Positions 1 to 64,000 of a stretch of DNA of 64,000 nt are shown piece after piece. Below the pieces are notes generated by a model. That model saw nothing but the letters and a program-made list of their open reading frames with translations. It was not told where the DNA came from and did no database searches. The position numbers and the translations under genes are program-made. The DNA is from Alphaproteobacteria bacterium (lineage in GTDB: Bacteria; Pseudomonadota; Alphaproteobacteria; Micavibrionales; Micavibrionaceae): contig JASBUS010000042.1 in the NCBI GenBank assembly GCA_030147745.1, positions 10,836 to 74,835 of the forward strand, in the 5' to 3' direction. The number at the start of each line of letters is the position of its first letter. Within the stretch, counting starts at the first letter, position 1.

Positions 1-1196
1 AAGATTCGCTCTTGGCTGATATCGTTCGTCTGCTTGAAAAGGCAGAGCAGGCCAATGCCGCCTATGTCCGTTTGGCGGATCGCGCGGCGCGTTTATATAC
101 ACCATTCGTTCATAGTCTTGCTTTATTGGCGTTTATTCTTTGGTGGGCTGTGCTTGGCGCATTATGGCAGGATGCTTTGCTCATTGCCGTAACAGTGCTG
201 ATTATTACTTGCCCATGTGCGCTTGGTTTGGCAGTGCCTGTGGTGCAGGTCTTGGCAACAGGGCAGCTAATGAAACGCAATATCTTGGTGAAATCAGGTG
301 ATGCGCTTGAACGCCTCGCCAAAATTGATATCGCGGTCTTTGATAAAACAGGGACATTGACCATCGGTAAACCAGCTTTGCAAATGGATGGCTTTGCACC
401 AAAGAGCCTGCAAATCGCCGCCTCACTCGCCGCCCAAAGTGCGCACCCACTTTCAAAGGCGTTATCAGTCGCCTATACGGGGGATCTATTATCCGTTGAT
501 CAAGTCAAGGAATATGCGGGTAAAGGTTTAGAAGCAACCATCGCGGGGGATCAAATCAAATTAGGCAGCCTCAAATGGTGTGGGCAGGATGTGCCAAGTG
601 AAAGCGTCTATCCACAAATCTGTTTAATGATTAATGGGCAGGTCGCGCAGATTTTCACCTTTAAAGACCAGATTAAAGCAGATGCCGCTGACGCGATTGC
701 GGCCTTAAAGGCTTTGGGGATTAAACCAATCTTGCTCTCAGGTGACCGCAGCGCCGTGGTCACCCATGTCGCAGCAGATGTCGGCATTGACACATTCTAC
801 GCCGAACAAACGCCCGTTGATAAAACGGCACTTATCCATGAATTAAAAGATGCTGGCCATAATGTGTTGATGGTCGGGGACGGCCTGAATGATGCGCCCG
901 TTTTGGCCAGCGCGGGGATATCCATGGCACCAGGCAGCGCCGTTGATATCACCCAAAATGCGGCTGATATTATTTTCATGGGTGAGCATATGCAGCCCGT
1001 GATTGATGCCTATAAACATGCGTGCTTCACACAAAAACTGGTGAAGCAAAATTTCGGTTTGGCGATTGCCTATAACTGTATCGCCGTACCTTTTGCCTTT
1101 ATGGGCTATGTCACGCCAATGATTGCCGCAATTTGTATGTCGGCGTCATCTTTATTGGTGATTATCAATTCATATCGGTTAAAATTATTGTCATGA
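1..1196 (+). CDS. ccoI: Heavy-metal P1B-type ATPase, CcoI/FixI-like, C-terminal part (5' end lies outside the window)
   Basis: The ORF runs off the left edge. It has the P-type ATPase motifs CPC (ITCPCALGLA), DKTGTLT and GDGLNDAP. It is followed by ccoS with an ATGA stop/start overlap, the fixI-fixS arrangement. Confidence 0.85.
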   Translation, partial: DSLLADIVRLLEKAEQANAAYVRLADRAARLYTPFVHSLALLAFILWWAVLGALWQDALLIAVTVLIITCPCALGLAVPVVQVLATGQLMKRNILVKSGDALERLAKIDIAVFDKTGTLTIGKPALQMDGFAPKSLQIAASLAAQSAHPLSKALSVAYTGDLLSVDQVKEYAGKGLEATIAGDQIKLGSLKWCGQDVPSESVYPQICLMINGQVAQIFTFKDQIKADAADAIAALKALGIKPILLSGDRSAVVTHVAADVGIDTFYAEQTPVDKTALIHELKDAGHNVLMVGDGLNDAPVLASAGISMAPGSAVDITQNAADIIFMGEHMQPVIDAYKHACFTQKLVKQNFGLAIAYNCIAVPFAFMGYVTPMIAAICMSASSLLVIINSYRLKLLS

Positions 1197-1351
1197 GTAT
1201 TTTGATTTATCTGATTCCTATTGCGTTAATTCTGGGGCTTGTCGGCCTGTTTGCTTTTGTCTGGAGCTTAAAGTCTGGTCAATATGATGATTTAGACGGC
1301 GCAGCGCAGCGTATTTTGCTTGATGATGATGAAGAAAAACCCCATCATTAA
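1193..1351 (+). CDS. ccoS: cbb3-type cytochrome oxidase maturation protein CcoS/FixS
   Basis: An internal ATG of the 1133..1351 ORF gives a 52-aa single-TM protein, MSILIYLIPIALILGLVGLFAFVWSLKSGQYDDLDGAAQRILLDDD. This is the typical CcoS pattern and position after ccoI. Confidence 0.8.
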   Translation: MSILIYLIPIALILGLVGLFAFVWSLKSGQYDDLDGAAQRILLDDDEEKPHH

Positions 1352-1454
1352 AATCTAAGAATCAGAAGTTTTTTTGACTTGTGTCAATTCGGCGTAGCCT
1401 TTTCTTTGCTATGGTTTCTACAGCATTAACACCACCTATATATATGAGGACGAT

Positions 1455-2099
1455 ATGAGTAAAAATTTGATCAAACAAACATTGTTAGTCGCGACTTTCT
1501 TGGTCGGCGTCAGCGCACCAGCATTCGCGGGTGAAGGTTCAGACTGGCTGTCAAAAGAGCGTTTCCAAATTCGTGCCCGCGCAATTGGCGTGATTGCCGA
1601 TGGTGATGGCCGTGAATCCGTAACAAGCTTGAAAACAGACGTTGATAACGCCTATGTCCCTGAAGTCGATGTAACATATTTCTTCACAGACCATGTTGCC
1701 GCAGAATTGATCGCAGCGACCGCTGAACACTCAATTAAAGCCGGTACAAATGATGTGGGTGACACATGGATTTTGCCGCCAACATTGACATTGCAATATC
1801 ACTTCACACCAGACCAAAAATTCAGCCCATATGTTGGCGCGGGTATTAACTACTCAATGTTCTATGGTGAAGATGAAGGCACAGGCTTCAATAATCTTGA
1901 TGTTGATGGCGGCTTTGGTTATGCCGTTCAAGCAGGTTTTGATTACTGGTTGAATGACAACTGGGGTCTAAACTTCGATGCGAAATATATTGACCTTCAA
2001 GTTGACGTTGACGTGAATTTGGGCGCAACAGCTTTGCAAGCCCATGACGTTGACCTAAACCCATGGATTTTGGGCGCGGGTGTATCTTACCGCTTCTAA
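1455..2099 (+). CDS. ompW: OmpW-family outer membrane protein
   Basis: A signal peptide ends in APAFA. The 214-aa protein has an alternating beta-strand pattern and a C-terminal GAGVSYRF. An RBS GAGGA lies upstream. Confidence 0.8.
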   Translation: MSKNLIKQTLLVATFLVGVSAPAFAGEGSDWLSKERFQIRARAIGVIADGDGRESVTSLKTDVDNAYVPEVDVTYFFTDHVAAELIAATAEHSIKAGTNDVGDTWILPPTLTLQYHFTPDQKFSPYVGAGINYSMFYGEDEGTGFNNLDVDGGFGYAVQAGFDYWLNDNWGLNFDAKYIDLQVDVDVNLGATALQAHDVDLNPWILGAGVSYRF

Positions 2100-2114
2100 T
2101 TCTAAATGCAGATA

Positions 2115-2148
2115 CAAAAAAGCCCGCTATTTTGCGGGCTTTTTTTTG
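2115..2148. terminator. Bidirectional intrinsic terminator between ompW and the oxidase operon
   Basis: AGCCCGC-tatttt-GCGGGCT hairpin with an A-run before it and a T-run after it. Confidence 0.75.
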
Positions 2149-2157
2149 TTCGTTTGA

Positions 2158-2403
2158 TCAGTAACCGCCGCTCACGCCGCAAGGGATGCCGCGTTTAACT
2201 AGCCAATATGTCGCGCCTGCAATGACAGGGACAGATACTGGGAATGTCGCCGCGATGCCGATGATGACGGCTTTTTCTGTGCGGGAGGATTCCGCCCATG
2301 CCATACGCATGCGTTTCCATGTTGAATGTTCAGCCGCTTCGTTAAAATGGCCTGACAATTTTTGGTCGGCGTCATGCGTTGTCTTTAATGTGTGTTCGCT
2401 CAT
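2158..2403 (-). CDS. Small hypothetical membrane protein (81 aa), last gene of the oxidase operon
   Basis: It starts 20 nt after the stop of the upstream oxidase on the same strand. It has one hydrophobic span (AVIIGIAATFPVSVPVIAGATYWLV). I recognise no family. Confidence 0.5.
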   Translation of the reverse strand: MSEHTLKTTHDADQKLSGHFNEAAEHSTWKRMRMAWAESSRTEKAVIIGIAATFPVSVPVIAGATYWLVKRGIPCGVSGGY

Positions 2404-2423
2404 GATTTTGTCTTTCTATGCTC

Positions 2424-4055
2424 TTACAATTTACCGGCAGGGCCATACCGGCCGGGTGCCATAATATTATCAGGGTCTAAACCTTGTTTCAGTTTTTTCA
2501 CCATCGCGAAGAAGCGGCTATTCTCGGCATCTGCATACCAACCCATTGTGTCAATATGCGCGCGATGCGGAAGATACCCCAAACGTTTGCCTTCTTCAAA
2601 TAGTTCTTTGTGGAATTTATCTGCGGCGGCTTTTTCATGCGTTGGGTCAAAGAAAATATGTATCCCCGCGGAGATCCATGTTTCGCTTTCAACGCAGAGA
2701 TTCCATGTTGGGTATATTTCATGCTTCGCGGCAATTTGTTTGAACATTTGCAGGAATAAGTGCACATCCTTGCCACGCAGCGGAATAATCGGCCAATACC
2801 ATATCAAGCCAGCCTGTTTAATGTCCTGATCAAGGCTATTATCATCCTTCTCTGGCATGTTTTGGTGGTGATATGTGTAATTTAACGCCTTCATTTGCGG
2901 TTTTCCGTGCATATAGGCGTACATTTCTTTGATTAGGCCGATATTTTGGGCCACAAAGCGGCGCATTGGCGTATTTTTGAACTTTTTAGGCTTGTTTTCG
3001 ACTTTTTTGATCAAATCTTCATTCACAAAGACGAAATCATGCGCGACGGGTTTAAGGATGCGCTGCATCGCTTTAATCGCCGCTTTATTCATCTCGCTAC
3101 TTGCGTGGATTGACCCGTAAGCCGTCCATAGGCTGACATCATCCATGCGCTGCCATAAATCGGCGGGGCTTAATACGGCGTCACTATCGCGCTTACCTTG
3201 TTCGGCGCTCATGCGGTTGCCGAAATCGATTGTGTTGACTACGCCGCCAAGGCGCTGCTTCACTTCGCGCAATTTATCGGTAAATTCGGTCATATTCACG
3301 CCAGTACGTGGGCGGAAGTAAAATAATGTTACATGTTCAGGGCGGCGCGCTAAGGCAAAGCTTGCTTCGGTCACTACGCCGAATGAGCCTTGCGAAAATA
3401 GCCCGTCAATATAAGGGCCAACTCCCCATTTATAGGCACGGCTAATGGCTTTGCCGCCTGCATCATCAAGCAGCGGCTGATAAATGTCACCATCAGGCAA
3501 TACAGCGCGCAGTGACATTAGGGATGAGAAACGATCTGTATGCGGCATCATGCCATGGCCGCGGTCAAGTGCGTTGCCCATCACGGAGCAATGCGTGCTT
3601 GAGGCAATCGCGGAATACATAAATGGATAATTATTGGCGCTTAAGAACGACTCAAGCTGGCCTTGGGTGACGCCCGGCTCAACGGTGACAATCCCTAAGT
3701 CGGCATCAAAATCAACAATGCGGTTCATTTTGTGAAGGTCAATAATCACGCAGTTATCAACGGCAGGGTTCGCGCCGCCAAAGCCCCAATTGCGTCCAGT
3801 GCTGACTGGATAAACGGGCACTTTATGGTGGCGTGCAACGGATAAAATATCTTGGATCTCGGCCTCATTCTCAGGCAGTAAGATCGCATGGATATGTCTG
3901 CGGCTTTGGGAACAGCAATTTTGATAACGGCTAATCGCTTCATCATCACTCAGCACGCGTTCATCGCCAAGCGCGCCGCGCCATTTGGTCAAGGCGAGGT
4001 TTAATTCACGGGTGAATAACGACACGATATTTGATGGGTTAGCGTCTTCATACAT
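2424..4055 (-). CDS. VAO/PCMH-family FAD-linked oxidase (vanillyl-alcohol oxidase / p-cresol methylhydroxylase-like flavoprotein), copy 2
   Basis: 543 aa. It has the STGRNWGFGG FAD-binding motif and GPYIDGLFSQGSFGVVTE, which closely resembles the VAO sequence GPYIDGLFSQSNMGIVTK as I remember it. Confidence 0.75.
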   Translation of the reverse strand: MYEDANPSNIVSLFTRELNLALTKWRGALGDERVLSDDEAISRYQNCCSQSRRHIHAILLPENEAEIQDILSVARHHKVPVYPVSTGRNWGFGGANPAVDNCVIIDLHKMNRIVDFDADLGIVTVEPGVTQGQLESFLSANNYPFMYSAIASSTHCSVMGNALDRGHGMMPHTDRFSSLMSLRAVLPDGDIYQPLLDDAGGKAISRAYKWGVGPYIDGLFSQGSFGVVTEASFALARRPEHVTLFYFRPRTGVNMTEFTDKLREVKQRLGGVVNTIDFGNRMSAEQGKRDSDAVLSPADLWQRMDDVSLWTAYGSIHASSEMNKAAIKAMQRILKPVAHDFVFVNEDLIKKVENKPKKFKNTPMRRFVAQNIGLIKEMYAYMHGKPQMKALNYTYHHQNMPEKDDNSLDQDIKQAGLIWYWPIIPLRGKDVHLFLQMFKQIAAKHEIYPTWNLCVESETWISAGIHIFFDPTHEKAAADKFHKELFEEGKRLGYLPHRAHIDTMGWYADAENSRFFAMVKKLKQGLDPDNIMAPGRYGPAGKL

Positions 4056-4059
4056 CGGC

Positions 4060-5658
4060 TTAGGCCTTTCTACGTTGATAGCGCCCAGGGGACATTAGGC
4101 CTTCTGGGTCAATATGTTGTTTTGCTTTGTGCAGCGTTGTTTCAAAATGTTTTTGTGGCTCGTCCGCGCCTTGATACCACGCCATGGAATCGATATGGGC
4201 GCGATACGGTAAATATCCAGCCGTGCGGCATGCAGCAAACAGCGCCTTATGACAGGCGAAGGCCGCGTCCATATTCTCATGCGGGTCAAACATAATCGGC
4301 ACTAGGGCGGTAATGCATTGTTCCGATATCGTGGTCATCGACACCACAGGGAATATCCCATATTCGGCGCAGACTTCTTTGGTGATCTGTTCAAATTTAA
4401 GTAGGTCTTTACCCGTCATTGGCAGCATCGGCGCATACCAAATCAGGCCGCAGCCATCGCGGCCGGGATGATAATCGGCGCTATCTTCTGGCAATTGACC
4501 TGCGCGCCAATAGGCGGCTTTTAAAAAGCGGCTTTGTGGCATGCCGCGCAGTAAGTCATAACTTGCGCTAACTGTATCAATCTGCGCTTTCAGCATTTCA
4601 AGCGGCTTCATCTTCGGCAGGATTTTATTGACGGCGCGCGCCAGTTTAATTTTCTTGCGGTCAAACACCACAACAGATTGACAATGTGGCGCGAGCGCTT
4701 TTTTACATTCACGCGCCGCGATATGCGCTAAATCATCATTACCATAGATGAAAATTAGCCCAAGCCATTCAGGCAGTTTATATTTTGCGCCCGCCTTGTT
4801 CAGCCAATTCATCATATTAAAATCATCAGCCGCCATATCTTCACGCGGGATCGGCATGTTTAACGCAACCGAATAGGCTTTGTTGAAATATTTAATCGCG
4901 GAAACGACTTTCTTTTGCGTTTGCATCAAATCGCGACTGACGCGGACGACATGGTCAAAGCTCTCTGCATCATCATTTGGTTTAAAGATGATCATGATGC
5001 TGTCATCGGTGCGCGGGTCTAATTTAATGCTCGCTTCAACGACAATGCCAAAATTCCCTTGCGAAAATAACCCTTCTACATAAGGGCCGGCGCCCCATTT
5101 GGCGAGTTTTGAGGATTCGATATTCATCTCATCCAATTGGCCTTGATATATTGACCCATCGGCCAAAACGGCGGTGACTTCTGTGATGCCTTGGAAATGG
5201 TCTGTGATCGGCGTGACGCCATAACCGCGCTCAAGTGCATTGCCAATCAAGCTGCAATGTGGGCTCGACCCTGTCACCGGCGCAAAAAACGGGTGGTTAT
5301 TGGCACTTAGAAATTCATAAAGCGCCCCTTGAGTAACGCCCGGTTCTAAAGTGATGCTGCCAAGCTCTGGGTCAAAATCTTTAATCTGGCGCATATCCCC
5401 CATATCGAGGATTAGGCAATCTTCTGCCACAGGGTTGCCGCCGCCATAGCCCCAATTGCGTCCTGTGCTTAACGGGTAAAGCTTAATGCCTTCCGCGTTG
5501 GCCCAATGGACAATCGCCTGTACATCAGCAATATTTTGCGGCTTCACAACGCCTTTGATTTTGCGCGCGGCTTGCGATGGGCACGGGTATAGCGCGCGGG
5601 CTTCATCTTCATGAATCAGCTTATCTGCACCGATAATATCTGTAAGCGCTTTAAACAC
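4060..5658 (-). CDS. VAO/PCMH-family FAD-linked oxidase, copy 1 (tandem paralogue)
   Basis: 532 aa with a GTG start preceded by AAGGTG. It has STGRNWGYGG and GPYVEGLFSQGNFGIVVE and is collinear with the downstream paralogue. Confidence 0.75.
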   Translation of the reverse strand: MFKALTDIIGADKLIHEDEARALYPCPSQAARKIKGVVKPQNIADVQAIVHWANAEGIKLYPLSTGRNWGYGGGNPVAEDCLILDMGDMRQIKDFDPELGSITLEPGVTQGALYEFLSANNHPFFAPVTGSSPHCSLIGNALERGYGVTPITDHFQGITEVTAVLADGSIYQGQLDEMNIESSKLAKWGAGPYVEGLFSQGNFGIVVEASIKLDPRTDDSIMIIFKPNDDAESFDHVVRVSRDLMQTQKKVVSAIKYFNKAYSVALNMPIPREDMAADDFNMMNWLNKAGAKYKLPEWLGLIFIYGNDDLAHIAARECKKALAPHCQSVVVFDRKKIKLARAVNKILPKMKPLEMLKAQIDTVSASYDLLRGMPQSRFLKAAYWRAGQLPEDSADYHPGRDGCGLIWYAPMLPMTGKDLLKFEQITKEVCAEYGIFPVVSMTTISEQCITALVPIMFDPHENMDAAFACHKALFAACRTAGYLPYRAHIDSMAWYQGADEPQKHFETTLHKAKQHIDPEGLMSPGRYQRRKA

Positions 5659-5742
5659 GCGGCGTCACCTTTACATTTTAATCCTTAAAATTGGCGACAG
5701 CATAGCGCTTGCGCGGGGGGAAGTAAATGCCCCTTAAGCCAT

Positions 5743-5766
5743 AAAAAAAGACCCTAAACAGGGCCT
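5743..5766 (-). terminator. Intrinsic terminator after mscS
   Basis: The minus strand reads GGCCCT-GTTT-AGGGTC followed by TTTTTTT. Confidence 0.65.
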
Positions 5767-5795
5767 TTTCCAAAATATATATAGTGGCTAAAAAA

Positions 5796-6635
5796 TTAAG
5801 CCGCTTTCTTGCCTGTAAGGGCGCTGCCATCAATAACGTGCAAATCGCGCTGTGGGAACGGGATAGAAATACCTTCTTTGTCGAAAGTTGTTTTCACCGC
5901 TTCGGTCAAAGCCCAATAAACAGCCCAGTAATCTTCAGTTTTTACCCATGAACGGCAAACAAGATTCACTGAACTATCCGCCAATGCAGATACGGCAATT
6001 GTGATCTCTTTATCTTTTAAAACACGCTCTTCGGCTTGAACGATTTTGGTCAGAACCTCTTTCACTTTTTTAAGGTCGTCGCTATAGCTTACGCCAATTA
6101 AAAAATCAACGCGGCGCTCTGGCTTCGCTGAAAAATTCGTGATGTTGCTTGAGGTCACCGCATTGTTTGGGACAATCACTTGGCGGTTATCAGGTGTTTT
6201 GAAAACAGTTGTGAAAATAGAAATATCTTCAACAATGCCGCTCGCGCCGCCTGCTTCAACAAAATCACCAATTTTGAATGGGCGGAACAAAATAATCATC
6301 ACGCCTGCAGCAAGGTTTGAAAGCGAACCTTGTAACGCCAAACCAATCGCCAAACCAGCCGCAGCAATCACAGCCGCCAATGATGTTGTTTCAACGCCAA
6401 GTTGGCTCAATGATGCAATCACAACAAAGGCGAGCGCAAGGCCATACATGATGTTACCTGCGAAGCTGACCAATGTTTCATCGATAGACGCTTTGGTCAT
6501 CAATTTTTTCAAAATAGTAACAACGCGTTTTGCGACCCATTTACCGATGATAAAAATCGCAACCGCGGCCAAAACTTTCAAACCATAAAGGCTGATATAC
6601 TGCGCCGCGCTTTCATAAATCTGGTTAATATCCAT
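5796..6635 (-). CDS. mscS: Small-conductance mechanosensitive channel (MscS family)
   Basis: It has three N-terminal TM helices, then an MscS beta-domain pattern (FKIGDFVE..GIVEDISIFTT..PNNAVTSSNITNFS). I chose the start at MDINQ (6635) because GGAAGGAAG lies upstream. The ORF's 28-aa extension is unlikely to be translated. Confidence 0.8.
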   Translation of the reverse strand: MDINQIYESAAQYISLYGLKVLAAVAIFIIGKWVAKRVVTILKKLMTKASIDETLVSFAGNIMYGLALAFVVIASLSQLGVETTSLAAVIAAAGLAIGLALQGSLSNLAAGVMIILFRPFKIGDFVEAGGASGIVEDISIFTTVFKTPDNRQVIVPNNAVTSSNITNFSAKPERRVDFLIGVSYSDDLKKVKEVLTKIVQAEERVLKDKEITIAVSALADSSVNLVCRSWVKTEDYWAVYWALTEAVKTTFDKEGISIPFPQRDLHVIDGSALTGKKAA

Positions 6636-6725
6636 GTTCAAATCTTCCTTCCCTAACGGGCTTAATGCTTGAGCGTTAATAATGCGCAGTAATATACAAC
6701 TGTTAAGTGCGCCCGGCAAGCCACC

Positions 6726-7823
6726 TTAACCCAGTTGTTCAGACCATTCGATATGAAGCGGCTTTAAGGCGTTTAGATATTCATCTTTGCTGATAAGCCC
6801 GATGCAGGGCTGTGCGCCTGCCCCAGTTAATTCACCAGAAGCGAGTTTCTGTGTTAGTAAAATGGCGGGCATGCACGGAATATAAGGGCCATCCCCATCG
6901 CGTGCTGTGAGTTCAAAATTAATGCTCATTGGTTTGTTCTGTGCATCTTTGCCGCTTAATGTCATATGAAAGCCACTATTAGCGCTGCCAAAACGATCAA
7001 AGGCATAAGATGCTTTTAACATTAATGGCGCTAAGCCTTGTAAGCTTTTGATCAGCTTTAATCGTACCAACCAAGATAACCCCCATAAGCCAAGATGTAG
7101 TAAAGGGATTTCAAGTCCTGCATAAAAATGAATGGTCTTAAGTTGCGGGTAGCGCGTTGGAAAGAGTTCAAGATCTGGAATGTCGCAGTTGCTCAGCATT
7201 CGCCAGCCTAAGTTGGGGTATTTACGTAGCCGTATATTTTGCCAGCCATAAATTTTGCGGACTACGCCATTGATCAATGTTGTAAAGGGTTTACCTGTAT
7301 AACCAAGGATAGCCGCTGTCGTTGCAAGGCCGCGATTTGTCTTTTGTGCAGTCGAAATGACATATTCAACATGCTCTAAACGCGCAAAACGTTCAATATA
7401 GCTGTCAATTAACGCGGACGTTAAACATGGCACGGAACTCGCGCCGCTAATCACATAAACTGACTTGGCTTTAGCTGCATAATTAAGTTGCGTAATATCG
7501 TTTACAAAATGCCGTCCATCAGCAAGGTCGATATAATGGCATCCTGCATCTATGCAGCATTGCGCGACATGGTAATCTTGTCCTTGGAAAGGCCCTGATG
7601 TGTGAATAACGATTTGCGGGTTGTGTTCCGTAAGTATGTCCACAAAATTATGATTGATGTCGAGGGTGATGGCTGTTGCCCCAATTTCTTTGGCAAATGC
7701 GCGGCCTTTATCAATGTTTCGTCCACCAATGAAAATGTCTAACTGCTCATTTTCTGCCAAACGCTTGGCAATGTAGCTGCCGAAATTACCATAGCCACCT
7801 ATGATTAATACACGGGTCTTCAT
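6726..7823 (-). CDS. Saccharopine dehydrogenase-like NAD(P)-binding protein
   Basis: N-terminal Rossmann motif VLIIGGYGNFGSYIAKRL, 365 aa. Its start overlaps the upstream stop (ATGA). Confidence 0.65.
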   Translation of the reverse strand: MKTRVLIIGGYGNFGSYIAKRLAENEQLDIFIGGRNIDKGRAFAKEIGATAITLDINHNFVDILTEHNPQIVIHTSGPFQGQDYHVAQCCIDAGCHYIDLADGRHFVNDITQLNYAAKAKSVYVISGASSVPCLTSALIDSYIERFARLEHVEYVISTAQKTNRGLATTAAILGYTGKPFTTLINGVVRKIYGWQNIRLRKYPNLGWRMLSNCDIPDLELFPTRYPQLKTIHFYAGLEIPLLHLGLWGLSWLVRLKLIKSLQGLAPLMLKASYAFDRFGSANSGFHMTLSGKDAQNKPMSINFELTARDGDGPYIPCMPAILLTQKLASGELTGAGAQPCIGLISKDEYLNALKPLHIEWSEQLG

Positions 7824-8830
7824 GATGGTGGATCCTCCATTTTAAAACGACCCTTATATTGATAAATTTTGCCCCATATCGGGTGGGTAATATGGGTGAT
7901 CATGTCAAAATATGTATCATCAACAGCAATTTCTTCGGCGTAACCTTTGCCCATTAGTGCGGTTAGCGGGATGGGCATGAAATGCCCAAATATATGTAAC
8001 GCATAACCGCGATGCTCTAGAATAATTTTCTCACCATCCCAGAAATAGCGCATTTTCCACCCAAGACCAAAACGCATGATTTCAATGACAATGTCATCAT
8101 GTAAATGCAGCATGCGGGAGCGAAAGCTATAAGCCTTGCCTGTTTTAAAATCAAAGCTACGGTTGAAGGCAAAACTCTTGCTTTGTGGGTTGCTTTGGAA
8201 TTTGACGGTGACGGGCACATTCGTTTCGTTTGCAGGTGGGATTTGCCCCATCAGCCGCATGAGTGGCGCAAGCCATGTTAGCGGCGCTTTGCAAAATACG
8301 TCCAATTCGCCTGTAGCAACGCCGATATCGTCGCTATATGGTCGGTTGGCGTAGTGCTTCTTTAAAATGGGCGGCAGCTTATCCCAATCTGCGCCAAAAA
8401 TGGATTGGAAAATTGGTTTGTCTTTTAGGTTTAAATTGTCAATCTTACCGACTTTACGTTGCTTTATAAGCATATTACGCGTGCCGCGCATCCATGGATA
8501 TGTCAGCGCTGCTATGGGTTTCGCCCAAAACAGGCTTTTGCAGAATATTGTGAAACTATTTGTGGCCTCACCATATTTTGCCATGAATTGCAGAGCGGTT
8601 TTGCCGTGGTAAAATTTCTGTCCATAATAAATGACCATGCCTTCATCAAGGTCTAGGCCTTGTGCGTTGATCTCTGCCATAAGCGGGTGATCGCTTTGAT
8701 CGCGCGCATTAATGAGGTGGAGTTTGCCGAATTGCTGTTTAATACGTAACGCCATTGCAGCGGATCGGCAAAGTGGGCATTCGCCATCATATATAAACCA
8801 GATACCGTCTTGTTCTGTATGTTCTATCAT
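7820..8830 (-). CDS. Fusion protein: DCC-type thiol-disulfide oxidoreductase (DUF393) N-terminus plus a DUF4166-like C-terminus
   Basis: N-terminal IYDGECPLCRSAA (the CxxC of the DCC family). The ~200-aa C-terminal region is of the kind usually found next to saccharopine-dehydrogenase-like genes. It overlaps both neighbours by 4 nt. Confidence 0.6.
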   Translation of the reverse strand: MIEHTEQDGIWFIYDGECPLCRSAAMALRIKQQFGKLHLINARDQSDHPLMAEINAQGLDLDEGMVIYYGQKFYHGKTALQFMAKYGEATNSFTIFCKSLFWAKPIAALTYPWMRGTRNMLIKQRKVGKIDNLNLKDKPIFQSIFGADWDKLPPILKKHYANRPYSDDIGVATGELDVFCKAPLTWLAPLMRLMGQIPPANETNVPVTVKFQSNPQSKSFAFNRSFDFKTGKAYSFRSRMLHLHDDIVIEIMRFGLGWKMRYFWDGEKIILEHRGYALHIFGHFMPIPLTALMGKGYAEEIAVDDTYFDMITHITHPIWGKIYQYKGRFKMEDPPS

Positions 8831-9294
8831 GTCGGTTTAGCCACCATTAAAAAGAAAATGATCATTAGGCCGACAAAGGCGGGCCAACCCAAGATGAACC
8901 ATATTTTGAACAATTTGTAATATTCTGTTGGGAGGTCACTATTGTGCTCGAGCGCTATTCTGGTGATGTTTTTCAGGCGGATTTGTATCCACACGACTGG
9001 CAACCAACAAAGTCCTGCGACAATATAAAGGATGTATGTAAGCATCAGCCATGTGCTGTCCCAATCATACCCGCCCTGCCAAATGAGCCATAAGCCACTT
9101 AGCGGCTGAATAATAACGGCGGGCGCAGTAAATATATAGTCGGCGAGTACGGTATGACGTGCGGCAAAATATTTTTCATGGATATTCGTCGTGAAATAGG
9201 CGCAGAGCATGAAAAAAGCGATGCCTGCCCCTGTCCCAAACAAGACAGTCGCGCTAATGATATGGAGGGTTTTTATAATCAAATACATATCCAT
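8827..9294 (-). CDS. DUF2269-like integral membrane protein
   Basis: 155 aa with 4 predicted TM helices. The N-terminus is IIKTLHIISATVLFGTGAGIAFFM. It is the first gene of the three-gene overlapping operon. Confidence 0.6.
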   Translation of the reverse strand: MDMYLIIKTLHIISATVLFGTGAGIAFFMLCAYFTTNIHEKYFAARHTVLADYIFTAPAVIIQPLSGLWLIWQGGYDWDSTWLMLTYILYIVAGLCWLPVVWIQIRLKNITRIALEHNSDLPTEYYKLFKIWFILGWPAFVGLMIIFFLMVAKPT

Positions 9295-9399
9295 AAGGTT
9301 ATTTATATCATAAATATTTTGCCTTGCACGGAAATTGGTTCAAAACAATAATGGTGGGGTATCTTTTTATACGGTGCGAGGTGGGGGCATTATAAAATC

Positions 9400-10053
9400 A
9401 TGACACATGAAGTTAAGTTACAGGATATGAATTGGCGTGCACGCTTGAGTGATTTATCGCTCTGGGGTGTGTTTATGGGCAATATGTTGTCGATTGTCAT
9501 GGCTTATGTTCAGGGCTGGTCGTTGTCGCAAATGATGTGGGTGTTCTGGGCGCAAAGTGTGTTTATTGGCGCGATAAACGTTGTGCGTATGTTGTCGTTA
9601 AAAGAATTTAGCACAGATGGCGTTCAGGTGAATGGCCGCCGTCCATCAGTAAGCGCTGGGACTAAATACCAAATGGCGACATTCTTCGCCTTTCATTTTG
9701 GGTTTTTCCATTTTGTGTATTTTTTCTTCCTATGGGAGCAGGGGCCCTTAACATCATTTGACCCGATGACGTTAATACTGGGCGGGCTTTGTGCCTTGGG
9801 CTTGTTTGGTGCGCATAGTTTCTCCTTTGTTCATAATTTAAGCCGCGATTTCCGCCATAAAGCGCCAAATATTGGCACAATTATGATGTATCCCTATTTG
9901 CGGATTCTTCCGCTACATATCACCATTATTTTTGGTAGTGGCTTTGGCGCGCCTGCGACATTGTTGTTCTTGATCCTCAAAACCGCGGCGGATTGCGGTA
10001 TGCATATGGTTGAGCATTACCTATTCCAGAAACCATCAAAAGAAACGGTTTAA
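9400..10053 (+). CDS. Hypothetical polytopic membrane protein
   Basis: 217 aa with multiple hydrophobic spans, divergent from the 6726-9294 operon. I am not confident of any family assignment. Confidence 0.5.
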   Translation: MTHEVKLQDMNWRARLSDLSLWGVFMGNMLSIVMAYVQGWSLSQMMWVFWAQSVFIGAINVVRMLSLKEFSTDGVQVNGRRPSVSAGTKYQMATFFAFHFGFFHFVYFFFLWEQGPLTSFDPMTLILGGLCALGLFGAHSFSFVHNLSRDFRHKAPNIGTIMMYPYLRILPLHITIIFGSGFGAPATLLFLILKTAADCGMHMVEHYLFQKPSKETV

Positions 10054-10110
10054 TCAGCTCTATCTATCTTGCTGATTCTGCTCGATTCATGTTGCTATGC
10101 AAAATAATAG

Positions 10111-10126
10111 TTGACTGGTTAGTCAA
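10111..10126. promoter_or_regulatory. Candidate TetR operator (palindrome TTGACTGGTTAGTCAA) upstream of tetR
   Basis: Inverted repeat 40 nt upstream of the TetR start. A near-identical palindrome recurs at 10799. Confidence 0.5.
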
Positions 10127-10165
10127 ATATAAGGCATCATAGAAGAGTAGAAAAGGAAAAGACTA

Positions 10166-10789
10166 ATGGGTAGACCATCACAAGGCACAAGAGAAAAGCT
10201 GATTGAAACTGCGCGCGAATTGATTTGGCGCGAAAGTTATAATGCGGTCAGCGTTGACGAGATTTGTAAAAAAGCTGACGTTAAAAAAGGCAGCTTTTAT
10301 CACTATTTCCCATCTAAGGCCGACCTTGCGGTCGAGGCGATGGATGCGGGTATGCAGGAAATGAAAGAATATTATGATGATATTTTTTCACCAACCCGCC
10401 CTGCGACAGAACGTTTTAGCCTTATGGCACGCCATGTTGTTGAGCATCAACGCGAAATTGCCACTGAATATGGTCATGTTTGTGGCTGTCCTTTCGCGGG
10501 TTTAGGCTCTGAAGTTGCGGGGCAGAATGAGATTATCTCCGAAAAAATCACCGATATTTGTGTCAAGAAATCGGCTTATTATACCAGTGCGCTGCGCGCG
10601 TTAATTGCCGAAGGTTTGGTTGACCCAATGATGGATGTCGAAGCCAAGGCCAATGAAATATTTGCCTTCATTGTTGGGCAATTGGTGATGGCGAAAATCT
10701 GGAATGATCTCGATTTTCTTGAAAAGAATTTGGAACGCGGCGTATTCGACCTAATTGGTTTGCGTATGCCCGTGAGCAAAGCGGTTTAA
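10166..10789 (+). CDS. TetR/AcrR-family transcriptional regulator
   Basis: N-terminal HTH (VSVDEICKKADVKKGSFYHYFPSKADL), 207 aa, immediately upstream of the RND operon. Confidence 0.85.
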   Translation: MGRPSQGTREKLIETARELIWRESYNAVSVDEICKKADVKKGSFYHYFPSKADLAVEAMDAGMQEMKEYYDDIFSPTRPATERFSLMARHVVEHQREIATEYGHVCGCPFAGLGSEVAGQNEIISEKITDICVKKSAYYTSALRALIAEGLVDPMMDVEAKANEIFAFIVGQLVMAKIWNDLDFLEKNLERGVFDLIGLRMPVSKAV

Positions 10790-10798
10790 GTGTAATAA

Positions 10799-10814
10799 TT
10801 GACCAGTTGGTCAA
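10799..10814. promoter_or_regulatory. Candidate TetR operator (palindrome TTGACCAGTTGGTCAA) upstream of the efflux operon
   Basis: Perfect 7+7 inverted repeat 30 nt upstream of the adaptor gene. It shares TTGAC..GT..GTCAA with the 10111 site. Confidence 0.5.
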
Positions 10815-10843
10815 AGCTAATATCAGCTACATAGAGAGTAAAG

Positions 10844-12004
10844 ATGAAAAAATCAGTTTTAAAATATACGGTCGCAGCGCTGCTTTTAGGCGGAACTTCA
10901 TGGGTCGGCTATAATTATATTGATGGGCATATGCATCCGGCTGAAGCCGCAAGTGACGCGGCAGCAATGCCTGCCGCCATGGCAATGCCCGTCGATGTTG
11001 TTGTGATCGCGCCTGAGGCCGTAGAGATTTGGAAGAATTTTTCTGGCCATGTTGTTGCGGTTGATCATGCGGATATCCGCCCACAAGTCAGCGGACGCAT
11101 TCACGAAATTCATTTTGATAATGGCCAGCATGTCGAAAAAGGCGATTTGTTAATGGTCATTGATCCGCGCCCATATGAAGCGCGCGTGAACCAAGCAAAA
11201 GCAGCCTTACAAGCGGCAGAGACCCAAGCGAATTTGGCAGAAAAAGAATATCAACGTGCGAAGAAATTGATCAATTCAGATGCTATTTCACAAAGCATGT
11301 TAGATGAGCGCGTTAATAACCGTGAAGCCGCCGCGGCAGAGGTCGCAGGTGCAAAGGCCGCCGTGGAAAGCGCAGAGATTGATTTGGACTATGCATTTGT
11401 CAAAGCGCCCATTTCAGGCAAAATCAGCCGCGCCGAAATTACCGAAGGCAATTTGGTGCAAGCGGGTGCAAATGCACCTGTACTGACCTCAATCGTGGCC
11501 GATGATAAAGTCTATGTCGATTTCGAAGTTGATGAGCGCACCTATATTGAATCAGTCCGTAGCACCAAAGATAAAGGCCTAACCGAAATTCCTGTCCGCG
11601 TGAAAACAATCGGTGCAGATGCGGAATATCAAGGCACAGTACAAAGCTTTGACAACCATATTGATACAGCGACGGGCACAGTCCGCGCCCGCGCCATTTT
11701 CGAAAATCAAGATGGTGTCTTGTTGCCAGGTATGTCTGTCACCGTATTGATGGGGACAGCCAATGGCGATGACAAAATTTTGGTAACTGAACGCGCAATT
11801 GGCACAGACCAAGACCGTAAATTTGTTTATGTCGTTGGCGATGATAACACCGCGCAATATCGCGAAGTGAAAATCGGTGACGCGGTAAGCGGGCAGCGTG
11901 TGATCCTCTCGGGTCTTGAAGCAGGTGAAACGATTATCTCAGGTGGCATTGTTCGCATACGTCCAGGCATTCCTGTCGCGCCAAAAGCCGCAGCAGCGGA
12001 ATAA
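10844..12004 (+). CDS. RND efflux periplasmic adaptor (membrane fusion protein)
   Basis: 386 aa with an N-terminal anchor, a coiled-coil hairpin (QAKAALQAAETQANLAEKEYQRAKKL) and a lipoyl/beta-barrel pattern. It lies upstream of the RND pump. Confidence 0.85.
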   Translation: MKKSVLKYTVAALLLGGTSWVGYNYIDGHMHPAEAASDAAAMPAAMAMPVDVVVIAPEAVEIWKNFSGHVVAVDHADIRPQVSGRIHEIHFDNGQHVEKGDLLMVIDPRPYEARVNQAKAALQAAETQANLAEKEYQRAKKLINSDAISQSMLDERVNNREAAAAEVAGAKAAVESAEIDLDYAFVKAPISGKISRAEITEGNLVQAGANAPVLTSIVADDKVYVDFEVDERTYIESVRSTKDKGLTEIPVRVKTIGADAEYQGTVQSFDNHIDTATGTVRARAIFENQDGVLLPGMSVTVLMGTANGDDKILVTERAIGTDQDRKFVYVVGDDNTAQYREVKIGDAVSGQRVILSGLEAGETIISGGIVRIRPGIPVAPKAAAAE

Positions 12005-12042
12005 GTGAAGACTAGATAAGTATTTAAAGAAAGATCTATCAA

Positions 12043-15000
12043 ATGAATCTATCCAGCCATTTTATCGACCGGCCGATTTTTGCCGGCGTGATCTCGTTCA
12101 TGATTTTCCTGCTTGGCGGCATTGCACTATTTCAATTGCCAATCTCTGAATATCCTGAAGTAACGCCGCCATCAATCCAGATTTCGGCAAGTTTTCCAGG
12201 TGCGAACCCTGCAACGATTGCGGAAACAGTCGCAACCCCGCTTGAAGAGCAAATTAGCGGCGTGGAAGACATGCTTTATATGAATTCCTTGGCGACTGCG
12301 GATGGTAATTTGTCGATGAGCGTTACTTTCGCGATTGGTACAGATGTTGACTTGGCGCAGCAACTTGTCCAAAACCGCGTATCACAGGCGCTTCCGCGTC
12401 TGCCAGAGGTTACACGTAACCTTGGCGTAACGGTGTTTAAAAGCTCCCCCGACTTGACCATGGTGGTGCACTTAACGTCCCCAAATTCACGTTATGATAT
12501 GCTTTACTTGCGTAACTATGGCACGTTGAATATCAAAGATCAGCTTGCCAAAATTAACGGGGTTGGACAGGTGCGCCTGTTCGGTTCTGGTGATTATGCG
12601 ATGCGCGTCTGGTTAAACCCAGACCGTATTGCGGAACGTGGCCTGCGCGCAGAAGACGTGATTAGCGCCATCCGTAGCCAGAATATTCAAGTGGCCGCAG
12701 GTGTTATCGGTGGCCCGCCTTATGATGACCAAACCGAAGTGCAATTGCCAGTGAACGTCCAAGGCCGTTTAACCACAGCCGAAGAATTTGAAGATATTAT
12801 CATCAAACGTGATGATAAAGGCGTCGTAACGCGCCTGCGTGATGTGGCGCGCGCTGAACTTGATGCGCAAAGCTATTCACTACGTTCAATGCTGAATAAT
12901 GAACCTGCCGTGGCGATTCCAATTTTCGCTGCGCCAGATGCCAATGCGCTAGAGCTTTCAGCTAATGTACGTAAAACGATGGAAGAGCTTAAAAAGTCAT
13001 TCCCTGAAGATGTTGATTATAGCATTGTCTATGACCCGACTGTCTTCGTGCAGCACTCAATTGATGCCGTAATCCATACCTTGATCGAAGCGGTATTGTT
13101 GGTGGTGATCGTCGTGATCGTCTTCCTTCAAACATGGCGCGCCTCGCTTATCCCGTTATTAGCGGTACCAGTATCGATTGTCGGGACATTCGCCATCATG
13201 TTGCTGCTTGGCTTCTCAATCAACGTATTGTCGCTTTTTGGTTTGATCTTGTCGGTCGGTATCGTGGTTGATGATGCGATTGTTGTAGTCGAGAATGTTG
13301 AACGTAACATCGAAGAAGGCAAAAAACCGCGTGAAGCAACCATTCAGGCGATGAAAGAAGTGACAGGCCCGATTATTGCGACGTCACTTGTGATCGCGGG
13401 TGTATTCGTACCGCTTGCGTTTATTAGTGGTCTGACAGGCATGTTCTATAAACAATTTGCCTTAACCATCGTGATTGCAACCTTCATTTCGATGATTAAC
13501 TCTTTGACCTTAAGCCCTGCTTTGTCAGCGATGCTGTTAAAGCCACGTGAAGAGCAAAAAGATTGGCTGACCCGCGTTATGGACTTTGGGCTTGGCTGGT
13601 TCTTTAAACTCTTCAATAAAGGCTTTGGTAAATCGCAGCGTGGTTATGCCAAGGGTGTTGGGCTCTTTACCCGCCGCCGTGCGTTGTTGATGGTTGTTTA
13701 TGCCGCTTTGGTTGGCGCAACTTATTTCAGCTTTGGCCTTGTACCAAAAGGTTTCGTGCCGGCGCAGGATAAACAATATTTGATCGCCTTTGCACAATTG
13801 CCATCAGGTGCAACACTTGAGCGTACAGAAGAAGTGATGCGCAAAATGGGTGAAATTGCCTTGGCCGAAAAAGGTGTGGCGAACGCCGTACAATTCCCAG
13901 GTCTTTCGGTGAATGGTTTTGTGAACTCATCTAGCGCAGGTATTGTCTTTGTACCACTTGATGATTTTGATGAACGCGCATCACATGAATTAAGTGCGAG
14001 CGCAATCGCTGGTCGCCTTCAGCAGAAATTTGGTGCAATCGAAGAGGCCTTTATTGCGATTTTCCCGCCGCCTCCCGTAAATGGTATCGGGACGACAGGT
14101 GGTTTCAAATTGCAAATCGAAGACCGCACCAATTTAGGTTACCAAGCCCTTGATAACATCGTTAAGGAAGTGGTGGGTAAAGCATGGGCTGATCCTGCGT
14201 TAACAGGCGTATATTCGAATTACAATATCTCTGTTCCGCAGTTATTTGCTGATCTTGACCGTACCAAAGCGCAGCAGCTTGGTATCCCGATTGATGAAGT
14301 TTTCCGTGCGATGCAAATCTATTTGGGCTCAATCTATGTCAATGACTTTAACCAGTTTGGGCGTACCTATCAAGTTGTGGCACAGGCGGATAAGTCTTTC
14401 CGTGCTGAACCGCAAGACATTGCGCGCCTTCAAGTGCGTAACTATGATGGCCAAATGGTGCCGCTCGGGACGGTTATTGAGGTGAAGGAAACTTTCGGCC
14501 CTGAGATTGCCTCGCGCTATAACGCCTTCCGTTCTGCGGATATTAATGGTGATGCTGCGCCGGGTTATTCATCAGGTGAAGCACAAGCTGCAATCTCTAA
14601 AATCCTTGATGAAACCTTGCCGCAAGGTGTGGAATATGAATGGACGGAATTGACCTATCAAGAGATCTTAGCCGGCAATACAGCCATCTTTATCTTCCCG
14701 CTGTGTATTTTCTTTGTGTTCTTGGTTTTGGCTGCACAATATGAAAGTCTGGCTTTGCCTATGGCGGTGATTTTGATTGTCCCAATGGCGATTTTGTCAG
14801 CCTTGCTCGGCATCCATTTCACAGGTGGTGACAACAACATCTTCACGCAAATCAGCCTCTTCGTCCTTGCCGGATTAGCCTGTAAGAACGCGATTTTGAT
14901 TGTTGAATTTGCCCGCGAATTGGAACATGAAGGCATGGAACTTATCGCCGCGGCGAAAGAAGCTGCGCGCCTTCGTCTCCGTCCAATTTTGATGACGTCT

Positions 15001-15213
15001 TTTGCCTTCATCATGGGCGTGTTACCATTGGCGTTAAGCCACGGCGCGGGCGCTGAAATGCGTCAGGCCATCGGTATCGCGGTATTCTCGGGCATGCTTG
15101 GTGTCACCTTCTTTGGTTTGATCTTTACGCCGGTCTTCTATGTGATCTGCCGTAAGATTGAAATGAAATTTAAAGGCGGTAATTCTGCCGTCGAAGCTGC
15201 GGGAGCAGAATGA
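12043..15213 (+). CDS. RND multidrug efflux permease (AcrB/MexB family)
   Basis: 1056 aa with the N-terminus MNLSSHFIDRPIFA, a 12-TM layout and two large periplasmic loops. Confidence 0.9.
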   Translation: MNLSSHFIDRPIFAGVISFMIFLLGGIALFQLPISEYPEVTPPSIQISASFPGANPATIAETVATPLEEQISGVEDMLYMNSLATADGNLSMSVTFAIGTDVDLAQQLVQNRVSQALPRLPEVTRNLGVTVFKSSPDLTMVVHLTSPNSRYDMLYLRNYGTLNIKDQLAKINGVGQVRLFGSGDYAMRVWLNPDRIAERGLRAEDVISAIRSQNIQVAAGVIGGPPYDDQTEVQLPVNVQGRLTTAEEFEDIIIKRDDKGVVTRLRDVARAELDAQSYSLRSMLNNEPAVAIPIFAAPDANALELSANVRKTMEELKKSFPEDVDYSIVYDPTVFVQHSIDAVIHTLIEAVLLVVIVVIVFLQTWRASLIPLLAVPVSIVGTFAIMLLLGFSINVLSLFGLILSVGIVVDDAIVVVENVERNIEEGKKPREATIQAMKEVTGPIIATSLVIAGVFVPLAFISGLTGMFYKQFALTIVIATFISMINSLTLSPALSAMLLKPREEQKDWLTRVMDFGLGWFFKLFNKGFGKSQRGYAKGVGLFTRRRALLMVVYAALVGATYFSFGLVPKGFVPAQDKQYLIAFAQLPSGATLERTEEVMRKMGEIALAEKGVANAVQFPGLSVNGFVNSSSAGIVFVPLDDFDERASHELSASAIAGRLQQKFGAIEEAFIAIFPPPPVNGIGTTGGFKLQIEDRTNLGYQALDNIVKEVVGKAWADPALTGVYSNYNISVPQLFADLDRTKAQQLGIPIDEVFRAMQIYLGSIYVNDFNQFGRTYQVVAQADKSFRAEPQDIARLQVRNYDGQMVPLGTVIEVKETFGPEIASRYNAFRSADINGDAAPGYSSGEAQAAISKILDETLPQGVEYEWTELTYQEILAGNTAIFIFPLCIFFVFLVLAAQYESLALPMAVILIVPMAILSALLGIHFTGGDNNIFTQISLFVLAGLACKNAILIVEFARELEHEGMELIAAAKEAARLRLRPILMTSFAFIMGVLPLALSHGAGAEMRQAIGIAVFSGMLGVTFFGLIFTPVFYVICRKIEMKFKGGNSAVEAAGAE

Positions 15214-15214
15214 T

Positions 15215-16582
15215 ATGATAAAAAATCTTGTCTTATTCTCAACAATGCTGACTTTGTCTGGCTGTGGCTTGGTTGCCGAAAATTATGATTTGTCTTTTTC
15301 AAAATTGACGAATTGGCAGAGCGACCAAACTGCACCAATCGCACAGGTCGAAGCCGCAAGTTTAAAAGAATGGTGGTTAAAATTTAACGACCCAACCCTT
15401 GATAAGCTTGTCGCGCAGGCCATGACGGATAGCCCAGATCGTTTAATCGCTGAGGCACGCATTGCGGAAGCACGCGGCCTAAGACGTTCGGCGCGTGGCG
15501 GTTTATTGCCGCAAATCAGCGCATCGGGTTCAGGCGGGCGTGAAGATACAGGGCTTTATGATAACCTCTATCCAGATAACTTCTTTGATGCGGGTTTTGA
15601 TGCGTCATTCGAGCTTGATGTCTTCGGGAAAAACCGTAACAATTTCAGCGCATCGGATAACCAGCTCCGCGCCGCGGAACAGCAATATCGCGATGTGACG
15701 CTGACATTGGTTGCGGATATCACGCGCAATTATATTGAATATCGCGCCGCGCAGCACCAATTACGTATTGCGCAGAAAAACCTGACCGCGCAGGAAAAAA
15801 CACTGACCTTGATCGAAGATATGTTCCGCCTTGGCGCTGCGCCAAAGCTGGATGTTGAACGTGCGAAAAATTTGGTTAATACAACGCGCGCCTCCTTGCC
15901 TGAATATGAACGTCAGGCCGATAATGCCCGCCTTGCTTTGACGGTATTGGTCGGTGCATTACCGCAGGATCTCGCGCCGCTTTTGGCTGAAGAAGCGGTT
16001 ATTCCAGGGACATCAATTGCGCCTGTATTGATTGCGCCAGCTGAAGTCCTCACGCGCCGTCCCGATGTGCAGGCCGCTGCGCATTTACTTGCCGCAAATA
16101 CCGACTTAACGCAGGCTGCTGCGGCGGATATCTTCCCAAGCTTCACGCTGCGTGGTTTCTACGGCATTGCGGATAATGCGATTGGTGGTTCTATTGCGCC
16201 ATGGAATATTGCTTTGGGTGCGGCGGTGTCTTTGCTTGATTTCGGCCGTATTGAAGGCCGCGTTGATGCCGCGAAAGCGCGCGAAAAACAAGCCTTTGAA
16301 CAATATCGCAAAACCGTGCTTAGCGCCGTTAGTGAAGTTGAAACGGCACTGACCGATTATATTCACATTAATGGGCAGCATCAGTCTTTGGAACAAGCGT
16401 ATCAAAGCGCGTATCAGGCTTTTGAACTGTCACAAACCCTTTATAAAGAAGGTGAGATTGCCTTCCTTGATGTATTGGATGCGCAGCGCACCGTCAATAA
16501 TGCGGAATCGTCAATGGTTGCCGCCAAAGCATCAGAGGCGGTCGCACTCGCCCGCCTCTATAAAGCTTTAGGGGTTTACTAA
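15215..16582 (+). CDS. RND efflux outer membrane factor lipoprotein (NodT/OprM family)
   Basis: Lipobox LTLSGC, 455 aa, TolC-like duplicated helical repeats. It starts 2 nt after the pump stop. Confidence 0.85.
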   Translation: MIKNLVLFSTMLTLSGCGLVAENYDLSFSKLTNWQSDQTAPIAQVEAASLKEWWLKFNDPTLDKLVAQAMTDSPDRLIAEARIAEARGLRRSARGGLLPQISASGSGGREDTGLYDNLYPDNFFDAGFDASFELDVFGKNRNNFSASDNQLRAAEQQYRDVTLTLVADITRNYIEYRAAQHQLRIAQKNLTAQEKTLTLIEDMFRLGAAPKLDVERAKNLVNTTRASLPEYERQADNARLALTVLVGALPQDLAPLLAEEAVIPGTSIAPVLIAPAEVLTRRPDVQAAAHLLAANTDLTQAAAADIFPSFTLRGFYGIADNAIGGSIAPWNIALGAAVSLLDFGRIEGRVDAAKAREKQAFEQYRKTVLSAVSEVETALTDYIHINGQHQSLEQAYQSAYQAFELSQTLYKEGEIAFLDVLDAQRTVNNAESSMVAAKASEAVALARLYKALGVY

Positions 16583-16597
16583 GTTAAACCTTAATGA

Positions 16598-18370
16598 TTA
16601 TTCAGCAGCAAGGCGCTCCTCATAGGCTTCATGTTCAGCCTCAGGGGCGCTTTCTGTTTCTGGGCCGCCCTCATTCTCAATACTGCTGAGGAATTCCTCA
16701 ACGGAGCTTTTTAAACGGTCAGACAGGCTCGCCAAATCATTTGCCGCGCCTAAGACGCCATCGGCTGAATGGCCAGTTTCACGCGCGCCATTTTCAACGC
16801 TGATGATGGTCTCAGCAACGTTATTCACGCTTTGTGATGCATCAGATACGCTGCGTGAAATCTCCATATTCGCGGCGTTTTGCTCTTCTGCGGCGGCGGA
16901 TACGGTGGTAATCGCATCATCAATTTCTGAAATATTGCCAATGATATGCTGCATCGCTTCAACTGATAATTTGGTCGCATGTTGAATTTGTGAAATTTGC
17001 TCTTCAATCTCATTGGTTTTTTGACTGGTTTCGGTCGCAAGTTTTTTAACTTCATCCGCAACAACGGCAAAGCCTTTACCTGCATCACCGGCGCGCGCCG
17101 CCTCAATCGTCGCGTTCAGGGCAAGCAAGTTGGTTTGCTCCGCAATATCGCGGATTGACCAGATAATCTCGCCAATTTGCGTGGCGAGCACATCCAAGTT
17201 CTCAACGGTTGCGTTTGCTTCACGTGCGCGGTGTGCCGTATCATTTGAACGGGTGCGCGTATTATTAATCTGCGCTGCAATCTCGGCGCTGCTGGCGCTC
17301 AGCTCTTCAATCGCTGAGGCTACGCTATTCACATTTGTATTCGCTTGGTCAGATGACGCGGCCACGGCTTTAGATGAGCCCGCAGTGTCATCAGCCACAT
17401 TGCGCATGGTCTGCGCCGTTGCTTGCAGTTCCGTCGCGGCGGAGGCCAATGTGCCAATCATGCTGCCGACTTGATCATCAAAGCGGCGGGCGAGCGCTAA
17501 AGTCGCTTGACGTTTTTCAATCTCGGCCTGTTTTTTAAGTTCTTTTTGTTTTTCTTCTAAGGCACGCGCGGCGGATAATTTTTGGTTCAAATTCTCTAAG
17601 GCTTTCGCCATGCCGCCAATTTCATCGCTGCGGTCTTGGTCTTCAACCGTGATGCTCTGGCCTTGCGCCAAGACCGCCATATCATTTGAAATACGCTGAA
17701 GCGGCAATTTAATATTACGGCTAATCACAACGCTGCTGCCCAGAAGCACAGTAATAAAGGCCAGAATAGTCAATGCGACTTTGATTGAAGCTTCCATGAA
17801 GGCGCTGTTGACGTCATCAATATAAATGCCTGAACCAATCACCCAGCCCCATTCAGGCACAAGTTTCACATAGGAAACTTTCGGGAAGGTTTTATCTGCA
17901 TCTTCGCCTTGTTTTGACCATTGATAATGGACAATACCTTCACCTGATTTTCGGGCGACATCAGCCATTTCAACGAATAAATGTTTGCCAGTCGGGTCTT
18001 TGTTTTCGGTCAAATCTTTACCGTTTAGCTCGGCCTTAATCGGGTGCATCACCATGCGCGGGTACAAATCATTAATCCAAAAATAATTATTGCCATCATA
18101 GCGCATATGGTTAACTGCCGCCTTAGCAAGGTTTTGCGCCTCGTCGCGGCTTAACTTTCCGGCTTTTTCTTCCTGCACATAACGGTCAATCGCGCTATAG
18201 GCGAGCTCCACCACAGACTGTGTTTTGGCGCTACGGTCATCGAACATGGTGTTTTTATTTTGCACCAATAACAATGCCGCGATAATCACCATCGCCGTAA
18301 TTGAACATGTAATTAAAATATTGAGTTTTTTACCGACAGAAATATTACTGAGTTTAAAGATTCTACCCAT
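16598..18370 (-). CDS. Methyl-accepting chemotaxis protein with a periplasmic single-Cache sensor
   Basis: Cache_2-like motif [25 protein letters not shown], a HAMP region, and the signalling hairpin [35 protein letters not shown]. Confidence 0.9.
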
Positions 18371-18497
18371 AATGACCTTCTTTAAAAAATATAAAAATTG
18401 AATAAAAATAATATATTAAAGTATATATATTACTATTTTCGCATATATAAATGAATAAAGACTTAATTGGTCTGATATGAAGGCTGCGCGTGTATGA

Positions 18498-19097
18498 TCA
18501 CTGCACCAAATTAGGGTCGATGCCAAGGCTCTCAATCAAGTGGTAATAGGCCCAGATAATCAACATAATAAAGGCAAGCAAGGCCAATAATTGATATTTA
18601 AAACCATGCTTATGCAGCAAGGCGCGGTCTTTATGGGCGAGCACATCAAACATTTCATCGCCGAAACGTACGGATAAAAATGTGCCAATCCCGCAAAGGC
18701 CGATAATGCTCCAGTCTGGCCAAGGTGTGGTCAGGATTTTATAAAGGAGTGAGGTGAGAAAGCTTTTCTGATAATCCTCAGCTGCAAATATCAAGGCGGC
18801 GATATTGAGGCTAATCGCAATCCCCCAAACCAGCATTTCGCAATAAAACATTTTGATGCCGCTAATCAGCCGCACCGGAAAATCGAGCAAAAACCCTGCA
18901 TCTGCCACCGGCGTACAGAGCACAAAAAAGCTCCATGTCAGCGCGGCGACCAATCCCCCTGTCGCAAGCCCATATTCATGGCTCAAATACAAAAAATACC
19001 CAACAAGCACCACCAAAAGCAGCAAAAACTTAATCAAACTTTCGCGCTTTAAGGGGTGTTTTAATATGTGATGTAAATTGATCTTATGCAACGTCAT
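18498..19097 (-). CDS. Hypothetical polytopic membrane protein
   Basis: 199 aa with 5-6 hydrophobic spans. I recognise no family. Confidence 0.45.
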   Translation of the reverse strand: MTLHKINLHHILKHPLKRESLIKFLLLLVVLVGYFLYLSHEYGLATGGLVAALTWSFFVLCTPVADAGFLLDFPVRLISGIKMFYCEMLVWGIAISLNIAALIFAAEDYQKSFLTSLLYKILTTPWPDWSIIGLCGIGTFLSVRFGDEMFDVLAHKDRALLHKHGFKYQLLALLAFIMLIIWAYYHLIESLGIDPNLVQ

Positions 19098-19262
19098 AAC
19101 CCCATCTTAAACCCCACAAGCTATCAGCGCAATACAGCCAATAAGGTAAACAATAAATTGTGTATAGCCTTGTTCCATCAGTTTATATCCCCTTAATCAT
19201 ATGATTAAATTAGCCTGCCTAAAAGTTTACAAAAAACAGCGCACATCTAAGGAGCAAGGGAA

Positions 19263-22175
19263 ATGACGGATATTTATTATAGTGACACCAATACAACAAT
19301 CACAGGTTCAGGGACGTCAGATACATTATATTTTTTAGATGACGGTAATGGCAGCTTTGATTTTTTAGAGTTTAAGTTTCTTAAGGATGGTGATGATCTT
19401 ATCATATACGCGGATAATGGTTCCGTTTTCACCTTGTCAGATCATTTCTTAAACAACACTACGCGATATGAAACACTTTATATAGGTTCACACTCAATAG
19501 ATTTAGTCGCTGTATCTGATATGGTTTATAACACTGTGGATGGTGCAGATCATATGAATAATGCAGATCCTTCATATTTGATTAAGTTGGGTTATGAATC
19601 AAGCACAGAGAATCTTTTAGGCACTAATGGTGACGATATTTTATATGGCGCAGATATGCAAACTGTAGCTGGCTGGGAAGGGGATGACACCATTTATGGC
19701 GGTTTTGATCAGCTAGGCTTGTTGGGCGATGATGTTATGTATTTTAATAGCAATACTACGACAGCTTGGGGGGGGGATGGACTTGATATTATGTATGGCA
19801 CCGATAGTTTAACTAAGTCCGCAGAATATTTTTATGGTGAAGCTGGGCATGACACTATTTATAGTGGTGACGGCGTAGATACTATTTTTGGCGGGCTAGA
19901 GGATGATATCATTTATGCTGGGGGTGGAGATGATTATGTTGATGCAAGCCAAGGCCGTGATACGATTTATGGTGGTACGGGTGATGATATTATAATATTA
20001 GATAGCAACAGCATTACAGTTACTGCGGATTATAGCTCAATAGCTTATGGCGAAGATGGGGATGATACATTTTATGGTTGGATGGGTGACAATTATATAG
20101 ATGGTGGTAATGGCAATGATATAATCCATGTGTCGTTAAATCAGGATGATATTTTACAGAATTATGGCAGAAATGGCTATAATACGCTGCATGGTGGTAA
20201 TGGTAATGATGTTTATGACGTAACAGCATACACAAAAGAGAATACTATATTTGATTCTAGCGGATATGATGTAGTTGAATTCGGCGCAAACGATGGGACG
20301 GTTAATACGGTTAATGATAGTGATCTGTCATTTTACATTGATGGTCGCGACTTGGTGCTGCAAAAAGATTTAATCTATACGTATGTTGATATAATTGTTT
20401 TTGAAAATCACTTCTCCTTAAATAATCAAATTGAAGAAATCAAAATGATTTCTAATACAATTTATACCACTGAATTTTTAACGGATAACAATGATAGTTA
20501 TACCGCAACGGCTTTAACTTCGCCATTTAGTGTCGACAACAACATCGTCGATGCGCTTGATGGGGATGATGTTGTTTATCTCGGCGTTGGCTATGATGTC
20601 GTCTATGGTGGCGATGGCAATGACAGCCTGTTCGGTGAAGATGGTGATGACATTTTGATGGGGGAGTCAGGGGATGACTACCTTGATGGTGGTAATGGTG
20701 ATGACTATATCGACGGCAGCTGGGGACGGAATGATATTCGCGGCGGCGCGGGTAATGATACGTTGATTTCAGCGCATAACGAAGATTTTATCGATGGCGG
20801 CGATGGTGATGATTGGATTGACGGCGGCAGCGGCGATGATAAGTCCATTTATGATGAATTTGGCGTGAAAATTTATAATGGTGGCCTCTTTGGCGGCGCG
20901 GGGAATGACACCGTAAATGGTGGCTATGGCAATGACCGCGTTGCGGGCGGTGAAGGCAACGACTCGGTCTTTGGCGGTGATGGCGATGATGTGGTCTTTG
21001 GCGATTCTGGCGACGACACCGTATGGGGGCAAGATGGCAATGATGAAATTTACGGTGATGGTAAAACCGAAGACTTGCTAACTGATGGTAATGACACACT
21101 GACGGGTGGATATGGTGATGATATCCTCTATGGCGGCGGCGGCGCTGATCTTTTGAGAGGGGCTTCTGATAATGACACGGCTTATGGTGGCTCGGGCAAT
21201 GATTATGTTGAGGGCGGCGACGGTAATGACATTCTCTATGGTGATAACCAAGTTGCGAGTGCTAATGATGGCGATGACTCTATTGTTGGCGGCTGGGGTG
21301 ATGATTACCTCTATGGCGGCAATGGTGAGGATATCCTCAAAGGGAATGGCGACGACGATAAGCTTTATGGTGGCGACGGCGCAGATACGCTTTATGGCGA
21401 TGATGGCCTCGATTTCCTTTATGGCCAAGATGGTAATGATTTGATCTATGGCGGGCTTGATAAAGATTATGCCGAAGGCGGCCTTGGTAATGACATTATC
21501 GACCTAGATGACGGTAATGATACCGCATCAGGTAATGAAGGGAATGACACGATTTATGCTGGCGACGGCGCAGATAAACTATTTGGTGCAGCCGATGCCG
21601 ACTTGCTTTATGGCGGGGAAGGCAATGACGTGATTTACGGTGATGGCGGCGTCGAAAAAGTCGATGATGGTAATGACGTGATCTATGGTGAAGGCGGTAA
21701 TGATGTGCTTTACGGTCTTGGCGGCGCAGATATCATCTATGGCGGTACAGGGAATGATAAACTCTATGGTTATTCTGGCGCGGATATCTTAGATGGTGGC
21801 GCAGGCACAGATTCTATGGTCGGCGGTGACGGCGATGATGTCTTGATCTTTGGTGATGGCATTGACAGCCTTTGGGGGCAAGCTGGCGCGGATACCTATC
21901 AAGCAATTGATAACCTGACGGGGCGCGCTGTGGTCAATGATTGGGAAGCGGCCTATGATGCCTTGGATATCACGCAAATTCTGGATGTAACTTATGACCC
22001 ATTAAATGATGCGCTCTCCGACTTCTTGGATATTCAGCATAGTGGTTCAAATACCAAAATCTATGTATCCGAGAATGGCGATGGCACAAATTGGGTTGAA
22101 GTCTTACAGGTGCAGGGGCAATTGCTCACCACCGATGAAGACCAATTCTATGCTGATGGTAATTTGATTATTTAA
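19263..22175 (+). CDS. RTX (hemolysin-type calcium-binding repeat) protein, probable type I secretion substrate
   Basis: 970 aa, AAGGAG RBS, no signal peptide. It carries dozens of GGxGxDxxx nonapeptides (e.g. GGDGNDSLFGEDGDDILMGESGDDYLDGGNGDDYIDG) and an acidic C-terminal region. Confidence 0.9.
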   Translation: MTDIYYSDTNTTITGSGTSDTLYFLDDGNGSFDFLEFKFLKDGDDLIIYADNGSVFTLSDHFLNNTTRYETLYIGSHSIDLVAVSDMVYNTVDGADHMNNADPSYLIKLGYESSTENLLGTNGDDILYGADMQTVAGWEGDDTIYGGFDQLGLLGDDVMYFNSNTTTAWGGDGLDIMYGTDSLTKSAEYFYGEAGHDTIYSGDGVDTIFGGLEDDIIYAGGGDDYVDASQGRDTIYGGTGDDIIILDSNSITVTADYSSIAYGEDGDDTFYGWMGDNYIDGGNGNDIIHVSLNQDDILQNYGRNGYNTLHGGNGNDVYDVTAYTKENTIFDSSGYDVVEFGANDGTVNTVNDSDLSFYIDGRDLVLQKDLIYTYVDIIVFENHFSLNNQIEEIKMISNTIYTTEFLTDNNDSYTATALTSPFSVDNNIVDALDGDDVVYLGVGYDVVYGGDGNDSLFGEDGDDILMGESGDDYLDGGNGDDYIDGSWGRNDIRGGAGNDTLISAHNEDFIDGGDGDDWIDGGSGDDKSIYDEFGVKIYNGGLFGGAGNDTVNGGYGNDRVAGGEGNDSVFGGDGDDVVFGDSGDDTVWGQDGNDEIYGDGKTEDLLTDGNDTLTGGYGDDILYGGGGADLLRGASDNDTAYGGSGNDYVEGGDGNDILYGDNQVASANDGDDSIVGGWGDDYLYGGNGEDILKGNGDDDKLYGGDGADTLYGDDGLDFLYGQDGNDLIYGGLDKDYAEGGLGNDIIDLDDGNDTASGNEGNDTIYAGDGADKLFGAADADLLYGGEGNDVIYGDGGVEKVDDGNDVIYGEGGNDVLYGLGGADIIYGGTGNDKLYGYSGADILDGGAGTDSMVGGDGDDVLIFGDGIDSLWGQAGADTYQAIDNLTGRAVVNDWEAAYDALDITQILDVTYDPLNDALSDFLDIQHSGSNTKIYVSENGDGTNWVEVLQVQGQLLTTDEDQFYADGNLII

Positions 22176-22271
22176 TGATTATCCCCCTATTGGCGCGGTG
22201 GAAAATTAGTCTATATCTTTGAGGGTATGTGAAATGCCCGCTTATGGGGCTTTATGAAAGGCTGTGATGTT

Positions 22272-23354
22272 ATGACTGATTTGTTTTCGCCGTTGCAATT
22301 GGGGGATTTGACTTTGCCGAACCGTGTGGTGATGGCGCCTTTAACGCGTTGCCGTGCGAGCGAAGGGCGCGTTCCGAATGATTTAATGGCGACGTATTAC
22401 GCGCAGCGTGCATCCGCGGGGCTGATTATTTCAGAGGCCACCATCGTTGATCCAATGGGGGCAGGCTACCCCAATACGCCAGGTATTTATAGCGATGCGC
22501 AAGTTGAGGGCTGGAAGAAAGTCACCAAAGCCGTTCATGATAAAGGCGGGCGAATATTCCTGCAGCTTTGGCATGTTGGGCGCGTGTCCGACCCTGTTTA
22601 TTTAGATGGTGAATTGCCCGTCGCGCCAAGTGCGCTTAAGCCGGCCGGTCATGTTAGTTTACTGCGCCCAATCAGGGACTTTGTCACCCCGCGCGCCTTA
22701 AGCCGTGATGAAATCCCGCAAATCATTGAAATGTTCCGTAAAGGCGCTGAAAATGCCAAAAAGGCAGGGTTCGATGGCGTGGAGATCCATGGCGCGAATG
22801 GTTATCTGCTTGATCAGTTTTTGCAAGATAGCACCAATATTCGTGATGATGACTTTGGCGGATCAATTGAAAATCGTGCACGTTTGATGTTGGACATCAC
22901 CGATGCTGTGCTCAGTGTTTGGGATAAAGGTCGCGTCGGCATGCATCTTGCGCCGCGCATGGACTCCCACGATATGGGCGATTCCACGCGTCTGGAGACG
23001 TTTAGCTATGTCGCGCGAGAATTGGGGCGCCGCGGTATTGCCTTTATCTGTACCCGTGAACATCAGGCGGATGATAGTATTTCACCGGCTTTAAAACAGG
23101 CCTTTGGCGGAGTGTATATCGCCAATGAAAACTTTACGAAAGAAAGCGCCAATGCCGCCCTTGATACAGGCATTGCTGATGCGGTGGCCTTTGGTAAGGC
23201 CTATATTGCCAATGCGGATTTAGTTGAGCGCTTCGCCGCCGATGCGCCGCTTAATGCCCCAAACCCAGATACATTTTATAGTGATACGGGCGCCGTGGGG
23301 TATACGGATTATCCGTTAATCGGTGAAAGTGACATAACCTTTAAACAGGCTTAA
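22272..23354 (+). CDS. Old Yellow Enzyme family NADH:flavin oxidoreductase (N-ethylmaleimide reductase-like)
   Basis: MTDLFSPLQLGDLTLPNRVVMAPLTR, HGANGYLLDQFL. The start is taken at the second ATG; the ORF also allows 22254. Confidence 0.85.
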   Translation: MTDLFSPLQLGDLTLPNRVVMAPLTRCRASEGRVPNDLMATYYAQRASAGLIISEATIVDPMGAGYPNTPGIYSDAQVEGWKKVTKAVHDKGGRIFLQLWHVGRVSDPVYLDGELPVAPSALKPAGHVSLLRPIRDFVTPRALSRDEIPQIIEMFRKGAENAKKAGFDGVEIHGANGYLLDQFLQDSTNIRDDDFGGSIENRARLMLDITDAVLSVWDKGRVGMHLAPRMDSHDMGDSTRLETFSYVARELGRRGIAFICTREHQADDSISPALKQAFGGVYIANENFTKESANAALDTGIADAVAFGKAYIANADLVERFAADAPLNAPNPDTFYSDTGAVGYTDYPLIGESDITFKQA

Positions 23355-24246
23355 GCGCGGCGTTACAACATATATCAATATGTTCGATGAATAAGCGTAC
23401 CCGCGTCGATAAATAACGGTTCGGCGGGAAAATTGCATAGAGATGTCGCATCGGCCATGTTTCATAGTCATCAAGGATTTGGATCAGTTTACCGCTCGCT
23501 ACTTCTTGATGAACGAATAACGCGGGGCAGATGGTAATGCCAATGCCGCGGCAGGCGGCTTCGATCATCATTTCGGCGGCATCGGCACGAAAAGTACTGT
23601 TTAAACTTTGCACGCGTTCTTGACCATCGGGGCATTTATAACGCCATTCATGTGCGCCTTTGTTGCGGGTATAAGCTAGTACATTATGCGCGGCGAGTTC
23701 TTCGGGTGTGGTTGGCGTGCCATGCTGTTGTAAATAAGCAGGGCTTGCGAACACGCATATGGGCACATCGGCAAGTTTACGGGCGATCATACTTGAATCC
23801 TCAAGCGCCCCAATGCGGATGAGCACATCAAAATCTTCATCAGCAAAATTGATCAAGCGGTCATCAAAGGACACATCCATCGTGACTTCAGGGTATTTTG
23901 CCGCGAAACGGGCAATCGGCTCAACCAAATACATATTGGAAAAAGCCCGGGGCGCACTAATTTTTAAAGTACCGCGCGGCTTGCTTTTTAACTCGTTCAG
24001 CGCTTCGGTTGCTTCGTGTAAATCTTCAAGGGCGCGGCTTGCGCGCTCAAAAAAAAGCGCGCCCTCTTCGGTGAGTGAGACTTTGCGCGTTGTGCGGTTT
24101 AATAATTTGGTTTTTAAGTCATATTCAAGATTTTGGATTTGTTTTGATACGGCTGAACTGGTGATGCCTAATTCACGTGCAGCGCCCGCAAAACTTTGCT
24201 GTTTCGCGACGGCAATAAAAACTCCAATGCGTGATAAATGATCCAT
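23341..24246 (-). CDS. LysR-family transcriptional regulator
   Basis: N-terminal wHTH FAGAARELGITSSAVSKQIQNLE, 301 aa. It is convergent with the OYE gene and divergent from yceI. Confidence 0.9.
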   Translation of the reverse strand: MDHLSRIGVFIAVAKQQSFAGAARELGITSSAVSKQIQNLEYDLKTKLLNRTTRKVSLTEEGALFFERASRALEDLHEATEALNELKSKPRGTLKISAPRAFSNMYLVEPIARFAAKYPEVTMDVSFDDRLINFADEDFDVLIRIGALEDSSMIARKLADVPICVFASPAYLQQHGTPTTPEELAAHNVLAYTRNKGAHEWRYKCPDGQERVQSLNSTFRADAAEMMIEAACRGIGITICPALFVHQEVASGKLIQILDDYETWPMRHLYAIFPPNRYLSTRVRLFIEHIDICCNAALKPV

Positions 24247-24304
24247 AGCTTGATTTTATTTGATTATATCCAAAATGGAAAGATTAAATTTATGAAATGC
24301 CATA

Positions 24305-24319
24305 TTATCAATTTAATAA
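24305..24319. promoter_or_regulatory. Possible LysR-type T-N11-A box (TTAT-N7-ATAA)
   Basis: TTATCAATTTAATAA in the LysR/YceI divergent intergenic region. The context is AT-rich, so significance is weak. Confidence 0.25.
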
Positions 24320-24374
24320 GGCGATGATAAAGTGAAGATAACAGTTACAACAATAGAGATTCGGGATTTTAGAA

Positions 24375-24953
24375 ATGAAAAAATTTTTACTGCTTTTCAC
24401 GGCTTTGGCTGCATTTACAGCGTCAAGCCCACGCGCCGAAGCGGCGACCTATAATATTGATGCCTCACACACCAATATTCTTTTGAAAGTTTCACATTTG
24501 GGTTTCTCAACCATGGTGCTTGAAGCGCTTAAACCTGAAGGTACAATCACATTCGATGAAAATAAACCAGAAGAAGGCGCTGTGAACGTCACTTTAAAAG
24601 CTGAGCATATTGATGGCGATGATGAGAAATTCAATGCGCATTTGCACAATGCAGATTTCTTCAATGCGGTTGATTTCCCTGAAATCACATTCAAAAGCAA
24701 TAAAATTGAAGTGATCGACGATAAAACGGGTAAAGTGACAGGTGATTTCACATTACTTGGCATTACAAAGCCTGTGACTTTGGATGTTACCTTTAACAAA
24801 GCAGGCGTGAACCCATTCTCACAAAAAGAAACCATAGGTTTCACAGCCAGCGGTCTGATCAAACGTTCTGATTTTGGTATGAATTATGGCTTGCCAATGA
24901 TTGGCGAAGATGTGGCTGTCGAAATCGAGATTGAAGCGGTTAAAGCTGAATAA
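24375..24953 (+). CDS. YceI-family periplasmic polyisoprenoid-binding protein
   Basis: Signal peptide, then YNIDASHTNILLKVSHLGFS and a C-terminal beta-barrel pattern. 192 aa. Confidence 0.8.
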   Translation: MKKFLLLFTALAAFTASSPRAEAATYNIDASHTNILLKVSHLGFSTMVLEALKPEGTITFDENKPEEGAVNVTLKAEHIDGDDEKFNAHLHNADFFNAVDFPEITFKSNKIEVIDDKTGKVTGDFTLLGITKPVTLDVTFNKAGVNPFSQKETIGFTASGLIKRSDFGMNYGLPMIGEDVAVEIEIEAVKAE

Positions 24954-24996
24954 TACCTCATAACTATACTTTATAACATTCGCACTAAACTCTACC

Positions 24997-25030
24997 AAGC
25001 CCGCCTATATGGCGGGCTTTATTTCTTATT
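24997..25030 (+). terminator. Intrinsic terminator after yceI
   Basis: AAGCCCGCC-tatat-GGCGGGCTT followed by a T-rich tract. Confidence 0.7.
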
Positions 25031-25058
25031 TGGTGGCTTCACGGAAAAATGTTATGAT

Positions 25059-26783
25059 GTGGCATTATTCTTTAGATTAATCACAAAACACATGATCAAC
25101 CCAACACATTCAAATGCAGCGTCATCACATCAAGTATTAGCGAAGCAAGGAGCCGATTTTTTTAATGCTGGCGAATATGCCAAGGCGCATCGTGCTTATT
25201 TAGAGGCTCTATTGCTTGTGCCAGATGAAAAGCGGTATAAATTTGCGCTGATTAAATGTTGGCAGATGTTAAAAATCCAAGGGCATAACCCGCGCGTTAA
25301 ACATGCGCTCATGTTATGTTTGACGGATGAGGATATCCCACCACAAAGCATTGCGGATACGTGGCTGCAGGCTTTGTTCTTTGATCCTGATATGGCTGAT
25401 TTTCAGACATTCACCCAATGTGAAAATTATGCGGCATTTAAAACGGCTTTTCAGCCGGGGCAATATGCAGAGCTTCTTAATATGCCATATTTTATACTGG
25501 GCTTACGCAAATGTGTTGTGAAACATTTTCGTCTAGAGCGCGCATTAAGTTGGCTAAGGCGTTATTATTTACAGGAAGCTGATAAAGAGCATAAACAAGC
25601 GGTTCGTCCGTTTTTATGTGCGTTAGCAAGCTACGCTTTTTTAGGGGATTATATCCTGCCATATGACGAATCAGAATCGGCCGATGTAGGAAAATACGCG
25701 ACAGATTTTGCGCGTTTATCATCGATAGACCAGATTATACTCGCGAGCTATAAGCCGCTTTATCAATTTTCAGAGGCGACAGATTTATTCGATAAGGCGG
25801 TTCAGCAGCAATTAGAGGATGTGCTAGCACTGACTATGTTGCAAATTGATGAGCCGCTCGAAGAGCTTGAGGCGCGTCAACAGGTTGAACTTGTTCCGCA
25901 TAAAGCGGATCAGTTGACGCCGGAAGCCATATTAATGCCTTACCCACGTTGGTCTGGAGCGCATGCTGGGCGCTTCGCACAGCGCCGACGTAAGATTGAC
26001 CAGCCTTTAGAGGTTTTATTTATCGGCTGTGGCACGGCGCAGCATGTGACAATGGCCGCTCAGCATATGCCTAAAGCGCATATAGATGCAGTTGATTCAT
26101 CGCTAACCGATCTTGCTTATGCACAGCGCCGAGTGAATGAATTAAATATCCCGCACATTAATTTTATTTGCGCTGATCTTGCTGATCTACCAGGGCGAAA
26201 ACGCCGTTATGATCTTATTAATGGTGATCATTACCTTCAAACCGTCAAAGATCCGCGGGAAGCAATAACACAAATGGCGGCATGTCTGAAACCAGAAGGT
26301 GTAATGCGTTTTAATTTACTGAATAGTCTTAGCCGTATTAATATAAATTATTGGCGAACCCATGCCCAAAGCCAAGGCTATACAGACGATTTTGATGGCA
26401 TAAATCTTTTGCGGCACGATATTTTTACATTAGATGTTGATCCGCAATATAAGCGTATCGTCATTCGCCCTGAACTATATAATTATGTGGGGTGCAAAAA
26501 TTTATTTTTCCCATCGCATGAAAATGCCTATAGTTGCGGTGATATTATTGTGCTTTTGGAAGGGCTTGGCCTGAAAATTTTGTCGCTTGATTTAGCTAAC
26601 CCTGCTATGCAGGCCGTTTACAAGCAGCGCTTCCCAGAAGATTTCACTATGCGCAAACTAAGTAATTGGCAGAAAATTGAGCAAGAATTTCCTGGCCAAT
26701 TTTTGAATGGTTATCAACTTGTTCTGGCGCGCAGTGACACTTACCATGCAGATGATTTACCAGCGTGGTATCACGCGTCATAG
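25059..26783 (+). CDS. TPR-repeat protein fused to a class I SAM-dependent methyltransferase
   Basis: N-terminal TPR-like segment (FFNAGEYAKAHRAYLEALLLVP). The C-terminal part has motif I, VLFIGCGTAQH, and a post-I acidic residue (IDAVDSS). The start is uncertain (GTG 25059 or ATG 25092). Confidence 0.65.
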   Translation: MALFFRLITKHMINPTHSNAASSHQVLAKQGADFFNAGEYAKAHRAYLEALLLVPDEKRYKFALIKCWQMLKIQGHNPRVKHALMLCLTDEDIPPQSIADTWLQALFFDPDMADFQTFTQCENYAAFKTAFQPGQYAELLNMPYFILGLRKCVVKHFRLERALSWLRRYYLQEADKEHKQAVRPFLCALASYAFLGDYILPYDESESADVGKYATDFARLSSIDQIILASYKPLYQFSEATDLFDKAVQQQLEDVLALTMLQIDEPLEELEARQQVELVPHKADQLTPEAILMPYPRWSGAHAGRFAQRRRKIDQPLEVLFIGCGTAQHVTMAAQHMPKAHIDAVDSSLTDLAYAQRRVNELNIPHINFICADLADLPGRKRRYDLINGDHYLQTVKDPREAITQMAACLKPEGVMRFNLLNSLSRININYWRTHAQSQGYTDDFDGINLLRHDIFTLDVDPQYKRIVIRPELYNYVGCKNLFFPSHENAYSCGDIIVLLEGLGLKILSLDLANPAMQAVYKQRFPEDFTMRKLSNWQKIEQEFPGQFLNGYQLVLARSDTYHADDLPAWYHAS

Positions 26784-26804
26784 GTTAAAGATAATTTATC
26801 ATAA

Positions 26805-26820
26805 TACACTTATAAGTGTA
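26805..26820. promoter_or_regulatory. 16-bp perfect palindrome TACACTTATAAGTGTA (candidate operator)
   Basis: Perfect inverted repeat ~80 nt upstream of the 26898 ORF. No T-run follows, so it is not a terminator. Confidence 0.3.
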
Positions 26821-26897
26821 AGCCGCTTTGGGTTGGTATAAAATTATGCTATATTCTTTCTAGATAAATAAAATACATAACAGGAAGGAAATAAAAA

Positions 26898-27332
26898 ATG
26901 AGCGCAGAAGCAGCCAAAATCAAAGAAAAAACCATCCAGAATAAAACAGAATTAAGCGGTGCAGCCCGCGAATCTTTTGGCCGCAAAAAGTCTGGTGCAG
27001 TCGCAGAAGAGCCGAAAGACATCAAAGTCCCGGGGCTTTCTAATGACAATGCCCATAAAGACACACCGGACTGGAGTGTTTTTAGCCTGAATAAATTCCA
27101 CCCACATCTAGGCCTTGCACAAATCAGTCTGACGGCGCTAGGGTTAATTGCAGGTCTGGCTTTTGCCTTCCTTTCCACACAAACAGGCGGCGCAGTGTCG
27201 ATGACAACGGCGATTTTCTCTTATCTTGCTTATGGCTTGATTGGTTTGGTTGGCGGCTATTTCTCGCTCTGGATGCTCGGTGCAGCTGTGGTGATTAGTC
27301 CTATCTTACTTTTGGGTTCGTTATTTATCTAG
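26898..27332 (+). CDS. Hypothetical protein with a hydrophilic N-terminus and C-terminal TM helices
   Basis: 144 aa, GGAAGGAA RBS. The C-terminal half is hydrophobic (ALGLIAGLAFAFL..., GLIGLVGGYFSLWMLGAAVV). Confidence 0.5.
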   Translation: MSAEAAKIKEKTIQNKTELSGAARESFGRKKSGAVAEEPKDIKVPGLSNDNAHKDTPDWSVFSLNKFHPHLGLAQISLTALGLIAGLAFAFLSTQTGGAVSMTTAIFSYLAYGLIGLVGGYFSLWMLGAAVVISPILLLGSLFI

Positions 27333-27354
27333 ATATTCTATCTAATTCGCAGAT

Positions 27355-27392
27355 TAAAAAAACGGCGCAAGGAGTGATTTGCGCCGTTTTTG
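27355..27392. terminator. Bidirectional intrinsic terminator between convergent genes
   Basis: ACGGCGCA-loop-TGCGCCGT with a flanking A-run and T-run. Confidence 0.7.
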
Positions 27393-27412
27393 TTGCTTGA
27401 AGAAATCTGTTT

Positions 27413-28255
27413 TTAACTTGGCTCGTTCACAAGGCTTTTGGCTTTAAGCTGCATGATTTGATCATGGAGTAATCCGTTATTCGTCATCACGTCCCAAATT
27501 TCTTTTTGTTTGATGCGCATATTGTGAATACTGGTAAATATATCGATCAACACAGGCTGACGGCCTTCATAATCAATGACGGGGCCAATGCGTTGGCAAA
27601 TTAAACCGAGGCGCTCAAAGCTATCGATTAATGGCGTTTCAAGCAGCACACAGCATTGTGTTTGGCCTTCGCGAATGGCAATTTCAAAACTGCTTCTGAT
27701 CAAACCAATTGGTGCAAACGGGATGATACGGCGGGCTACACGGCGCGTCGCACGATCCATAAATGTTTCTTTGTCTTGATCATGGACACAGCCAAGCGGT
27801 GAACCTTCATCACCTTGGCGTGAACGGAACTGCTTTAACACACAGAGGCGTGAAATTTCGCACATCGTTTGCAATGCGCCTTCGTCTTTCATGCGGCCAC
27901 CTTGGAAGCGTTCCTGTAATGGAAAACTATTATGCAGGTCTTCGGCATTTGGCATCACAACGCGCACCGTACCTATTGCTTCGCCGCTGCGTTTATGGAT
28001 TAATAAAACATGATGCGCATGTTCATCATAATGATCGCGCTCCATTTTATCAGCCTCTGGTTTCACCTGATGATAGCCAAATTCTTCACAAAGCACTTCA
28101 TGACGAATGCGGAAGGCTTTTTCTTTCAAGGCATCACTTTCAGCGATAACGGTTTCGAATAATTGATTATACAGCCAAGAAAAGCTCTTAAATTGCAGAT
28201 AATCTTTAAGGGGTGGGGTACTCTTTTGCCCCAAGGTTAGGATTTGGTCTTTCAT
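27413..28255 (-). CDS. GNAT-fold N-acyltransferase of the FeeM / PEP-CTERM-exosortase-associated acyltransferase type (N-acyl amino acid synthase-like)
   Basis: ~280 aa. AFRIRHEVLCEEFGY and ISRLCVLKQFR resemble the N-acyl amino acid synthase / autoinducer-synthase-like family as I remember it. The start is ATG 28255 or GTG 28267. Confidence 0.55.
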   Translation of the reverse strand: MKDQILTLGQKSTPPLKDYLQFKSFSWLYNQLFETVIAESDALKEKAFRIRHEVLCEEFGYHQVKPEADKMERDHYDEHAHHVLLIHKRSGEAIGTVRVVMPNAEDLHNSFPLQERFQGGRMKDEGALQTMCEISRLCVLKQFRSRQGDEGSPLGCVHDQDKETFMDRATRRVARRIIPFAPIGLIRSSFEIAIREGQTQCCVLLETPLIDSFERLGLICQRIGPVIDYEGRQPVLIDIFTSIHNMRIKQKEIWDVMTNNGLLHDQIMQLKAKSLVNEPS

Positions 28256-28447
28256 ACTACATCTCACACACTTTAAAAAAACTCACACTAAATCATTATA
28301 AGTTTTCTTTTATTAATTAATGCTAAAATAAAGATACAATTTGATATAATCGTCTATACCGCACCGCAATTAGGCTAGTAAAATAGGCAGAACTTGCGTA
28401 TAGTTAACGGCGAAGACCTACCCCTGAAGAAAGTTCATTTGACGGCG

Positions 28448-30628
28448 ATGAAAGATATGACAGCGCGTGATAAGTTATTAGAAGATTTATTGGCTTTGAA
28501 CAAAGACCTCAAAGAAGAGGTGGTTGAGAAAGCTTATAACTACGCTAAAGAAAAACACGAGGGGCAAAAGCGTGCCTCGGGTGAACCTTATTATACCCAC
28601 CCTGTCGAAGTCGCGATGATCTTGGCGGAAATGGGCATGGATACGCCAACAATTGTCACCGCCATTTTGCATGACACCGTTGAAGATACCGATGCGACCG
28701 AAGAAGATTTAAAACGCGAATTTGGTGAAGAAGTTGCAAAGCTCGTCGCAGGCGTTACAAAATTAACGCGTATTGAAAGCCAAACCGTTGAAGGCAAACA
28801 GGCGGAAAACTTCCGCAAACTTGTTTTGGCGATGTCGGAAGATATCCGCGTTTTGTTGGTGAAACTCGCTGACCGCGTCCATAACATGCGCACATTGGGG
28901 CATTTTAAAGATCGCCCTGATAAACAAAAACGTATTTCGCGCGAAACGATTGAAATTTTCGCGCCATTGGCGGAACGTATTGGTATCCATAAAATTAAAG
29001 AAGAGCTTGAAGATCTCTCTTTCCTTTATATGAACCCTGATGCGCGTGAGACGATTTCTAAACGTTTATCTTATTTGCGCGAAGAAGGCGCAGATACAAC
29101 CAAAGATGTGATCACAGAGCTTGAAAAGCTGATGACGGAATCTGGCGTGAAATGTCAGATTTATGGCCGCGAAAAAACCCGTTATTCGATTTGGCGCAAA
29201 ATGCAGCGCAAGAATATCCAGTTTGAACAGCTTTCTGACATTATGGCCTTCCGTGTTATTGTTGATAATTTGGAAACATGTTATTTGGTGCTTGGGGTTG
29301 TCCATGCCAAATACCCAACGGTACCAGGCCGTTTTAAAGATTATATTTCAACGCCAAAGCCAAATGGTTACCGCTCCATCCACACCACAGTGATTGGCCC
29401 AGGTGGTCACCGCATTGAAATTCAAATTCGTACCCGTGAAATGAACGAAGAGGCCGATTTGGGTCTGGCTGCCCACTGGGCGTATAAGCGTGATGGTTCA
29501 TCAAACCGCGCCGCGGCAGAAGCCAAACATTACCGCTGGCTGCGTGAATTGGTTGAAATCATGGAAGGGGAAAGCGGCACCTTTGAAGAAAAAATGGAAA
29601 ACACGAAGCTTGAATTATTCCAAGACCATGTGTTTGCCTTCACCCCGCGTGGAGATTTGATTGAGCTGCCTGCGGGCGCCACGCCCATTGACTTTGCCTA
29701 TGCCGTACACTCAGGCGTTGGGAACAAATGTGTTGGCGCTAAAATCAATGGCCGTATCGCGCCATTAAACACCAAATTACAAAATGGTGATCAGGTTGAT
29801 ATCATCACCGCCAAAACCCAAAACCCATCCCCGACATGGGAACGTTTTGTGGTCACGGGTAAGGCGCGTTCACATATCCGCCGTTTCATTCGCCAGCAAC
29901 AGCGTGATGAATACATCACCCTTGGCCGCGCGATGCTCCAAAAGATTTTCAAGTCTGAAGGTTATGACTTTACGGAAAAAGCCGTTAACAGTGTCGCAGA
30001 AAAGTTCAAAGAAAATAACGCTGATGATGTCTTTGCGGGCATTGGTTCAGGCAATATTGTCGCGCGTGAAGTCTTTAAGGCGATTTTCCCAAGCCATAAT
30101 ACTGAACCTGTGCGCCCAAGCTTGGATGACATTAACGAATATATGTCGAAAAAGTCGAACAGCAAATCTAATACGCCGATGCCAATTGTTGGCCTTATTC
30201 CGGGCATGGCGATGCATTTTGCACGTTGTTGTCACCCATTGCCGGGTGATCGCATTGTCGGCATTGTGACGACGGGTAAGGGCGTGACCATCCATACAAT
30301 TGATTGTGATACGCTTGAAAACTTCGCGGATACGCCTGAACGTTGGCTCGATGTATCATGGGGCGATGGCCCAGATGCACCAGAGGCACGCATTGGCCGT
30401 CTATCGGTGACGATTATGAACGAACCAGGCGCTTTGGGGACGCTATCAACCGTGATTGGTAAAAGCGGTGGCAACATCACTAACCTTAAAATCACATCAC
30501 GTTCGATTGATTTCTGGGACATGTTGATTGACGTTTATGTCAGTGATACCAAACATTTAAACAACGTTATCGCGGCGCTGCGTGCCACACCACAAATTGT
30601 CAGTGTTGAGCGCGCCAGAGGTCGATAG
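28448..30628 (+). CDS. spoT: Bifunctional (p)ppGpp synthetase/hydrolase (RelA/SpoT homologue, Rsh)
   Basis: HD domain (HPVEVAMIL, HDTVEDT), synthetase motif (REKTRYSIWRKMQRK), and TGS and ACT regions. The ORF could start as early as TTG 28394; I placed it at MKDM by comparison with typical Rsh N-termini. Confidence 0.9.
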   Translation: MKDMTARDKLLEDLLALNKDLKEEVVEKAYNYAKEKHEGQKRASGEPYYTHPVEVAMILAEMGMDTPTIVTAILHDTVEDTDATEEDLKREFGEEVAKLVAGVTKLTRIESQTVEGKQAENFRKLVLAMSEDIRVLLVKLADRVHNMRTLGHFKDRPDKQKRISRETIEIFAPLAERIGIHKIKEELEDLSFLYMNPDARETISKRLSYLREEGADTTKDVITELEKLMTESGVKCQIYGREKTRYSIWRKMQRKNIQFEQLSDIMAFRVIVDNLETCYLVLGVVHAKYPTVPGRFKDYISTPKPNGYRSIHTTVIGPGGHRIEIQIRTREMNEEADLGLAAHWAYKRDGSSNRAAAEAKHYRWLRELVEIMEGESGTFEEKMENTKLELFQDHVFAFTPRGDLIELPAGATPIDFAYAVHSGVGNKCVGAKINGRIAPLNTKLQNGDQVDIITAKTQNPSPTWERFVVTGKARSHIRRFIRQQQRDEYITLGRAMLQKIFKSEGYDFTEKAVNSVAEKFKENNADDVFAGIGSGNIVAREVFKAIFPSHNTEPVRPSLDDINEYMSKKSNSKSNTPMPIVGLIPGMAMHFARCCHPLPGDRIVGIVTTGKGVTIHTIDCDTLENFADTPERWLDVSWGDGPDAPEARIGRLSVTIMNEPGALGTLSTVIGKSGGNITNLKITSRSIDFWDMLIDVYVSDTKHLNNVIAALRATPQIVSVERARGR

Positions 30629-30675
30629 CTGGGTGGTAAATGTAAAATGAGCATTAGATAGAAAAGGCATTTGTA

Positions 30676-31263
30676 ATGAACCAATCAAAAATCTTATTTG
30701 TTTTCATGCTCATTCTTTGTGCCTTTAGTGCCATCACCAATGCAAATGCACAAGGGGACTTACGTCAGCCGTTTTTTGATGCGTGTAAATTGCGTGGTGG
30801 TGATGAAACATTTTGTCGCTGTATGATCGGTGAACCTTACGATACGTTTTTATATAATCATCAATATGGTGGTCTGGATAAGCTTGTGGAGAAGCAAAAT
30901 GAAATCCGCGCGACTATTTTGCAAGAGCCCACAATGACAGAAAAACGTATTCAAGAAATTTGCGCCATTGCTGAAGTGCAGTATATGCCGCCTAATGAGG
31001 TGCCAAAAGATGGGCTACAGCGCATAGCGCAGCTGAGCAAAAGTTTAAAAGATGAATATCCATCAGGCGGCGCGCCACAAATGAGTATTCGTAACATGGT
31101 GCTTGCGAATGTTGGTTACTGTTCTTATGGACCTAAAATTGCCGCGGCAAAAAAGCGCGCAGATGAGCAGGGTAGCTTCGAAACGCAAAACCATGATAGC
31201 AATAGCATAAATCATCTGTATAAAGCATTCCTACGCGACCAGCGTAAGGCATGTGCACCGTAA
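30676..31263 (+). CDS. Hypothetical secreted Cys-containing protein
   Basis: Signal peptide ending in TNANA/QG, 195 aa. I recognise no family. Confidence 0.5.
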   Translation: MNQSKILFVFMLILCAFSAITNANAQGDLRQPFFDACKLRGGDETFCRCMIGEPYDTFLYNHQYGGLDKLVEKQNEIRATILQEPTMTEKRIQEICAIAEVQYMPPNEVPKDGLQRIAQLSKSLKDEYPSGGAPQMSIRNMVLANVGYCSYGPKIAAAKKRADEQGSFETQNHDSNSINHLYKAFLRDQRKACAP

Positions 31264-31271
31264 ATGTTTTC

Positions 31272-31309
31272 CCTGCGCAAATCACTTTGAAGCCGTATTT
31301 TTGCGCAGG
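31272..31309 (+). other. Intercistronic hairpin with a perfect 10-bp stem
   Basis: CCTGCGCAAA-18 nt-TTTGCGCAGG between the two secreted-protein genes. No U-run follows. Confidence 0.4.
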
Positions 31310-31343
31310 CGATTACCAAGTTTAAACAAGGAGGGGGAATTCA

Positions 31344-31916
31344 ATGTTTAAAAAAACAGCTTTATGGATGAGTATCTTGGCATTGCAGGCTGCGGGGCTA
31401 AATGTAGCGCATGCGCAAGGCCTAACGATTGATGAAGCCTATGAGGCGATCCCAAAAGAGCGCGTGATTTATGATCCTTACAGCTCGACGCTTGATGCCA
31501 TGAAGGCAGAATATCTCAACGACTTTTTTACGGCGATTGACGATGCCGTCGTATTACGCGTCGAATTGTTACAGCTTATGTATTATGGCTACGACTATGA
31601 TATGGAGTATTATCGCGCCGCTTATGAACAAGCGATTAATAAGTTGATGAACTTACAAACGCCGCATGACCATTATCAAACGCAAAGTTTGGTTATCGAA
31701 GCGCTGCGTGAACAATGGCAATTCTTTGAAGAATGGCACGGGGCAGAAGGCTATATGAAGGATGCGTATAAAAACTATGCATCCCATCCTTACGTCAAAA
31801 GCTCAAGCCGCAAGCTGATTTCCGCTTATAATATATTTATGAAGCTCTATCCGGGTGAGGCCAATGTCAATAAAAAGGCCTTCTACACCCATCTTTGCGC
31901 TTTAGATTTTATCTAA
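31344..31916 (+). CDS. Hypothetical secreted protein
   Basis: AGGAGGGGG RBS, signal peptide ending in VAHA/QG, 190 aa, helical and Tyr-rich. I recognise no family. Confidence 0.5.
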   Translation: MFKKTALWMSILALQAAGLNVAHAQGLTIDEAYEAIPKERVIYDPYSSTLDAMKAEYLNDFFTAIDDAVVLRVELLQLMYYGYDYDMEYYRAAYEQAINKLMNLQTPHDHYQTQSLVIEALREQWQFFEEWHGAEGYMKDAYKNYASHPYVKSSSRKLISAYNIFMKLYPGEANVNKKAFYTHLCALDFI

Positions 31917-31922
31917 TTGAAT

Positions 31923-32960
31923 CTACTTCTCGGCATATAACACTTTATAGCCATGCGCTTGCGCCATAATGTGATGTTTATGGAACAGTTCGTCTAATGT
32001 GCGCTCATACGGTAAATGCGTATTCGCGACCATAAACAGCCGGCCATAGCGTTTCAGGCTCATATGCGCCGTGGCAATAAATTGACGCCCAAGGCTGCTT
32101 TCGGTCGATTTGCCACTATGAAAAGGTGGGTTCATCACCACGAAGTCGAGATTTTTGGGCAGGCGATCTGGCGCGCTTAAATCATCCCAGACGGGGTGCA
32201 ATACCGAGTCATGACCCACAACATTTTGACGCAGTAAATCAACCGCGCGTTTTTCCGCATCAATCGCGTATAAGGCGCGTATTTTCGGGTTTGCGTTTAA
32301 TATGGCGCGGGTGAGGAAGCCATAGCCACAACCGAAATCTGCGCCAAGGCCGTGGAGGTCATTATCCATGACCTGCGCCAATAAGGCGGAACCAATATCA
32401 ACCTTATCCCAGCCATATAAACCAATTTGTGATATGAATGCCCCATCCAGAATAGGCTGTAGCGCGGCCTGCGCCAAGGCGGCGTGTATTGTGTCATGCT
32501 TAAGTGCATCTGCGGTGCATTGCACCGTGATGATTTTGCACTTGTTTTTGGCATGTGTATCCAAAACGTCACCACCAAAAGATTCAATGGTATTTTTAAG
32601 ACGGTTGCCGCCTGCATCATTCGCAGCGCCAACAATCATTTCGCCGCCCTCATTCAACGATGAAAGCGCGGCGGCAATCATATAGGCCGTTTCGTCTTTC
32701 TGCTTGGATGGCAAAACGATGATGCAATCGGCTTTTTGACTTAAGGGTAATGTTTCGCTCAAGGCTTTTGTGAAATTCTGGCTGAGGCTTTTGGCCCATG
32801 GGTAGAAAGGACACCAGATTTGCGGCGCGCCCTCCCCAATCAAAGGCGCGAGGGCTGAGGCGTCCTGCATCGCCAAGATTGCCGTTTTATCCATCGGTGC
32901 GTTCAGGGTCAATGCACCTGAATCGATTAGCTTCACCAAAGCAATTGCAGCTTCACTCAT
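31923..32960 (-). CDS. Class I SAM-dependent rRNA guanine-N2 methyltransferase, RsmC/RlmG-like
   Basis: 345 aa in two domains. The C-terminal MTase has GADFGCGYG (motif I) and VMNPPFH (the NPPF/Y N2-G motif). Confidence 0.7.
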   Translation of the reverse strand: MSEAAIALVKLIDSGALTLNAPMDKTAILAMQDASALAPLIGEGAPQIWCPFYPWAKSLSQNFTKALSETLPLSQKADCIIVLPSKQKDETAYMIAAALSSLNEGGEMIVGAANDAGGNRLKNTIESFGGDVLDTHAKNKCKIITVQCTADALKHDTIHAALAQAALQPILDGAFISQIGLYGWDKVDIGSALLAQVMDNDLHGLGADFGCGYGFLTRAILNANPKIRALYAIDAEKRAVDLLRQNVVGHDSVLHPVWDDLSAPDRLPKNLDFVVMNPPFHSGKSTESSLGRQFIATAHMSLKRYGRLFMVANTHLPYERTLDELFHKHHIMAQAHGYKVLYAEK

Positions 32961-32965
32961 CAGGT

Positions 32966-34183
32966 TTACGCCACTTCATTCATTTGGTTAACTTTGAAAT
33001 TTTTGGAACGTAGCTTGTCGACAATGTCATTCACATGGTCAGAGTCGCGCGCTTCAATCACAATATCAAGCTCTGCCTTTTTAAGTGGGACGGCTTGCAT
33101 CAAACGTTGGTGGATGACCTCGATCACGTTTGCGCCCGCTTCACCAATCAGGCGAGAGATATCTGCCAATTGACCCGGTGTATCATCAATTTCAAAGCGT
33201 AGTCGCGTGATGCGTCCTTCACGCAGCATACCACGCAAGATAAGCGTTGAAAGTAAGCGCGAATCAATATTGCCGCCACAAAGGACAAGGCCGACATTTT
33301 GTCCTTTGAACTCAGCTTTATTTTTTAATATCGCGGCAAGGCCTGCACCAGCCGCCCCTTCAGCCACTAATTTTTCAGAGCTTAAGAGGTTGAAAATCGC
33401 GTCTTCAATTTGTTCCTCGCTTGCGGTTTCAATGCGGGTCACAAATTGACGAATAATTTTCATGGTACGTTCAGCGGGGCGTTTAACGGCAATGCCTTCC
33501 GCCAATGTTGGGCCGCCAATCACATGTGTGTCATTCGCGTCATAGTGACGCTTTACTGCGTCATAAAGCTCGGCCTGCGCACCAATGACTTCAATGTCTG
33601 GATTCATATGCTTCACGGCGGTCGCAACGCCTGAAATTAGTCCGCCGCCGCCAATTGGCACAATGACCCTATCAAGGTCAGGACGGTCTTCGAGCATTTC
33701 AACGCCTAATGTGCCCTGACCCGCAATCACATAGGGGTCATCAAATGGATGGACAAACGTAAAGCCTTCTTCTTCAGCAAGGCGGTGGGTGAAGCCTTGT
33801 GTTTCATCGTAATTGTCACCCGCCAGAATAACCTTCGCGCCAAATTCTTCTGTGCGCTGAATTTTATTAAAGGCCGTGCCCTTTGGCATGACGATGGTTG
33901 ATGGAATGCCAAGGCGGGTCGCATGAAAGGCGACGCCCTGTGCGTGGTTGCCCGCTGAACTTGCCACAACGCCGCGTTTTTTCTGTTCTTCATTTAAATT
34001 CAGCAGACAATTTAATGCGCCGCGCGCTTTAAAGGAGGCAGTGTGCTGTAAATTTTCAAGTTTCAGGAAAATATTTACGCCTGTGCGCAAAGATAAGCGA
34101 GTCGCACGCACGGTTGGTGTGCGAATAACATGCCCTTTAATGGCTTCTTGGGCTTTTTGTATATCAGAAAATGTAATCTCCAC
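32966..34183 (-). CDS. ilvA: Threonine ammonia-lyase (threonine dehydratase) with one C-terminal ACT-like domain
   Basis: PLP-lysine motif HTASFKARGA, glycine loop PIGGGGLISG, 405 aa. Confidence 0.85.
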   Translation of the reverse strand: MEITFSDIQKAQEAIKGHVIRTPTVRATRLSLRTGVNIFLKLENLQHTASFKARGALNCLLNLNEEQKKRGVVASSAGNHAQGVAFHATRLGIPSTIVMPKGTAFNKIQRTEEFGAKVILAGDNYDETQGFTHRLAEEEGFTFVHPFDDPYVIAGQGTLGVEMLEDRPDLDRVIVPIGGGGLISGVATAVKHMNPDIEVIGAQAELYDAVKRHYDANDTHVIGGPTLAEGIAVKRPAERTMKIIRQFVTRIETASEEQIEDAIFNLLSSEKLVAEGAAGAGLAAILKNKAEFKGQNVGLVLCGGNIDSRLLSTLILRGMLREGRITRLRFEIDDTPGQLADISRLIGEAGANVIEVIHQRLMQAVPLKKAELDIVIEARDSDHVNDIVDKLRSKNFKVNQMNEVA

Positions 34184-34474
34184 GCGGCTCTATTCCTTTA
34201 TTTCAAGCGTAATTCTTAAGTTTTTCTTAAAATCTGTGTAAATCTATCAATACTCCCCCTAGAATCGCAAGAAAATTTATGATAGCATTACTTTAAGTTA
34301 TTCTCTTCCTAAGGAGATTCGCCTATTTTGACAGTTCAGTCGATATTACATCATAAACGGATTGATTGGCACAGTGACCCAACACTGGCTGTGCTGGAAA
34401 CCCCGCCGCCACTGATTGTTCCAACCGGACAACTGACCATATCACTGACCACCGCGCTTTTCACAGGCTTTACC

Positions 34475-34511
34475 AACTGGCTTTTCAGGAATTTTCCGAG
34501 CCAGTTTTTTT
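34475..34511 (+). terminator. Terminator/attenuator-like hairpin inside the phoH upstream region
   Basis: AACTGGCT..(GGA-attt-TCC)..AGCCAGTT followed by a run of 7 T, about 120 nt upstream of the phoH ATG. Confidence 0.4.
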
Positions 34512-34631
34512 GTATCTTTTTTCTGCAGATTTTTTCTTTCTCTCGTGGCGTTTTGGCAGAAGGCCAATTTCCTTGCGTCACCACTCTCCCATCTTTTTCC
34601 TTCCCGCAAACCCAAACCATAGGAGCAACCC

Positions 34632-35387
34632 ATGGCTAAGAAGACACGTAAAAGAGTAAAAGCATCCCCACAAAAGCAGCATGAGAATAATGTTGTGCGT
34701 GCCTTTGGGACGGCTGATTGGCATCCTCTCGATGACGCCATTGATAATATGCGTGATAAAAGTTTCGTGCGCCGTATTAAGCCACGCTCCGAAGGGCAGC
34801 AGAAGTTAATGGAGGCGATTAAAGAGCATAATGTTACATTAGCGATTGGCCCAGCGGGTACAGGTAAAACTTATTTGGCGATTGCCGCCGCTGTCGACGC
34901 GCTAGAGGCCGGTGAAGTTGAACGTATCATCTTGTCACGCCCAGCAATGGAAGCGGGCGAGAGCCTTGGTTATTTGCCAGGGGATATGCATGAGAAAATG
35001 GCGCCTTACCTTCGCCCATTATTTGATGCGCTCGGTGATCGTTTGGGCGGTAAACGCGTTCGTCAGTTGATGGATGATGGCACAATCGAAATTGCGCCCG
35101 TTGGTTTCATGCGCGGCCGTACATTAAACAATGCCTTCATCGTTATCGACGAAGCGCAAAACTGTACCTATGTGCAGCTCAAGATGCTGCTTTCACGTTT
35201 GGGTTGGAATGCAACGATGGTTGTGACCGGTGACCCACGTCAAAGCGATTTGTTGGACGGTATGTCAGGCTTGACCGATATAGAAGAAAAATTAGGCACG
35301 CTTGAAAATATCGGCCATGTCCGCCTCGAAGCGGTTGACATTGTGCGCCATCCATTGGTCGCAGAAATGCTCAGCGTTTTGGAATAA
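34632..35387 (+). CDS. phoH: PhoH-family ATPase (short form)
   Basis: Walker A GPAGTGKTYLA, Walker B IVIDEAQN, and GDPRQSDL. 251 aa with an AGGAG RBS. Confidence 0.85.
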   Translation: MAKKTRKRVKASPQKQHENNVVRAFGTADWHPLDDAIDNMRDKSFVRRIKPRSEGQQKLMEAIKEHNVTLAIGPAGTGKTYLAIAAAVDALEAGEVERIILSRPAMEAGESLGYLPGDMHEKMAPYLRPLFDALGDRLGGKRVRQLMDDGTIEIAPVGFMRGRTLNNAFIVIDEAQNCTYVQLKMLLSRLGWNATMVVTGDPRQSDLLDGMSGLTDIEEKLGTLENIGHVRLEAVDIVRHPLVAEMLSVLE

Positions 35388-35428
35388 GCAACGTTTTTTA
35401 AGGTTCTACAACTCCCTGTAAACTTGAT

Positions 35429-35458
35429 AGCCGGCCTTAGTGCCGGCTCTTTTTTTTT
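35429..35458 (+). terminator. Intrinsic terminator after phoH
   Basis: AGCCGGC-cttagt-GCCGGCT followed by 9 T. Confidence 0.8.
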
Positions 35459-35474
35459 GCCGAAGAATGTAGAA

Positions 35475-35508
35475 ATAAAAAAGGCGCTATTTTTAGCGCC
35501 TTTTTTTA
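35475..35508. terminator. Bidirectional intrinsic terminator (serves the ecn-like gene on the minus strand)
   Basis: AGGCGCTA-tttt-TAGCGCCT flanked by an A-run and a T-run. Confidence 0.75.
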
Positions 35509-35509
35509 A

Positions 35510-35641
35510 TTATTTTGTCGCGTCCTGAATTTTCGCGCCAGCTTTTTCAATATCTTGTCCCACGCCGTGGAAAGTGTTGCTGCATGCGCTGACAGATAAT
35601 GTCAAAATTGCCGCCGTTGCCAATAGGCCAAATGTTTTCAT
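35510..35641 (-). CDS. Entericidin EcnA/B-family small lipoprotein (43 aa; absent from the supplied ORF track)
   Basis: The minus strand encodes MKTFGLLATAAILTLSVSACSNTFHGVGQDIEKAGAKIQDATK. It has lipobox LSVSAC, the Ecn-like GxGxDIxxAGxxI tail, a GGAG RBS, and a candidate promoter TTGTCA-N18-TAAAAT upstream. Confidence 0.75.
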   Translation of the reverse strand: MKTFGLLATAAILTLSVSACSNTFHGVGQDIEKAGAKIQDATK

Positions 35642-35751
35642 CTTAAACTCCATTTAATTCATACCAGATTAGATTTCGTATCGAATTCCATCAATCTGCC
35701 AAATTTTAACGTGTGATCATGTCATTTGACAATTTGTTTTTTAGCGCGCGC

Positions 35752-36132
35752 TTAAAAACTTGGTTTATGCGTGCTGCTTTGATCTGCTTGCACATTACGT
35801 TCAACCGCTTGGATGGTTTTGCGTCTATCCCAAGCTTTCTTCGCAGCAGCAATAGCAAAAAGACTAACGAGCCCTACGCTGGCTATCGGTGCATCCGCAA
35901 TGGTGCTGTTTTCGTTTTGTACCCAATTTATAGCGTCGTTCGCTTTTATAAGAGCAATACCCCCAGCAAGAATGGCAAATGTTTGTGCATTATTGCTTTG
36001 GATTTTTGCTTTATAGTGATCCATAATCAATGCATTTTGGTCTGCATCATATGTGCAGCGGATTTGATCCATTGTGCAGGCGCTGTTCTGGTTAAAGTAA
36101 TTAATCGCGTGATTGTATTCTTCTTTACTCAT
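35752..36132 (-). CDS. Uncharacterised two-TM small protein, paralogue 1 of 3
   Basis: 126 aa, GGGAGA RBS. It shares MSxxxYxxA(V/I)xYFN..T.D.I.YTYD...N.LI, two hydrophobic spans and the C-terminal motif K/QAVERxV with the two upstream genes. Confidence 0.7.
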   Translation of the reverse strand: MSKEEYNHAINYFNQNSACTMDQIRCTYDADQNALIMDHYKAKIQSNNAQTFAILAGGIALIKANDAINWVQNENSTIADAPIASVGLVSLFAIAAAKKAWDRRKTIQAVERNVQADQSSTHKPSF

Positions 36133-36155
36133 TTTATTCTCCCTTTTTTATCTAT

Positions 36156-36533
36156 TTACATCACAATGTTATTTTTTGATGCTTTATCGGCAGAGACATT
36201 GCGTTCAACCGCTTTGATCGCGCGTCTTTTATTGGCGATGTGATATGCAACGCCAATGCCGAATATCGCCATGAAACCAAGGCTCCAATCTGGACCATGT
36301 TGGCTCCAATTGTCTTTTTCAAGCGCTTCATAGGTGCTGCTTACGGCAAATACGCCCGCGATTGCTAGGCCAGTAGCACTTTCCAGTGTTTCTTTTTGGT
36401 GATGTTCAGCATCTTTGTGTAGCTTGATCAGCATATTCTTATCCGCATCATAGGTGTAACGGATTTGATCCATGGTGTATTGGCTTGCTTGGTTAAAATA
36501 ATTAACGGCACCATCGTATTTTGCTTCGCTCAT
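36156..36533 (-). CDS. Uncharacterised two-TM small protein, paralogue 2 of 3
   Basis: I chose the internal ATG (MSEAKYDGAVNYFNQ...) because it aligns with the paralogue N-termini, has an AAGGA RBS, and removes the overlap with the upstream gene. Confidence 0.7.
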   Translation of the reverse strand: MSEAKYDGAVNYFNQASQYTMDQIRYTYDADKNMLIKLHKDAEHHQKETLESATGLAIAGVFAVSSTYEALEKDNWSQHGPDWSLGFMAIFGIGVAYHIANKRRAIKAVERNVSADKASKNNIVM

Positions 36534-36543
36534 GATTTGATCC

Positions 36544-36930
36544 TTACATGACGGGTGTTGTTTGTTTGCGTGGTGTGTTTGCAACTTCGCGCTCCACGGC
36601 TTTGCAGATCTTTTTAGTCGCGCGAACTGCGCCATAAGTTAGAAACCCAAAAACTAAAGAGAGCCCAACTGAAATATCTGGCATAGCTTCTTTTGCTGCG
36701 GCCTCATCTGGCGCGGTATATACGTTATGGAAGCTGTTGAGCATGATTGTGCCTGAAATAGCGGCGCCGATAAAACATATTGCGCCACCAGCAAGGTCGC
36801 CTTGGGTCTCGTTATAATGTTTTATCAAAATATTTTTCTGATTATCATAGGTATAGCTGATGTCATCGGCAGTACAGTTTGTTTGGCCGTTAAAAAAAGT
36901 GACTGCATCATCGTAACTAGTTTCTGACAT
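36544..36930 (-). CDS. Uncharacterised two-TM small protein, paralogue 3 of 3
   Basis: 128 aa, GGGAG RBS, MSETSYDDAVTFFNGQTNCTADDISYTYDNQKNILI ... KAVEREV. Confidence 0.7.
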   Translation of the reverse strand: MSETSYDDAVTFFNGQTNCTADDISYTYDNQKNILIKHYNETQGDLAGGAICFIGAAISGTIMLNSFHNVYTAPDEAAAKEAMPDISVGLSLVFGFLTYGAVRATKKICKAVEREVANTPRKQTTPVM

Positions 36931-36964
36931 TTTTGGCTCCCTTTATGTTATTATTGAACCGCCA

Positions 36965-36993
36965 CATTTAGACATAATCAGTGCAAGAGTCAA
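36965..36993 (-). promoter_or_regulatory. Sigma-70-like promoter for the three-paralogue cluster
   Basis: The minus strand reads TTGACT-17 nt-TAAATG, about 35 nt upstream of the paralogue 3 start and immediately after the nrdB terminator. Confidence 0.5.
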
Positions 36994-37020
36994 TAAAAAA
37001 AACCGCCAAAAATTGACGGC
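36994..37020 (-). terminator. Intrinsic terminator after nrdB
   Basis: The minus strand reads GCCGTCAA-ttt-TTGGCGG (one mismatch) followed by 9 T. Confidence 0.65.
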
Positions 37021-37042
37021 TTTTTATTAGATAAGTTAAATG

Positions 37043-38116
37043 TTAAGCGGCGTCGCCAAAGGCTTTTTCTGAGAATACATCTTCCCAGTTGCCTTGTGTT
37101 GATGCGCGTGAATATTCTGTCGCACGGTTTTCGAAGAAGTTTGTGTGCTCCGCGCCGTTAAGGATTTCGTCCATCCATGGCAATGGGTTCTTCTCGATAC
37201 CGTAAACTGGCTTAAGGTTAAGCTGTTGCAAGCGGCGGTCACCAATGAAGCGGATATATTGTTTTACTTCTTCTGGTTTCAAACCTTCGATATCGCCCAT
37301 TTCAAAACATAGGTCGATAAAGGCATCTTCATGCTCAACTGTAACTTTACAGCATTCTGTGATTTCAGCTTTCAGCTCGTCATCCCAAATATCTGGGTTT
37401 TCTTGCAAGAAGGCATTGAATAGGCGAATCATTGATAGGCAGTGCAATGTTTCATCACGCACAGACCATGTAACGATTTGACCCATGCCCTTCATTTTGT
37501 TGAAGCGTGGGAAGTTCATCAAAATCGCGAAAGAAGCGAAAAGCGCCAAACCTTCGGTAAACGCACCAAACATTGCCATTGTTTTCGCAATATCGCGGCG
37601 GCTCTTCATTGAAACATTTTGAAGGTAATCAAATTTGTCCTTCATTTCTTTATATTTCAAGAAAGCTTGGTATTCGACTTCTGGCATGCCCAATGTATCA
37701 AGCAAATGTGAATAGGCGGCAATATGCACAGTTTCGATGTTCGAGAATGCTGACAGCATCATCTGTACTTCCACTGGACCGAATACGCGTGAATAGTGAC
37801 GCATATAGCAATTGTTCACTTCAACGTCAGACTGTGTGAAGAAACGGAAAATTTGTGTCAGCAAGTTAATTTCTGAAGGCGATAATTTATGTTTCCAATC
37901 GCGAATATCTTCCGCCATTGGCACTTCTTCTGGCAACCAGTGTAGGCGCTGCTGCGTCAACCATGCTTCGTAACACCATGGGTAGAGGAATGGTTTATAA
38001 ACGTGACGTTCTTGCAAAAGTTGGCAATCTGAATTCGTCACATCATCACTGATGTCTTCCATTTTATTGATAAGTGCACCTGTATCTAGTGCATTTGTCA
38101 CGGCGTTGTCTGACAT
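37043..38116 (-). CDS. nrdB: Class Ia ribonucleoside-diphosphate reductase beta subunit
   Basis: Di-iron ligand helices (ETVHIAAYSHL, FTEGLALFASF, VRDETLH). I chose the start at MSDNAV because AAGGAG lies 10 nt upstream. No nrdA is adjacent. Confidence 0.9.
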   Translation of the reverse strand: MSDNAVTNALDTGALINKMEDISDDVTNSDCQLLQERHVYKPFLYPWCYEAWLTQQRLHWLPEEVPMAEDIRDWKHKLSPSEINLLTQIFRFFTQSDVEVNNCYMRHYSRVFGPVEVQMMLSAFSNIETVHIAAYSHLLDTLGMPEVEYQAFLKYKEMKDKFDYLQNVSMKSRRDIAKTMAMFGAFTEGLALFASFAILMNFPRFNKMKGMGQIVTWSVRDETLHCLSMIRLFNAFLQENPDIWDDELKAEITECCKVTVEHEDAFIDLCFEMGDIEGLKPEEVKQYIRFIGDRRLQQLNLKPVYGIEKNPLPWMDEILNGAEHTNFFENRATEYSRASTQGNWEDVFSEKAFGDAA

Positions 38117-38252
38117 GGGCTGCATACTCCTTGAAGCAAAAATTTTATGAACACCAACCAATATATGAGCGTGGCCAAAGAATCCGAGTCTTTTATGACT
38201 CTTCTCCACATATATTCGTTGATCCTAAATGAACAGCGCGAATACGCTGTAT

Positions 38253-38268
38253 TATCAATATATAGTAT
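38253..38268. promoter_or_regulatory. Candidate NrdR box (TATCAATATATAGTAT)
   Basis: Matches 12/16 positions, including the whole core, of the NrdR-box consensus acaCwAtATaTwgTgt as I remember it. It lies 137 nt upstream of nrdB. Confidence 0.45.
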
Positions 38269-38285
38269 AAATAGCGGTTTTTTAA

Positions 38286-38301
38286 ACACTACATATAGAT
38301 T
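38286..38301. promoter_or_regulatory. Candidate NrdR box (ACACTACATATAGATT)
   Basis: 13/16 match to the remembered consensus. It is 33 bp centre to centre from the first box, about three helical turns, as is typical for tandem NrdR boxes. Confidence 0.45.
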
Positions 38302-38432
38302 TTTTTTATTTTTTATGTGTGTGAAATATTTAAGCCTTTGAAAAAAGGCCATGACCGCATAAATTGGGATCTGTAAGTTATTTATAGTTGTTTAAACGCG
38401 GCCTTTTCGGATTCATCACGGAAAATAGATAA

Positions 38433-39575
38433 ATGTCCTCACCGCCCACACAAAAGATTCGCATTTTGCATGTTGTCCCTGTTTTGGATATGGGCGGCAT
38501 TGAAAAGGGCTTGGTCGATGCGTTCGCCTTTATGGATCATGACGCTTTCCAATTGGATTTTCTAGTTGAGCGCGATGTTGATACGCCTTTAGCGGCTACG
38601 GCGCGGGCCATGGGCTGTAAAATTATTCCGGTTGGGTCTTTTAAACGCTTGGGATCATTTGCGCCCGCTTTCTTGCGAATCGCTAAGGGTTATGACGTGG
38701 TGCATGCCCACACCTATTTATTTTCAGGCGTGATCATGTTTTTGGCGCGCCTTGCGGGGGTGAGGCAGCGTATCGCCCATATTCACAATAAGCTTCCTGA
38801 GCGCGCAGGTATATTGGCGGCGCTTTATCGTGTCGGTTTAAAAGGCCTCATCAAATGTTTTGCGACCCATATCATTGCGGTGAGCCGCTTAGTCACAACC
38901 GTGATTTATGGTGAAGAACATGCGGAAAATGCGGGGCTCACGATTCAGCCAATGGGGGTAGATTTTTCAAATTTCCATGCGCCTTTTGATGCAGAAGCCA
39001 CGCGTGCGTCTTTGGGCATAAAAGCCGATGAACAAATTGTTGTGAATATTAGCCGTTTTTCGACGGCCAAGAATCACGACTTTATCATTGATGTTTTTGA
39101 CCAGATGGTGAAAAAGCTTGGCTTTACCGGACGGCTTTTATTGATTGGTGATGGTGATTTACGCCCGTCTATTGTTGAGAAGGTCTCGTCTTTGTGCTTG
39201 CAAGATAAGGTGATTTTTGCAGGAACGCGTTATGATGCTCATAAAATTTTGCGGGCGATTAATGGCGTGTTTATTTTTCCATCATTATATGAAGGCCTCG
39301 GCTTAGTCGCGGTGGAAGCGCAAGCGGCGGGGCTGCCGATTATTATGAGTGAGCATGTGCCAGAAGAGGCACGTATTTCACCTGAGGCCTGCAGCGTATT
39401 GCCTTTAAATCAAGGGGCGGACGCTTGGGCTAAGGCGGTCATGGATTGTTTGGCGGCGCCAGCATTAATGCGTGCAGATATTCTGGCGGAAGTCGAACAG
39501 AATAAAATCAATATTCAAAATTTTGTACAAATCATCAGTGACTTATATCGCGCTTCAAGCGATAATAAAGCATGA
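38433..39575 (+). CDS. GT-B fold glycosyltransferase (family 4-like)
   Basis: 380 aa with C-terminal EGLGLVAVEAQAAGLPIIMSE (the E-x7-E region). Confidence 0.8.
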   Translation: MSSPPTQKIRILHVVPVLDMGGIEKGLVDAFAFMDHDAFQLDFLVERDVDTPLAATARAMGCKIIPVGSFKRLGSFAPAFLRIAKGYDVVHAHTYLFSGVIMFLARLAGVRQRIAHIHNKLPERAGILAALYRVGLKGLIKCFATHIIAVSRLVTTVIYGEEHAENAGLTIQPMGVDFSNFHAPFDAEATRASLGIKADEQIVVNISRFSTAKNHDFIIDVFDQMVKKLGFTGRLLLIGDGDLRPSIVEKVSSLCLQDKVIFAGTRYDAHKILRAINGVFIFPSLYEGLGLVAVEAQAAGLPIIMSEHVPEEARISPEACSVLPLNQGADAWAKAVMDCLAAPALMRADILAEVEQNKINIQNFVQIISDLYRASSDNKA

Positions 39576-40462
39576 ATAACGAACGAGCGTTGCCTGATAT
39601 GAGTTTAATTTTATCTGTTCAATCACATGTGGCTTATGGCTATGTCGGCAATTGCGCCGCAATCCCGCCTTTGCAAGCGTTGGGGCATGATGTCATTGCC
39701 TTGAACACCGTGCATTTTTCCAACCATACAGGCTATGGTGATTGGCGCGGCCGTATCACGGCGCTTGATGAATTAACCGCCTTGATTGAAGGCATAAAAG
39801 CGCGCGGCCTCTTCCCGCAAATTGATGCGGTGCTGACGGGCTATATGGGGGATTCAGCCCTTGGTGCTTTGGTGCTTGAGACCCTAAATGACATTCGCAA
39901 AGAAAATCCTGCCTGTTTATATGGCTGCGACCCTGTTATGGGCGATGTTGGGCGCGGTTTTTTTGTGCGTGATGATGTGCCTGAATTTTTTAAAGATCAG
40001 GCTTTACATGCTGCGGATATTTTAATTCCCAACCAGTTTGAAGCATCGTATCTATCTGGCGTTGAAATTACCGATCATCAAAGCGCGATACAGGCCTGCG
40101 CTAAATTGCATCAAGGTGGTGCAAAAACCGTGTTAATGACATCTTATCACCCGATTGACTTGCCGTTGAATGAAATTGCCATGCTGTTATCGGATGTGGA
40201 TGCGGGGGTATATGTCGTGAAAACGCCGCGCTTCTCGCTCGACCCGATGCCGAATGGCGCGGGCGATGTGACGGCGGCAACTTTCCTTGGGCATATTGTA
40301 AAGGGCTGCGCTGTTGCGGATGCGCTCGGCCTGACCGCGGGGGCGCTTCATGCCTTGTTCACGAGAACCAATGCGGCGGCGCGCCGTGAATTATACTTGC
40401 CGCAAATGGGCGTTGAATTTGCAGCGCCATCAAAAGTTTTTGCCGTTGAGCGCTTACATTAA
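39572..40462 (+). CDS. pdxY: Pyridoxal/pyridoxamine kinase
   Basis: [15 protein letters not shown] and the ribokinase-fold GAGD anion hole. 296 aa. It overlaps the upstream GT gene by 4 nt. Confidence 0.8.
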
Positions 40463-41496
40463 GGCAGCTTTGGCGCGGCAATATCATAGATGATTTGTAA
40501 ATAATCTGTATTTTTTGTCGCTTGATATTCTTCACGCGCAGAATAAGCCAGTTTAATCGCATGATCATTACTTGAATTGCGGATCACGTCCCAGGCAGCG
40601 CTTAGCTCTGATGGATCTGTGATATGCGTCTGCGGTTTGTTTTGATCATTTATTTCTGGTGCACCGACTGAAAGATATGTCGCGAGCGCCGCCTGCCCCA
40701 TAGTTGCGAGTAATGTGTCTTGCGCGGCCGCTTTGTTATAAAGGCTGCTTAAGGCGTGAATGGCGGTCAGGCCATGTAACGTCGTGAAATTGCTTTGTGC
40801 CTGATACATTTCAAGCGCGATCGTGCGGAAATCCGCAAGCGTGACTTGGTCGCTTAATGGATTATTCTGTAATAAATCTTGAAAGGCGGGCGTATCGCTC
40901 ACGGCTTTAATCTTACTAAAAATATTCGGCGCGCTATGCGGTAAATGCGCGAAATCACCATTTTGATGCGCTTGATGCGCTAAGGCAAAGGCATCACGCA
41001 GGCTTGCGCCTTGGGATGATAATGTCGGCGCAACAGATGTGATGCTTTGATGCGTGTCTGCCCAATAGGCAAGGCCGCGTGCGACTTCGGCATCATTGTC
41101 AGACCAAATGCCATAAGCGGTACGGATTAAACCATGGAAGGCACAGCCACAAACACCATGCATTAATGTATTGATGTGACGTTTCAAGGTTTCTTCGCTG
41201 CCTAATTTACTGATTTCACGCGTAAAGAATTTATCTTGTGCGAAATAATAATCACGCGTGCCGAGGAAATTGGTGTAATTGCCTGCTGTGAGCATGGTTT
41301 TGCTTTTTTGTTTTAATGGGCGCAGTCCGCGGGCGCGGATATGGTCTTTGGTAAAAGCATCGATTTGAGTTTCGGATGCGCCAATCTCATAAAGTGCGTG
41401 GATGGCCATCGGCAAATGGTTGGTCAGTTTTGGTCCATATTCAGGCGCTAAATAAGCATAAGAATTGATCAGCGTTCTGATGTCTGCTTTATCCAT
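40459..41496 (-). CDS. DUF4243 / questin-oxidase-like protein
   Basis: NHLPMAIHALYEIGAS resembles the family signature as I remember it. I chose the start at MDKADIR because GGGAGG lies 7 nt upstream. Confidence 0.5.
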   Translation of the reverse strand: MDKADIRTLINSYAYLAPEYGPKLTNHLPMAIHALYEIGASETQIDAFTKDHIRARGLRPLKQKSKTMLTAGNYTNFLGTRDYYFAQDKFFTREISKLGSEETLKRHINTLMHGVCGCAFHGLIRTAYGIWSDNDAEVARGLAYWADTHQSITSVAPTLSSQGASLRDAFALAHQAHQNGDFAHLPHSAPNIFSKIKAVSDTPAFQDLLQNNPLSDQVTLADFRTIALEMYQAQSNFTTLHGLTAIHALSSLYNKAAAQDTLLATMGQAALATYLSVGAPEINDQNKPQTHITDPSELSAAWDVIRNSSNDHAIKLAYSAREEYQATKNTDYLQIIYDIAAPKLP

Positions 41497-41531
41497 GTTG
41501 TGGCCTCCCATATTTTTGTTATTTTTTTGAT

Positions 41532-41547
41532 TGGCGGCAGTCTAGCA
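41532..41547 (+). promoter_or_regulatory. Weak sigma-54-type -24/-12 candidate (TGGCggcagtcTaGCA)
   Basis: GG and GC have the canonical spacing, ~170 nt upstream of icmT. A match of this quality can occur by chance. Confidence 0.2.
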
Positions 41548-41719
41548 AAGCTATGCGTTTATGTAAAGGTCTGTTAAGACAATGGTAAGGTTGACGCGTT
41601 AATATAAGCAATAGAGCGATAAAATGACGATTCCTGTTTCTTTTTAGTCGTTATTTTATTAGAATCTTATAAGTAACCAATTCGGGTTAATCCGCGCGTA
41701 GATTTTAGGGTATATAGCG

Positions 41720-42016
41720 ATGAGTTCACCACATGACGCACAAGAACAGGTAAATTGGCACTGGCGCAATACAACACGCCCAATGCGCTTTTTTAGCATG
41801 GATTCTCGAGCGGCTTTGCCTTATTTGATTTTGCTGCCTTATGCGCGCCCAATTAGTTTGGCGTTTTGCGTGATTTCGACCATTATTTTCGTGATCTTGG
41901 AAAAACATGGTTTGACCTTCCCATCGGCTTTGCGTGCGTTGCGCCACACTATGGTGGGGGAAAAACGTTATGCATTGGCACGTATTCGCCGCCGCCGTAT
42001 GCGCGACCTTGGCTAA
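41720..42016 (+). CDS. icmT: IcmT/TraK-family protein (Dot/Icm type IVB secretion inner-membrane component)
   Basis: 98 aa. HWRNTTRPMRFFSMDSRAALP, then a TM helix, then FVILEKHGLTFPSALRALRHTMVG. This matches the IcmT pattern HWRDSAR..RFF..DARAAFP ... LE+FGFT as I remember it. Confidence 0.7.
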   Translation: MSSPHDAQEQVNWHWRNTTRPMRFFSMDSRAALPYLILLPYARPISLAFCVISTIIFVILEKHGLTFPSALRALRHTMVGEKRYALARIRRRRMRDLG

Positions 42017-42056
42017 AGCCGTTCAAATAATCAATATAAAATAATAATAGTGAATT

Positions 42057-42572
42057 TTACTGTGGCTTACGCTTGGCGAAATAGCGTTGGCATGCGCCTT
42101 GTAGTTCTTTGGTCAGCGCTTTACCTGCTTCACCGCCAGTGCCGCTCATTTTTTTAAGGACAATCAGCGTGAGGGTTTTGTGATGGGCACGGACAATCTC
42201 GACCGCATCTTTATCCATGGTTTCAATCTTCTCAAGAAAATCGACCATGATGTTGGTCATGATTGTGACCAAATCATATTTAAACATTTTGGCATTGGCT
42301 TTAAGGTCAAAAACCGGCTTGAACAGACGGCTTTTATGTTCATCAAGATTGCCGCCTTCGTTTTTGGTGGCCAGTTCAAGGGCGACTTCTAATTGTTTAA
42401 GGAAATCCATAGCAACAGGTAGAAATTCTTGCGTATTTTTTTCAAGCGCGACTTCGCAGGCTTGGATTCGTTCGTCAGCAATTTTGCCGCGCCCTGCTTT
42501 TGCTTGGAGCATGCGGCTTGCGGTAATGACTTTAGCTTTGCTGCCGCCACTATTATGCGCCTGTTCTGACAT
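42057..42572 (-). CDS. Hypothetical all-helical protein downstream of a receiver-domain gene
   Basis: 171 aa from MSEQAHN (AAGG 10 nt upstream), predicted helical. It follows the response-regulator gene on the same strand. I recognise no family. Confidence 0.45.
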   Translation of the reverse strand: MSEQAHNSGGSKAKVITASRMLQAKAGRGKIADERIQACEVALEKNTQEFLPVAMDFLKQLEVALELATKNEGGNLDEHKSRLFKPVFDLKANAKMFKYDLVTIMTNIMVDFLEKIETMDKDAVEIVRAHHKTLTLIVLKKMSGTGGEAGKALTKELQGACQRYFAKRKPQ

Positions 42573-42668
42573 ATACATTTTACCTTTGATCCTATTCAAT
42601 ATGCATAAAGCTTGGAATAAAAGCATTTACACGTAAATTAAAAATACAGTGAAAGCCTTTAAAAAGAG

Positions 42669-43181
42669 TTAACCGACACTCCATGCATCTTCGAAATCTT
42701 CTTCACGGCGGCGTGGCCCTTGATAGTCTTCCGTTGCTTTACGGCGGCGGTCAGGGCCAAAATAACCGTTATAATCGATAAAGTTGCGTGGGTTATTGAT
42801 GACATGTTGCAGGCGACGTGTAAGGTCTTGCGCCGCGAAAGGCTTTACCAAAAATTCTGTCACGCCGCAATCGCGTGCTTCTTCAACGCGTGGACGCGCG
42901 CTATAGCCCGTAATCAAAATGATTGGCACCATTTTATTCGGCGAGCCAGGGGTTGTACGGATTTTTTTGGTGAGTTCAATGCCGTTCATCGGCTCCATGA
43001 GCCAGTCGGCTAAAACAATGTCGGGGTTTTGCTGGCAAAATATATTATAGCCTTGCTCCCCATTGCTAGCCTGATACACTGTACCAACGCCAAGTGCTTC
43101 GAGGACGGACGCAATTAAATTACGCATGGATTGCGTGTCATCAACGACCAGAACACTTATTTTTTCAAATTTTAACCCCAT
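42669..43181 (-). CDS. Single-domain CheY-like response regulator with a basic C-terminal tail
   Basis: VLVVDD ... ADWLMEPMNG (phospho-acceptor Asp) ... KP. The tail is FGPDRRRKATEDYQGPRRRE. There is no output domain. Confidence 0.85.
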   Translation of the reverse strand: MGLKFEKISVLVVDDTQSMRNLIASVLEALGVGTVYQASNGEQGYNIFCQQNPDIVLADWLMEPMNGIELTKKIRTTPGSPNKMVPIILITGYSARPRVEEARDCGVTEFLVKPFAAQDLTRRLQHVINNPRNFIDYNGYFGPDRRRKATEDYQGPRRREEDFEDAWSVG

Positions 43182-43252
43182 TTTGCCTGCTTTTAAGTAT
43201 AAAATAATGAAATATTACAAAGCATATATAATTCTATAAAATATGAATACAC

Positions 43253-44731
43253 GTGTATATGCTAGCAAATAAATTACAAAAGGTAAAGATTGTGAACAAC
43301 TATGACGTTGCAAAAGACTGTTTATATGCACTTATGGGTGGTCAATCGAATGCGGTAGACGCATTAGAGGTTATAGATCCATCAAATGGCGCTGTTATCG
43401 CGTCAATAGAGCCAGATAGCGCGCCGCAAATCCGCCAGAAAATTTCAGATGCAGTCTTTGCGCAGCTTGAATGGGCGGCGCATAGCCCTGAATATCGAAG
43501 GGCCACCCTTCAAAAATGGCATGACCTCGCCGCGCAAGACCAAGACCAATTGGCCGCGCTATTAACATTGGAGCAAGGTAAATCTTATAAAGAAGCGCAG
43601 GCTGAAATTGCGGCATCGTTGAAAAATATCGCATGGTCAGCGGATTTATGTACACAAAGCCACGATTACGAAGCGCCATCGCATGTTGAGGGCGCGGTGA
43701 ACAAGGTTGTTTATGAGCCCCTTGGTGTGGTCGCCGCAATCACGCCGTGGAATTTTCCAAGCGCGATGGTCACGCGAAAGGTCGCGCCCGCTTTGGCGGC
43801 AGGCTGCGCCGTTATTTTGAAGCCTGCGGAAGACACCCCGCTTTCGGCTTTGGCTCTTGTAAAGTTAGCGCAGAAGGCAGGTATTCCCGCTGAAATTTTC
43901 GCGCTCGCTATCTTGCCGCGTGAATCCGCGGCGCTTTTTTCAGATATCGTGTTTAATGATGCGCGCGTGCGTATGGTCAGCTTCACAGGCTCAACCGCGG
44001 TCGGTAAGTCGTTAATCGCCGCCAGCGCGACCAATGTCACCAAGCTATCGTTAGAACTCGGCGGGAATGCGCCGTTTATCATTTGCGCTGACGCGGATTT
44101 GGATAAGGCGGTCGAGGGCGCCTTTGCCAGTAAGTTTAGAAATGCTGGGCAAACCTGTATTTGTGCCAATCGCCTTTTTGTCGCGGCGTCAATCTATGAC
44201 CAATTTATAGAGCGCTTTGTCGCCCGTGTTGCGGCGGCTAAAATCGGCAATGGTTTTGATGATGGAGTCGAGATTGGCCCATTGATACACGCGCGCGCAT
44301 ACGAAAATATGCAAAAATTTTTGAGCCAATTGCAGGGTGACTATGCGGAATTAATTTATCGCGGCCATATGGATTTGCCTGCGCCTTTTGTCGCGCCGCA
44401 TATCTTCGCCTGCGCAGATGAGTGCCAAGCCCCACAGCAGGAAATTTTTGGCCCAATTGCTTGTGTTTATAAATTTGATGATATTGATGACGTGATCACG
44501 CGGGCCAATGAAACAAGCTATGGCCTTGCGGCTTATGTCTATGGTGCGGATCAAGATTTAACAGCATATATCGCCCAGCAGTTGCAATTCGGTATGGTCG
44601 GTATTAACGAAGTGCGAATCTCCGATGCATCGATTCCTTTTGGTGGCGTTAAACAGTCTGGAATTGGCCGTGAAGGCGGGCGTGATTCGCTACTCAATTT
44701 TATGGTCAGTAAATATATATGTCAGGCGTGA
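43253..44731 (+). CDS. gabD: NAD(P)-dependent aldehyde dehydrogenase, succinate-semialdehyde dehydrogenase-like
   Basis: FTGSTAVGK, LELGGNAP, catalytic Cys in GQTCICANR, and EEIFGP-like QEIFGP. The start is GTG 43253 or ATG 43259. Confidence 0.8.
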   Translation: MYMLANKLQKVKIVNNYDVAKDCLYALMGGQSNAVDALEVIDPSNGAVIASIEPDSAPQIRQKISDAVFAQLEWAAHSPEYRRATLQKWHDLAAQDQDQLAALLTLEQGKSYKEAQAEIAASLKNIAWSADLCTQSHDYEAPSHVEGAVNKVVYEPLGVVAAITPWNFPSAMVTRKVAPALAAGCAVILKPAEDTPLSALALVKLAQKAGIPAEIFALAILPRESAALFSDIVFNDARVRMVSFTGSTAVGKSLIAASATNVTKLSLELGGNAPFIICADADLDKAVEGAFASKFRNAGQTCICANRLFVAASIYDQFIERFVARVAAAKIGNGFDDGVEIGPLIHARAYENMQKFLSQLQGDYAELIYRGHMDLPAPFVAPHIFACADECQAPQQEIFGPIACVYKFDDIDDVITRANETSYGLAAYVYGADQDLTAYIAQQLQFGMVGINEVRISDASIPFGGVKQSGIGREGGRDSLLNFMVSKYICQA

Positions 44732-44824
44732 GCCCCGATTAAACATGAATATTTCTAATTTAACATAATTTTAGTTTGACTCTTTTCCTCAAATAGGTTA
44801 AAAAACTGTTAATTTCTAATTAAT

Positions 44825-44835
44825 TTTGCGCTTAG
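44825..44835 (+). repeat. 11-nt direct repeat TTTGCGCTTAG, copy 1
   Basis: An identical 11-mer recurs at 44920..44930. The two copies bracket the sigma-54-like element upstream of the giant adhesin. Confidence 0.6.
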
Positions 44836-44894
44836 TGCGTCGAGATTTTCGCAAGATGTGTTTACAAGAGACATATATAACTTGCTGATAATCT

Positions 44895-44910
44895 GGGCAA
44901 AAATTATGCA
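44895..44910 (+). promoter_or_regulatory. Sigma-54-type -24/-12 candidate (gGGCAaaaaattaTGCA)
   Basis: GGCA and TGCA have the canonical 12-nt G-to-C spacing, about 70 nt upstream of the adhesin ATG. Confidence 0.3.
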
Positions 44911-44919
44911 AATGTTTTA

Positions 44920-44930
44920 TTTGCGCTTAG
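44920..44930 (+). repeat. 11-nt direct repeat TTTGCGCTTAG, copy 2
   Basis: See copy 1. The copies are 95 bp apart. Confidence 0.6.
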
Positions 44931-44978
44931 GCGGTAGGTAGTTTTTTAATGGCGGTAGCCGTTTGTGAGGAGAATATA

Positions 44979-47900
44979 ATGACCAATCAATCAATCAACG
45001 CAGAGTTTACACAATCTGACGTACAAGAAATAAGACTCGGCAATCAAAATATGCTTGAGATTATTTTGAACGATGGCACGGTGGTTGGTTATAGCGACCT
45101 TGATTTTTCAGGTTCAGCGCAAAGCTTCATTATTTTCAGCGACGGTAAAGCGATTGAGATTTCATCTCTGGTTGATACGCTAAACGCAGGTCAGTCATGG
45201 ACGACAGCGCAAATCACCGAAATGCAGGTTATTGGCGCCCCAGAAGGCATGGTTGAAAACTACGTTGTGGCTGAAGGCGGCGTATTAAAACTTGATGTTG
45301 ATCTCTCTCACGCAAAAATCACAAAACAAGGCGAAGAACTTACAATTGATATGGGCGAACAAGGCTCAGTCGTTATTTCGGGTGCTGAAGGCATCGAAGC
45401 TATTCAATTGGCGAGCGGCGTTGTTGTAAATCTTGATGTTCTTTTGGCGAATGCTTTCGCAGAAGAAATGGTTGCAGAAGTTGAACCACAAGCCCCAACA
45501 ATGGATAGCGCAGCTGAAGAATTTGCGGCTGTTGAGCCTGCGGCAGGCGATATCGCTGAACAACTCGCGACAATTGAACCGGCGGCTGGTGAGGGCGCAG
45601 CGCCTGGTGCACGTGGCGGTTATGGCTTTAGCTCTGTATTCTCATCTGAACAAGTTGCGCCATTGAACGAAATTGGCCCGATTGCACCAACAGCATTGCA
45701 ATATGGCATTGAATATTCTCAAGACCGCGTACTTCCACAAGAAGACGCGCCAGAGCGTTTGGTGACGCCACCAGAATTTGGCCCAAGCGAAGAGCTTGTT
45801 AACGAGATTCCAGCGCAGCCAACAACATTAAATGGCACATTGCCAGTATTCTTTGATTCAGATGGTTTTGGTTCAATCGCACCAAGCACAGCAGGTTTCT
45901 CTGCATCTGGTTCACTTGCGGGCGGCACATTAACATCATTAGGCGAAGCGGTTATCGTAACAGCGACAGCAAATGGTTATGAAGGCGCAACAGTAGGCGG
46001 CCGTACAGTATTCACAATCACTTTTGATAACCAAGGTGATTACAGCTTCGTTATTTATGATGGTATTGACCACGCAGACCCAACAAACCCAACAGATGTA
46101 ATTACACTTGAATTCGGCATCACAGCGGTTGATGGCGCGGGTGATACAGCATCTGGCACATTCACAATCGACGTGATCGACAGCGTTCCAGTCGCGGCAG
46201 ATGATCACGTATCAATGACACCATTCACGGACTTGGATGTTGATGGTAACGTTATCACAGGCCTTAACACAGGCGGTGCAGATACAGATAGTGATGACAT
46301 CACATCAACAGTGACAAATGTTGACGGTACAACAGTTATCGGCGCGACAACAATTAACGGTACATATGGTACTTTGGTCATTAACGCAGATGGCTCATTT
46401 GATTACACCTTGTTGAATAACTGGGATGTACTTGCGGGCGTTGATTACAGTGTTAGCAAAACATATGATTTCGACACATTCACATATACATATACAGACG
46501 CCGACGGCGATAGCGATACGGCGACATTAAGCTTTGATGGTTATGTCGCAGCACTTCCACCGCCAACAGCTGAGCCAAATGCAGTAACTGTGACAGAAGA
46601 TCTTGATCAAGTTACAGGCAAAGTAAAAATTATCTCTGATGATAACTCTATTTTGGCACATAGCCCGAATGGCGATATCACATCAGTCGCATATAACGGC
46701 ACATATTCAAGCAATGTTGGCACGCTAACATCAAATGGTTCACTTGTGACCATCGCGCAAACAGCCACTGGCCTTGTTGGTACAAACGCAACAGGCGAAA
46801 CAGTGTTTGATATCGTGATCACAAATAATGCAGGTATTTACGAATATACATATACTCAATACGCAACATTGGATCACCAAGAAGGCGGCGCATCTGATGA
46901 CCAGATGAGCATTGAATTCGGCATCACAATCACTGACGAATACGGCCTAACAGTTGATAGCAAAATCACAGCTTATGTGAATGATGATAATCCTGATGCG
47001 GTTAACGATGCGGCGACATTGGCGGATGGTCAAAACTTGATCACTGGCGATGTAACAGATAACGACCTATTCAGCGCGGATGCAGATAACCTTGTGACAG
47101 GTTATGTTGTTGCTGGTACATACGGTAACTTCACAGTAGATGCAGATGGTAACTACAGCTACGCCCTATACAACAACTGGGCTGACCTTGCGGGTGTTGA
47201 TTACACAACAAACGGTACATATACGCTTGATACATTCTCTTACGCGCTTGTTGATGGCGATGGCGACCAAGACATCGCAACAATTACATTCAACAAAGAC
47301 TTCAACAAACTGCCAAACCCTGAAGCCGCACCTTCAGAAGTAACAGTGACAGAAGACGCGCCACTTGGCTTTGATCATGCAGCAGGAACTGTTCATATCA
47401 TTTCAGCTTCTAATACGTTATCAATCACTAGCCCAAATGGTGAAATTACCTCAGTTGAATATAATGGTGTTTATGGTGAGAATAATGTTGGCGGCTTGTT
47501 CTCAAATGGATCTCCAGTAACGGTGACAGCAAAAGGTGGCGCTCCGCTTCCTCCACCATTTGGAGGAATTGAGCAATATGGTTTTGTTGGTAAGGATGCT
47601 GCTGGGCAGAAAGTGTTTGAGCTGTCTTTTTATAAAAATGCAGCAGGCGAATTTGAATATTTGTATACTCAATGGGCGCCACTTGATCATGAAGAAGGCC
47701 TAGCCTCTGATGATAAAATGATCATGGACTTCGGTGTGACAATCACTGATGAGTTCGGTCTTAGCACATCAACAAAAGTTACAGTGAACGTTATTGATGA
47801 TAACCCACTTGCTAACGCAGATAGTGCACAGCTTTCAGACACTGAAACATCTATCAGTGGTGACGTAACAACAAACGACCATTTCAGCGTTGATGCGTCA

Positions 47901-50900
47901 AACACAGTATCTGCAGGCTCAAGCCTTACAGGTACATATGGTGACCTAACAATCTTCGCAAATGGTTCATATACATATACATTGCATGCGAATTGGGCGA
48001 CAACAGCAGGCGTTGATTACAGCGTTGGCGGTACATTCACATTAGATACGTTTAAATACATCCTTACAGATGGCGATGGCGATACATCAGAGACAACACT
48101 TGATTTCTCTAAAATCGTTGATGCGCTTAACCCACCAACATTGGAAGCAACAGATAAAGTTCTTCACGAAGAGCGTAATGCTGACCCAAGCACATCTGGT
48201 GACCTAAGCGTGACAGGCGCGAATGGCGGCGTGGATAAGATTGAATTCACAGGTACATTCAATGCATCAGGTTCATTGGAAGGTGGCGTGCTATCTTACA
48301 AAGGTACAGCGATCACAACATCATATTCTGGCAATACTTACACAGGTATGGCGGGCACAGTGAAAGTGTTTGAACTAACACTTAACCCAACAACACAAAA
48401 ATATGAATTCACATTGTTTGAAACTTTGGATCACGAAGTTGAAAATGTTGCAGATGACATCACATTGTCTTTCGAAGTGAAAGTGACTGATGATTTCGGT
48501 TTGAGCGCGACAGACACAATTGATGTGAAAATCGTTGATGACCTGCCAGTAGCTGTTGATGACAGCGCAACATTGGCGGATGACAAAACAAGCATCACAG
48601 GCAATGTTTTGACAAACGACCAAGCAACATTCAGTGCGGATGATGACAACCTTGCTATCGCGAAAACATATACAGGCACTTATGGCGACATGACGCTGTA
48701 TGCGAATGGTTCATATACTTATACATTGCACGCGAACTGGGCGACAACAGCGGGTGTTGATTATGCAGCAGGCGGCAAATATACGCTTGATACATTCGAA
48801 TACACGTTGATTGATGGCGATACAGACACTGACACAGCCAATATTGAATTCTTCAAAATGGTTGATGCTTTGAATGCGCCAACAATTTCTGGTGTAGATA
48901 AAGAGCTTGTAGAGCTTCGTAATGCCGATCCATCAGTAAGCGGCGATATCACAGTAACGGGCGCAAATGGTGGTGTTGCTTCTCTTGAATTGGTTGATGG
49001 TACATTCGCAGCCTCTGGTTCACTAGAAAACGGTGCCTTCACATTCCAAGGCACACCGATTGTTACAACGCTTGTTGGTGATACCTTCACAGGTATGGCT
49101 GGCGCGGTTAAAGTGTTTGAATTGACACTTGACCCAACAACAGCAGATTACACATTCACATTATTCGAAACATTTGATCATGAAGTTGTTGGCGCAGCTG
49201 ACGAAATCACAGTGTCTTTCGATGTGAAAGTAACTGACGGTTACGGCTTTACAGCAACAGACACAATCAATGTTGATGTGATCGACTCACTTCCAGATGC
49301 AAAGAACGATGCAAAAACATTGGCAGATGGTCAGAACACAGTTTCTGGTAATGCCCTTGCAAATGACGTGTTGAGCGCGGATAACGACAATTCAGTCAGC
49401 AGCGCAGGCGTATTGAACGGTACTTATGGTCAGTTGGTGATTGATGCCAATGGTGATTATACATACACACTTTATGCGAACTGGGATAATGGTCTTGATT
49501 ACAGCAAAAACCACAGCTTGAAAGACACATTCCAATATACATTAATTGACGGTGATGATGACACAGATAAAGCAAATATCGTGATCACGAAACAAGTGAA
49601 CGCACTTGATAAGCCAGAGATCGATGTTGAAGATAACTGTGTAACAGAAGACCTTCCAATGGGCCCTGTGGTTTCAGGTAATTTGAACATTACAGATGCA
49701 AATGGCGGCATTAAATCAATTACGCCAGTTGATGGTACATTCTCATTCTCTGGTTCTTCAACAGCGCCAACATTGTCACATAATGGCGTGGCAATCACAG
49801 TCGCAGTTGTTGGTAACAGCTTCGTTGGTACAGCGGGCGCGGTTACAGTGTTTGAATTGGAAATTGACCCAGCAACACAAAGCTACACATTTGAATTGTT
49901 TGAAACACTCGATCACGCAGATGTAAATTCAGCGGATGTAATTAACCTATCTTTCGATGTGAAAGTAACTGATAATTACGACTTGAGCGCAACAGACACA
50001 ATTGACATCTGTATCATTGATGATCGTCCAATCGCAAATGATGACATGATCGAAATTGATGCGGGTCTTACAGACACAGCAACAGGCAATGTTGTGACAT
50101 CAAATGATGAACTAAGTGCGGACCTTGATAACACAGTGACATCTGTGAAATTCGAAGGCGTTAGCTACGATGTGCCAACATCTGGTGACTTGGTGATTGA
50201 CGGTAACTACGGTCAATTAACTATCGATGCAACAGGTGATTACACATATGTTCTTCGTGATGACATCATGACGAAAGAAACAACATATACATTCTCAACA
50301 GATAACCCTCCAGGCAGCGATGCAGGCGGCGACATCAAGAATGTAACAACAACATATAACGAAGATACGCATGAATTCACATTCCAAATGACAATTGCGG
50401 ACCCTTATGGTCGTACGACTGAAGGCTTCACATTGGCATTGAATGATGGCCCGAACCCTAAAGGTTCAGGTGAATTGGCGCTATTCTACTTTGATGCATC
50501 TTCAACAAATGCGTCTCCAGTTGTCTCTGCTTATGCTTATAACGGCCAAAACACACAAACAAGCTGGAAAGACGGTTCATCTGAAGCAGGTATCCAAGCG
50601 GCAGATCAAATCGCGTCATCACTTGGTGCGAACAGCCCGTTCTCATCTATCACAGCGACGATTGATGCGAATGGTAACCATGTTTACAGCTTCACATTGA
50701 ATGCTGATTTCATCCAAAACCACGTGCCAACATATGGCGACGCAGCGGATTGGACGGGTCTTGGTTTCGACCAAAATCTAGGCATTTGGTTGCACCCAGT
50801 GGCAGATATCGTGACAAAATATGACGCGGATGGTTACCTCACACAGTGGGATACATGTGCGCAAGGTTGGTACGATGCAAGCAACCTAACAACAACTGTG

Positions 50901-52442
50901 ACAACAACATGCACAGGCTGTGTTGGCGATGTCTTTGAATATACATTGACAGACAGCGACGGCGACAGCGATACAGCGCAGCTTGCGATCAAGTCTTGCT
51001 TCCCTAAATTCTTGGTGGGTGAGAATGTTGATGATATCGCGGGTGAAGACACTTACTACGCCGTTGGTGGTGAAAATGGTGTAATCACTGGCTCACATGC
51101 TTCTGATGTATTGGTTGGTGATGTTGGTGGCTCAACATATATCCCACCGCAGCCACAGGATTATAACTTTGTATTGATCCTTGATACTTCAGGCTCTATG
51201 GGTGCGAAAACAGGATCAACACGCCTAAGCAAGTTGATTGCAGCGGTCGAAAGCTTGGCTGATGATTTGGCAGCATATGATAACGGCGCAATCCGTGTGC
51301 ATATCGTTCCATTCGGGAATACAGCGCGCGGCACAGCAACATTCGATATTACTGACCAAGCAAGTGCAGATGCATTGGTTGATTGGTTGATGAATGACAT
51401 GCAAATTGGCGGCGTGACTAACTACGAATCAGCGTTACAAAGCGCGATTAACTGGTTGGAAACACCAAATGCAGCTTTGGGTGGTTCAGCTGAAACTTAC
51501 ACATATTTCATCTCTGATGGTGAACCAAATGCTTATGTGAACGCATCGGGCGGCACTGGTAGCGGTACAGCGAACGCAGTTGGTGAATATACAGGCAGCG
51601 ATGGCACAGATGAAGCATCTACAATCAAAGCATTGAGCACAGAAGTGATCGGCGTTGGTATTCAGCTTGGCACAACAGCATTGAGCCGTATTGACCTGAT
51701 CGATTCAGATGGTAGCTCTTTGAACATCACGAACCCTGATGATTTGACTGCAGCCCTAAAAGATTCAAACCCATTGACTGGCTTAACAGGCGTTGGTGGC
51801 GATGTAATCAATGGTGGCGCAGGCGAAGACATCATCTTCGGTGATAGCTTGAACACAGATATTTTGGCATTGCTTGAAGGTCTTGGTACAACGAAAGGTG
51901 CTGGCTGGGATGTATTCGCCCGTTTAGAAAACGGCGAAGGCACAACAGCAGATTGGGATCGTGACGATACATTGGCTTACATTAAAGCAAATGCAGAAGA
52001 ATTGGCTGAAGAAACACAGCTTGCTTCTGGCGGCACACGCAGCGGCGGTGATGACGTGATCACAGGCGGCGCAGGTGATGATTTGATCTTCGGTCAAGAA
52101 GGTGATGATGTTATCTCTGGCGGCGCAGGCAACAATGTTCTTTACGGCGGCAGCGGTAATGACACATTCTTGTTCGAGGCGATCACAGACGGCGTTGACG
52201 ACATTATGGATTTCACAGTTGGTGAAGACGTGCTTGATCTATCGCAATTGGTATCAATCACAGATCCACTAACACAATCTATTGAAGACTTTGTCTTCGC
52301 AAATGACAACGGCTCAGGTGGCACAACGCTTTCTGTCGATACCAGCGGCAGCGGCAATGTGAATAACGCTACAGCTATTGCAAATCTTGACGGTGTGGAC
52401 GTTGAATTGAGCGACCTTATCGCAAGCTTGCTTGTCGCATAA
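44979..52442 (+). CDS. Giant LapA/BapA-like repeat adhesin: N-terminal module, Ala/Glu/Pro linker, six VCBS/cadherin-like repeat units, VWA domain, RTX repeats, and a type I secretion C-terminal signal
   Basis: I chose the start at MTNQS because GAGGAG lies upstream; the ORF opens at 44949. There is no signal peptide. The repeated blocks are (V/I)DDxPxAxxD...GTYGxLxxxAxGxYTYTL...DTFxYTLxDGDGD. The MIDAS motif is ILDTSGSMG, and GGAGDDLIFGQEGDDVISGGAGNNVLYGGSGNDTF follows. Confidence 0.9.
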   Translation: MTNQSINAEFTQSDVQEIRLGNQNMLEIILNDGTVVGYSDLDFSGSAQSFIIFSDGKAIEISSLVDTLNAGQSWTTAQITEMQVIGAPEGMVENYVVAEGGVLKLDVDLSHAKITKQGEELTIDMGEQGSVVISGAEGIEAIQLASGVVVNLDVLLANAFAEEMVAEVEPQAPTMDSAAEEFAAVEPAAGDIAEQLATIEPAAGEGAAPGARGGYGFSSVFSSEQVAPLNEIGPIAPTALQYGIEYSQDRVLPQEDAPERLVTPPEFGPSEELVNEIPAQPTTLNGTLPVFFDSDGFGSIAPSTAGFSASGSLAGGTLTSLGEAVIVTATANGYEGATVGGRTVFTITFDNQGDYSFVIYDGIDHADPTNPTDVITLEFGITAVDGAGDTASGTFTIDVIDSVPVAADDHVSMTPFTDLDVDGNVITGLNTGGADTDSDDITSTVTNVDGTTVIGATTINGTYGTLVINADGSFDYTLLNNWDVLAGVDYSVSKTYDFDTFTYTYTDADGDSDTATLSFDGYVAALPPPTAEPNAVTVTEDLDQVTGKVKIISDDNSILAHSPNGDITSVAYNGTYSSNVGTLTSNGSLVTIAQTATGLVGTNATGETVFDIVITNNAGIYEYTYTQYATLDHQEGGASDDQMSIEFGITITDEYGLTVDSKITAYVNDDNPDAVNDAATLADGQNLITGDVTDNDLFSADADNLVTGYVVAGTYGNFTVDADGNYSYALYNNWADLAGVDYTTNGTYTLDTFSYALVDGDGDQDIATITFNKDFNKLPNPEAAPSEVTVTEDAPLGFDHAAGTVHIISASNTLSITSPNGEITSVEYNGVYGENNVGGLFSNGSPVTVTAKGGAPLPPPFGGIEQYGFVGKDAAGQKVFELSFYKNAAGEFEYLYTQWAPLDHEEGLASDDKMIMDFGVTITDEFGLSTSTKVTVNVIDDNPLANADSAQLSDTETSISGDVTTNDHFSVDASNTVSAGSSLTGTYGDLTIFANGSYTYTLHANWATTAGVDYSVGGTFTLDTFKYILTDGDGDTSETTLDFSKIVDALNPPTLEATDKVLHEERNADPSTSGDLSVTGANGGVDKIEFTGTFNASGSLEGGVLSYKGTAITTSYSGNTYTGMAGTVKVFELTLNPTTQKYEFTLFETLDHEVENVADDITLSFEVKVTDDFGLSATDTIDVKIVDDLPVAVDDSATLADDKTSITGNVLTNDQATFSADDDNLAIAKTYTGTYGDMTLYANGSYTYTLHANWATTAGVDYAAGGKYTLDTFEYTLIDGDTDTDTANIEFFKMVDALNAPTISGVDKELVELRNADPSVSGDITVTGANGGVASLELVDGTFAASGSLENGAFTFQGTPIVTTLVGDTFTGMAGAVKVFELTLDPTTADYTFTLFETFDHEVVGAADEITVSFDVKVTDGYGFTATDTINVDVIDSLPDAKNDAKTLADGQNTVSGNALANDVLSADNDNSVSSAGVLNGTYGQLVIDANGDYTYTLYANWDNGLDYSKNHSLKDTFQYTLIDGDDDTDKANIVITKQVNALDKPEIDVEDNCVTEDLPMGPVVSGNLNITDANGGIKSITPVDGTFSFSGSSTAPTLSHNGVAITVAVVGNSFVGTAGAVTVFELEIDPATQSYTFELFETLDHADVNSADVINLSFDVKVTDNYDLSATDTIDICIIDDRPIANDDMIEIDAGLTDTATGNVVTSNDELSADLDNTVTSVKFEGVSYDVPTSGDLVIDGNYGQLTIDATGDYTYVLRDDIMTKETTYTFSTDNPPGSDAGGDIKNVTTTYNEDTHEFTFQMTIADPYGRTTEGFTLALNDGPNPKGSGELALFYFDASSTNASPVVSAYAYNGQNTQTSWKDGSSEAGIQAADQIASSLGANSPFSSITATIDANGNHVYSFTLNADFIQNHVPTYGDAADWTGLGFDQNLGIWLHPVADIVTKYDADGYLTQWDTCAQGWYDASNLTTTVTTTCTGCVGDVFEYTLTDSDGDSDTAQLAIKSCFPKFLVGENVDDIAGEDTYYAVGGENGVITGSHASDVLVGDVGGSTYIPPQPQDYNFVLILDTSGSMGAKTGSTRLSKLIAAVESLADDLAAYDNGAIRVHIVPFGNTARGTATFDITDQASADALVDWLMNDMQIGGVTNYESALQSAINWLETPNAALGGSAETYTYFISDGEPNAYVNASGGTGSGTANAVGEYTGSDGTDEASTIKALSTEVIGVGIQLGTTALSRIDLIDSDGSSLNITNPDDLTAALKDSNPLTGLTGVGGDVINGGAGEDIIFGDSLNTDILALLEGLGTTKGAGWDVFARLENGEGTTADWDRDDTLAYIKANAEELAEETQLASGGTRSGGDDVITGGAGDDLIFGQEGDDVISGGAGNNVLYGGSGNDTFLFEAITDGVDDIMDFTVGEDVLDLSQLVSITDPLTQSIEDFVFANDNGSGGTTLSVDTSGSGNVNNATAIANLDGVDVELSDLIASLLVA
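45800..50300 (+). repeat. Six tandem coding repeat units of roughly 735-815 bp inside the adhesin gene
   Basis: The anchor motifs DxxP(V/D/L/I)Ax(D/N)D recur at about 46180, 46985, 47800, 48540, 49285 and 50020. The units at 47.8-49.3 kb are clearly similar at the DNA level. The outer boundaries are approximate. Confidence 0.7.
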
Positions 52443-52470
52443 TATATAAAAACAAGTTCATGGGACTTAA

Positions 52471-52496
52471 AAGCCGGCCATCGCGCCGGCTTTTTT
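52471..52496 (+). terminator. Intrinsic terminator after the adhesin gene
   Basis: AAGCCGGC-catcgc-GCCGGCTT followed by TTTTT. Confidence 0.8.
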
Positions 52497-52607
52497 CATG
52501 GCTATTGCTTGCGCCGCGGGGGTAAGCGCAAGCTTGTGATTGACCTTTATGGCGAAAATCTTATATAAAATAACGGAAATCAAATTTGATGTGATATTAT
52601 AAAGTTG

Positions 52608-53363
52608 ATGAATAACCGAGCCCATTTAAAAACGGTGAAACGTGGTCTATCCGTTCACCATCTTTCGAAAGCCTATAAGAAGCGTCCTGTTTTGCGGGAT
52701 GTTAGCTTATATGTACAGGCGGGCGAGGCGGTTGCTTTGCTTGGGCCAAACGGCGCGGGTAAAACCACAAGCTTTTATATTGTTACGGGCCTGATTAACC
52801 CAGATAGCGGTCAAGTTATGTTGGACGGCGTGGACATCACCCATATTCCGATGTATCGCCGTGCCCGTTTAGGGATTGGCTATCTGCCGCAGGAATCGTC
52901 AATTTTCCGTGGCTTAAATGTTGAAGACAATATTCGCGCCGTTTTACAGGCGCAGAATGATTTATCTGATCGTCAGCAAGATATCTTCCTTGAAGAACTA
53001 TTAGCGGAATTTTCGATTGAACATTTACGCCGCACACCTGCAATATCCCTTTCAGGTGGTGAGCGCCGCCGCGCGGAAATTGCGCGTGCATTGGCGGGGC
53101 GTCCGCAGTTTATCTTGTTGGATGAGCCGCTCGCCGGTATAGACCCGATTGCGGTTGCCGATATTCGCGGCCTGATCGCTCAATTAAAAACCCGCGGCAT
53201 TGGTGTGTTAATTACAGACCATAATGTGCGCGACTGTTTAGGTATTGTCGATCGCGCATATATCCTGCATGATGGACGCGTCCTGATGGAAGGCACACCA
53301 GGCGACATCGTTAATCACGAAGATGTCCGAAAAGTTTACCTCGGTGATGGATTCTCTCTGTAA
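52608..53363 (+). CDS. lptB: LPS export ABC transporter ATP-binding protein
   Basis: Walker A GPNGAGKTT, signature LSGGERRR, Walker B ILLDEP. It lies immediately upstream of rpoN. Confidence 0.9.
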   Translation: MNNRAHLKTVKRGLSVHHLSKAYKKRPVLRDVSLYVQAGEAVALLGPNGAGKTTSFYIVTGLINPDSGQVMLDGVDITHIPMYRRARLGIGYLPQESSIFRGLNVEDNIRAVLQAQNDLSDRQQDIFLEELLAEFSIEHLRRTPAISLSGGERRRAEIARALAGRPQFILLDEPLAGIDPIAVADIRGLIAQLKTRGIGVLITDHNVRDCLGIVDRAYILHDGRVLMEGTPGDIVNHEDVRKVYLGDGFSL

Positions 53364-53392
53364 CCAACCTTAATTCATGATACACTGCAAAT

Positions 53393-54898
53393 ATGAGCAA
53401 GCTATCGCAAAATATTAATCTTAAACAAAGTCAGACGCTGGTGATGAACCAGCAAATGCAGCAGGCTATCAAGTTGCTGCAGCTGTCGAATGTTGAGCTC
53501 AGCGAATATCTGGAAGAGATATTAGAGGCTAATCCATTGCTTGAAAAAGTTGATGCGAGTGGCACGCATGAAAGCATGACGGATCGCAATCAAAAAGATA
53601 GCGATTCCATGGATGATAACTTCGCGCAAGATGATTGGGATAAATCAGGTGATAGCAGCGAAGCGTCTTATGAGCCCTCAGAAACGGAATATGCAAGTGG
53701 CGGCGATAGCCACGATGTCGGCGATAGCAGCAATGATATGCTCGGCGTTGGTGCGGGTGGGTCGCATAAATTTGATGACCCTGAATATTCATTTGAAAAC
53801 CGTTTAAGTAAAGAGCCGTCTTTGCGTGAACATTTGATGGATCAACTGCATATCATGACAGAAGATCCGCGTGACCGTATGATCGGTGCGCTTTTGATTG
53901 ACCAATTGGATGAGGCAGGTTACCTGCGCGCTGATCCTGAAGAATTAGCCGCGCGCCTTGAATGTTCTGAAGATCGCATTAGTAAATTGCTGACCAAAAT
54001 GAAATATTTTGACCCAGCGGGGATTTTTGCGCGTGACCTTGCGGATTGCTTGGCGATGCAGCTTGATGAAGCAGGGCAGCTCGATGCGCCAATGCATCGT
54101 TTGCTTGATAACCTTGATTTGCTAGCCGCGCATGAATGGGACAAATTATGCAAGGCTTGTGACGTGAACCGCGAATATCTGAATGATATGGTCGAAGAAT
54201 TGCGCCGCATGCAGCCAAAGCCCGCAAGTGAATTTGACCATTTTGTTGCGCAAACCGTTGTGCCAGATGTCTATATGCGCCCGCGTCCTAAAAATTTAGG
54301 CGGCGGCTGGCATGTTGAATTAAACAACGCGACTTTGCCAAAGGTTTTGGTTAATCAGGAATATTATACGACGGTCGCGAGCAAGGCGAACCGTAAGGAC
54401 GACAAAGACTTCTTATCATCGCAAATGCAATCTGCCAATTGGTTGGTGCGTGCACTTGACCAGCGCGCCCAAACCATTTTGAAAGTGGCGAGTGAGATTG
54501 TTGAGCAGCAAAATGCCTTCTTCTTATATGGCATTGAATTTTTGCAGCCGATGAATTTAAAAGACATCGCTGAAGCCATTGAAATGCATGAATCAACCGT
54601 TTCGCGTGTCACCACCAATAAATATATTGGTACGCCGCGCGGTGTGTTTGAGCTTAAATATTTCTTCTCAACCGCGCTGATTGGGGCTGATGGCTTGGTA
54701 CATTCTGCGGAAGCGGTGAAGTCAAAAATTAAATCCATGATTGATGGCGAAAGCCCTGATGCGATATTGTCTGATGACCGTATTGTTGAAATGTTAGCTG
54801 AAGATCATATCGATATTGCCCGCCGTACCGTTGCAAAATATCGTGAAGCTATGAATATCCCATCCTCTGTTCAGCGCCGTAAAATGAAAAAGCAATAA
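53393..54898 (+). CDS. rpoN: RNA polymerase sigma-54 factor
   Basis: Gln-rich region I (LKQSQTLVMNQQMQQAIKLLQLSN), an acidic region II, an HTH, and the RpoN box ARRTVAKYR. Confidence 0.95.
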   Translation: MSKLSQNINLKQSQTLVMNQQMQQAIKLLQLSNVELSEYLEEILEANPLLEKVDASGTHESMTDRNQKDSDSMDDNFAQDDWDKSGDSSEASYEPSETEYASGGDSHDVGDSSNDMLGVGAGGSHKFDDPEYSFENRLSKEPSLREHLMDQLHIMTEDPRDRMIGALLIDQLDEAGYLRADPEELAARLECSEDRISKLLTKMKYFDPAGIFARDLADCLAMQLDEAGQLDAPMHRLLDNLDLLAAHEWDKLCKACDVNREYLNDMVEELRRMQPKPASEFDHFVAQTVVPDVYMRPRPKNLGGGWHVELNNATLPKVLVNQEYYTTVASKANRKDDKDFLSSQMQSANWLVRALDQRAQTILKVASEIVEQQNAFFLYGIEFLQPMNLKDIAEAIEMHESTVSRVTTNKYIGTPRGVFELKYFFSTALIGADGLVHSAEAVKSKIKSMIDGESPDAILSDDRIVEMLAEDHIDIARRTVAKYREAMNIPSSVQRRKMKKQ

Positions 54899-55022
54899 AA
54901 CTATGTATAGTTTTATTGTTGGCTCTAGAATTTATTGCAATTGTATTTCAGTGCGACATACTCTAAACTATGCTTTGCTAAGAAGCATATTTCGCGAATA
55001 AATAATCTATAGATATATCACC

Positions 55023-55523
55023 ATGATTAAAAAACATTTTCAAATTTTGTCTTTGGTTTCGGTCCTAGCGCTTGCAGGCTGTGATACAGCTTCGGTCATT
55101 CGTAATGATGCACCACAAGTTGTGGCGTCCCCTGACCGTGTTTCTCTAATGTTGGCAGATGCCGCAGATAAAGCGTCCGTCGCTTTGGAAACATTAGCGG
55201 CGATCGAGCAATATAATTCACCAAAAGTTGCAACAGCGGCGCCAGCGAATGTTCCGGCGGAATTGAACCGCGCGGTGACAATCGATTGGATCGGTCCAGT
55301 TGAGCAAATCTCTAAAACATTGGCGGACCAATCTGGTTACCGCTTTGTTGTTTTAGGTGATGTGCCGCCTGTACCAGTCGTTGTTGATGTCGATGTTGAA
55401 AATCGCCCGATTATCGAAGTGCTTCGCAATATCGGCCTACAGCTTGGCCGCCGTGCGGATTTGAAGCTTGATTCAAACCGCCGCGTCGTTGAAATCTATT
55501 ATGCACCGGTTTCCGGTCTTTAA
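55023..55523 (+). CDS. dotD: DotD/TraH-family lipoprotein (type IVB secretion outer-membrane core)
   Basis: Lipobox LALAGC. VTIDWIGPVEQISKTLADQSGYRFVVLGDVPPVPVVVDVDVENRPIIEVLRNIG...VVEIYYAP parallels Legionella DotD (VDWSGPIEEL...FRFRVLGK.P.VPVLISI......EILRDI...VVELRYAK) as I remember it. Confidence 0.8.
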   Translation: MIKKHFQILSLVSVLALAGCDTASVIRNDAPQVVASPDRVSLMLADAADKASVALETLAAIEQYNSPKVATAAPANVPAELNRAVTIDWIGPVEQISKTLADQSGYRFVVLGDVPPVPVVVDVDVENRPIIEVLRNIGLQLGRRADLKLDSNRRVVEIYYAPVSGL

Positions 55524-55595
55524 GTGGCATATGTGATGGCGGGCGGCTATTTTTAGCCGCAATGCCCTCACGATATAATGATAAGGTTAGAAATT

Positions 55596-56474
55596 ATGCG
55601 CATATCAACTCTATCTCGTTCAAAAATTCGCCATATGCTTATGGGTGCGTCTGTATTTGGCGTTTTACTTACTGCGGGTTCTATGTCTGCGATGGCGGCT
55701 GACGGTAAAATGGCGAAATTGACCATGGAACCACCGCGCAAAATGAAAGAATTACAAAATATTGAGCCGGTCAATGTTGACCGCGAAAAGGCAGAAAAAG
55801 CAATGCCGCTTGATATTCGCCGTGATGCATTGATCGAGGCCGCTTTGTCTTTTGGCGCACGTGGCGGCTTGGCGATGCGTACCTATGAGATTAATAAAGA
55901 ACTCGATCGCCAAACAAGCTATTTGGACAAAATCTATAACTTCAGAAGCTTATTAATTGCTGTGCCATCAGGTTTGTTGGTTGAACCGCCAATTATTTCT
56001 GAATCTGTTGATGCGATGATTATTGATGGCGATGGCCAAAGCGCAGCGGTATCTGACCGTATCTATAACATCAATAAAAACGCTAAAATCGTTGCGGCAG
56101 CACGTGACTGGCGTGATTATTTGCAGCGCGATTGGGGGGAAGTGAAAAACCCGCCTGAATTATTGATGCCGCAAGATGATGAAGAGCGCGAAATTTGGGA
56201 AGAAAAAGTCGCACAAGGTTGGAAGAGTGGCTATAAACAAGCCGATGAAACATTCGAAGCCGACTTGGCCCGCCTTGTCAGTGAGTTTAGCGGCATGGTG
56301 CGTTACCGTAAACTATTGGCACAAGGCATGGTTTCCCCACCTTATGCGAATCAGGTTGACCGCGGTGTAACAGGCGGTGGTTATGAAATGCGCGTTGGTG
56401 ACCGTGCAATTCAGCTCACAGGTAAACCGCAACTGATCAGTGGACACAGCCAATGGAAGCCCGCAAACCGGTAA
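55596..56474 (+). CDS. dotC: DotC/TraI-family protein (type IVB secretion outer-membrane core)
   Basis: ~293 aa, between dotD and dotB as in Legionella/Coxiella. Signal peptide ...LLTAGSMSAMA/AD. The conserved region is IRRDALIEAALSFGARGGLAMR ... NFRSLLI ... VEPPIISE. The start is ATG 55596 (AAGG upstream) or 55578. Confidence 0.7.
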   Translation: MRISTLSRSKIRHMLMGASVFGVLLTAGSMSAMAADGKMAKLTMEPPRKMKELQNIEPVNVDREKAEKAMPLDIRRDALIEAALSFGARGGLAMRTYEINKELDRQTSYLDKIYNFRSLLIAVPSGLLVEPPIISESVDAMIIDGDGQSAAVSDRIYNINKNAKIVAAARDWRDYLQRDWGEVKNPPELLMPQDDEEREIWEEKVAQGWKSGYKQADETFEADLARLVSEFSGMVRYRKLLAQGMVSPPYANQVDRGVTGGGYEMRVGDRAIQLTGKPQLISGHSQWKPANR

Positions 56475-57613
56475 GCCTTCTTAAAGGCGCAGACAACATT
56501 GCCCAGACATGGCCTGATGAACCTGATCGTTTTCATCAGGAACATGTCGACAATTATCTGCTGTGGTGCGTAAAAAAAGGCGCATCCGATATTACCATTC
56601 AAACAGATCGTCCAGGCTATAACGATATTTCTGGTATATTATATCCAGGGACATATCGTCCGATTGATGCGGCGGATATGAACGTCTTTTTAGCCAAAAT
56701 CTACGGCCCTGATGCCGCGGCGCGCTTGGCCTCTGGTACGGATTTGGACGTATCTTATGAAATTCGACCTGACCGTTATACCCGTATTCGTTTTCGTGTG
56801 AATATTACCGCGATTCTCTCTCGTGGTCGTGATGCTGTGCAAATCACGATGCGTACTCTGCCAAGTGAGCCGCCAACAATGAAGGCGCTTAACGTCGAAC
56901 AAGAAATCATCGATAACTGGGCGCCACGTCAGGGCATGGTGGTGATTACGGGGCCAACAGGCTCTGGTAAATCAACATTGCTCTCTGCGGGTAACCGTAT
57001 GCTGCTTGAGCGTATCCATGGCTGCGGCAAAATGCTGACTTATGAATCGCCGATCGAATATACATACGACACAATCAAATCACCGCGCTCACTTGTCTCG
57101 CAAACCGAAATTCCACGTCACTTACCAGACTTCGCGGCTGGCGTGCGTAATGCGCTTCGTCGTAAGCCAGAGATTATTTTGGTGGGTGAGGCGCGTGATA
57201 AAGAAACAATCTCTGCTGCGATTGAGGCGGCACAAACTGGTCACGCTGTATATACGACAACCCACACAACAGGTGTGGCCTCAACCGTCCGCCGTATGAT
57301 CACGACCTTTGATACGACAGAACGGAACGAACGTGCGTTCGCCTTGATGGAAACATTACGTATGATCGTCACGCAGGCGCTTGTCCCTAAAATTGGTGGT
57401 GGCCGTTTAGGCTTACGCGAATGGATGGTTTTTCCTGCCAATGTGCGTGAAAAATTACTCGATATGGAGTTTGATGACTGGACCAATGAAATTCAGCGTA
57501 TGATTCCTGCCTATGGCCAAACCATGAATAAATCAGCAACCAATGCGTTTGAAGCTGGCTTAATCGAAAAACGTCATTACCTTGCCCTAACAGCGGGCGA
57601 AGGTGGCCATTAA
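56453..57613 (+). CDS. dotB: DotB/TraJ secretion ATPase (PilT-like hexameric ATPase of type IVB systems)
   Basis: PDEPDRF...ASDITIQT, Walker A GPTGSGKST, TYESPIEY, SQTEIPRHLPDFAAGVRNALRRKPEIILVGEARD, and TGHAVYTTTHT. This is collinear with Legionella DotB as I remember it. It overlaps the dotC end by 22 nt. Confidence 0.85.
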   Translation: MEARKPVSLLKGADNIAQTWPDEPDRFHQEHVDNYLLWCVKKGASDITIQTDRPGYNDISGILYPGTYRPIDAADMNVFLAKIYGPDAAARLASGTDLDVSYEIRPDRYTRIRFRVNITAILSRGRDAVQITMRTLPSEPPTMKALNVEQEIIDNWAPRQGMVVITGPTGSGKSTLLSAGNRMLLERIHGCGKMLTYESPIEYTYDTIKSPRSLVSQTEIPRHLPDFAAGVRNALRRKPEIILVGEARDKETISAAIEAAQTGHAVYTTTHTTGVASTVRRMITTFDTTERNERAFALMETLRMIVTQALVPKIGGGRLGLREWMVFPANVREKLLDMEFDDWTNEIQRMIPAYGQTMNKSATNAFEAGLIEKRHYLALTAGEGGH

Positions 57614-57754
57614 TTACCATAAAATTATTGTTATATTACAGAACGTTGTACGATTTATTTGCGTGCTGCGCCGCAATGGGCGTAGATTATTTACCTATAA
57701 CAGGCATGACTAATATGCCGCGAGATAATTTAATAGGTAATAAGGTGTAGAGTA

Positions 57755-58273
57755 ATGACAAATTCAAATATTAAAGCAGCAGCCCTTTTGGTAACAGCAT
57801 TAACAGCATCAGGCTGCGCAAGTGTGAACACAGCTTTCGACCAAGCAACAGGTCTTGGCAATCAGGCTTTTTCAGCGCTGAATAACCAAACATTTAACAA
57901 AGCGACAAGCATTAACTATGATAACGCAACTGGCGCTCCAAGCTTTGTTGCCGATAGCAAAGGCGTTGGCGCTTGTCTACGTTCAGATGAATTGCGTACT
58001 GAAGTACAACAAAAAATCAAAACTAAACAATCTTTGCCAGTTTTGACATATGCACATGAACAATTTAAATCAGCGACAGAAACATGCGCGCAATATACAG
58101 CCTTCAAATTGGGTGAAAACTTCGGCTGTTCAGCCGTTGGCGGTGATGTCGTGGTAAAAGCCACAGGCACAACACCACTTGCACCACGTGAATGTTCAAC
58201 AGACAATATTTTCTTGCGCCTAACCGAAATTAAAAAAGGTGCATATTTGCCAGGCGGTAAATATAACCCATAA
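57755..58273 (+). CDS. Hypothetical lipoprotein downstream of dotB
   Basis: Lipobox LTASGC, 172 aa, four further Cys. It is on the same strand as dotDCB, and the first good terminator follows it. Confidence 0.55.
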   Translation: MTNSNIKAAALLVTALTASGCASVNTAFDQATGLGNQAFSALNNQTFNKATSINYDNATGAPSFVADSKGVGACLRSDELRTEVQQKIKTKQSLPVLTYAHEQFKSATETCAQYTAFKLGENFGCSAVGGDVVVKATGTTPLAPRECSTDNIFLRLTEIKKGAYLPGGKYNP

Positions 58274-58296
58274 TGAATTGATCAGTTTTTATGAAA

Positions 58297-58325
58297 GCGC
58301 CCGCTGAGATATGCGGGCGTTTTTA
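58297..58325 (+). terminator. Intrinsic terminator after the dotDCB-lipoprotein block
   Basis: GCGCCCGC-tgagatat-GCGGGCG followed by TTTTT. Confidence 0.75.
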
Positions 58326-58398
58326 CTTTAAGGGTATTTTAATATACCTAATGTAAAATTCACGAAGGTAAAGTCGTATTATATTTTGGGGAAAGACT

Positions 58399-59145
58399 GT
58401 GGGAAAATCCATATTCGAACATCAGCGTCATATTGAAAATATGCGTATGCGAAATGGCTTGGAATCAATAAAAGATAATATTCCTGGTGTAGTCGAAAAA
58501 CTCGAAAATACAGGCATGTCTTTAAAAAATCAGTTTAGTGCGGTGAGCAAAATGCTTGATGCATTTGATACGCCAGAAGAACAATTAGCTGCTGTTGAAG
58601 GGCAATTAAAGGGCTTGATCTTGTTATCTGATAACCTTGACTTAGCCATGAAATCGGATAGTTCAGTTGTAAGAGCGCAGGCCCAAGTGGCCGATAAGAA
58701 TTTAGATATTCATTATGAACGCGGCGTTTTACGATTTATGCTAGAAACTGGACGTAATTATCCAGATGATATCCCACAAAAGTTAATCGATGATACGCGT
58801 GATATGATGGAGCGTACAGGTTTGGTTGATCGTTTTCGTGCCAAAGGTTTAAGTGAAGAGGAAATCAGCGAAGCAGCTGAAAATCTCGCTGGTTATGCAT
58901 TAACAAATGCCGAATTTATACAGGATGTGAAGCATGATGCGGGTATCCATTCTGCGCCAGAGGTTGATGAAGTCGCTGTAGACTTGTGGAGTGGCAATAC
59001 AGGCGATGATTATAGTGTCAGTGAAGACGACATATCCCTCGATAAAGCCTTAGTGAGCGATACAGGCGATTTGAATACACCTCAGCAAACACAATCCGCG
59101 CCACAAGAACAGAAAATTGCACCTGCATCATTACATTTTAACTAA
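58399..59145 (+). CDS. Hypothetical protein with a helical N-terminal part and an acidic, Ser/Asp-rich C-terminal tail
   Basis: 248 aa with a GTG start and no signal peptide. The C-terminus is ...DDYSVSEDDISLDKALVSDTGDLNTPQQTQSAPQEQKIAPASLHFN. I recognise no family. Confidence 0.45.
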   Translation: MGKSIFEHQRHIENMRMRNGLESIKDNIPGVVEKLENTGMSLKNQFSAVSKMLDAFDTPEEQLAAVEGQLKGLILLSDNLDLAMKSDSSVVRAQAQVADKNLDIHYERGVLRFMLETGRNYPDDIPQKLIDDTRDMMERTGLVDRFRAKGLSEEEISEAAENLAGYALTNAEFIQDVKHDAGIHSAPEVDEVAVDLWSGNTGDDYSVSEDDISLDKALVSDTGDLNTPQQTQSAPQEQKIAPASLHFN

Positions 59146-59147
59146 GC

Positions 59148-59681
59148 TTACTTGATAACATTTTTCATGATGTGATCTTTTTCGCGAATTTTCTTCGCTG
59201 CGCCGCCTTTTTCTTGCAGCGCGATTTCACCATTTTCATCAAGATGAATACGCACGCCATTTGGCAGGTGGATGGATTTAGTGTTAAAACCTGCTGTGAG
59301 TGTAATGTCTTGCGCTGCTGCGAGGGCTTCGGCTTGTTCTTTTTGTTGGCGTACGTCTTCTGCCGCGCGTGTTAAGAAATTATCTGCGTTTTGGCACCAG
59401 TCTCTTCGAAGGGAATAGCCATAGTCTGCAGGTTCAAAAGGCGAAACAAAAACGCGAACATTATTGCTAATGTCAGCGAGTTCACGAATATGCTCACATT
59501 TGGTATCGTCAGGGCATTTTAAGAGATATTGGCCAGATTGTGTTGCGATCCAAGACGTCACACGTGCGCTAGCGCTCAACATGTCAGCAATGTCGTTATG
59601 ATTATTGCCCTTTAAATTCGTGCATGTAAGGTTTAAATATCGTGCCATGTGAAAAACCTGCCTAAAATATTGTTTAGACAT
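59148..59681 (-). CDS. Hypothetical protein (last gene of the tsaD-gpsA string)
   Basis: 177 aa, or 166 aa from ATG 59648. I recognise no family. Confidence 0.45.
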   Translation of the reverse strand: MSKQYFRQVFHMARYLNLTCTNLKGNNHNDIADMLSASARVTSWIATQSGQYLLKCPDDTKCEHIRELADISNNVRVFVSPFEPADYGYSLRRDWCQNADNFLTRAAEDVRQQKEQAEALAAAQDITLTAGFNTKSIHLPNGVRIHLDENGEIALQEKGGAAKKIREKDHIMKNVIK

Positions 59682-59727
59682 TTATAGGATTTGGTTTATG
59701 AAAAATCAAGGCTTTTGTCAGCAGCGC

Positions 59728-60432
59728 TTAATTGTCATTGCTTTTTTGTTGATAAAGCGAGAGGCCAGAGCCGATTTGCAAGGCATGAGCAGGATCTATA
59801 GCGCCGTTATAGAAACTCTCACCAACCAACGCGCCGGCAATATTATGATCCCCCGCGATTGAGGCAATCGCCAAAAGCTCTTCAACGGAGGCAAGCTTAT
59901 TCGCATAGAAAATGGGTGCTTGGCAGCTTTTACGCAGTGCGACAAGGCGCGTTAAATCAAGCGCGGCATCATCGCTATAGAATAGGGCATAGGCGCCATA
60001 GTCATGAATATTCGCGCCAATTTTACCAAGGTCGAATTGTGCCACGCCGCTATCCACCTTGCCGCCAGTGCTATGCAGATGCATCGCAATTTGGTCAGGG
60101 TAATGGGCGCAGGCCTCCTGAATGAAATTATGATCGGTCAGCGCAATATTGTTTAAAATCACGCGGCTAACCCCTTCGGCGAAAAGGCGGTCAATATCGC
60201 TTAATGTTTTTAATGCACCTTCGAAAATCACAGGCACATCAACCGCATCGATGATTTGACGCAAGCTATGAATGCATTCTTCATCAAGGGCCATATCTTG
60301 GCTTTGGATATATAGCCATGAAAAACCCGCCTTCACAAATTGCGCGGCAATATCCGCAGGCGTTGCAACGCTGCCATCAAATTGATAGAGCGATGCGCCG
60401 TCTTTAATCGCGATTTTTGGTAAAATCAACAT
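59728..60432 (-). CDS. HisA/HisF-like (beta/alpha)8-barrel protein with degenerate catalytic and phosphate-binding motifs
   Basis: 234 aa, collinear with HisA (MLILPKIAIKDG vs MIIPALDLIDG; VIFEGALKT vs VQVGGGVRS; ALVGESF vs VIVGRAL). The N-terminal catalytic Asp position is Ala and both glycine-rich phosphate loops are lost. Confidence 0.55.
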   Translation of the reverse strand: MLILPKIAIKDGASLYQFDGSVATPADIAAQFVKAGFSWLYIQSQDMALDEECIHSLRQIIDAVDVPVIFEGALKTLSDIDRLFAEGVSRVILNNIALTDHNFIQEACAHYPDQIAMHLHSTGGKVDSGVAQFDLGKIGANIHDYGAYALFYSDDAALDLTRLVALRKSCQAPIFYANKLASVEELLAIASIAGDHNIAGALVGESFYNGAIDPAHALQIGSGLSLYQQKSNDN

Positions 60433-60449
60433 CTGCGTAATGGCCTATA

Positions 60450-61445
60450 TTATGCGGCAACTTCACGGCGCAATGGGCGCTCAAGCATTTTGTTAACCAT
60501 GTCGTGGATCGGTGCGTTTTCATTCAGGCACAGATAAACCGCTTCGGCGATCGGCATTTCAATCGCATGGTTTTTCGCCATCACCATCAACGCTTTTGAT
60601 GTATGGACACCTTCCGTGACGGCGCTGCGCTCTGACATGATGTCGTCAAGGCTGCGGCCTTCACCCAAATGGGCACCAAGGGAGAAGTTACGGGACTGCA
60701 TGGATGAACATGTGAGGACAAGGTCACCAAAGCCGCACATACCCATCAATGTTTCTTTATGCGCCCCCATCGCTGAAGCCAAACGGCCAATTTCAGCGAT
60801 ACCGCGTGTCATAAGTGCCGCGCGTGCATTTTCACCAAGGCCAAGGCCATGCACCGCGCCACAAGCAATTGCGATTACGTTTTTAATTGCGCCGCCTAAT
60901 TGTGCGCCAATCAAATCTTTCGTTTGGTAAATGCGCAAATTACGGCTGCTAAGCGAGTCAATAATCTCGGCGCCTTGTGTTGTATCTTTAAAGGCCAAAG
61001 TCATCGCACTCGGTAGGCCTTTGGCAATTTCAGCGGCAAAAGTTGGGCCTGTTAGAACGCCAATTGGCTGCCCAGCAATTTCTTGTTCCGCAACTTGGCT
61101 CATCAATAGGCCCGTGCTCATTTCAATGCCTTTTGAACAAATCAAAACAGGCTGATCTTTACGGAGGGATGGTTTTAATGTTTGCAATGTGCTGCGCAAA
61201 TGCTGTGCCGGTACAACCAATAACAAAAGGTCACATGCCGTAACTTCAGAGATTGATTCGGTCACGTTAATCGCCGGATCAATTTTAATGCCTGGAAGGA
61301 ACTGATTATTTTCATGATGCGCTTGCATATAAGCGACCAAATCTGTTTCACGTGCCCATAATGTGACATCACGCCCTGCGGCACGAATAACCTGTGCCAA
61401 AGCTGTGCCCCATGCACCTGCTCCAATAATACCGACTGTTTGCAT
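60450..61445 (-). CDS. gpsA: NAD(P)H-dependent glycerol-3-phosphate dehydrogenase
   Basis: IGAGAWGTALA Rossmann motif, GAIKNVIAIACG, 331 aa. Confidence 0.9.
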   Translation of the reverse strand: MQTVGIIGAGAWGTALAQVIRAAGRDVTLWARETDLVAYMQAHHENNQFLPGIKIDPAINVTESISEVTACDLLLLVVPAQHLRSTLQTLKPSLRKDQPVLICSKGIEMSTGLLMSQVAEQEIAGQPIGVLTGPTFAAEIAKGLPSAMTLAFKDTTQGAEIIDSLSSRNLRIYQTKDLIGAQLGGAIKNVIAIACGAVHGLGLGENARAALMTRGIAEIGRLASAMGAHKETLMGMCGFGDLVLTCSSMQSRNFSLGAHLGEGRSLDDIMSERSAVTEGVHTSKALMVMAKNHAIEMPIAEAVYLCLNENAPIHDMVNKMLERPLRREVAA

Positions 61446-61517
61446 TACACTTCCTACTATTCACTATGAAGTTGATAAGGGTTATTACCCTCGCTATTTT
61501 GCTCTTTATACCGCGTT

Positions 61518-62642
61518 TTAGGCTTTGACGCCAGCGCCAATGCGTTTTTCAGCATTTGGGTCAAGTGGCCAGCGTGGGCGGGCCGCGAAATCAAGTTCGT
61601 TGACCAAACCGCGTTTAAAGCGTTCATATCCAGCCCATGCGATCATTGCGCCATTATCGGAACATAAACGCACAGGCGGAGCGATTAAAGTCATATTCTG
61701 CGCAGCTGTCAAGTCTTCAAGGGCTTGGCGGATGAAGCTATTTGCGGCAACGCCCCCCGCAACCACCAAAGAAGGCGGCGTATTTAGGGCGCTTAACGCA
61801 TCTTGGTAATCTATTTTAAATTGTTCAATCGCGCGGGTTAGTTTCTTTTCTAACACTTTAATCACCGCCTGATGAAAGGCATAAGCAAGCTCTTCAGCAT
61901 CTTGCTGTGAGATTACATCGGCCTCAATAGCATCAATATGTTTACGCATCGCGGTCTTTAGGCCTGAGAATGAAAAGTCGAGATTTTTTTGCTGTGTCAG
62001 CGGCGCGGGCAAGTCATATTTCGCGATAATATCTTTAGGATCAATACCGTTTTCTGCGCAGCGGGATTCATAATCCTGCGCTAATTTCTGCATATATGGC
62101 CCGCCAGGGTAAGGCAGCCCCATCATTTTCGCGGTTTTATCGAAAGCCTCACCCAAAGCATCATCAAGCGTTGTGCCAAGGCGTTTATAACGGTCGATAT
62201 CCTCCGCCACCAGTATTTGTGTATGCCCGCCAGACACCAATAAGCATAAATATGGCATGTCGACGGTATTGGTCAGGCGCGCGGTCAATAAATGCGCTTC
62301 TAAGTGATTAACGGCAATGAAGGGTAAGTTATGTGCGGCAGCAATCGCTTTGCCTGCCATCATCCCGACCATAACGCCGCCAATTAAACCCGGCCCACAT
62401 GTTGCGGCAACAGCGCTTAAATCGTTAAAATTCAAGCCAGATTCACGCATCGCGGCGATGATCAACTGATCCATTTTTTCCAAATGCGCACGCGCGGCAA
62501 TTTCAGGGACAACGCCACCAAATTCTTCATGTTCGACATATTGTGAAGCCAGCATATTGGCACAGATATGCCCGTCGTCGCGAATAATCGCTACGCCCGT
62601 GTCATCACAACTGCTTTCAATGCCCAATACATACTTGCTCAT
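61518..62642 (-). CDS. tsaD: tRNA N6-adenosine threonylcarbamoyltransferase
   Basis: GIESSCDDTGVAI, VNHLEAHLL, SGGHTQ, GGVAAN. 374 aa. Confidence 0.9.
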   Translation of the reverse strand: MSKYVLGIESSCDDTGVAIIRDDGHICANMLASQYVEHEEFGGVVPEIAARAHLEKMDQLIIAAMRESGLNFNDLSAVAATCGPGLIGGVMVGMMAGKAIAAAHNLPFIAVNHLEAHLLTARLTNTVDMPYLCLLVSGGHTQILVAEDIDRYKRLGTTLDDALGEAFDKTAKMMGLPYPGGPYMQKLAQDYESRCAENGIDPKDIIAKYDLPAPLTQQKNLDFSFSGLKTAMRKHIDAIEADVISQQDAEELAYAFHQAVIKVLEKKLTRAIEQFKIDYQDALSALNTPPSLVVAGGVAANSFIRQALEDLTAAQNMTLIAPPVRLCSDNGAMIAWAGYERFKRGLVNELDFAARPRWPLDPNAEKRIGAGVKA

Positions 62643-62742
62643 TAGATAAAATACTCATATAGTCCGCTTGTATCTGTGTGGTTGTAAGCAATTTACCGTA
62701 AAGATACAAATATTTTTTGAAAAAGCAGAAGACAAGGGCAAG

Positions 62743-63696
62743 ATGACGGTTAAGCGCATACGTATCGGGACACGGGGGTCACAATTGGCGATGTTCCAAT
62801 CGAACATGGTCAAGGCCGCTTTGGAAGCGCATCACAGCGAAATCACTGTTGAGTTGGTTGAAATCCGCACATCTGGTGATTGGACACCATCTATGGGGGA
62901 AACCCGCCTATCTGCACAAGAAGGCGGCAAAGGCCTCTTCTGTAAAGAAATTGAACAAGCGTTATTTGAAAACCGTATTGATATTGGCGTGCATTCGCTT
63001 AAAGACATGCCGGCTTTTTTGCCTGATGGTTTAGTGATGAATCATTATTGCCGCCGTGAAGATCCGCGCGATGTATTTGTGTCTTATAAATACCCAAGCT
63101 TGGCGGATTTACCTGCAGGCGCTGTTATTGGGACATCAAGCGTCCGCCGCGCGTCATTCTTGCTACATAAACGTCCAGATTTAAAAATCGTTCCATTCCG
63201 TGGGAATGTTCCAACCCGTCTTGAAAAGATTGCGGCAGGGCAAGTTGATGGCACATTCTTGGCTTTGGCGGGTTTAAATCGCCTCGGCCTTTATGATGAA
63301 CGTTTTGAAATTTTGCCCGTGGCGGAATTTTTACCAGCCTGCGGTCAGGGCATTGTGGCCATTGAATGCCGCGATGAAGATAAAGATTTACAGGCGGCTT
63401 TAGACCCGCTGCAATGTGTGGACACGGCTATTTGTGCCGCGGCGGAGCGTGCCTTGCTTGCAACGCTTGATGGTTCATGCCGTACGCCAATTGGCGGCTA
63501 TGCCGTTATTGATGGCGGTAAACTTCATTTGAAAGGCCAAGTCGCCGCCGAAGATGGCAGAATGCTTTGGACAGAAATCGGCGAAACAGCCGAAGTATCA
63601 CTGGACGGTGCAACAGCACTAGGCAACGCTTTGGGTGCAAAACTCAAAGCACAAACACCGGATGATTTGTTTTTAGAAGAATATGAGTGCGGATAA
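62743..63696 (+). CDS. hemC: Hydroxymethylbilane synthase (porphobilinogen deaminase)
   Basis: RIGTRGSQLAMFQ; the dipyrromethane Cys lies in LDGSCRTPIGG. The start is taken at MTVKRIRIG rather than the 25-aa longer ORF. Confidence 0.9.
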   Translation: MTVKRIRIGTRGSQLAMFQSNMVKAALEAHHSEITVELVEIRTSGDWTPSMGETRLSAQEGGKGLFCKEIEQALFENRIDIGVHSLKDMPAFLPDGLVMNHYCRREDPRDVFVSYKYPSLADLPAGAVIGTSSVRRASFLLHKRPDLKIVPFRGNVPTRLEKIAAGQVDGTFLALAGLNRLGLYDERFEILPVAEFLPACGQGIVAIECRDEDKDLQAALDPLQCVDTAICAAAERALLATLDGSCRTPIGGYAVIDGGKLHLKGQVAAEDGRMLWTEIGETAEVSLDGATALGNALGAKLKAQTPDDLFLEEYECG

Positions 63697-64000
63697 AGAC
63701 GCGTTTTATTATCAAAATCATAAATTGGTGCTGACGCGTGATGCCGAGGCCTGCCATGATTTGGCTTTGGATATTCAAGCCAAAAACCCACGTATTGATA
63801 TGATTTTCAGCCCGATATTAGATGTCGAAAAAGTCGTCTACGCGCTGCCCGCTTTACATCCCGATGCCGCGGTGATTACGACCTCCAAAAATGCCGAAAG
63901 CATTCGTCAAAAATATGCCGATGCTCTGCATTACGGTATTGGCACTGTGCCAGAAATTCAGGATGTCGCAGCTTTGGTCAACCATATTGAAACCCATCAT
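63683..64000 (+). CDS. Probable uroporphyrinogen-III synthase (HemD-like), N-terminal part; it runs off the right edge and is not in the ORF track
   Basis: The frame is open from ATG 63683, overlapping the hemC stop, to the window end. LVLTRDAEACHDLALDIQAKNPRIDMIFSPILDV fits the HemD N-terminal pattern (LVTRP....L...L...G.....PLL), and the position after hemC agrees. Confidence 0.5.
   Translation, partial: MSADKDAFYYQNHKLVLTRDAEACHDLALDIQAKNPRIDMIFSPILDVEKVVYALPALHPDAAVITTSKNAESIRQKYADALHYGIGTVPEIQDVAALVNHIETHH

Follow-up and report, generated by a model that had tools for sequence, protein, structure and literature searches.

The locus lies on the minus strand between nrdB, whose intrinsic terminator precedes it, and the convergent gene phoH, with which it shares a bidirectional terminator (Table 1). 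Within the window, by which we mean the whole 64-kb stretch of DNA that was analysed, it holds three consecutive genes for small proteins, referred to here as paralogues 1, 2 and 3 (P1, P2 and P3), followed by a gene for an entericidin-family lipoprotein (ecn).

Table 1. Features of the locus in the order of transcription, with positions counted from the first nucleotide of the window.
Feature	Position	Strand	Product	Details
nrdB intrinsic terminator	36995..37029	(-)		Stem-loop and 3' run of 8 U; -13.9 kcal/mol, z -4.39 vs shuffles
Putative promoter of the unit	36965..36993	(-)		-35 TTGACT 36993-36988, 17-nt spacer, -10 TAAATG 36970-36965
P1	36544..36930	(-)	128 aa	
P2	36156..36533	(-)	125 aa	
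P3	35752..36132	(-)	126 aa	
Possible internal promoter of ecn	35703..35732	(-)		TTGTCA, 18-nt spacer, TAAAAT; consensus match 10/12
ecn, entericidin-family lipoprotein gene	35510..35641	(-)	43 aa	Lipobox LSVSA/C; PF08085 E 1.1e-7
Unit-ending bidirectional terminator	35477..35506	(-)		13-bp stem, -17.7 kcal/mol, z -4.85, 0/200 shuffles as good; common to convergent phoH

Coding status and paralogy of the three genes

BLASTP aligns P1 with P2 at 33% identity (E 2e-20), P2 with P3 at 40% (E 1e-26) and P1 with P3 at 32% (E 1e-12), and 26 columns are invariant among the three proteins, including the N-terminal motif and the sequence AVER.V in the tail. At the DNA level the genes form direct repeats spaced 401 and 397 nt (a period of about 400 nt); one repeat covers 99 nt at 73% identity, and a further unit, of 47 nt, occurs three times. 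The tandem triplication of an unrecognised minus-strand family proposed in the sequence-only reading is borne out by the BLASTP paralogy, by the DNA repeats, and by the lack of any match to a curated family, a solved structure or a fold. Its by-eye identity counts had been interchanged, as over the first 36 residues it is P1 and P2 that share 20 and P2 and P3 that share 24. The good ribosome binding site that it attributed to each gene is present (GGGAG, AAGGA and GGGAG for P1, P2 and P3, respectively, 6-7 nt 5' of each ATG). The start of P2 is the ATG at 36533, which follows the P1 stop by 10 nt and is served by the AAGGA site, and not the upstream ATG of a 159-aa open reading frame.

In comparison with the relative L006, dN/dS is 0.13 for P1 (84% amino-acid identity), 0.13 for P2 (61%) and 0.28 for P3 (54%). 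Against this range of 0.13-0.28 for the minus-strand frames of the family, nrdB and phoH have ratios of 0.03-0.05 and ecn one of 0.12-0.15. Judged by these ratios, purifying selection acts on all three paralogues. The alternative that the genuine gene is the long plus-strand ORF at 35713-36243 (176 aa), with the minus-strand ORFs as mere shadows of it, which the sequence-only reading had itself held against its proposal, has length alone in its favour and can practically be dismissed: the minus-strand frames have dS far above dN, ribosome binding sites and homologues, whereas L006 has the antisense ORF only as separate pieces of 42-107 aa, and being broken in a relative it is not the gene.

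Transcription unit and the entericidin gene

A hairpin followed by a T-run is found at the place of the nrdB terminator in all six of the aligned lineages, and the putative promoter of the unit lies directly past it. The -10 box of this promoter matches TATAAT at three of six positions, and with a spacer of 16 nt it would instead be CTAAAT; because the box is weak, a generic sigma-70 consensus scan omitted the promoter. It is conservation that supports the site, as TTGAC is invariant and the TAAA core is kept in six lineages whose overall DNA identity is about 70-97%. The promoter noticed from sequence alone is therefore present where it was placed, with a conserved -35 element, but its description as near-consensus does not hold for the -10 element. 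The general-stress promoter motif recognised by EcfG (GGAAC-N15-18-CGTT) does not occur near the locus, and its one occurrence in the window is what chance would lead one to expect.

Strong terminators are found only before P1 and after ecn, and folding of the interval between P3 and ecn against shuffled sequences revealed no significant terminator (z -1.1). In L010 and L011 (the one-copy lineage and one two-copy lineage) ecn starts 10 nt past the last family gene, and in L007 it starts 32 nt past it. Since no convincing terminator separates P3 from ecn, and since the spacing is 10 nt in lineages with fewer copies, the unit includes ecn. The three paralogues had earlier been described as a self-contained unit, a description that has to be given up: ecn is a constant downstream partner in all five lineages with available DNA, and the first strong terminator in the window lies past it. 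We infer a four-gene unit of P1 to P3 and ecn, co-transcribed from its own promoter as far as the terminator shared with phoH. In the three-copy lineages ecn probably also has an internal promoter; the hexamers of this site and their spacing are kept between the window and L001 on the one hand and L006 and L005 on the other, whereas divergence is seen in the spacer and further downstream.

The product of ecn matches Pfam PF08085 with 32.1 bits (cut-off 23.3) and falls below the cut-off of the NCBIfam EcnB equivalog; its mature peptide has 24 residues (CSNTFHGVGQDIEKAGAKIQDATK). The gene is found downstream of the family in all lineages for which there is DNA, and it is single copy, no second entericidin gene being present in the 64-kb window. 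P1 to P3 are not entericidins themselves, as they begin with a hydrophilic MS(E/K) sequence and have no signal peptide, no lipobox and no match to PF08085.

Distribution and duplication history

A profile search of 1.84 billion (1.84e9) representative proteins gave 13 matches at E<=1e-3, of which about ten are true members of the family. All of these are without a name or annotated as hypothetical, and they come from marine metagenomes and alphaproteobacterial MAGs. The most distant of them (P0012) is a singleton that lies in a different neighbourhood, on a JGI contig (sample 3300056388) with a partial ORF of 32 aa located 52 nt downstream of it. Three of the 13 matches, all to repeat proteins, owe their scores entirely to the addition of 8-11 repeats that contribute at most 10 bits each; the match to P0014, a repeat protein of 1642 aa, is such a summed-repeat artefact. 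An exact copy of P1, its protein again without a name, is present in NCBI/Logan on a contig of 83,493 bp.

Searches of P1 to P3 against Pfam-A, NCBIfam, PHROGs and PADLOC returned nothing at the cut-off, the best sub-threshold matches being Redoxin (E 0.013-0.019, 15 bits vs a cut-off of 26.6) and one PHROG (E 0.0084). A Pfam scan of all 14 family members yielded only scattered matches, confined to one or two members each, and the family profile had 0 matches among PDB sequences at E<=10. With respect to two-TM defence effectors such as SLATT, PADLOC identified 0 families, and no sensor or nucleotide-signalling genes adjoin the locus. By these searches, this is a clade-restricted, previously undescribed family of proteins of about 125 aa, belonging to one clade of uncultured marine alphaproteobacteria.

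The order of nrdB, one to three family copies and the 43-aa entericidin gene is common to five lineages with about 70-97% DNA identity to the window, and the neighbours across lineages are nrdB, ecn, phoH, an ilvA-like gene, a glycosyltransferase gene and PfkB. The G+C content of the locus matches that of nrdB. In the tree, orthologues are grouped by gene position; the deepest lineage has one copy, followed by lineages with two and then three, and a separate, independent duplication took place in the L011 lineage. As read from the tree and the copy numbers, the family arose by stepwise tandem duplication. P1 represents the ancestral type, which is found in every lineage including the single-copy one and whose first helix is the most hydrophobic of the set. 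P2 has an orthologue in the two-copy lineage L007. P3, which derives from the P2 type and is restricted to the three-copy lineages, is the youngest copy, and its fastest-evolving part is the region of the predicted hairpin, which taken alone is 35% identical in the comparison with L006, with a pN/pS of 0.59.

This descriptive part, comprising a real family, its paralogy and duplication history, and an operon with ecn, is very probably correct. It offers a clean natural series of one, two and three copies in related genomes, in which the younger copies evolve increasingly fast. Its weight is limited by the restriction to one uncultured marine clade, and MAGs are rich in small orphan membrane proteins.

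Predicted architecture and possible roles

The proteins share a conserved N-terminal domain of about 40 residues that is predicted to be helical, two short Gly/Ala-rich hydrophobic helices connected by an acidic loop of 6-21 residues, and a conserved basic segment K-A-V-(E/D)-R-x-V directly after helix 2. The hydrophobic segments contain 15-19 uncharged residues and have a 19-residue Kyte-Doolittle mean of 1.2-1.9 and a summed Hessa dG of +0.7 to +8.8 kcal/mol, positive for every segment. When the same measures are applied to the lambda S holin, whose TM helices are experimentally established, values of 1.4-1.6 and +4.9 to +5.9 are obtained. The hydrophobicity of the family is within the lambda S range, and membrane insertion of P1 to P3 is therefore plausible. 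The mean frequency of the most common residue is 0.59 in the N-terminal domain and 0.63 in the tail, as compared with 0.43-0.47 in the helices and loop, and there are 0-1 Lys and Arg residues in the loop and 4-8 in the C-terminal tail. This charge distribution, together with the conservation peaks in the N-terminal domain and the tail, which would lie on the same side, suggests a helical hairpin in the inner membrane with both termini inside. Such a hairpin would chiefly anchor the protein and offer a surface for oligomerisation.

AF2 was run on alignments of 14 and of 16 sequences, and the resulting pLDDT was 56.7 and 53.1, respectively, lowest in the hairpin. Both models are all-helical with identical helix boundaries, but at such low pLDDT they are too poor for fold assignment. 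When these low-confidence models were compared with PDB and BFVD by Foldseek, nothing above noise was obtained (E>=0.65), the best PDB matches being generic helical hairpins (E 1.3, for models with pLDDT 53-57); a match to a SLATT-like viral fold (E 4.1) is likewise noise.

If P1 to P3 were not membrane proteins, the Gly/Ala-rich helices would instead be packed as the core of a small helical bundle, either soluble or peripheral. The positive Hessa sums would agree with this, as would the first helix of P2 and P3, whose uncharged residues number just 15-17 and in which Ser, Thr and Asn occur, and the one long helical hairpin modelled by AF2 at low confidence. We nevertheless regard such a bundle as quite improbable. 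The two hydrophobic peaks occur at the same positions in 16 of 16 members despite low sequence conservation, the basic cluster after helix 2 and the loop poor in Lys and Arg conform to the positive-inside rule, and helices of the P1 type reach a 15-residue Kyte-Doolittle mean of 2.1.

Two other identities were considered and rejected. Part of the N-terminal domain, I-(R/S)-Y-T-Y-D-x-x-x-N-x-L-I-x-x-H, reads like one unit of a YD/RHS repeat (YTYDANGNMLTQHY), and YD-repeat proteins surfaced in the profile search. Their scores do not exceed 10 bits per repeat and become significant only when 8-11 repeats are summed, there is no match to Pfam RHS_repeat, the AF2 models have helices here (at low confidence) in place of a beta-hairpin, and a single unit cannot form a YD shell. 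A type IV secretion effector, which an ORFan family with a polar C-terminus might bring to mind, was set aside, as its sole basis is an unconfirmed IcmT_2 tag on a neighbouring 98-aa gene.

Entericidin B has been described as bacteriolytic, and many bacteria have an ecnB-like gene without ecnA, the gene of the proposed antidote (PMC7296081). In E. coli, ecnAB encodes the upstream lipoprotein EcnA and the bacteriolytic EcnB (Bishop et al. 1998, as summarised in PMC7296081). The locus described here resembles ecnAB in that one or more small genes lie upstream of an entericidin-family lipoprotein gene within one short unit; the likeness to a toxin-antidote module consists in gene order, tight spacing and the internal promoter-like site. 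A further likeness is that ecn is itself preceded by a promoter-like site; E. coli ecnB reportedly has its own promoter. P1 to P3 differ from EcnA in that they are not lipoproteins and not its homologues (as seen from the PF08085 result), are three times larger, and possess a hairpin and a predicted cytoplasmic domain; moreover, there is a single entericidin gene here.

By this analogy we propose, tentatively, that the family may be an inner-membrane partner of the ecn lipoprotein, acting as its antidote, regulator or handling factor and thereby taking the place that the upstream EcnA has relative to bacteriolytic EcnB in E. coli. The likeness to immunity proteins that the sequence-only reading mentioned persists solely in the form of this analogy. 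The broader proposition, that these proteins constitute a new, non-homologous class of inner-membrane antidotes or regulators for entericidin-type lipoproteins, replacing EcnA in bacteria that lack ecnA, is in our estimate unlikely. A literature search returned no description of a membrane partner of an entericidin. Every locus with DNA lies in the same syntenic block of a single clade, so that the adjacency of ecn should not be interpreted as independent across contexts, and the outlying member P0012 has other neighbours. The most conserved parts of the family are predicted to be cytoplasmic, whereas a mature entericidin is periplasmic or in the outer membrane, so that direct binding would have to involve the poorly conserved loop or helices. 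A toxin in need of an antidote is also not a given, since Atu8019, an entericidin-family lipoprotein of Agrobacterium tumefaciens, has no lytic activity and a role in vesicle docking (PMC7296081). Atu8019 is comparable in that its gene, ecnB-like and alphaproteobacterial, is not accompanied by ecnA, and what replaces EcnA is a question raised by its authors (PMC7296081). This comparison concerns the neighbouring ecn and not the P1-P3 family; a two-TM partner is not reported for Atu8019.

E. coli ElaB, YqjD and YgaM are tail-anchored paralogues that hold ribosomes at the membrane. P1 to P3 could similarly be membrane-anchored cytoplasmic adaptor or stress proteins that function independently of entericidin, with the N-terminal domain and tail binding a cytoplasmic partner and ecn merely a small envelope gene nearby in the same transcript. 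The parts predicted to be cytoplasmic carry most of the conservation, the hairpin diverges freely, that of P3 above all, and ecn in three-copy lineages has a conserved promoter-like site of its own, all of which would suit an adaptor. On the other hand, no Pfam match to DUF883 or any other family was obtained, the hairpin is followed by a tail whereas ElaB, YqjD and YgaM have a C-terminal anchor, and ecn stays 10-32 nt downstream in lineages with fewer copies. We consider an adaptor function possible but doubtful.

The proteins had also been called holin-like in the sequence-only reading. Holin-like or pore-forming hairpins would permeabilise the inner membrane, oligomerising via their Gly/Ala faces, and ecn would be the outer-envelope lytic component, in keeping with the activity described for Entericidin B, the whole forming a chromosomal module for autolysis or vesicle release. 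Class II holins (e.g. S68 of phage 21) and lambda S are likewise small, with weakly hydrophobic helices bearing stripes of small residues, in the hydrophobicity range noted above, a basic C-terminus and, as predicted here, a hairpin with both termini inside. However, there is no lysis cassette or phage context: no endolysin, spanin or phage gene lies within 10 kb in any lineage, no relative occurs among 2.9 million viral contigs, and no significant PHROG, PADLOC or viral-fold match was found. The conserved 40-residue N-terminal domain is not a feature of holins, and the locus keeps its place between housekeeping genes and is inherited vertically, with the G+C content of nrdB. A holin or pore is thus very unlikely, and we do not retain this part of the earlier description.

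Entericidins are widespread small lipoproteins of unsettled biology, for which roles as toxins, in envelope stress and in vesicle docking are all conceivable. An operon of ecn with one to three copies of a small, probably membrane-anchored protein provides a concrete candidate for a partner. If the family were indeed a new class of antidotes or regulators for such lipoproteins, its repeated tandem duplication, of which that in L011 is an independent instance, would represent tuning of the protection against, or the control over, a lipoprotein that is lytic or associated with vesicles; the membrane part of the newest copy diverges fast.

Tandem paralogues of an orphan family

Three consecutive minus-strand ORFs within positions 35752-36993 of the window encode the paralogues P1, P2 and P3, numbered in transcription order (coordinates are tabulated below). 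The mechanical ORF list runs P2 to 159 aa, longer than the protein given by its homologous start. An alignment over the full length of the three proteins has 26 invariant columns (BLASTP E-values 2e-20 for P1-P2, 1e-26 for P2-P3 and 1e-12 for P1-P3), and direct repeats remain in their DNA at spacings of 401 and 397 nt. This confirms the triplication noticed in the sequence-only reading with small corrections, as its identity counts over the first 36 residues had been interchanged between two pairs (20 for P1-P2, 24 for P2-P3).

Features of the window discussed in the text
Feature	Position	Strand	Remarks
-35 TTGACT	36993-36988	-	immediately after the nrdB hairpin/U-run
P1	36544-36930	-	128-aa ORF
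I-(R/S)-Y-T-Y-D-x-x-x-N-x-L-I-x-x-H	36814-36861	-	P1 residues 24-39; also in P2 and P3
P2	36156-36533	-	125 aa; homologous start ATG at 36533, AAGGA before it
P3	35752-36132	-	126-aa ORF
Antisense ORF	35713-36243	+	176 aa
GC hairpin	35733-35757	-	directly after P3 stop
ecn	35510-35641	-	43-aa entericidin-family lipoprotein
Small ORF	41720-42016	+	98 aa
Giant ORF	44949-52442	+	2497 aa

None of the curated libraries Pfam, NCBIfam, PHROGs and PADLOC recognises P1-P3, and Pfam recognises none of the 14 family members. Searching 5.8 billion clusters by word index gave 4 proteins; when 1.84 billion representatives were scanned exhaustively with a HMMER profile, 13 came up at E<=1e-3. Three of these 13 are repeat proteins (the YD-repeat proteins P0011 and P0013, and one of 1642 aa) that reach significance only by summing 8-11 repeats of <=10 bits each. 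The tabulated motif resembles one YD/RHS repeat unit, a likeness of motif only and not homology. About ten true clusters are left, including the distant singleton P0012. Their sources are marine metagenomes, Tara Oceans among them, and alphaproteobacterial MAGs, and no cluster has a name other than 'hypothetical protein'. Degenerate patterns, within their reach, located the family in a single GTDB species representative and in two more metagenome contigs, and a scan of 2.9 million viral contigs found no member. The family is thus a new, well-defined orphan, as had been proposed, and its restriction to one clade is firmly shown. One database protein, P0003 (145 aa; L005 203-640), is a gene call extended past a TAG stop codon; its ORF in the DNA ends at ...HKPTF, like other copy-3 proteins.

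Stepwise expansion and divergence of the copies

In every locus for which DNA was available, nrdB is followed by the family and then by a 43-aa entericidin-family lipoprotein gene (ecn); convergent phoH comes next in most lineages. One family gene is present in L010, two in L007-L009, L011-L013 and L015, and three in the window, L001, L003, L006 and L014. In a neighbor-joining tree the proteins cluster by position, not by genome: the P1 type is found in all lineages, the P2 type in L007 and the three-copy genomes, and the P3 type, which branches from P2, only in three-copy genomes, while the extra copy of L011 arose from the P1 type in a separate duplication. Stepwise tandem expansion and a fixed operonic position before ecn are therefore firmly shown.

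We compared the window with its colinear relatives L001 (96.6% DNA identity) and L006 (about 76%), the latter a MAG named 'Alphaproteobacteria bacterium ARS11'. Minus-strand dN/dS is 0.13-0.23 for P1, 0.13-0.21 for P2 and 0.19-0.28 for P3; for comparison, it is 0.12-0.15 for ecn and 0.03-0.05 for nrdB and phoH (window-L006 and L001-L006; about 0 in the near-identical window-L001 pair). The antisense ORF, which had been named as the possible real gene, is split in L006 into pieces of 42-107 aa. P1-P3 are therefore real genes, of which the antisense ORF is no more than a shadow. Younger copies evolve faster, with amino-acid identities between the window and L006 of 84% (P1), 61% (P2) and 54% (P3), against 96% for nrdB. 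The P3 hairpin (two hydrophobic helices and their loop, residues 41-97) shares 35% identity with its L006 orthologue (pN/pS 0.59), versus 88% for that of P1, which indicates that the membrane part, once duplicated, came under relaxed or diversifying selection. The initial 92 nt of L006 copy 3 (10404-10495) match the beginning of the window's copy 2 (36442-36533) at 83.7% identity. This exceeds the genome-wide value of about 76% and suggests that copies 2 and 3 have undergone gene conversion or exchange in the stretches coding for their N-domains.

Promoters and extent of the transcription unit

A hairpin with a run of eight U follows the nrdB stop (z -4.4). A promoter of the family's own beyond it stands, though not as near-consensus: the proposed -10, TAAATG, matches TATAAT at 3/6 positions, and a generic promoter scan does not list the site. 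An alternative reading, CTAAAT after a 16-nt spacer, resembles the CTATAT-type -10 that has been reported in some Alphaproteobacteria. The real support for this promoter is phylogenetic, as TTGAC is invariant and the TAAA core kept in six lineages while surrounding bases vary.

The idea of a self-contained unit did not hold. P1-P2 and P2-P3 gaps are 10 and 23 nt, the 110-nt P3-ecn spacer has a non-significant hairpin (z -1.1) without a U tail, and the first strong terminator (z -4.85, common to phoH) lies after ecn. The gap between the last family gene and the ecn start is 10 nt in L010 and L011 and 32 nt in L007. Therefore, the unit comprises the family genes and ecn. In three-copy lineages ecn probably also has its own promoter, since the hexamers TTGTCA and TAAAAT (18-nt spacer; 10/12 consensus matches) are both conserved between genomes in otherwise diverged spacers. 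The small GC hairpin after P3, which has a T-run on its 5' side and an A-run on its 3' side, has the stem AGCGCGCGCT in the window and AGGCGCAGCCT in L006/L005, keeping self-complementarity despite differing sequence. Shuffled sequences do as well, so it lacks significance, and it does not have the form of a canonical terminator; a role in RNA processing or stability is conceivable.

Protein architecture, possible function and other loci

Conservation is concentrated at the ends of the protein: mean top-residue frequency among 14 non-redundant members is 0.59 for residues 1-40, 0.63 for the 13 residues that follow the second helix and 0.43-0.47 for helices and loop. Two short, Gly/Ala/Ser-rich hydrophobic stretches occupy matching positions in all members, with 19-residue Kyte-Doolittle means of 0.9-1.9 and summed Hessa dG of +0.7 to +8.8 kcal/mol. 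Because the same script gives 1.4-1.6 and +4.9 to +5.9 for the three TM helices of the lambda S holin (NC_001416), these values would fit a small membrane hairpin but do not prove it. The loop holds 0-1 K/R and the C-tail 4-8; an N-in/C-in hairpin would bring both conserved parts together in the cytoplasm. AlphaFold2 models of P1 and P2 are all-helical with the same boundaries (about 3-16, 21-27, 32-72 and 85-120), at low confidence (pLDDT 56.7 and 53.1, minimum in the hairpin). Nothing meaningful came from Foldseek searches of PDB and viral models with them or from searching PDB sequences with a profile.

The function of the family is a guess. We place first, tentatively, the reading that it would act as partner, antidote or regulator of the entericidin lipoprotein, because the single ecn gene found in the window is always preceded by family genes and because E. 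coli ecnAB is described as encoding an antidote lipoprotein upstream of a bacteriolytic one (PMC7296081). Against this reading, all the linkage is from a single syntenic clade, the conserved protein parts are probably cytoplasmic, and the Agrobacterium homologue is non-lytic (PMC7296081). Almost equally likely is that the proteins act independently as a membrane-anchored adaptor. A soluble helical bundle is a less probable alternative. The holin-like resemblance earlier seen in small size, two helices and a charged tail should be dropped, as there is no phage or endolysin context and neither the viral contigs nor PHROGs gave a significant match. What stands is an orphan family whose link to entericidin biology can be tested.

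Orthologues of the 98-aa protein in L001, L007, L010 and L011 carry a precomputed, putative tag for PF28014 IcmT_2, a Dot/Icm type IVB secretion component; the gene stands alone between a response-regulator neighborhood and a questin-oxidase-like gene. The more distant lineages L010 (3749-4351) and L011 (3857-4459) encode, beside nrdB, a 200-aa ankyrin-repeat protein absent from the window, with weak to clear Pfam matches. Together, this protein and the IcmT-like tag might hint at a host-associated lifestyle of the clade. The giant ORF may encode an RTX-type adhesin, as suggested by Cadherin_4, Big_9, VWA_2 and HemolysinCabind matches in its L001 orthologue.

Follow-up and report, generated by a model that had tools for sequence, protein, structure and literature searches.

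The locus studied here carries icmT, a gene of the type IVB secretion system (T4BSS), standing apart from every other gene of that system in an alphaproteobacterial genome of the Micavibrio-like order. Two questions were raised by this arrangement: whether the small ORF is a genuine icmT gene, and why it is separated from the genes with which it would be expected to act. The analysis covered the whole 64,000-bp stretch of DNA around the gene (hereafter the window, contig C13), the rest of the assembly, and the corresponding loci of related genomes.

Identity and conservation of icmT

The icmT CDS was located at 41720–42016 on the plus strand of the window. It starts with ATG, consists of 98 codons plus a stop, and was predicted to encode a small inner-membrane component of the T4BSS. 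The NCBIfam equivalog model NF038220 (IcmT_TraK) matched the ORF with 81.6 bits (E 3.3e-23) against a cut-off of 40, and the match covered profile positions 1–80 of 81, corresponding to residues 15–94. No Pfam model matched the 98-aa ORF. The preliminary description had taken the ORF for an IcmT homologue on the basis of its sequence, and had regarded an absent profile match as evidence against it; the clear match bore the assignment out. When the entire assembly (2.39 Mb in 101 contigs, 98.6% complete) was searched in six frames, icmT proved to be present as a single copy. The closest IcmT relatives were encoded in metagenome-assembled genomes named Micavibrio sp., Pseudobdellovibrionaceae or Alphaproteobacteria, which places the window in the Micavibrio-like order and not in the Legionellales.

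A likely Shine-Dalgarno sequence (AGGG, 41707–41710, plus strand) was recognized from the sequence 9 nt before the ATG. Four of the five congeners have AAGG or AGGG at this position; locus L003 has diverged there.

Alignment of 11 IcmT orthologues showed 36 invariant columns, including E9-Q-V-N-W-H-W-R-N17, R20, P21, R43 and L60-E-K62; R72, R75, R83 and R92 of the C-tail were also invariant. Compared with the orthologues of four congeners, icmT had amino-acid identities of 74–86% and dN/dS values of 0.06–0.12, with dS at 1.5–2.5 (saturated). The reading frame was unbroken in each of the five species that make up the genus. These results showed that the ORF is a genuine IcmT/TraK gene under strong purifying selection.

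The isolation of icmT from all other T4BSS genes would also fit a non-functional relic that had survived relocation by chance. The selection analysis effectively refuted this reading, since the frame stayed intact in five species with dN/dS of 0.06–0.12 at saturated synonymous sites. In addition, all motif residues that have been functionally tested in Legionella were kept, and the genome, which retains the remainder of the machine, has no other copy of icmT. A relic was considered highly improbable.

Immediate neighbourhood of icmT

Upstream of icmT and divergent from it, a questin-oxidase-like (DUF4243) gene was found at 40459–41511 on the minus strand (PF14027, 105 bits). Downstream, genes for a 189-aa hypothetical protein and a receiver-only response regulator (PF00072) occupied 42057–43181 on the minus strand, convergent with icmT. 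Both the DUF4243 gene and the hypothetical protein/response regulator pair were also neighbours of icmT in loci L001–L004. The gene was monocistronic, with a 208-bp spacer upstream, and it had no T4BSS neighbour in this genome.

The genes dotD-dotC-dotB were located at 55023–57613 on the plus strand, 13.0 kb downstream of icmT and directly behind lptB-rpoN. DotC was matched by PF16932 (T4SS_TraI) with 262.9 bits, above the cut-off, while DotD (NF033882, 110.8 bits) and DotB (TIGR02524, 397.8 bits) scored below their cut-offs of 140 and 463. ORF and profile annotation thus confirmed the earlier picture of a lone icmT between a DUF4243 gene and a convergent hypothetical/response-regulator pair, 13 kb from dotDCB.

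In Micavibrio aeruginosavorus ARL-13, the consecutive genes GMV_102–107 agreed with this group in size and annotation and sat beside an aldehyde dehydrogenase (ALDH) gene and a giant RTX gene, a correspondence that rests on these two features only and not on sequence. No small ORF was present between GMV_102 and GMV_103. The same neighbourhood thus apparently exists without icmT in ARL-13, which suggests that the pairing of icmT with the 189-aa protein and the response regulator is positional and not functional. The icmT orthologue of ARL-13 should lie close to flgK (GMV2433).

Gene order across the Micavibrio-like order

Gene order was compared in 151 genomes spread evenly over the order and representing 8 families and 55 genera. 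The icmT gene occurred once per genome in 148 of the 151 genomes, in 54 of the 55 genera and in all 115 high-quality genomes, and dotB was found in 146 of the 151. Among the 146 genomes having both genes, 125 had icmT as the next gene after dotB in the same orientation, with a median gap of 128 bp between the HMM matches. The four genes dotD-dotC-dotB-icmT were contiguous in loci L005–L011 and in six genomes of the same family. The usual flanking genes of this block were Dsb-like, p340 and SLT genes before it and a TcpQ-like gene after it.

The annotation of plasmid pBSY19_1 of Bosea sp. RAC05 showed the same four-gene order (DotD/TraH, TraI-family protein, ATPase, IcmT/TraK). We take the order dotD-dotC-dotB-icmT to correspond to traH-traI-traJ-traK of IncI plasmids. 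The agreement between the Bosea plasmid and the 125 genomes makes the dotDCB-icmT module the baseline of this lineage, and it points to a four-gene module ancestral to I-type systems.

In Legionella, icmT heads the icmTSRQPO operon, and this arrangement had served as the baseline in the preliminary description. For the present lineage that choice proved wrong: the ancestral site of icmT in the order is directly behind dotB. The distribution of icmT and dotB is that of a T4BSS passed on vertically as a core trait throughout the order.

A derived split within one genus

The split layout, with icmT apart from rpoN-dotDCB, was common to all five species of the genus. The genes were arranged as DUF4243 (minus strand), icmT (plus), the gene of the 189-aa hypothetical protein (minus), the response regulator (minus), ALDH (in three of the five species), RTX, lptB, rpoN, dotD, dotC and dotB. 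On contig C57 of the genome studied here, the Dsb, p351, SLT and TcpQ-like genes were contiguous, and the SLT and TcpQ-like genes were separated by a gap of 118 bp at the place where dotDCB-icmT sits in other genera. No relic of dotD, dotC, dotB or icmT was present at this empty site; likewise, there was no icmT relic behind dotB and no dotB relic in front of icmT.

With dotB and icmT adjacent in 125 of 146 genomes and this split layout common to the five species of one genus, the orphan icmT is a derived change, an ordinary rearrangement within one genus. The comparison with related genomes, which had been proposed as a check, thus placed the split in a single group of congeners.

According to the gene orders, the ancestor of the order would have had an operon-like module composed of Dsb-like, p340, SLT, dotD, dotC, dotB, icmT and TcpQ-like genes. 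In the ancestor of the genus, the four dot/icm genes would then have left this site; dotDCB would have landed behind rpoN, and icmT 13–16 kb upstream, between the DUF4243 gene and the response-regulator pair. No flanking genes around dotDCB-icmT were in common between this genus and other genera. The relocation may have come about by a tandem duplication followed by reciprocal loss, or by two transpositions.

The dotB/icmT junction was also broken independently elsewhere in the order. In genus g42 (genome G039), icmT lay 25 kb from dotB and overlapped a housekeeping-type gene; in G074, icmT was inverted together with the TcpQ-like gene; and in G145, a 2.3-kb insertion was found at the junction.

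Sequence elements upstream of icmT

A separation that recurs in this way might be adaptive. Under such an explanation, icmT would have gained its own regulated promoter, dependent on sigma-54 or another regulator, and DotO docking would be controlled apart from dotDCB, for example at contact with prey. The monocistronic state of icmT with its 208-bp upstream spacer, the retention of the layout in five species at saturated dS, the presence of rpoN in the same window and the several independent breaks of the dotB/icmT junction are all consistent with this explanation. Conservation of gene order within one genus, however, needs no selection.

The preliminary description had noted a weak sigma-54-type element upstream of icmT. 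The letters are present (TGGCGGCAGTCTAGCA, 41532–41547, plus strand), but the promoter reading did not hold. TGGC-N7-TNGCA occurred three times in the window, compared with 5.5 ± 2.0 times in shuffled sequences, and the canonical GG-N10-GC spacing was found in the window only; in the four congeners the spacing was 7, 9 or 15 nt, or the GG was missing. Moreover, a promoter scan showed a sigma-70-type promoter (TTTACA-17-TAGACT, with TG before the -10) at 41539–41567 on the minus strand, pointing at the divergent DUF4243 gene, and its -10 box (41539–41544) lies inside the sigma-54-like element. The -35 box of this promoter corresponded to a conserved TGTAAA block 15 nt further on. TTATG(T/C)AAA, the complement of a -35 TTTACA or TTTGCA, was kept in all five congeners, and the reverse complements of the aligned spacers showed a TAnnnT-type -10 at a constant spacing of 17 nt in all five. 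A sigma-54 promoter of icmT was rejected on account of its chance frequency, its unconserved spacing and this overlap.

The conserved upstream block TTATGTAAAG, a 10-mer, had a single further occurrence in the genome and was missing from all other dot/icm loci, which also speaks against a regulator-dependent promoter. A CpxR/OmpR-like direct repeat, GTAAA-N5-GTTAA, was considered as a common dot/icm operator and rejected: its spacing in the congeners was 5, 5, 9, 16 and 6 nt, it was absent from the other dot/icm loci, and the block is better read as the -35 of the divergent promoter.

An inverted repeat, TAACC-N6-GGTTA, had also been noted, and it was found at 41674–41689 (plus strand), in the presumed 5' leader of icmT. 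The exact string was unique, but the repeat was not significant. We estimate that, at about 1 in 1024 for each position and with six loop lengths allowed, a 208-nt spacer would contain roughly one 5-bp inverted repeat (loop of 3–8 nt) by chance. The predicted folding energy of the icmT leader was -6.7 kcal/mol, while shuffled sequences averaged -8.7 (z +0.89), and the leaders of the congeners gave z values from -0.95 to +1.35. Hairpins could be drawn at a similar place in four of the five congeners, none of them stabler than shuffled sequences, and a regulatory 5'-leader hairpin was rejected.

A candidate icmT promoter was recognized at 41637–41665 on the plus strand, as a T-rich block (TTTCTT) followed by a -10-like TAGAAT (41660–41665) about 55 nt before the ATG. 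The block GTTTCTTT-N-TTTATTAGAAT (41636–41665) was kept in four of the five congeners, with TAGAAT, TAGAAT, TAATAT and TACTAT as the putative -10 boxes. Its -35 is poor, and the consensus promoter scan missed it. The gene would be transcribed alone, probably from a sigma-70-type promoter of its own. On the results for the sigma-54 motif, the 10-mer and the inverted repeat, an adaptive separation of icmT was judged very unlikely.

A more speculative form of the same idea is that the repeated uncoupling of icmT, in this genus, g42, G074 and G145, reflects separate regulation, with IcmT acting as an assembly switch through which the DotO/DotB motor docks only at prey contact. We regard this as very improbable.

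Other T4BSS components of the genome

The type IVB genes of this genome were distributed over at least seven loci (icmT; dotDCB; icmLKEG; icmPO; icmJB; dotA at two; and an accessory module). In addition to icmT and dotDCB in the window, icmL, icmK, icmE and an icmG-like gene were found on contig C28 (57332–62363, minus strand). The icmP/dotM gene and a gene for a DotL-like (IcmO-like) coupling protein were located on C62 (974–5418, minus strand). The icmJ gene and the gene of an IcmB-like ATPase lay on C78 (19354–23163, plus strand), right behind the rpoA-rplQ ribosomal cluster. Five DotA/TraY paralogues were encoded at two loci, on C42 and C89, and an accessory group of DsbC/G-like, p351, SLT/TrbN-like and TcpQ-like genes was found on C57 (21852–25491, minus strand). 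The scattering of T4BSS genes through the core chromosome, as described earlier, was therefore upheld for this genome, where they form small groups; the orphan state of icmT is not general for the T4BSS of the lineage.

IcmL/DotI was matched by NF038072 with 198 bits, above the cut-off, and IcmK/DotH, IcmE/DotG, an IcmG-like protein, DotM/IcmP, the DotL-like coupling protein and IcmJ/DotN were also encoded. Directly after icmJ/dotN, the genome encoded a 995-aa Walker-A protein that aligned with TraU of IncI1, which corresponds to IcmB/DotO on plasmids, over 95% of its length (E 5e-91). Pfam and NCBIfam searches gave this protein a marginal TraC match only. On the basis of its TraU homology and its place beside icmJ, and not of a curated model, it was assigned as the putative counterpart of IcmB/DotO. 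With this assignment, the core set of DotA, DotB, DotC, DotD, IcmB, IcmE, IcmJ, IcmK, IcmL, IcmO, IcmP and IcmT was present in the genome. DotB, DotD, DotM, DotG and IcmJ/DotN scored below the NCBIfam equivalog cut-offs, which indicates a divergent system. The IcmS profile PF12608 had no match in this genome and none in the control genomes either.

These data also bear on whether icmT is the traK of an integrated IncI-like conjugative element, so that the system would serve transfer of DNA and not of proteins, and the gene would be a remnant left behind as a mobile element decayed. The family model NF038220 covers IcmT and plasmid TraK alike, and the closest plasmid relatives were alphaproteobacterial megaplasmids with the order DotD/TraH, TraI-family protein, ATPase, IcmT. 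The IcmB-like ATPase matched TraU proteins from over 3,000 conjugative plasmids, and the lack of an IcmS match would be in line with a conjugative system, although PF12608 found none in the control genomes as well. The identity of the window's IcmT to plasmid TraK/IcmT, however, was only about 32–37%; unlike plasmid traK, the gene is chromosomal and detached from the module. Its occurrence as a single copy across 8 families and nearly all genera is as expected of a core gene inherited vertically. The T4BSS parts were dispersed over at least six contigs, with ribosomal genes, rpoN and metabolic genes around them, and the G+C content around icmT (0.47) was similar to that of its neighbours. Strong purifying selection on icmT likewise argues against decay, and a search for the MOB_P relaxase family (PF03432) gave no match in the genome. 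Seven marine Micavibrionales systems have been classed as relaxase-less pT4SSi (Needham et al., 2022; PMC9418006). An origin as traK of a conjugative element was considered unlikely.

The survey of Needham et al. (2022) describes Dot/Icm-type systems of the same kind in the same order, and the presence of a T4BSS in this order was therefore already on record. That report gave a count only; the gene order, the dotDCB-icmT module and its break-up were not described there. For M. aeruginosavorus ARL-13, the model species, the genome paper said that evidence for a type IV secretion system was lacking (PMC3189940). The order-wide searches for icmT and dotB contradict this statement.

Predicted topology and role of IcmT

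The hydropathy profile of IcmT showed a polar basic N-tail, a hydrophobic core of 31 residues (31–61) and a C-tail; the net charge was +1 for the N-tail and +9 for the C-tail. The core was interrupted by the invariant Arg43. An AF2 model placed helices at 29–41 and 44–62 with low confidence (pLDDT 60). Two short helices or a hairpin would account for this core, in agreement with the prediction for Legionella IcmT. The preliminary description had proposed one transmembrane helix; the hydrophobic segment was found, but Arg43 splits it, and a hairpin fits better than a single helix. A sequence search of the PDB returned no relatives of IcmT or of the DotO-like ATPase.

In Legionella, IcmT is a protein of 86 aa with two predicted internal membrane segments and cytoplasmic N and C tails (PMC11474061). 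The VirB4-like ATPase DotO has two non-redundant receptors at the membrane, IcmT and the DotJ-DotI complex (Vijayrajratnam et al., 2024; PMC11474061); these receptors bring DotO to the polar Dot/Icm complex, and DotB is brought there via DotO. Alanine substitutions at W11/R12/R16, or at R71/R79/R82/R86, abolish the polar recruitment of DotO (PMC11474061).

The window's IcmT belongs to the same NCBIfam family as Legionella IcmT, is of similar length (98 and 86 aa) and resembles it in the central hydrophobic hairpin (predicted here), the basic N-tail and the Arg-rich C-tail, which is kept in the manner of the C-terminal arginines of Legionella. W15-R16-x3-R20 was invariant in the 11 orthologues, and its spacing was identical to that of W11-R12-R16 in Legionella, the residues being compared through the published description (PMC11474061) and not by direct alignment. 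The partners DotO/IcmB and DotI/IcmL were encoded in the same genome as icmT, as they are in Legionella. Unlike its Legionella counterpart, the protein had 12 extra N-terminal residues ahead of the start of the family profile, and icmT does not head an icmTSRQPO operon. The host also differs, being an alphaproteobacterium of a bacterial-predator lineage and not a gammaproteobacterial parasite of eukaryotes; and, within the limits given above for PF12608, IcmS was not matched.

Given the motif spacing, the Arg-rich tail and the partners encoded in the same genome, DotO docking is the most likely role of IcmT, by analogy with Legionella. The protein would form a short helical hairpin in the inner membrane, and its N and C tails would both be cytoplasmic. 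IcmT and IcmL/DotI would jointly dock the VirB4-like IcmB/DotO at the channel base, and the ATPase DotB would be docked there via DotO; the assembled machine would presumably translocate protein.

Interpretation and significance

The most probable reading, to which we assign a probability of about 0.8, is that icmT encodes the functional IcmT of a chromosomal Dot/Icm-type machine inherited throughout the order, and that its isolation is historical and not functional.

Taken alone, icmT makes a point of annotation: a small ORF that is easily overlooked encodes a genuine subunit of the T4BSS. The surrounding T4BSS is more interesting than the lone gene. Both icmT and dotB occur once per genome in nearly the whole order, which gives them value as markers, and the ancestral dotD-dotC-dotB-icmT module ties the chromosomal system to the I-type conjugation systems. 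Cultured members of the Micavibrio-like order prey on other bacteria. The IcmT-DotO result in Legionella gives icmT a direct, testable role in this lineage, and predation on bacteria is a question to which the system leads. If IcmT did act as an assembly switch, control of a type IVB machine serving bacterial predation would be exerted at the solitary icmT promoter.

Relocation of dotDCB and icmT

Comparison of gene order showed that the module ancestral in the order was arranged as DsbC/G-like, p340, SLT/TrbN-like, dotD, dotC, dotB, icmT, and TcpQ-like (loci L027-L032 of relatives). On contig C57 of the source genome, G000, the module's four outer genes were contiguous (21852-25491, outside the window), and 118 bp remained at the former place of dotDCB-icmT. 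The C57 site is a clean empty site that formerly held these genes.

In the window, dotDCB was inserted immediately 3' of rpoN (rpoN-dotDCB region, 53393-57613). In Micavibrio aeruginosavorus ARL-13, the gene after rpoN (GMV_158) was GMV_159, a ribosome-interface/hibernation gene. About 50 genes separated the RTX gene from lptB-rpoN in ARL-13; in the source genus the two were neighbours. Beside icmT, a divergent sigma-70-type promoter of the DUF4243/questin-oxidase-like gene was located on the minus strand at window positions 41539-41567 (TTTACA-17-TAGACT, with TG ahead of the -10 element); each of the genus's five species had kept it with a constant 17-nt spacing.

In genus g42, icmT moved independently of the source genus, and was located 25 kb from dotB (locus L033, G039:C3:189748-190648). 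There was a 14-nt overlap between its stop and the start of the next gene, which is of housekeeping type (207 aa) and possibly YggS-like; this overlap suggests that icmT is co-transcribed with an unrelated gene there.

Occurrence and further T4BSS genes

Single-copy icmT was found in 148 and single-copy dotB in 146 of 151 genomes of the order (G000 and G001-G150); according to the ARL-13 genome paper, evidence for a type IV secretion system was lacking (PMC3189940).

Five DotA/TraY paralogues matched TIGR04346 (92-241 bits) in G000 outside the window, three in tandem on C42 (5153-12972) and two on C89 (1-4197). Five copies of this channel protein are uncommon for a T4BSS.

Just 5' of icmJ and an IcmB-like ATPase gene, a 148-aa ORF (C78:18877-19323, outside the window) had weak, below-cut-off matches to TrbC/VirB2-pilin and DUF6750 (E about 4e-5), and may be a pilin-like part of the G000 T4BSS. 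Next to icmLKEG in G000 (C28:62674-69941) lay genes for a paralogous family of Cys-rich proteins (CC/CxC motifs; 400-640 aa) that carried signal peptides and had no match in Pfam or NCBIfam. Genes of this family also stood convergently to icmT at two loci of distant relatives (L005:4070-10197; L006:9634-15465). The proteins may be surface proteins or substrates linked to the T4BSS.

Follow-up and report, generated by a model that had tools for sequence, protein, structure and literature searches.

To our knowledge, every well-studied chromosomal type IVB secretion system (T4BSS) of the Dot/Icm type acts on eukaryotic cells. We know of a single experimentally shown T4BSS that targets bacteria, the kib system of P. 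putida IsoF. [quoted passage not shown] The dotD-dotC-dotB trio described here also has relatives on plasmids. In the Tra/Trb system of IncI1 (R64-type) plasmids, TraH, TraI, TraJ, and TraK are homologous to DotD, DotC, DotB, and IcmT, and IncI1 also has the PilL-V thin pilus. Plasmid-borne clusters of Piscirickettsia salmonis and Bosea sp. (NZ_CP038209 and NZ_AP022849) have the order dotD-dotC-dotB-icmT and are compact and set amid IS elements. The Xanthomonadales X-T4SS, including that of Lysobacter enzymogenes, is a functional analogy only, in that bacterial rivals or prey receive toxins through it (work cited in PMC12428579). It is a type IVA VirB/VirD4 machine without DotB, DotC, or DotD, and general T4SS ancestry is all that it shares with the system described here.

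The Micavibrio group is alphaproteobacterial, and its cultured members prey on Gram-negative bacteria as obligate epibiotic predators. According to the 2011 genome paper on M. aeruginosavorus (PMC3189940), this species has neither type III nor type IV secretion, and the authors invoked hemolysins and secreted hydrolases in their place. Nonetheless, the gene table of that paper names an "icmO" (GMV_383) in strain ARL-13, with expression in both the attack and attachment phases (4.3 and 3.5) and no attachment-phase induction. A single sentence of a 2022 marine survey reports a Dot/Icm-type system in seven Micavibrionales, in the MacSyFinder class pT4SSi (IcmB plus more than six components and no relaxase), and the survey groups the Micavibrionales with relatives of "described pathogens" (PMC9418006).

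We analyzed a 64-kb stretch of DNA (the window) in which a sequence-only reading had recognized DotD, DotC, and DotB by order, size, and motifs. Profile and PDB sequence matches agreed with these assignments (Table 1), with E-values of 1e-19 to 1e-119, far above chance. DotB scored 398 bits against the DotB model TIGR02524, compared with 228 for the TraJ model and 220 for the PilT model, and it matched L. pneumophila DotB (PDB 6geb) at 359 bits, with 48.5% identity over 369 residues and alignment of the Walker A, Walker B, and His box motifs. DotC scored 263 bits against Pfam T4SS_TraI (PF16932; cutoff 26) and 161 bits against L. pneumophila DotC (PDB 6x62; 40% identity over 220 residues). DotD scored 123 bits against Pfam DotD (PF16816; cutoff 27) and 73 bits against L. 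pneumophila DotD (PDB 6x62/3ady; 31% identity over 149 aligned residues). The matches to the Legionella proteins extend over nearly their full length, and the order of the three genes is the same. Therefore, judged by these similarities, the three identities are almost certainly genuine.

Table 1. T4BSS genes in the window and features around the trio (positions counted from the first nucleotide of the window)
Feature	Position	Strand	Length	Description
icmT	41720-42016	+		Small inner-membrane T4BSS protein; solitary, about 13 kb upstream of dotD; NF038220
lptB	52605-53363			Upstream of the trio
rpoN	53393-54898			Directly upstream of the trio, after lptB
rpoN-dotD intergenic region	54899-55022	+	124 nt	Presumed site of the operon promoter
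dotD	55023-55523	+	166 aa	Outer-membrane core-complex lipoprotein; lipobox LALAGC; N0/secretin-like C-terminal domain
dotC	55596-56474	+	292 aa	Outer-membrane core-complex subunit; alternative upstream start at 55578
dotB	56453-57613	+	386 aa	PilT-like hexameric secretion ATPase
Terminator-like GC hairpin	57666-57685	+		53 nt past the dotB stop codon; possible operon end; weak

Three features of these proteins count against our preferred explanation. DotB is below the equivalog cutoff of its model (463), and DotD, at 110.8 bits against NCBIfam T4SS_lipo_DotD, reaches the family level but not the equivalog level (cutoff 140). DotC has no Legionella-type lipobox: its N terminus is an ordinary signal peptide (...SAMA/ADG) without the lipobox cysteine, and 35 of 39 orthologs likewise have no lipobox. 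Of 33 clade orthologs of DotD, 26 keep the lipobox. The start that gives the shorter DotC is the one used by gene callers and in the protein collection, whereas a 298-aa form from the upstream start had no exact match in the collection, and we use the recorded form.

The alphaproteobacterial background that had been proposed for the window held up. The nearest genomes are metagenome-assembled genomes (MAGs) labeled Micavibrio or "Alphaproteobacteria bacterium", and hemD and hemY are separated by a gene with a Mic60/mitofilin domain. A DotB search returned 43 species-level genomes at 68 to 96% identity, labeled Micavibrio, Alphaproteobacteria, or Pseudobdellovibrionaceae (the family in which NCBI places Micavibrio), with the best match (96%) in the MAG ARS11 (NZDE01). 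The host belongs to the Micavibrio group and is marine. Marine Micavibrionales are uncultured, and predation by them is deduced from taxonomy.

The trio follows rpoN and is itself followed by a hisA-like gene, gpsA, tsaD, and hemC. It occupies what had been called the usual slot of hpf, and in M. aeruginosavorus ARL-13 hpf (GMV_159) does come right after rpoN (GMV_158). The earlier description of the trio as inserted behind lptB-rpoN was correct as to location, but the word is misleading, since the trio is old and clade-wide. About 40 related species genomes have it, complete with the dotC/dotB overlap. All three genes were present at 38 of the 43 loci, and at the other five the retrieved DNA did not span the whole trio. 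Only in one marine subclade does it lie behind rpoN. At most loci, an SLT transglycosylase gene and a DsbC-like gene flank the trio. The ratio of nonsynonymous to synonymous change (dN/dS) was 0.04 to 0.10 for dotD, 0.08 to 0.16 for dotC, and 0.03 to 0.04 for dotB, equal to or below the values for lptB, rpoN, gpsA, and tsaD, with synonymous sites near saturation. Furthermore, dotB is 92 to 96% identical where rpoN is 78 to 92% identical. The trio is an old clade-wide trait, vertically inherited and under strong purifying selection.

Its composition is native as well. The z-values of dotD, dotC, and dotB for GC, GC3, and codon score were all between -1.3 and +1.6, and we found no composition anomaly anywhere in the window. 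As the sequence-only reading had noted, no integrase, tRNA, relaxase, or IS boundary is present at the trio. We found no integrase, tRNA, IS, or oriT-like feature in the window or about 45 kb of extra flank, and tRNA and Rfam scans of the 64-kb window had no matches. No gene in the window encodes a relaxase domain, nor does any in roughly the next 15 kb on its left and 22 kb on its right on a same-species scaffold or in locus L062 of a clade relative. On the left, the same-species scaffold has only cbb3 oxidase and fixGHIS genes. A recent island or integrative conjugative element is ruled out by the native composition, the lack of a tRNA in the window, and the clade-wide distribution.

We then asked where the other T4BSS genes are. 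The window has one more, icmT, whose product scored 81.6 bits against NCBIfam NF038220 (IcmT_TraK; cutoff 40), is 57% identical to the IcmT encoded right after dotB in L062, and was also found by tblastn with P. salmonis IcmT (E = 5e-9). It is flanked by unrelated genes, whereas in other Micavibrionales icmT is directly 3' of dotB, an order that most of them share with the P. salmonis and Bosea plasmid clusters. Just outside the window, about 16 to 20 kb beyond dotB, a same-species scaffold (ENA ERZ23499210 scaffold_159) continues as hemC-hemD-mic60-hemY-nadE-clpA-clpS and then dotM-orf162-dotL. The dotM product matches PF23127, and DotL (880 aa) shares 40% identity with its P. salmonis counterpart (463 bits) and has a long low-complexity C-terminal tail that distinguishes it from Legionella DotL. 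At three related loci (L008 to L010) the DotL gene directly follows hemY, whereas in the species of the window nadE comes first. The coupling protein DotL/IcmO and DotM/IcmP, which mark a Dot/Icm-type T4BSS, are thus both encoded on this scaffold.

Most other components were found in clade relatives outside the genus of the window. At one relative (L062/L014), icmL-icmK-icmE-icmG-icmC-(icmD)-icmJ-icmB is colinear with Legionella region II. IcmL scored 188 bits (cutoff 175), IcmK/DotH 148 bits against 6x62 DotH, DotG/IcmE 134 bits, and IcmJ/DotN 90.7 bits (cutoff 100), and there were weak IcmG-like (DotF) and TraQ/IcmC-like (DotE) matches. For the inner-membrane and periplasmic core, IcmT therefore comes from the window and the remaining parts from this relative only. 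IcmB/DotO of L062 (1,005 aa) is 39% identical to P. salmonis IcmB over 951 aa (708 bits), and IcmB orthologs are apparently on four DotB-bearing contigs, one of them from a MAG labeled M. aeruginosavorus. No marine-subclade contig was among the 120 IcmB matches listed, which counts against a complete system; IcmB/DotO is mandatory in TXSScan, and its support here comes from the clade relatives and the one sentence of the marine survey (PMC9418006).

Some components were not recognized. DotA, IcmF/DotU, and IcmS/IcmW/LvgA had no tblastn, Pfam, or NCBIfam match within the roughly 20 kb surrounding each locus; IcmQ/R and IcmX went unrecognized at every locus; and tblastn with P. salmonis DotA, DotN, IcmW, and hypothetical proteins found no match in any locus. 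Large unclustered ORFs beside the trio at other loci were considered as DotA or IcmB but proved to be leuS and ftsK. A PDB sequence search returned nothing for the c0 family, for an 817-aa ORF after icmB, or for a lipoprotein encoded after dotB. We identified no effector, immunity gene, or translocation signal. These gaps, too, count against our preferred explanation. The sequence-only reading had named absence of the other core genes as grounds to call the trio a decayed remnant; icmT in the window, dotM and dotL on the same-species scaffold, and icmL/K/E/G/C/J/B in clade relatives speak against such an absence. The earlier description of the trio as a Dot/Icm core was therefore right in that the trio belongs to a T4BSS, but it is one of several small operons dispersed among housekeeping genes and not the whole core. 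In the marine subclade there are at least three such operons.

Our best explanation, which we hold with reasonable confidence, is that dotD-dotC-dotB is a native operon of a dispersed Dot/Icm-type T4BSS in a Micavibrio-group bacterium and that this system may be prey directed. Taken separately, the claim that the trio is part of a functional T4BSS is likely, as far as sequence can indicate. The claim that the T4BSS is aimed at prey is more tentative, at a little under even odds, and the lack of attachment-phase induction of icmO in ARL-13 counts against it. By analogy with Legionella Dot/Icm, DotC, DotD, and DotH would form the outer-membrane core, and DotG/DotF would cross the periplasm. DotO (IcmB) and DotB would power the machine, at whose cytoplasmic face DotB, a soluble PilT-like ATPase, would dock, and DotL/DotM/DotN would recruit protein substrates for single-step transfer into a contacted cell. 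The lifestyle of the group suggests that this cell would be Gram-negative prey and that the machine would be used to kill it or feed on it during the attachment phase. The locus had been put forward as an effector-translocation candidate. That proposal stands, but because the host group preys on bacteria, the likely target would be prey bacteria and not a eukaryotic host. With the P. putida IsoF system as the precedent, delivery of proteins into prey would be contact dependent. The Micavibrionales system differs from the kib island in its native composition, its dispersal, and its presence across the clade, and we identified no effector-immunity pair in it.

The alternative that survives best, although we consider it unlikely, is that the T4BSS injects effectors into a eukaryotic cell, a protist host or grazer, as in Legionellales and Coxiellales. 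The classical chromosomal systems known to us all act on eukaryotic cells, and this counts against a prey target. DotB is also closest to Legionella DotB and not to plasmid TraJ, the marine lineage is uncultured, and the marine survey set the Micavibrionales beside relatives of pathogens (PMC9418006). However, the same system is in MAGs labeled M. aeruginosavorus, and the icmO listed for ARL-13 is in a cultured obligate predator of bacteria. Furthermore, genes for ankyrin, F-box, or other eukaryote-like domains were absent from the 64-kb window and its flanks, whereas the window does have predator-style traits: genes for a chemotaxis receptor and for giant RTX adhesins, in synteny with attachment-induced genes of ARL-13. 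The probable target also separates this system from that of Legionella, along with a host that is an alphaproteobacterial predator of bacteria and not a gammaproteobacterium living inside other cells, the dispersal of its genes, the nonlipidated DotC, and the unrecognized IcmS/IcmW/LvgA, IcmQ/R, IcmX, and DotA at the loci searched. The two systems are alike in having DotL, DotM, and IcmT and in being chromosomal with no relaxase nearby.

We give much less weight to the idea that the trio mainly serves a type IVb pilus or adhesion apparatus for prey attachment, with DotB as the retraction motor and DotC and DotD as outer-membrane partners. DotB is in the PilT family and matched PilT structures in the PDB at 120 to 150 bits, and the DotD fold is described as secretin-N0-like (PMC2951367). 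In addition, an IncI-like cluster for a type IVb thin pilus comes after the trio and icmT at five related loci (L019, L033, L042, L046, and L048) and encodes TcpQ/PilL-like, secretin, PilO, ATPase, PilR-like, and pilin proteins. However, most loci, including the window, have no pil genes adjoining the trio, and a pilus alone would make DotL, DotM, DotN, IcmB, DotG, DotH, and DotI, all found in the clade, superfluous.

That pilus cluster, the homology of DotC, DotD, and DotB to IncI TraI, TraH, and TraJ, and the DsbC-like and SLT transglycosylase genes beside the trio would also suit an I-type (IncI-like, MPF-I) conjugative system or an old integrative conjugative element, which we regard as slightly more improbable still. 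It is contradicted by the empty scans of the window and its flanks for relaxase, oriT-like features, integrase, tRNA, and IS and by genes that are scattered among core genes, native in composition, and held at housekeeping-level dN/dS clade-wide. It also conflicts with the preference of DotB for the DotB model over the TraJ model and with the relaxase-less class reported in the survey sentence (PMC9418006). Matches to IncI-type plasmids were below 40% identity, and the locus is on neither a plasmid nor an island. Likewise, although DotB (about 42% identity), IcmB, and DotL resemble their counterparts in the P. salmonis and Bosea plasmid clusters, the genes here are chromosomal and dispersed, with icmT 13 kb from dotB. 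Finally, a decaying, functionless remnant of an ancestral T4BSS might be suspected from the presence of only four dispersed T4BSS genes in 64 kb and from the subequivalog DotB and DotD scores, but it is close to refuted by the intact reading frames, conserved motifs, conserved dotC/dotB overlap, intact partner operons in the same species, and above all a dN/dS of 0.03 to 0.16.

A native, possibly prey-directed T4BSS would give predation biologists a concrete candidate apparatus for the attack of Micavibrio on prey, and at least icmO is present in a relative that is cultured and accessible to genetics. The machine is widespread in the group, is under housekeeping-level constraint, and sits in the core genome. 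For T4BSS biology, the gain is a non-Legionellales lineage with an ancient chromosomal system that is not plasmid or island borne and that shows structural departures: a nonlipidated DotC, no recognizable IcmS/W adaptors, and scattered operons. It would also extend the targeting of bacteria by a T4BSS beyond its single known case, P. putida IsoF. A stronger version, which we consider possible but doubtful, is that the T4BSS is a clade-defining core predation organelle, a conduit for killing and draining Gram-negative prey, in contrast to a mobile weapon. A whole predatory lineage of alphaproteobacteria would then have turned type IVB effector translocation against bacteria, and novel machine components or antibacterial effectors would be found among the uncharacterized genes within the clusters, namely the tandem c0 paralogs, c7, orf162, and the ORFs that vary after dotB.

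We also inspected the operon for expression signals. The dotC and dotB genes overlap by 22 nt, which suggests that translation of dotB is coupled to that of dotC. A sigma-54 promoter for dotD was appealing given the adjoining rpoN, but it was dropped because the rpoN-dotD gap has no -24/-12 match; across the window, such matches were fewer than in shuffled sequences. A sigma-70-like match lies at positions 54884 to 54911, and matches of this kind occur at the chance level. Terminator-like sites, such as the hairpin past dotB, are no more common in the window than in shuffled sequence. Within the rpoN-dotD gap, a palindrome, AAAACTATgtATAGTTTT, lies just 3' of the rpoN stop codon.

The segment from 55023 to 57613 is an operon belonging to a Dot/Icm-type type IVB secretion system (T4BSS), of which it encodes the DotB ATPase and two subunits of the outer-membrane core. 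The sequence-only reading had named these three ORFs dotD-dotC-dotB and placed them just behind lptB-rpoN. Pfam, TIGR02524, and PDB matches agreed with those names, and overall that reading was essentially right. Legionella pneumophila proteins were the best or sole solved-structure matches for all three: 6geb for DotB (359 bits, 48.5% identity over 369 residues) and 6x62 for both DotC (161 bits, 40% identity over 220 residues) and DotD (73 bits, 31% identity over 149 residues). The TIGR02524 score of DotB was below the curated cutoff of 463 bits but above its TraJ (228 bits) and PilT (220 bits) scores, and its Walker A, Walker B, and His box motifs aligned with those of L. pneumophila DotB. 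The dotC and dotB genes overlap by 22 nt. Directly upstream of the trio are lptB and rpoN, and downstream are a hisA-like gene, gpsA, tsaD, and hemC.

Coordinates of features in the window and in comparison loci (L numbers are loci or contigs of related or same-species genomes)
Feature	Location	Position	Strand	Description
dotD	window	55023-55523	+	166 aa; Pfam DotD 123 bits (cutoff 27); lipobox LALAGC
dotC	window	55578-56474	+	Pfam T4SS_TraI (DotC family) 263 bits; internal start 55596 in public gene calls, giving 292 aa
dotB	window	56453-57613	+	386 aa; TIGR02524 (DotB equivalog) 398 bits
icmT	window	41720-42016		98 aa; NCBIfam IcmT/TraK equivalog 81.6 bits (cutoff 40, passed)
Palindrome	window	54899-54916		AAAACTATgtATAGTTTT
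Lipoprotein gene, orf248, orf177	window	57755-59681	orf177 minus	172 aa (lipobox LTASGC), 248 aa, 177 aa
HisA/HisF-fold gene	window	59728-60432	-	58 bits versus HisA equivalog cutoff of 243
RTX/cadherin/VWA adhesin	window	44949-52442		2497 aa; C-terminal RTX type I secretion signal region
Second RTX protein	window	19263-22175		970 aa; 12 RTX repeat matches
Strain-level indel	window	6726-9294		saccharopine-dehydrogenase-like, DCC1/DUF4166, DUF2269 genes
c0 paralogs	L014	11466-16556
c0 paralogs	L062	2706-7724
c0 paralogs	most of L013-L047
Thin-pilus cluster	L019, L033, L042, L046, L048	about 11.5-20 kb
DotL tail	L008, L009, L010 (right ends)	about 19.4-21.2 kb
DotL tail	L061	10001-12643
Mic60/mitofilin gene	L001/L059	17091-18938		PF09731

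The trio had been described as inserted behind rpoN. This holds for its position but not for the genes themselves. The comparison of GC and codon usage proposed in the sequence-only reading found dotD, dotC, and dotB to be native; for GC, GC3, and codon usage, these genes and icmT fall within the range of 36 other genes of the window. The trio with its dotC/dotB overlap was present in related loci wherever the fetched DNA covered it, with all three genes in 38 of 43 (the remaining five were cut short or had one trio gene under the hit threshold). Native composition and clade-wide presence rule out a recent insertion of the trio. Only its location behind rpoN is young. That position is common to the four closest marine genomes (L007-L010), and in Micavibrio aeruginosavorus ARL-13, a cultured predator of bacteria, rpoN is followed by hpf, whose slot the trio had been proposed to occupy. 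There were no mobility genes near the trio, and scans of the 64-kb window detected neither tRNAs nor Rfam matches. In the 124 nt that separate rpoN from dotD, an AT-rich, nearly perfect palindrome (AAAACTATgtATAGTTTT) comes directly behind the rpoN stop; it could be a weak terminator or operator.

Sequence divergence places the trio genes under strong constraint. Against three marine relatives, dN/dS was 0.03-0.04 for dotB, 0.04-0.10 for dotD, and 0.08-0.16 for dotC, compared with 0.03-0.05 for lptB, 0.05-0.07 for rpoN, and 0.08-0.17 for tsaD; these ratios are only approximate because dS (~1-2) was near saturation. DotB is the most conserved protein of the neighborhood (92-96% identity, versus 78-92% for RpoN). 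The low dN/dS and conservation across the clade argue strongly against a remnant.

Genes for partners of the trio are present both in the same species and elsewhere in the clade. The window icmT is solitary, between a questin-oxidase-like gene on one side and a gene of no assigned family and a response regulator on the other, and is 57% identical to an icmT behind dotB in a relative. A same-species scaffold (ENA ERZ23499210 scaffold_159; 108,249 bp) encodes DotD, DotC, and DotB identical to those of the window. Past hemC, its order is hemD, mic60, hemY, nadE, a flavodoxin-like gene, clpA, clpS, and then dotL-orf162-dotM on the opposite strand, which puts a coupling-complex operon slightly beyond the window, ~16-20 kb downstream of dotB. 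Its DotL (880 aa) shares 40% identity with that of P. salmonis (463 bits), and its DotM matches PF23127. The sequence-only reading had proposed a search for other T4BSS genes; such genes were dotL, dotM, and icmT in the same species and those for DotG, DotH, and IcmB in relatives. DotA, DotU/IcmF, and IcmS/W were not found in the window, the same-species scaffold, or the relatives' loci.

In Micavibrio sp. UBA2137 (L014/L062), the T4BSS genes form a nearly unbroken run. There, dotD, dotC, dotB, and icmT are followed by four c0 genes, icmL (188 bits, over cutoff), icmK/dotH (148 bits to Legionella DotH), icmE/dotG, an IcmG-like gene, a TraQ/IcmC-like gene, a 125-aa ORF, icmJ (90.7 bits), and a gene for a 1005-aa protein that aligns with P. 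salmonis IcmB over 951 residues at 39% identity. From icmL to IcmB, the gene order is the same as in Legionella region II. Among the matches listed, IcmB orthologs were abundant across the clade (at least 69% identity), and none could be assigned to the window's own genus. Four were apparently on DotB-bearing contigs, one of them in a metagenome-assembled genome (MAG) labeled M. aeruginosavorus. JGI and NCBI pipelines had already assigned the names DotB, DotD, IcmB, IcmE, and IcmO.

About 30 other Micavibrionales loci share a conserved block, taken as the ancestral context of the trio: a DsbC/thioredoxin-like gene, c7 (no assigned family; 325-400 aa), an SLT lytic transglycosylase gene, dotD-dotC-dotB, a gene for a 99-aa membrane protein, and one for a TcpQ/STN-domain (PilL-like) protein. 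The 99-aa protein is IcmT (40-46% identity to Bosea plasmid IcmT; PF28014 in public Pfam hits). The dotD-dotC-dotB-icmT order matches that of T4BSS clusters on plasmids from P. salmonis and Bosea. In five loci, an IncI R64-like type IVb thin-pilus cluster directly follows dotB-icmT, with genes for TcpQ/PilL-like, PilN-like secretin, PAP_PilO, small ORF, PilQ-like ATPase, PilR-like membrane, and type IV pilin products. Most other loci have flgL, flgK, and three to four tandem c0 paralogs after that part of the block. The c0 proteins (about 370-470 aa) have a signal peptide and then a Cys-rich stretch such as CCIACVRCNAPG. In 22 related loci, their tandem genes adjoin those of the T4BSS and are located either next to flgK/flgL or between icmT and icmL. 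Searches of Pfam, NCBIfam, and PDB sequences found no match for c0, and the window has no homolog; c0 may be a new component or effector family associated with the T4BSS.

A DotB scan with one genome per species returned 43 relatives (68-96% identity), all MAGs labeled Micavibrio, Alphaproteobacteria, or Pseudobdellovibrionaceae; the sole further match was a Legionella sequence (28% identity). The closest was MAG ARS11 (96%), followed by three marine "Micavibrio sp." MAGs (92-94%). The odd labels arise because NCBI taxonomy still places Micavibrio under Bdellovibrionales, with "Bdellovibrionota" labels. The hemD-mitofilin-hemY arrangement is typically alphaproteobacterial. A little past the right edge of the window, hemD and hemY flank a Mic60/mitofilin gene, and this hemC-hemD-mitofilin-hemY arrangement fits an alphaproteobacterium despite the "Bdellovibrionota" labels. 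The alphaproteobacterial background originally proposed is borne out by gene order and by the relatives' MAG labels, and the M. aeruginosavorus genome paper also treats the species as such (PMC3189940).

Compared with Legionella, Micavibrionales DotC has a plain signal peptide without a lipobox in 35 of 39 orthologs, DotD keeps its lipobox, the T4BSS genes are scattered in the marine subclade, and no known adaptor genes were recognized in the loci searched. The Legionella DotL tail binds IcmS/IcmW/LvgA adaptors; none of these was recognized here. In the marine subclade, the DotL tail is a long Pro/Ala/Gln-rich low-complexity C terminus with repeated (D/S)PMGFF(G/A)G motifs. By analogy with Legionella work, DotC, DotD, and DotH would build an outer-membrane cap, DotG/DotF would span the periplasm, and IcmB/DotO with DotB would power the machine. 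DotL, DotM, and DotN would pick substrates for delivery into a touched cell, which from the lifestyle would be Gram-negative prey.

The kind of system is known, and this member of it has barely been described. Its interest lies in the predatory lifestyle of the host and the contradiction with the reference genome paper. The text of that paper reports no type IV secretion system in ARL-13, while its Additional file 4 lists GMV_383 as "icmO" (2583 bp) beside 582-bp and 1215-bp hypotheticals (PMC3189940). By size, these are the dotL, small ORF (orf162), and dotM pattern. Therefore, the reference description overlooked a secretion system. This icmO had an expression index of 4.3 during attack and 3.5 during attachment (PMC3189940). 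A 2022 marine survey with MacSyFinder, in one sentence, mentions pT4SSi (IcmB plus >6 components, no relaxase) in "seven Micavibrionales" (PMC9418006). The literature searched held no paper tying a T4BSS to predation by Micavibrio. [quoted passage not shown]

Between dotB and the hisA-like gene are a lipoprotein gene, orf248, and orf177, none of which has a relative in Pfam, NCBIfam, or PDB. All three are rich in AT (GC3 z-scores -3.9, -3.4, and -1.6, respectively) and vary by strain: orf248 is absent from scaffold_159, orf177 from L007-L010, and the lipoprotein gene from L010. Given their place directly behind the T4BSS operon, they may be accessory or cargo genes of recent acquisition. The HisA/HisF-fold gene evolves fast (49-77% identity among relatives with gpsA at 82-90%); it is probably a diverged paralog that serves a different function.

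Elsewhere, the window encodes a chemoreceptor, an RND efflux system, cbb3-oxidase accessory proteins, and two RTX proteins. The indel genes were not in same-species contigs L054 and L055, where mscS is directly followed by a DUF6498 gene, which makes this a strain-level difference. A 42.7-52.4 kb block (response regulator, aldehyde dehydrogenase, giant RTX/VWA adhesin) is syntenic with ARL-13 GMV_103-107. The adhesin gene, just 5' of lptB, differs among strains (96% identity; 2463 versus 2497 aa). For its syntenic counterpart GMV_107, the ARL-13 data give an expression index of 0.3 in attack phase and 16.9 in attachment phase (PMC3189940).
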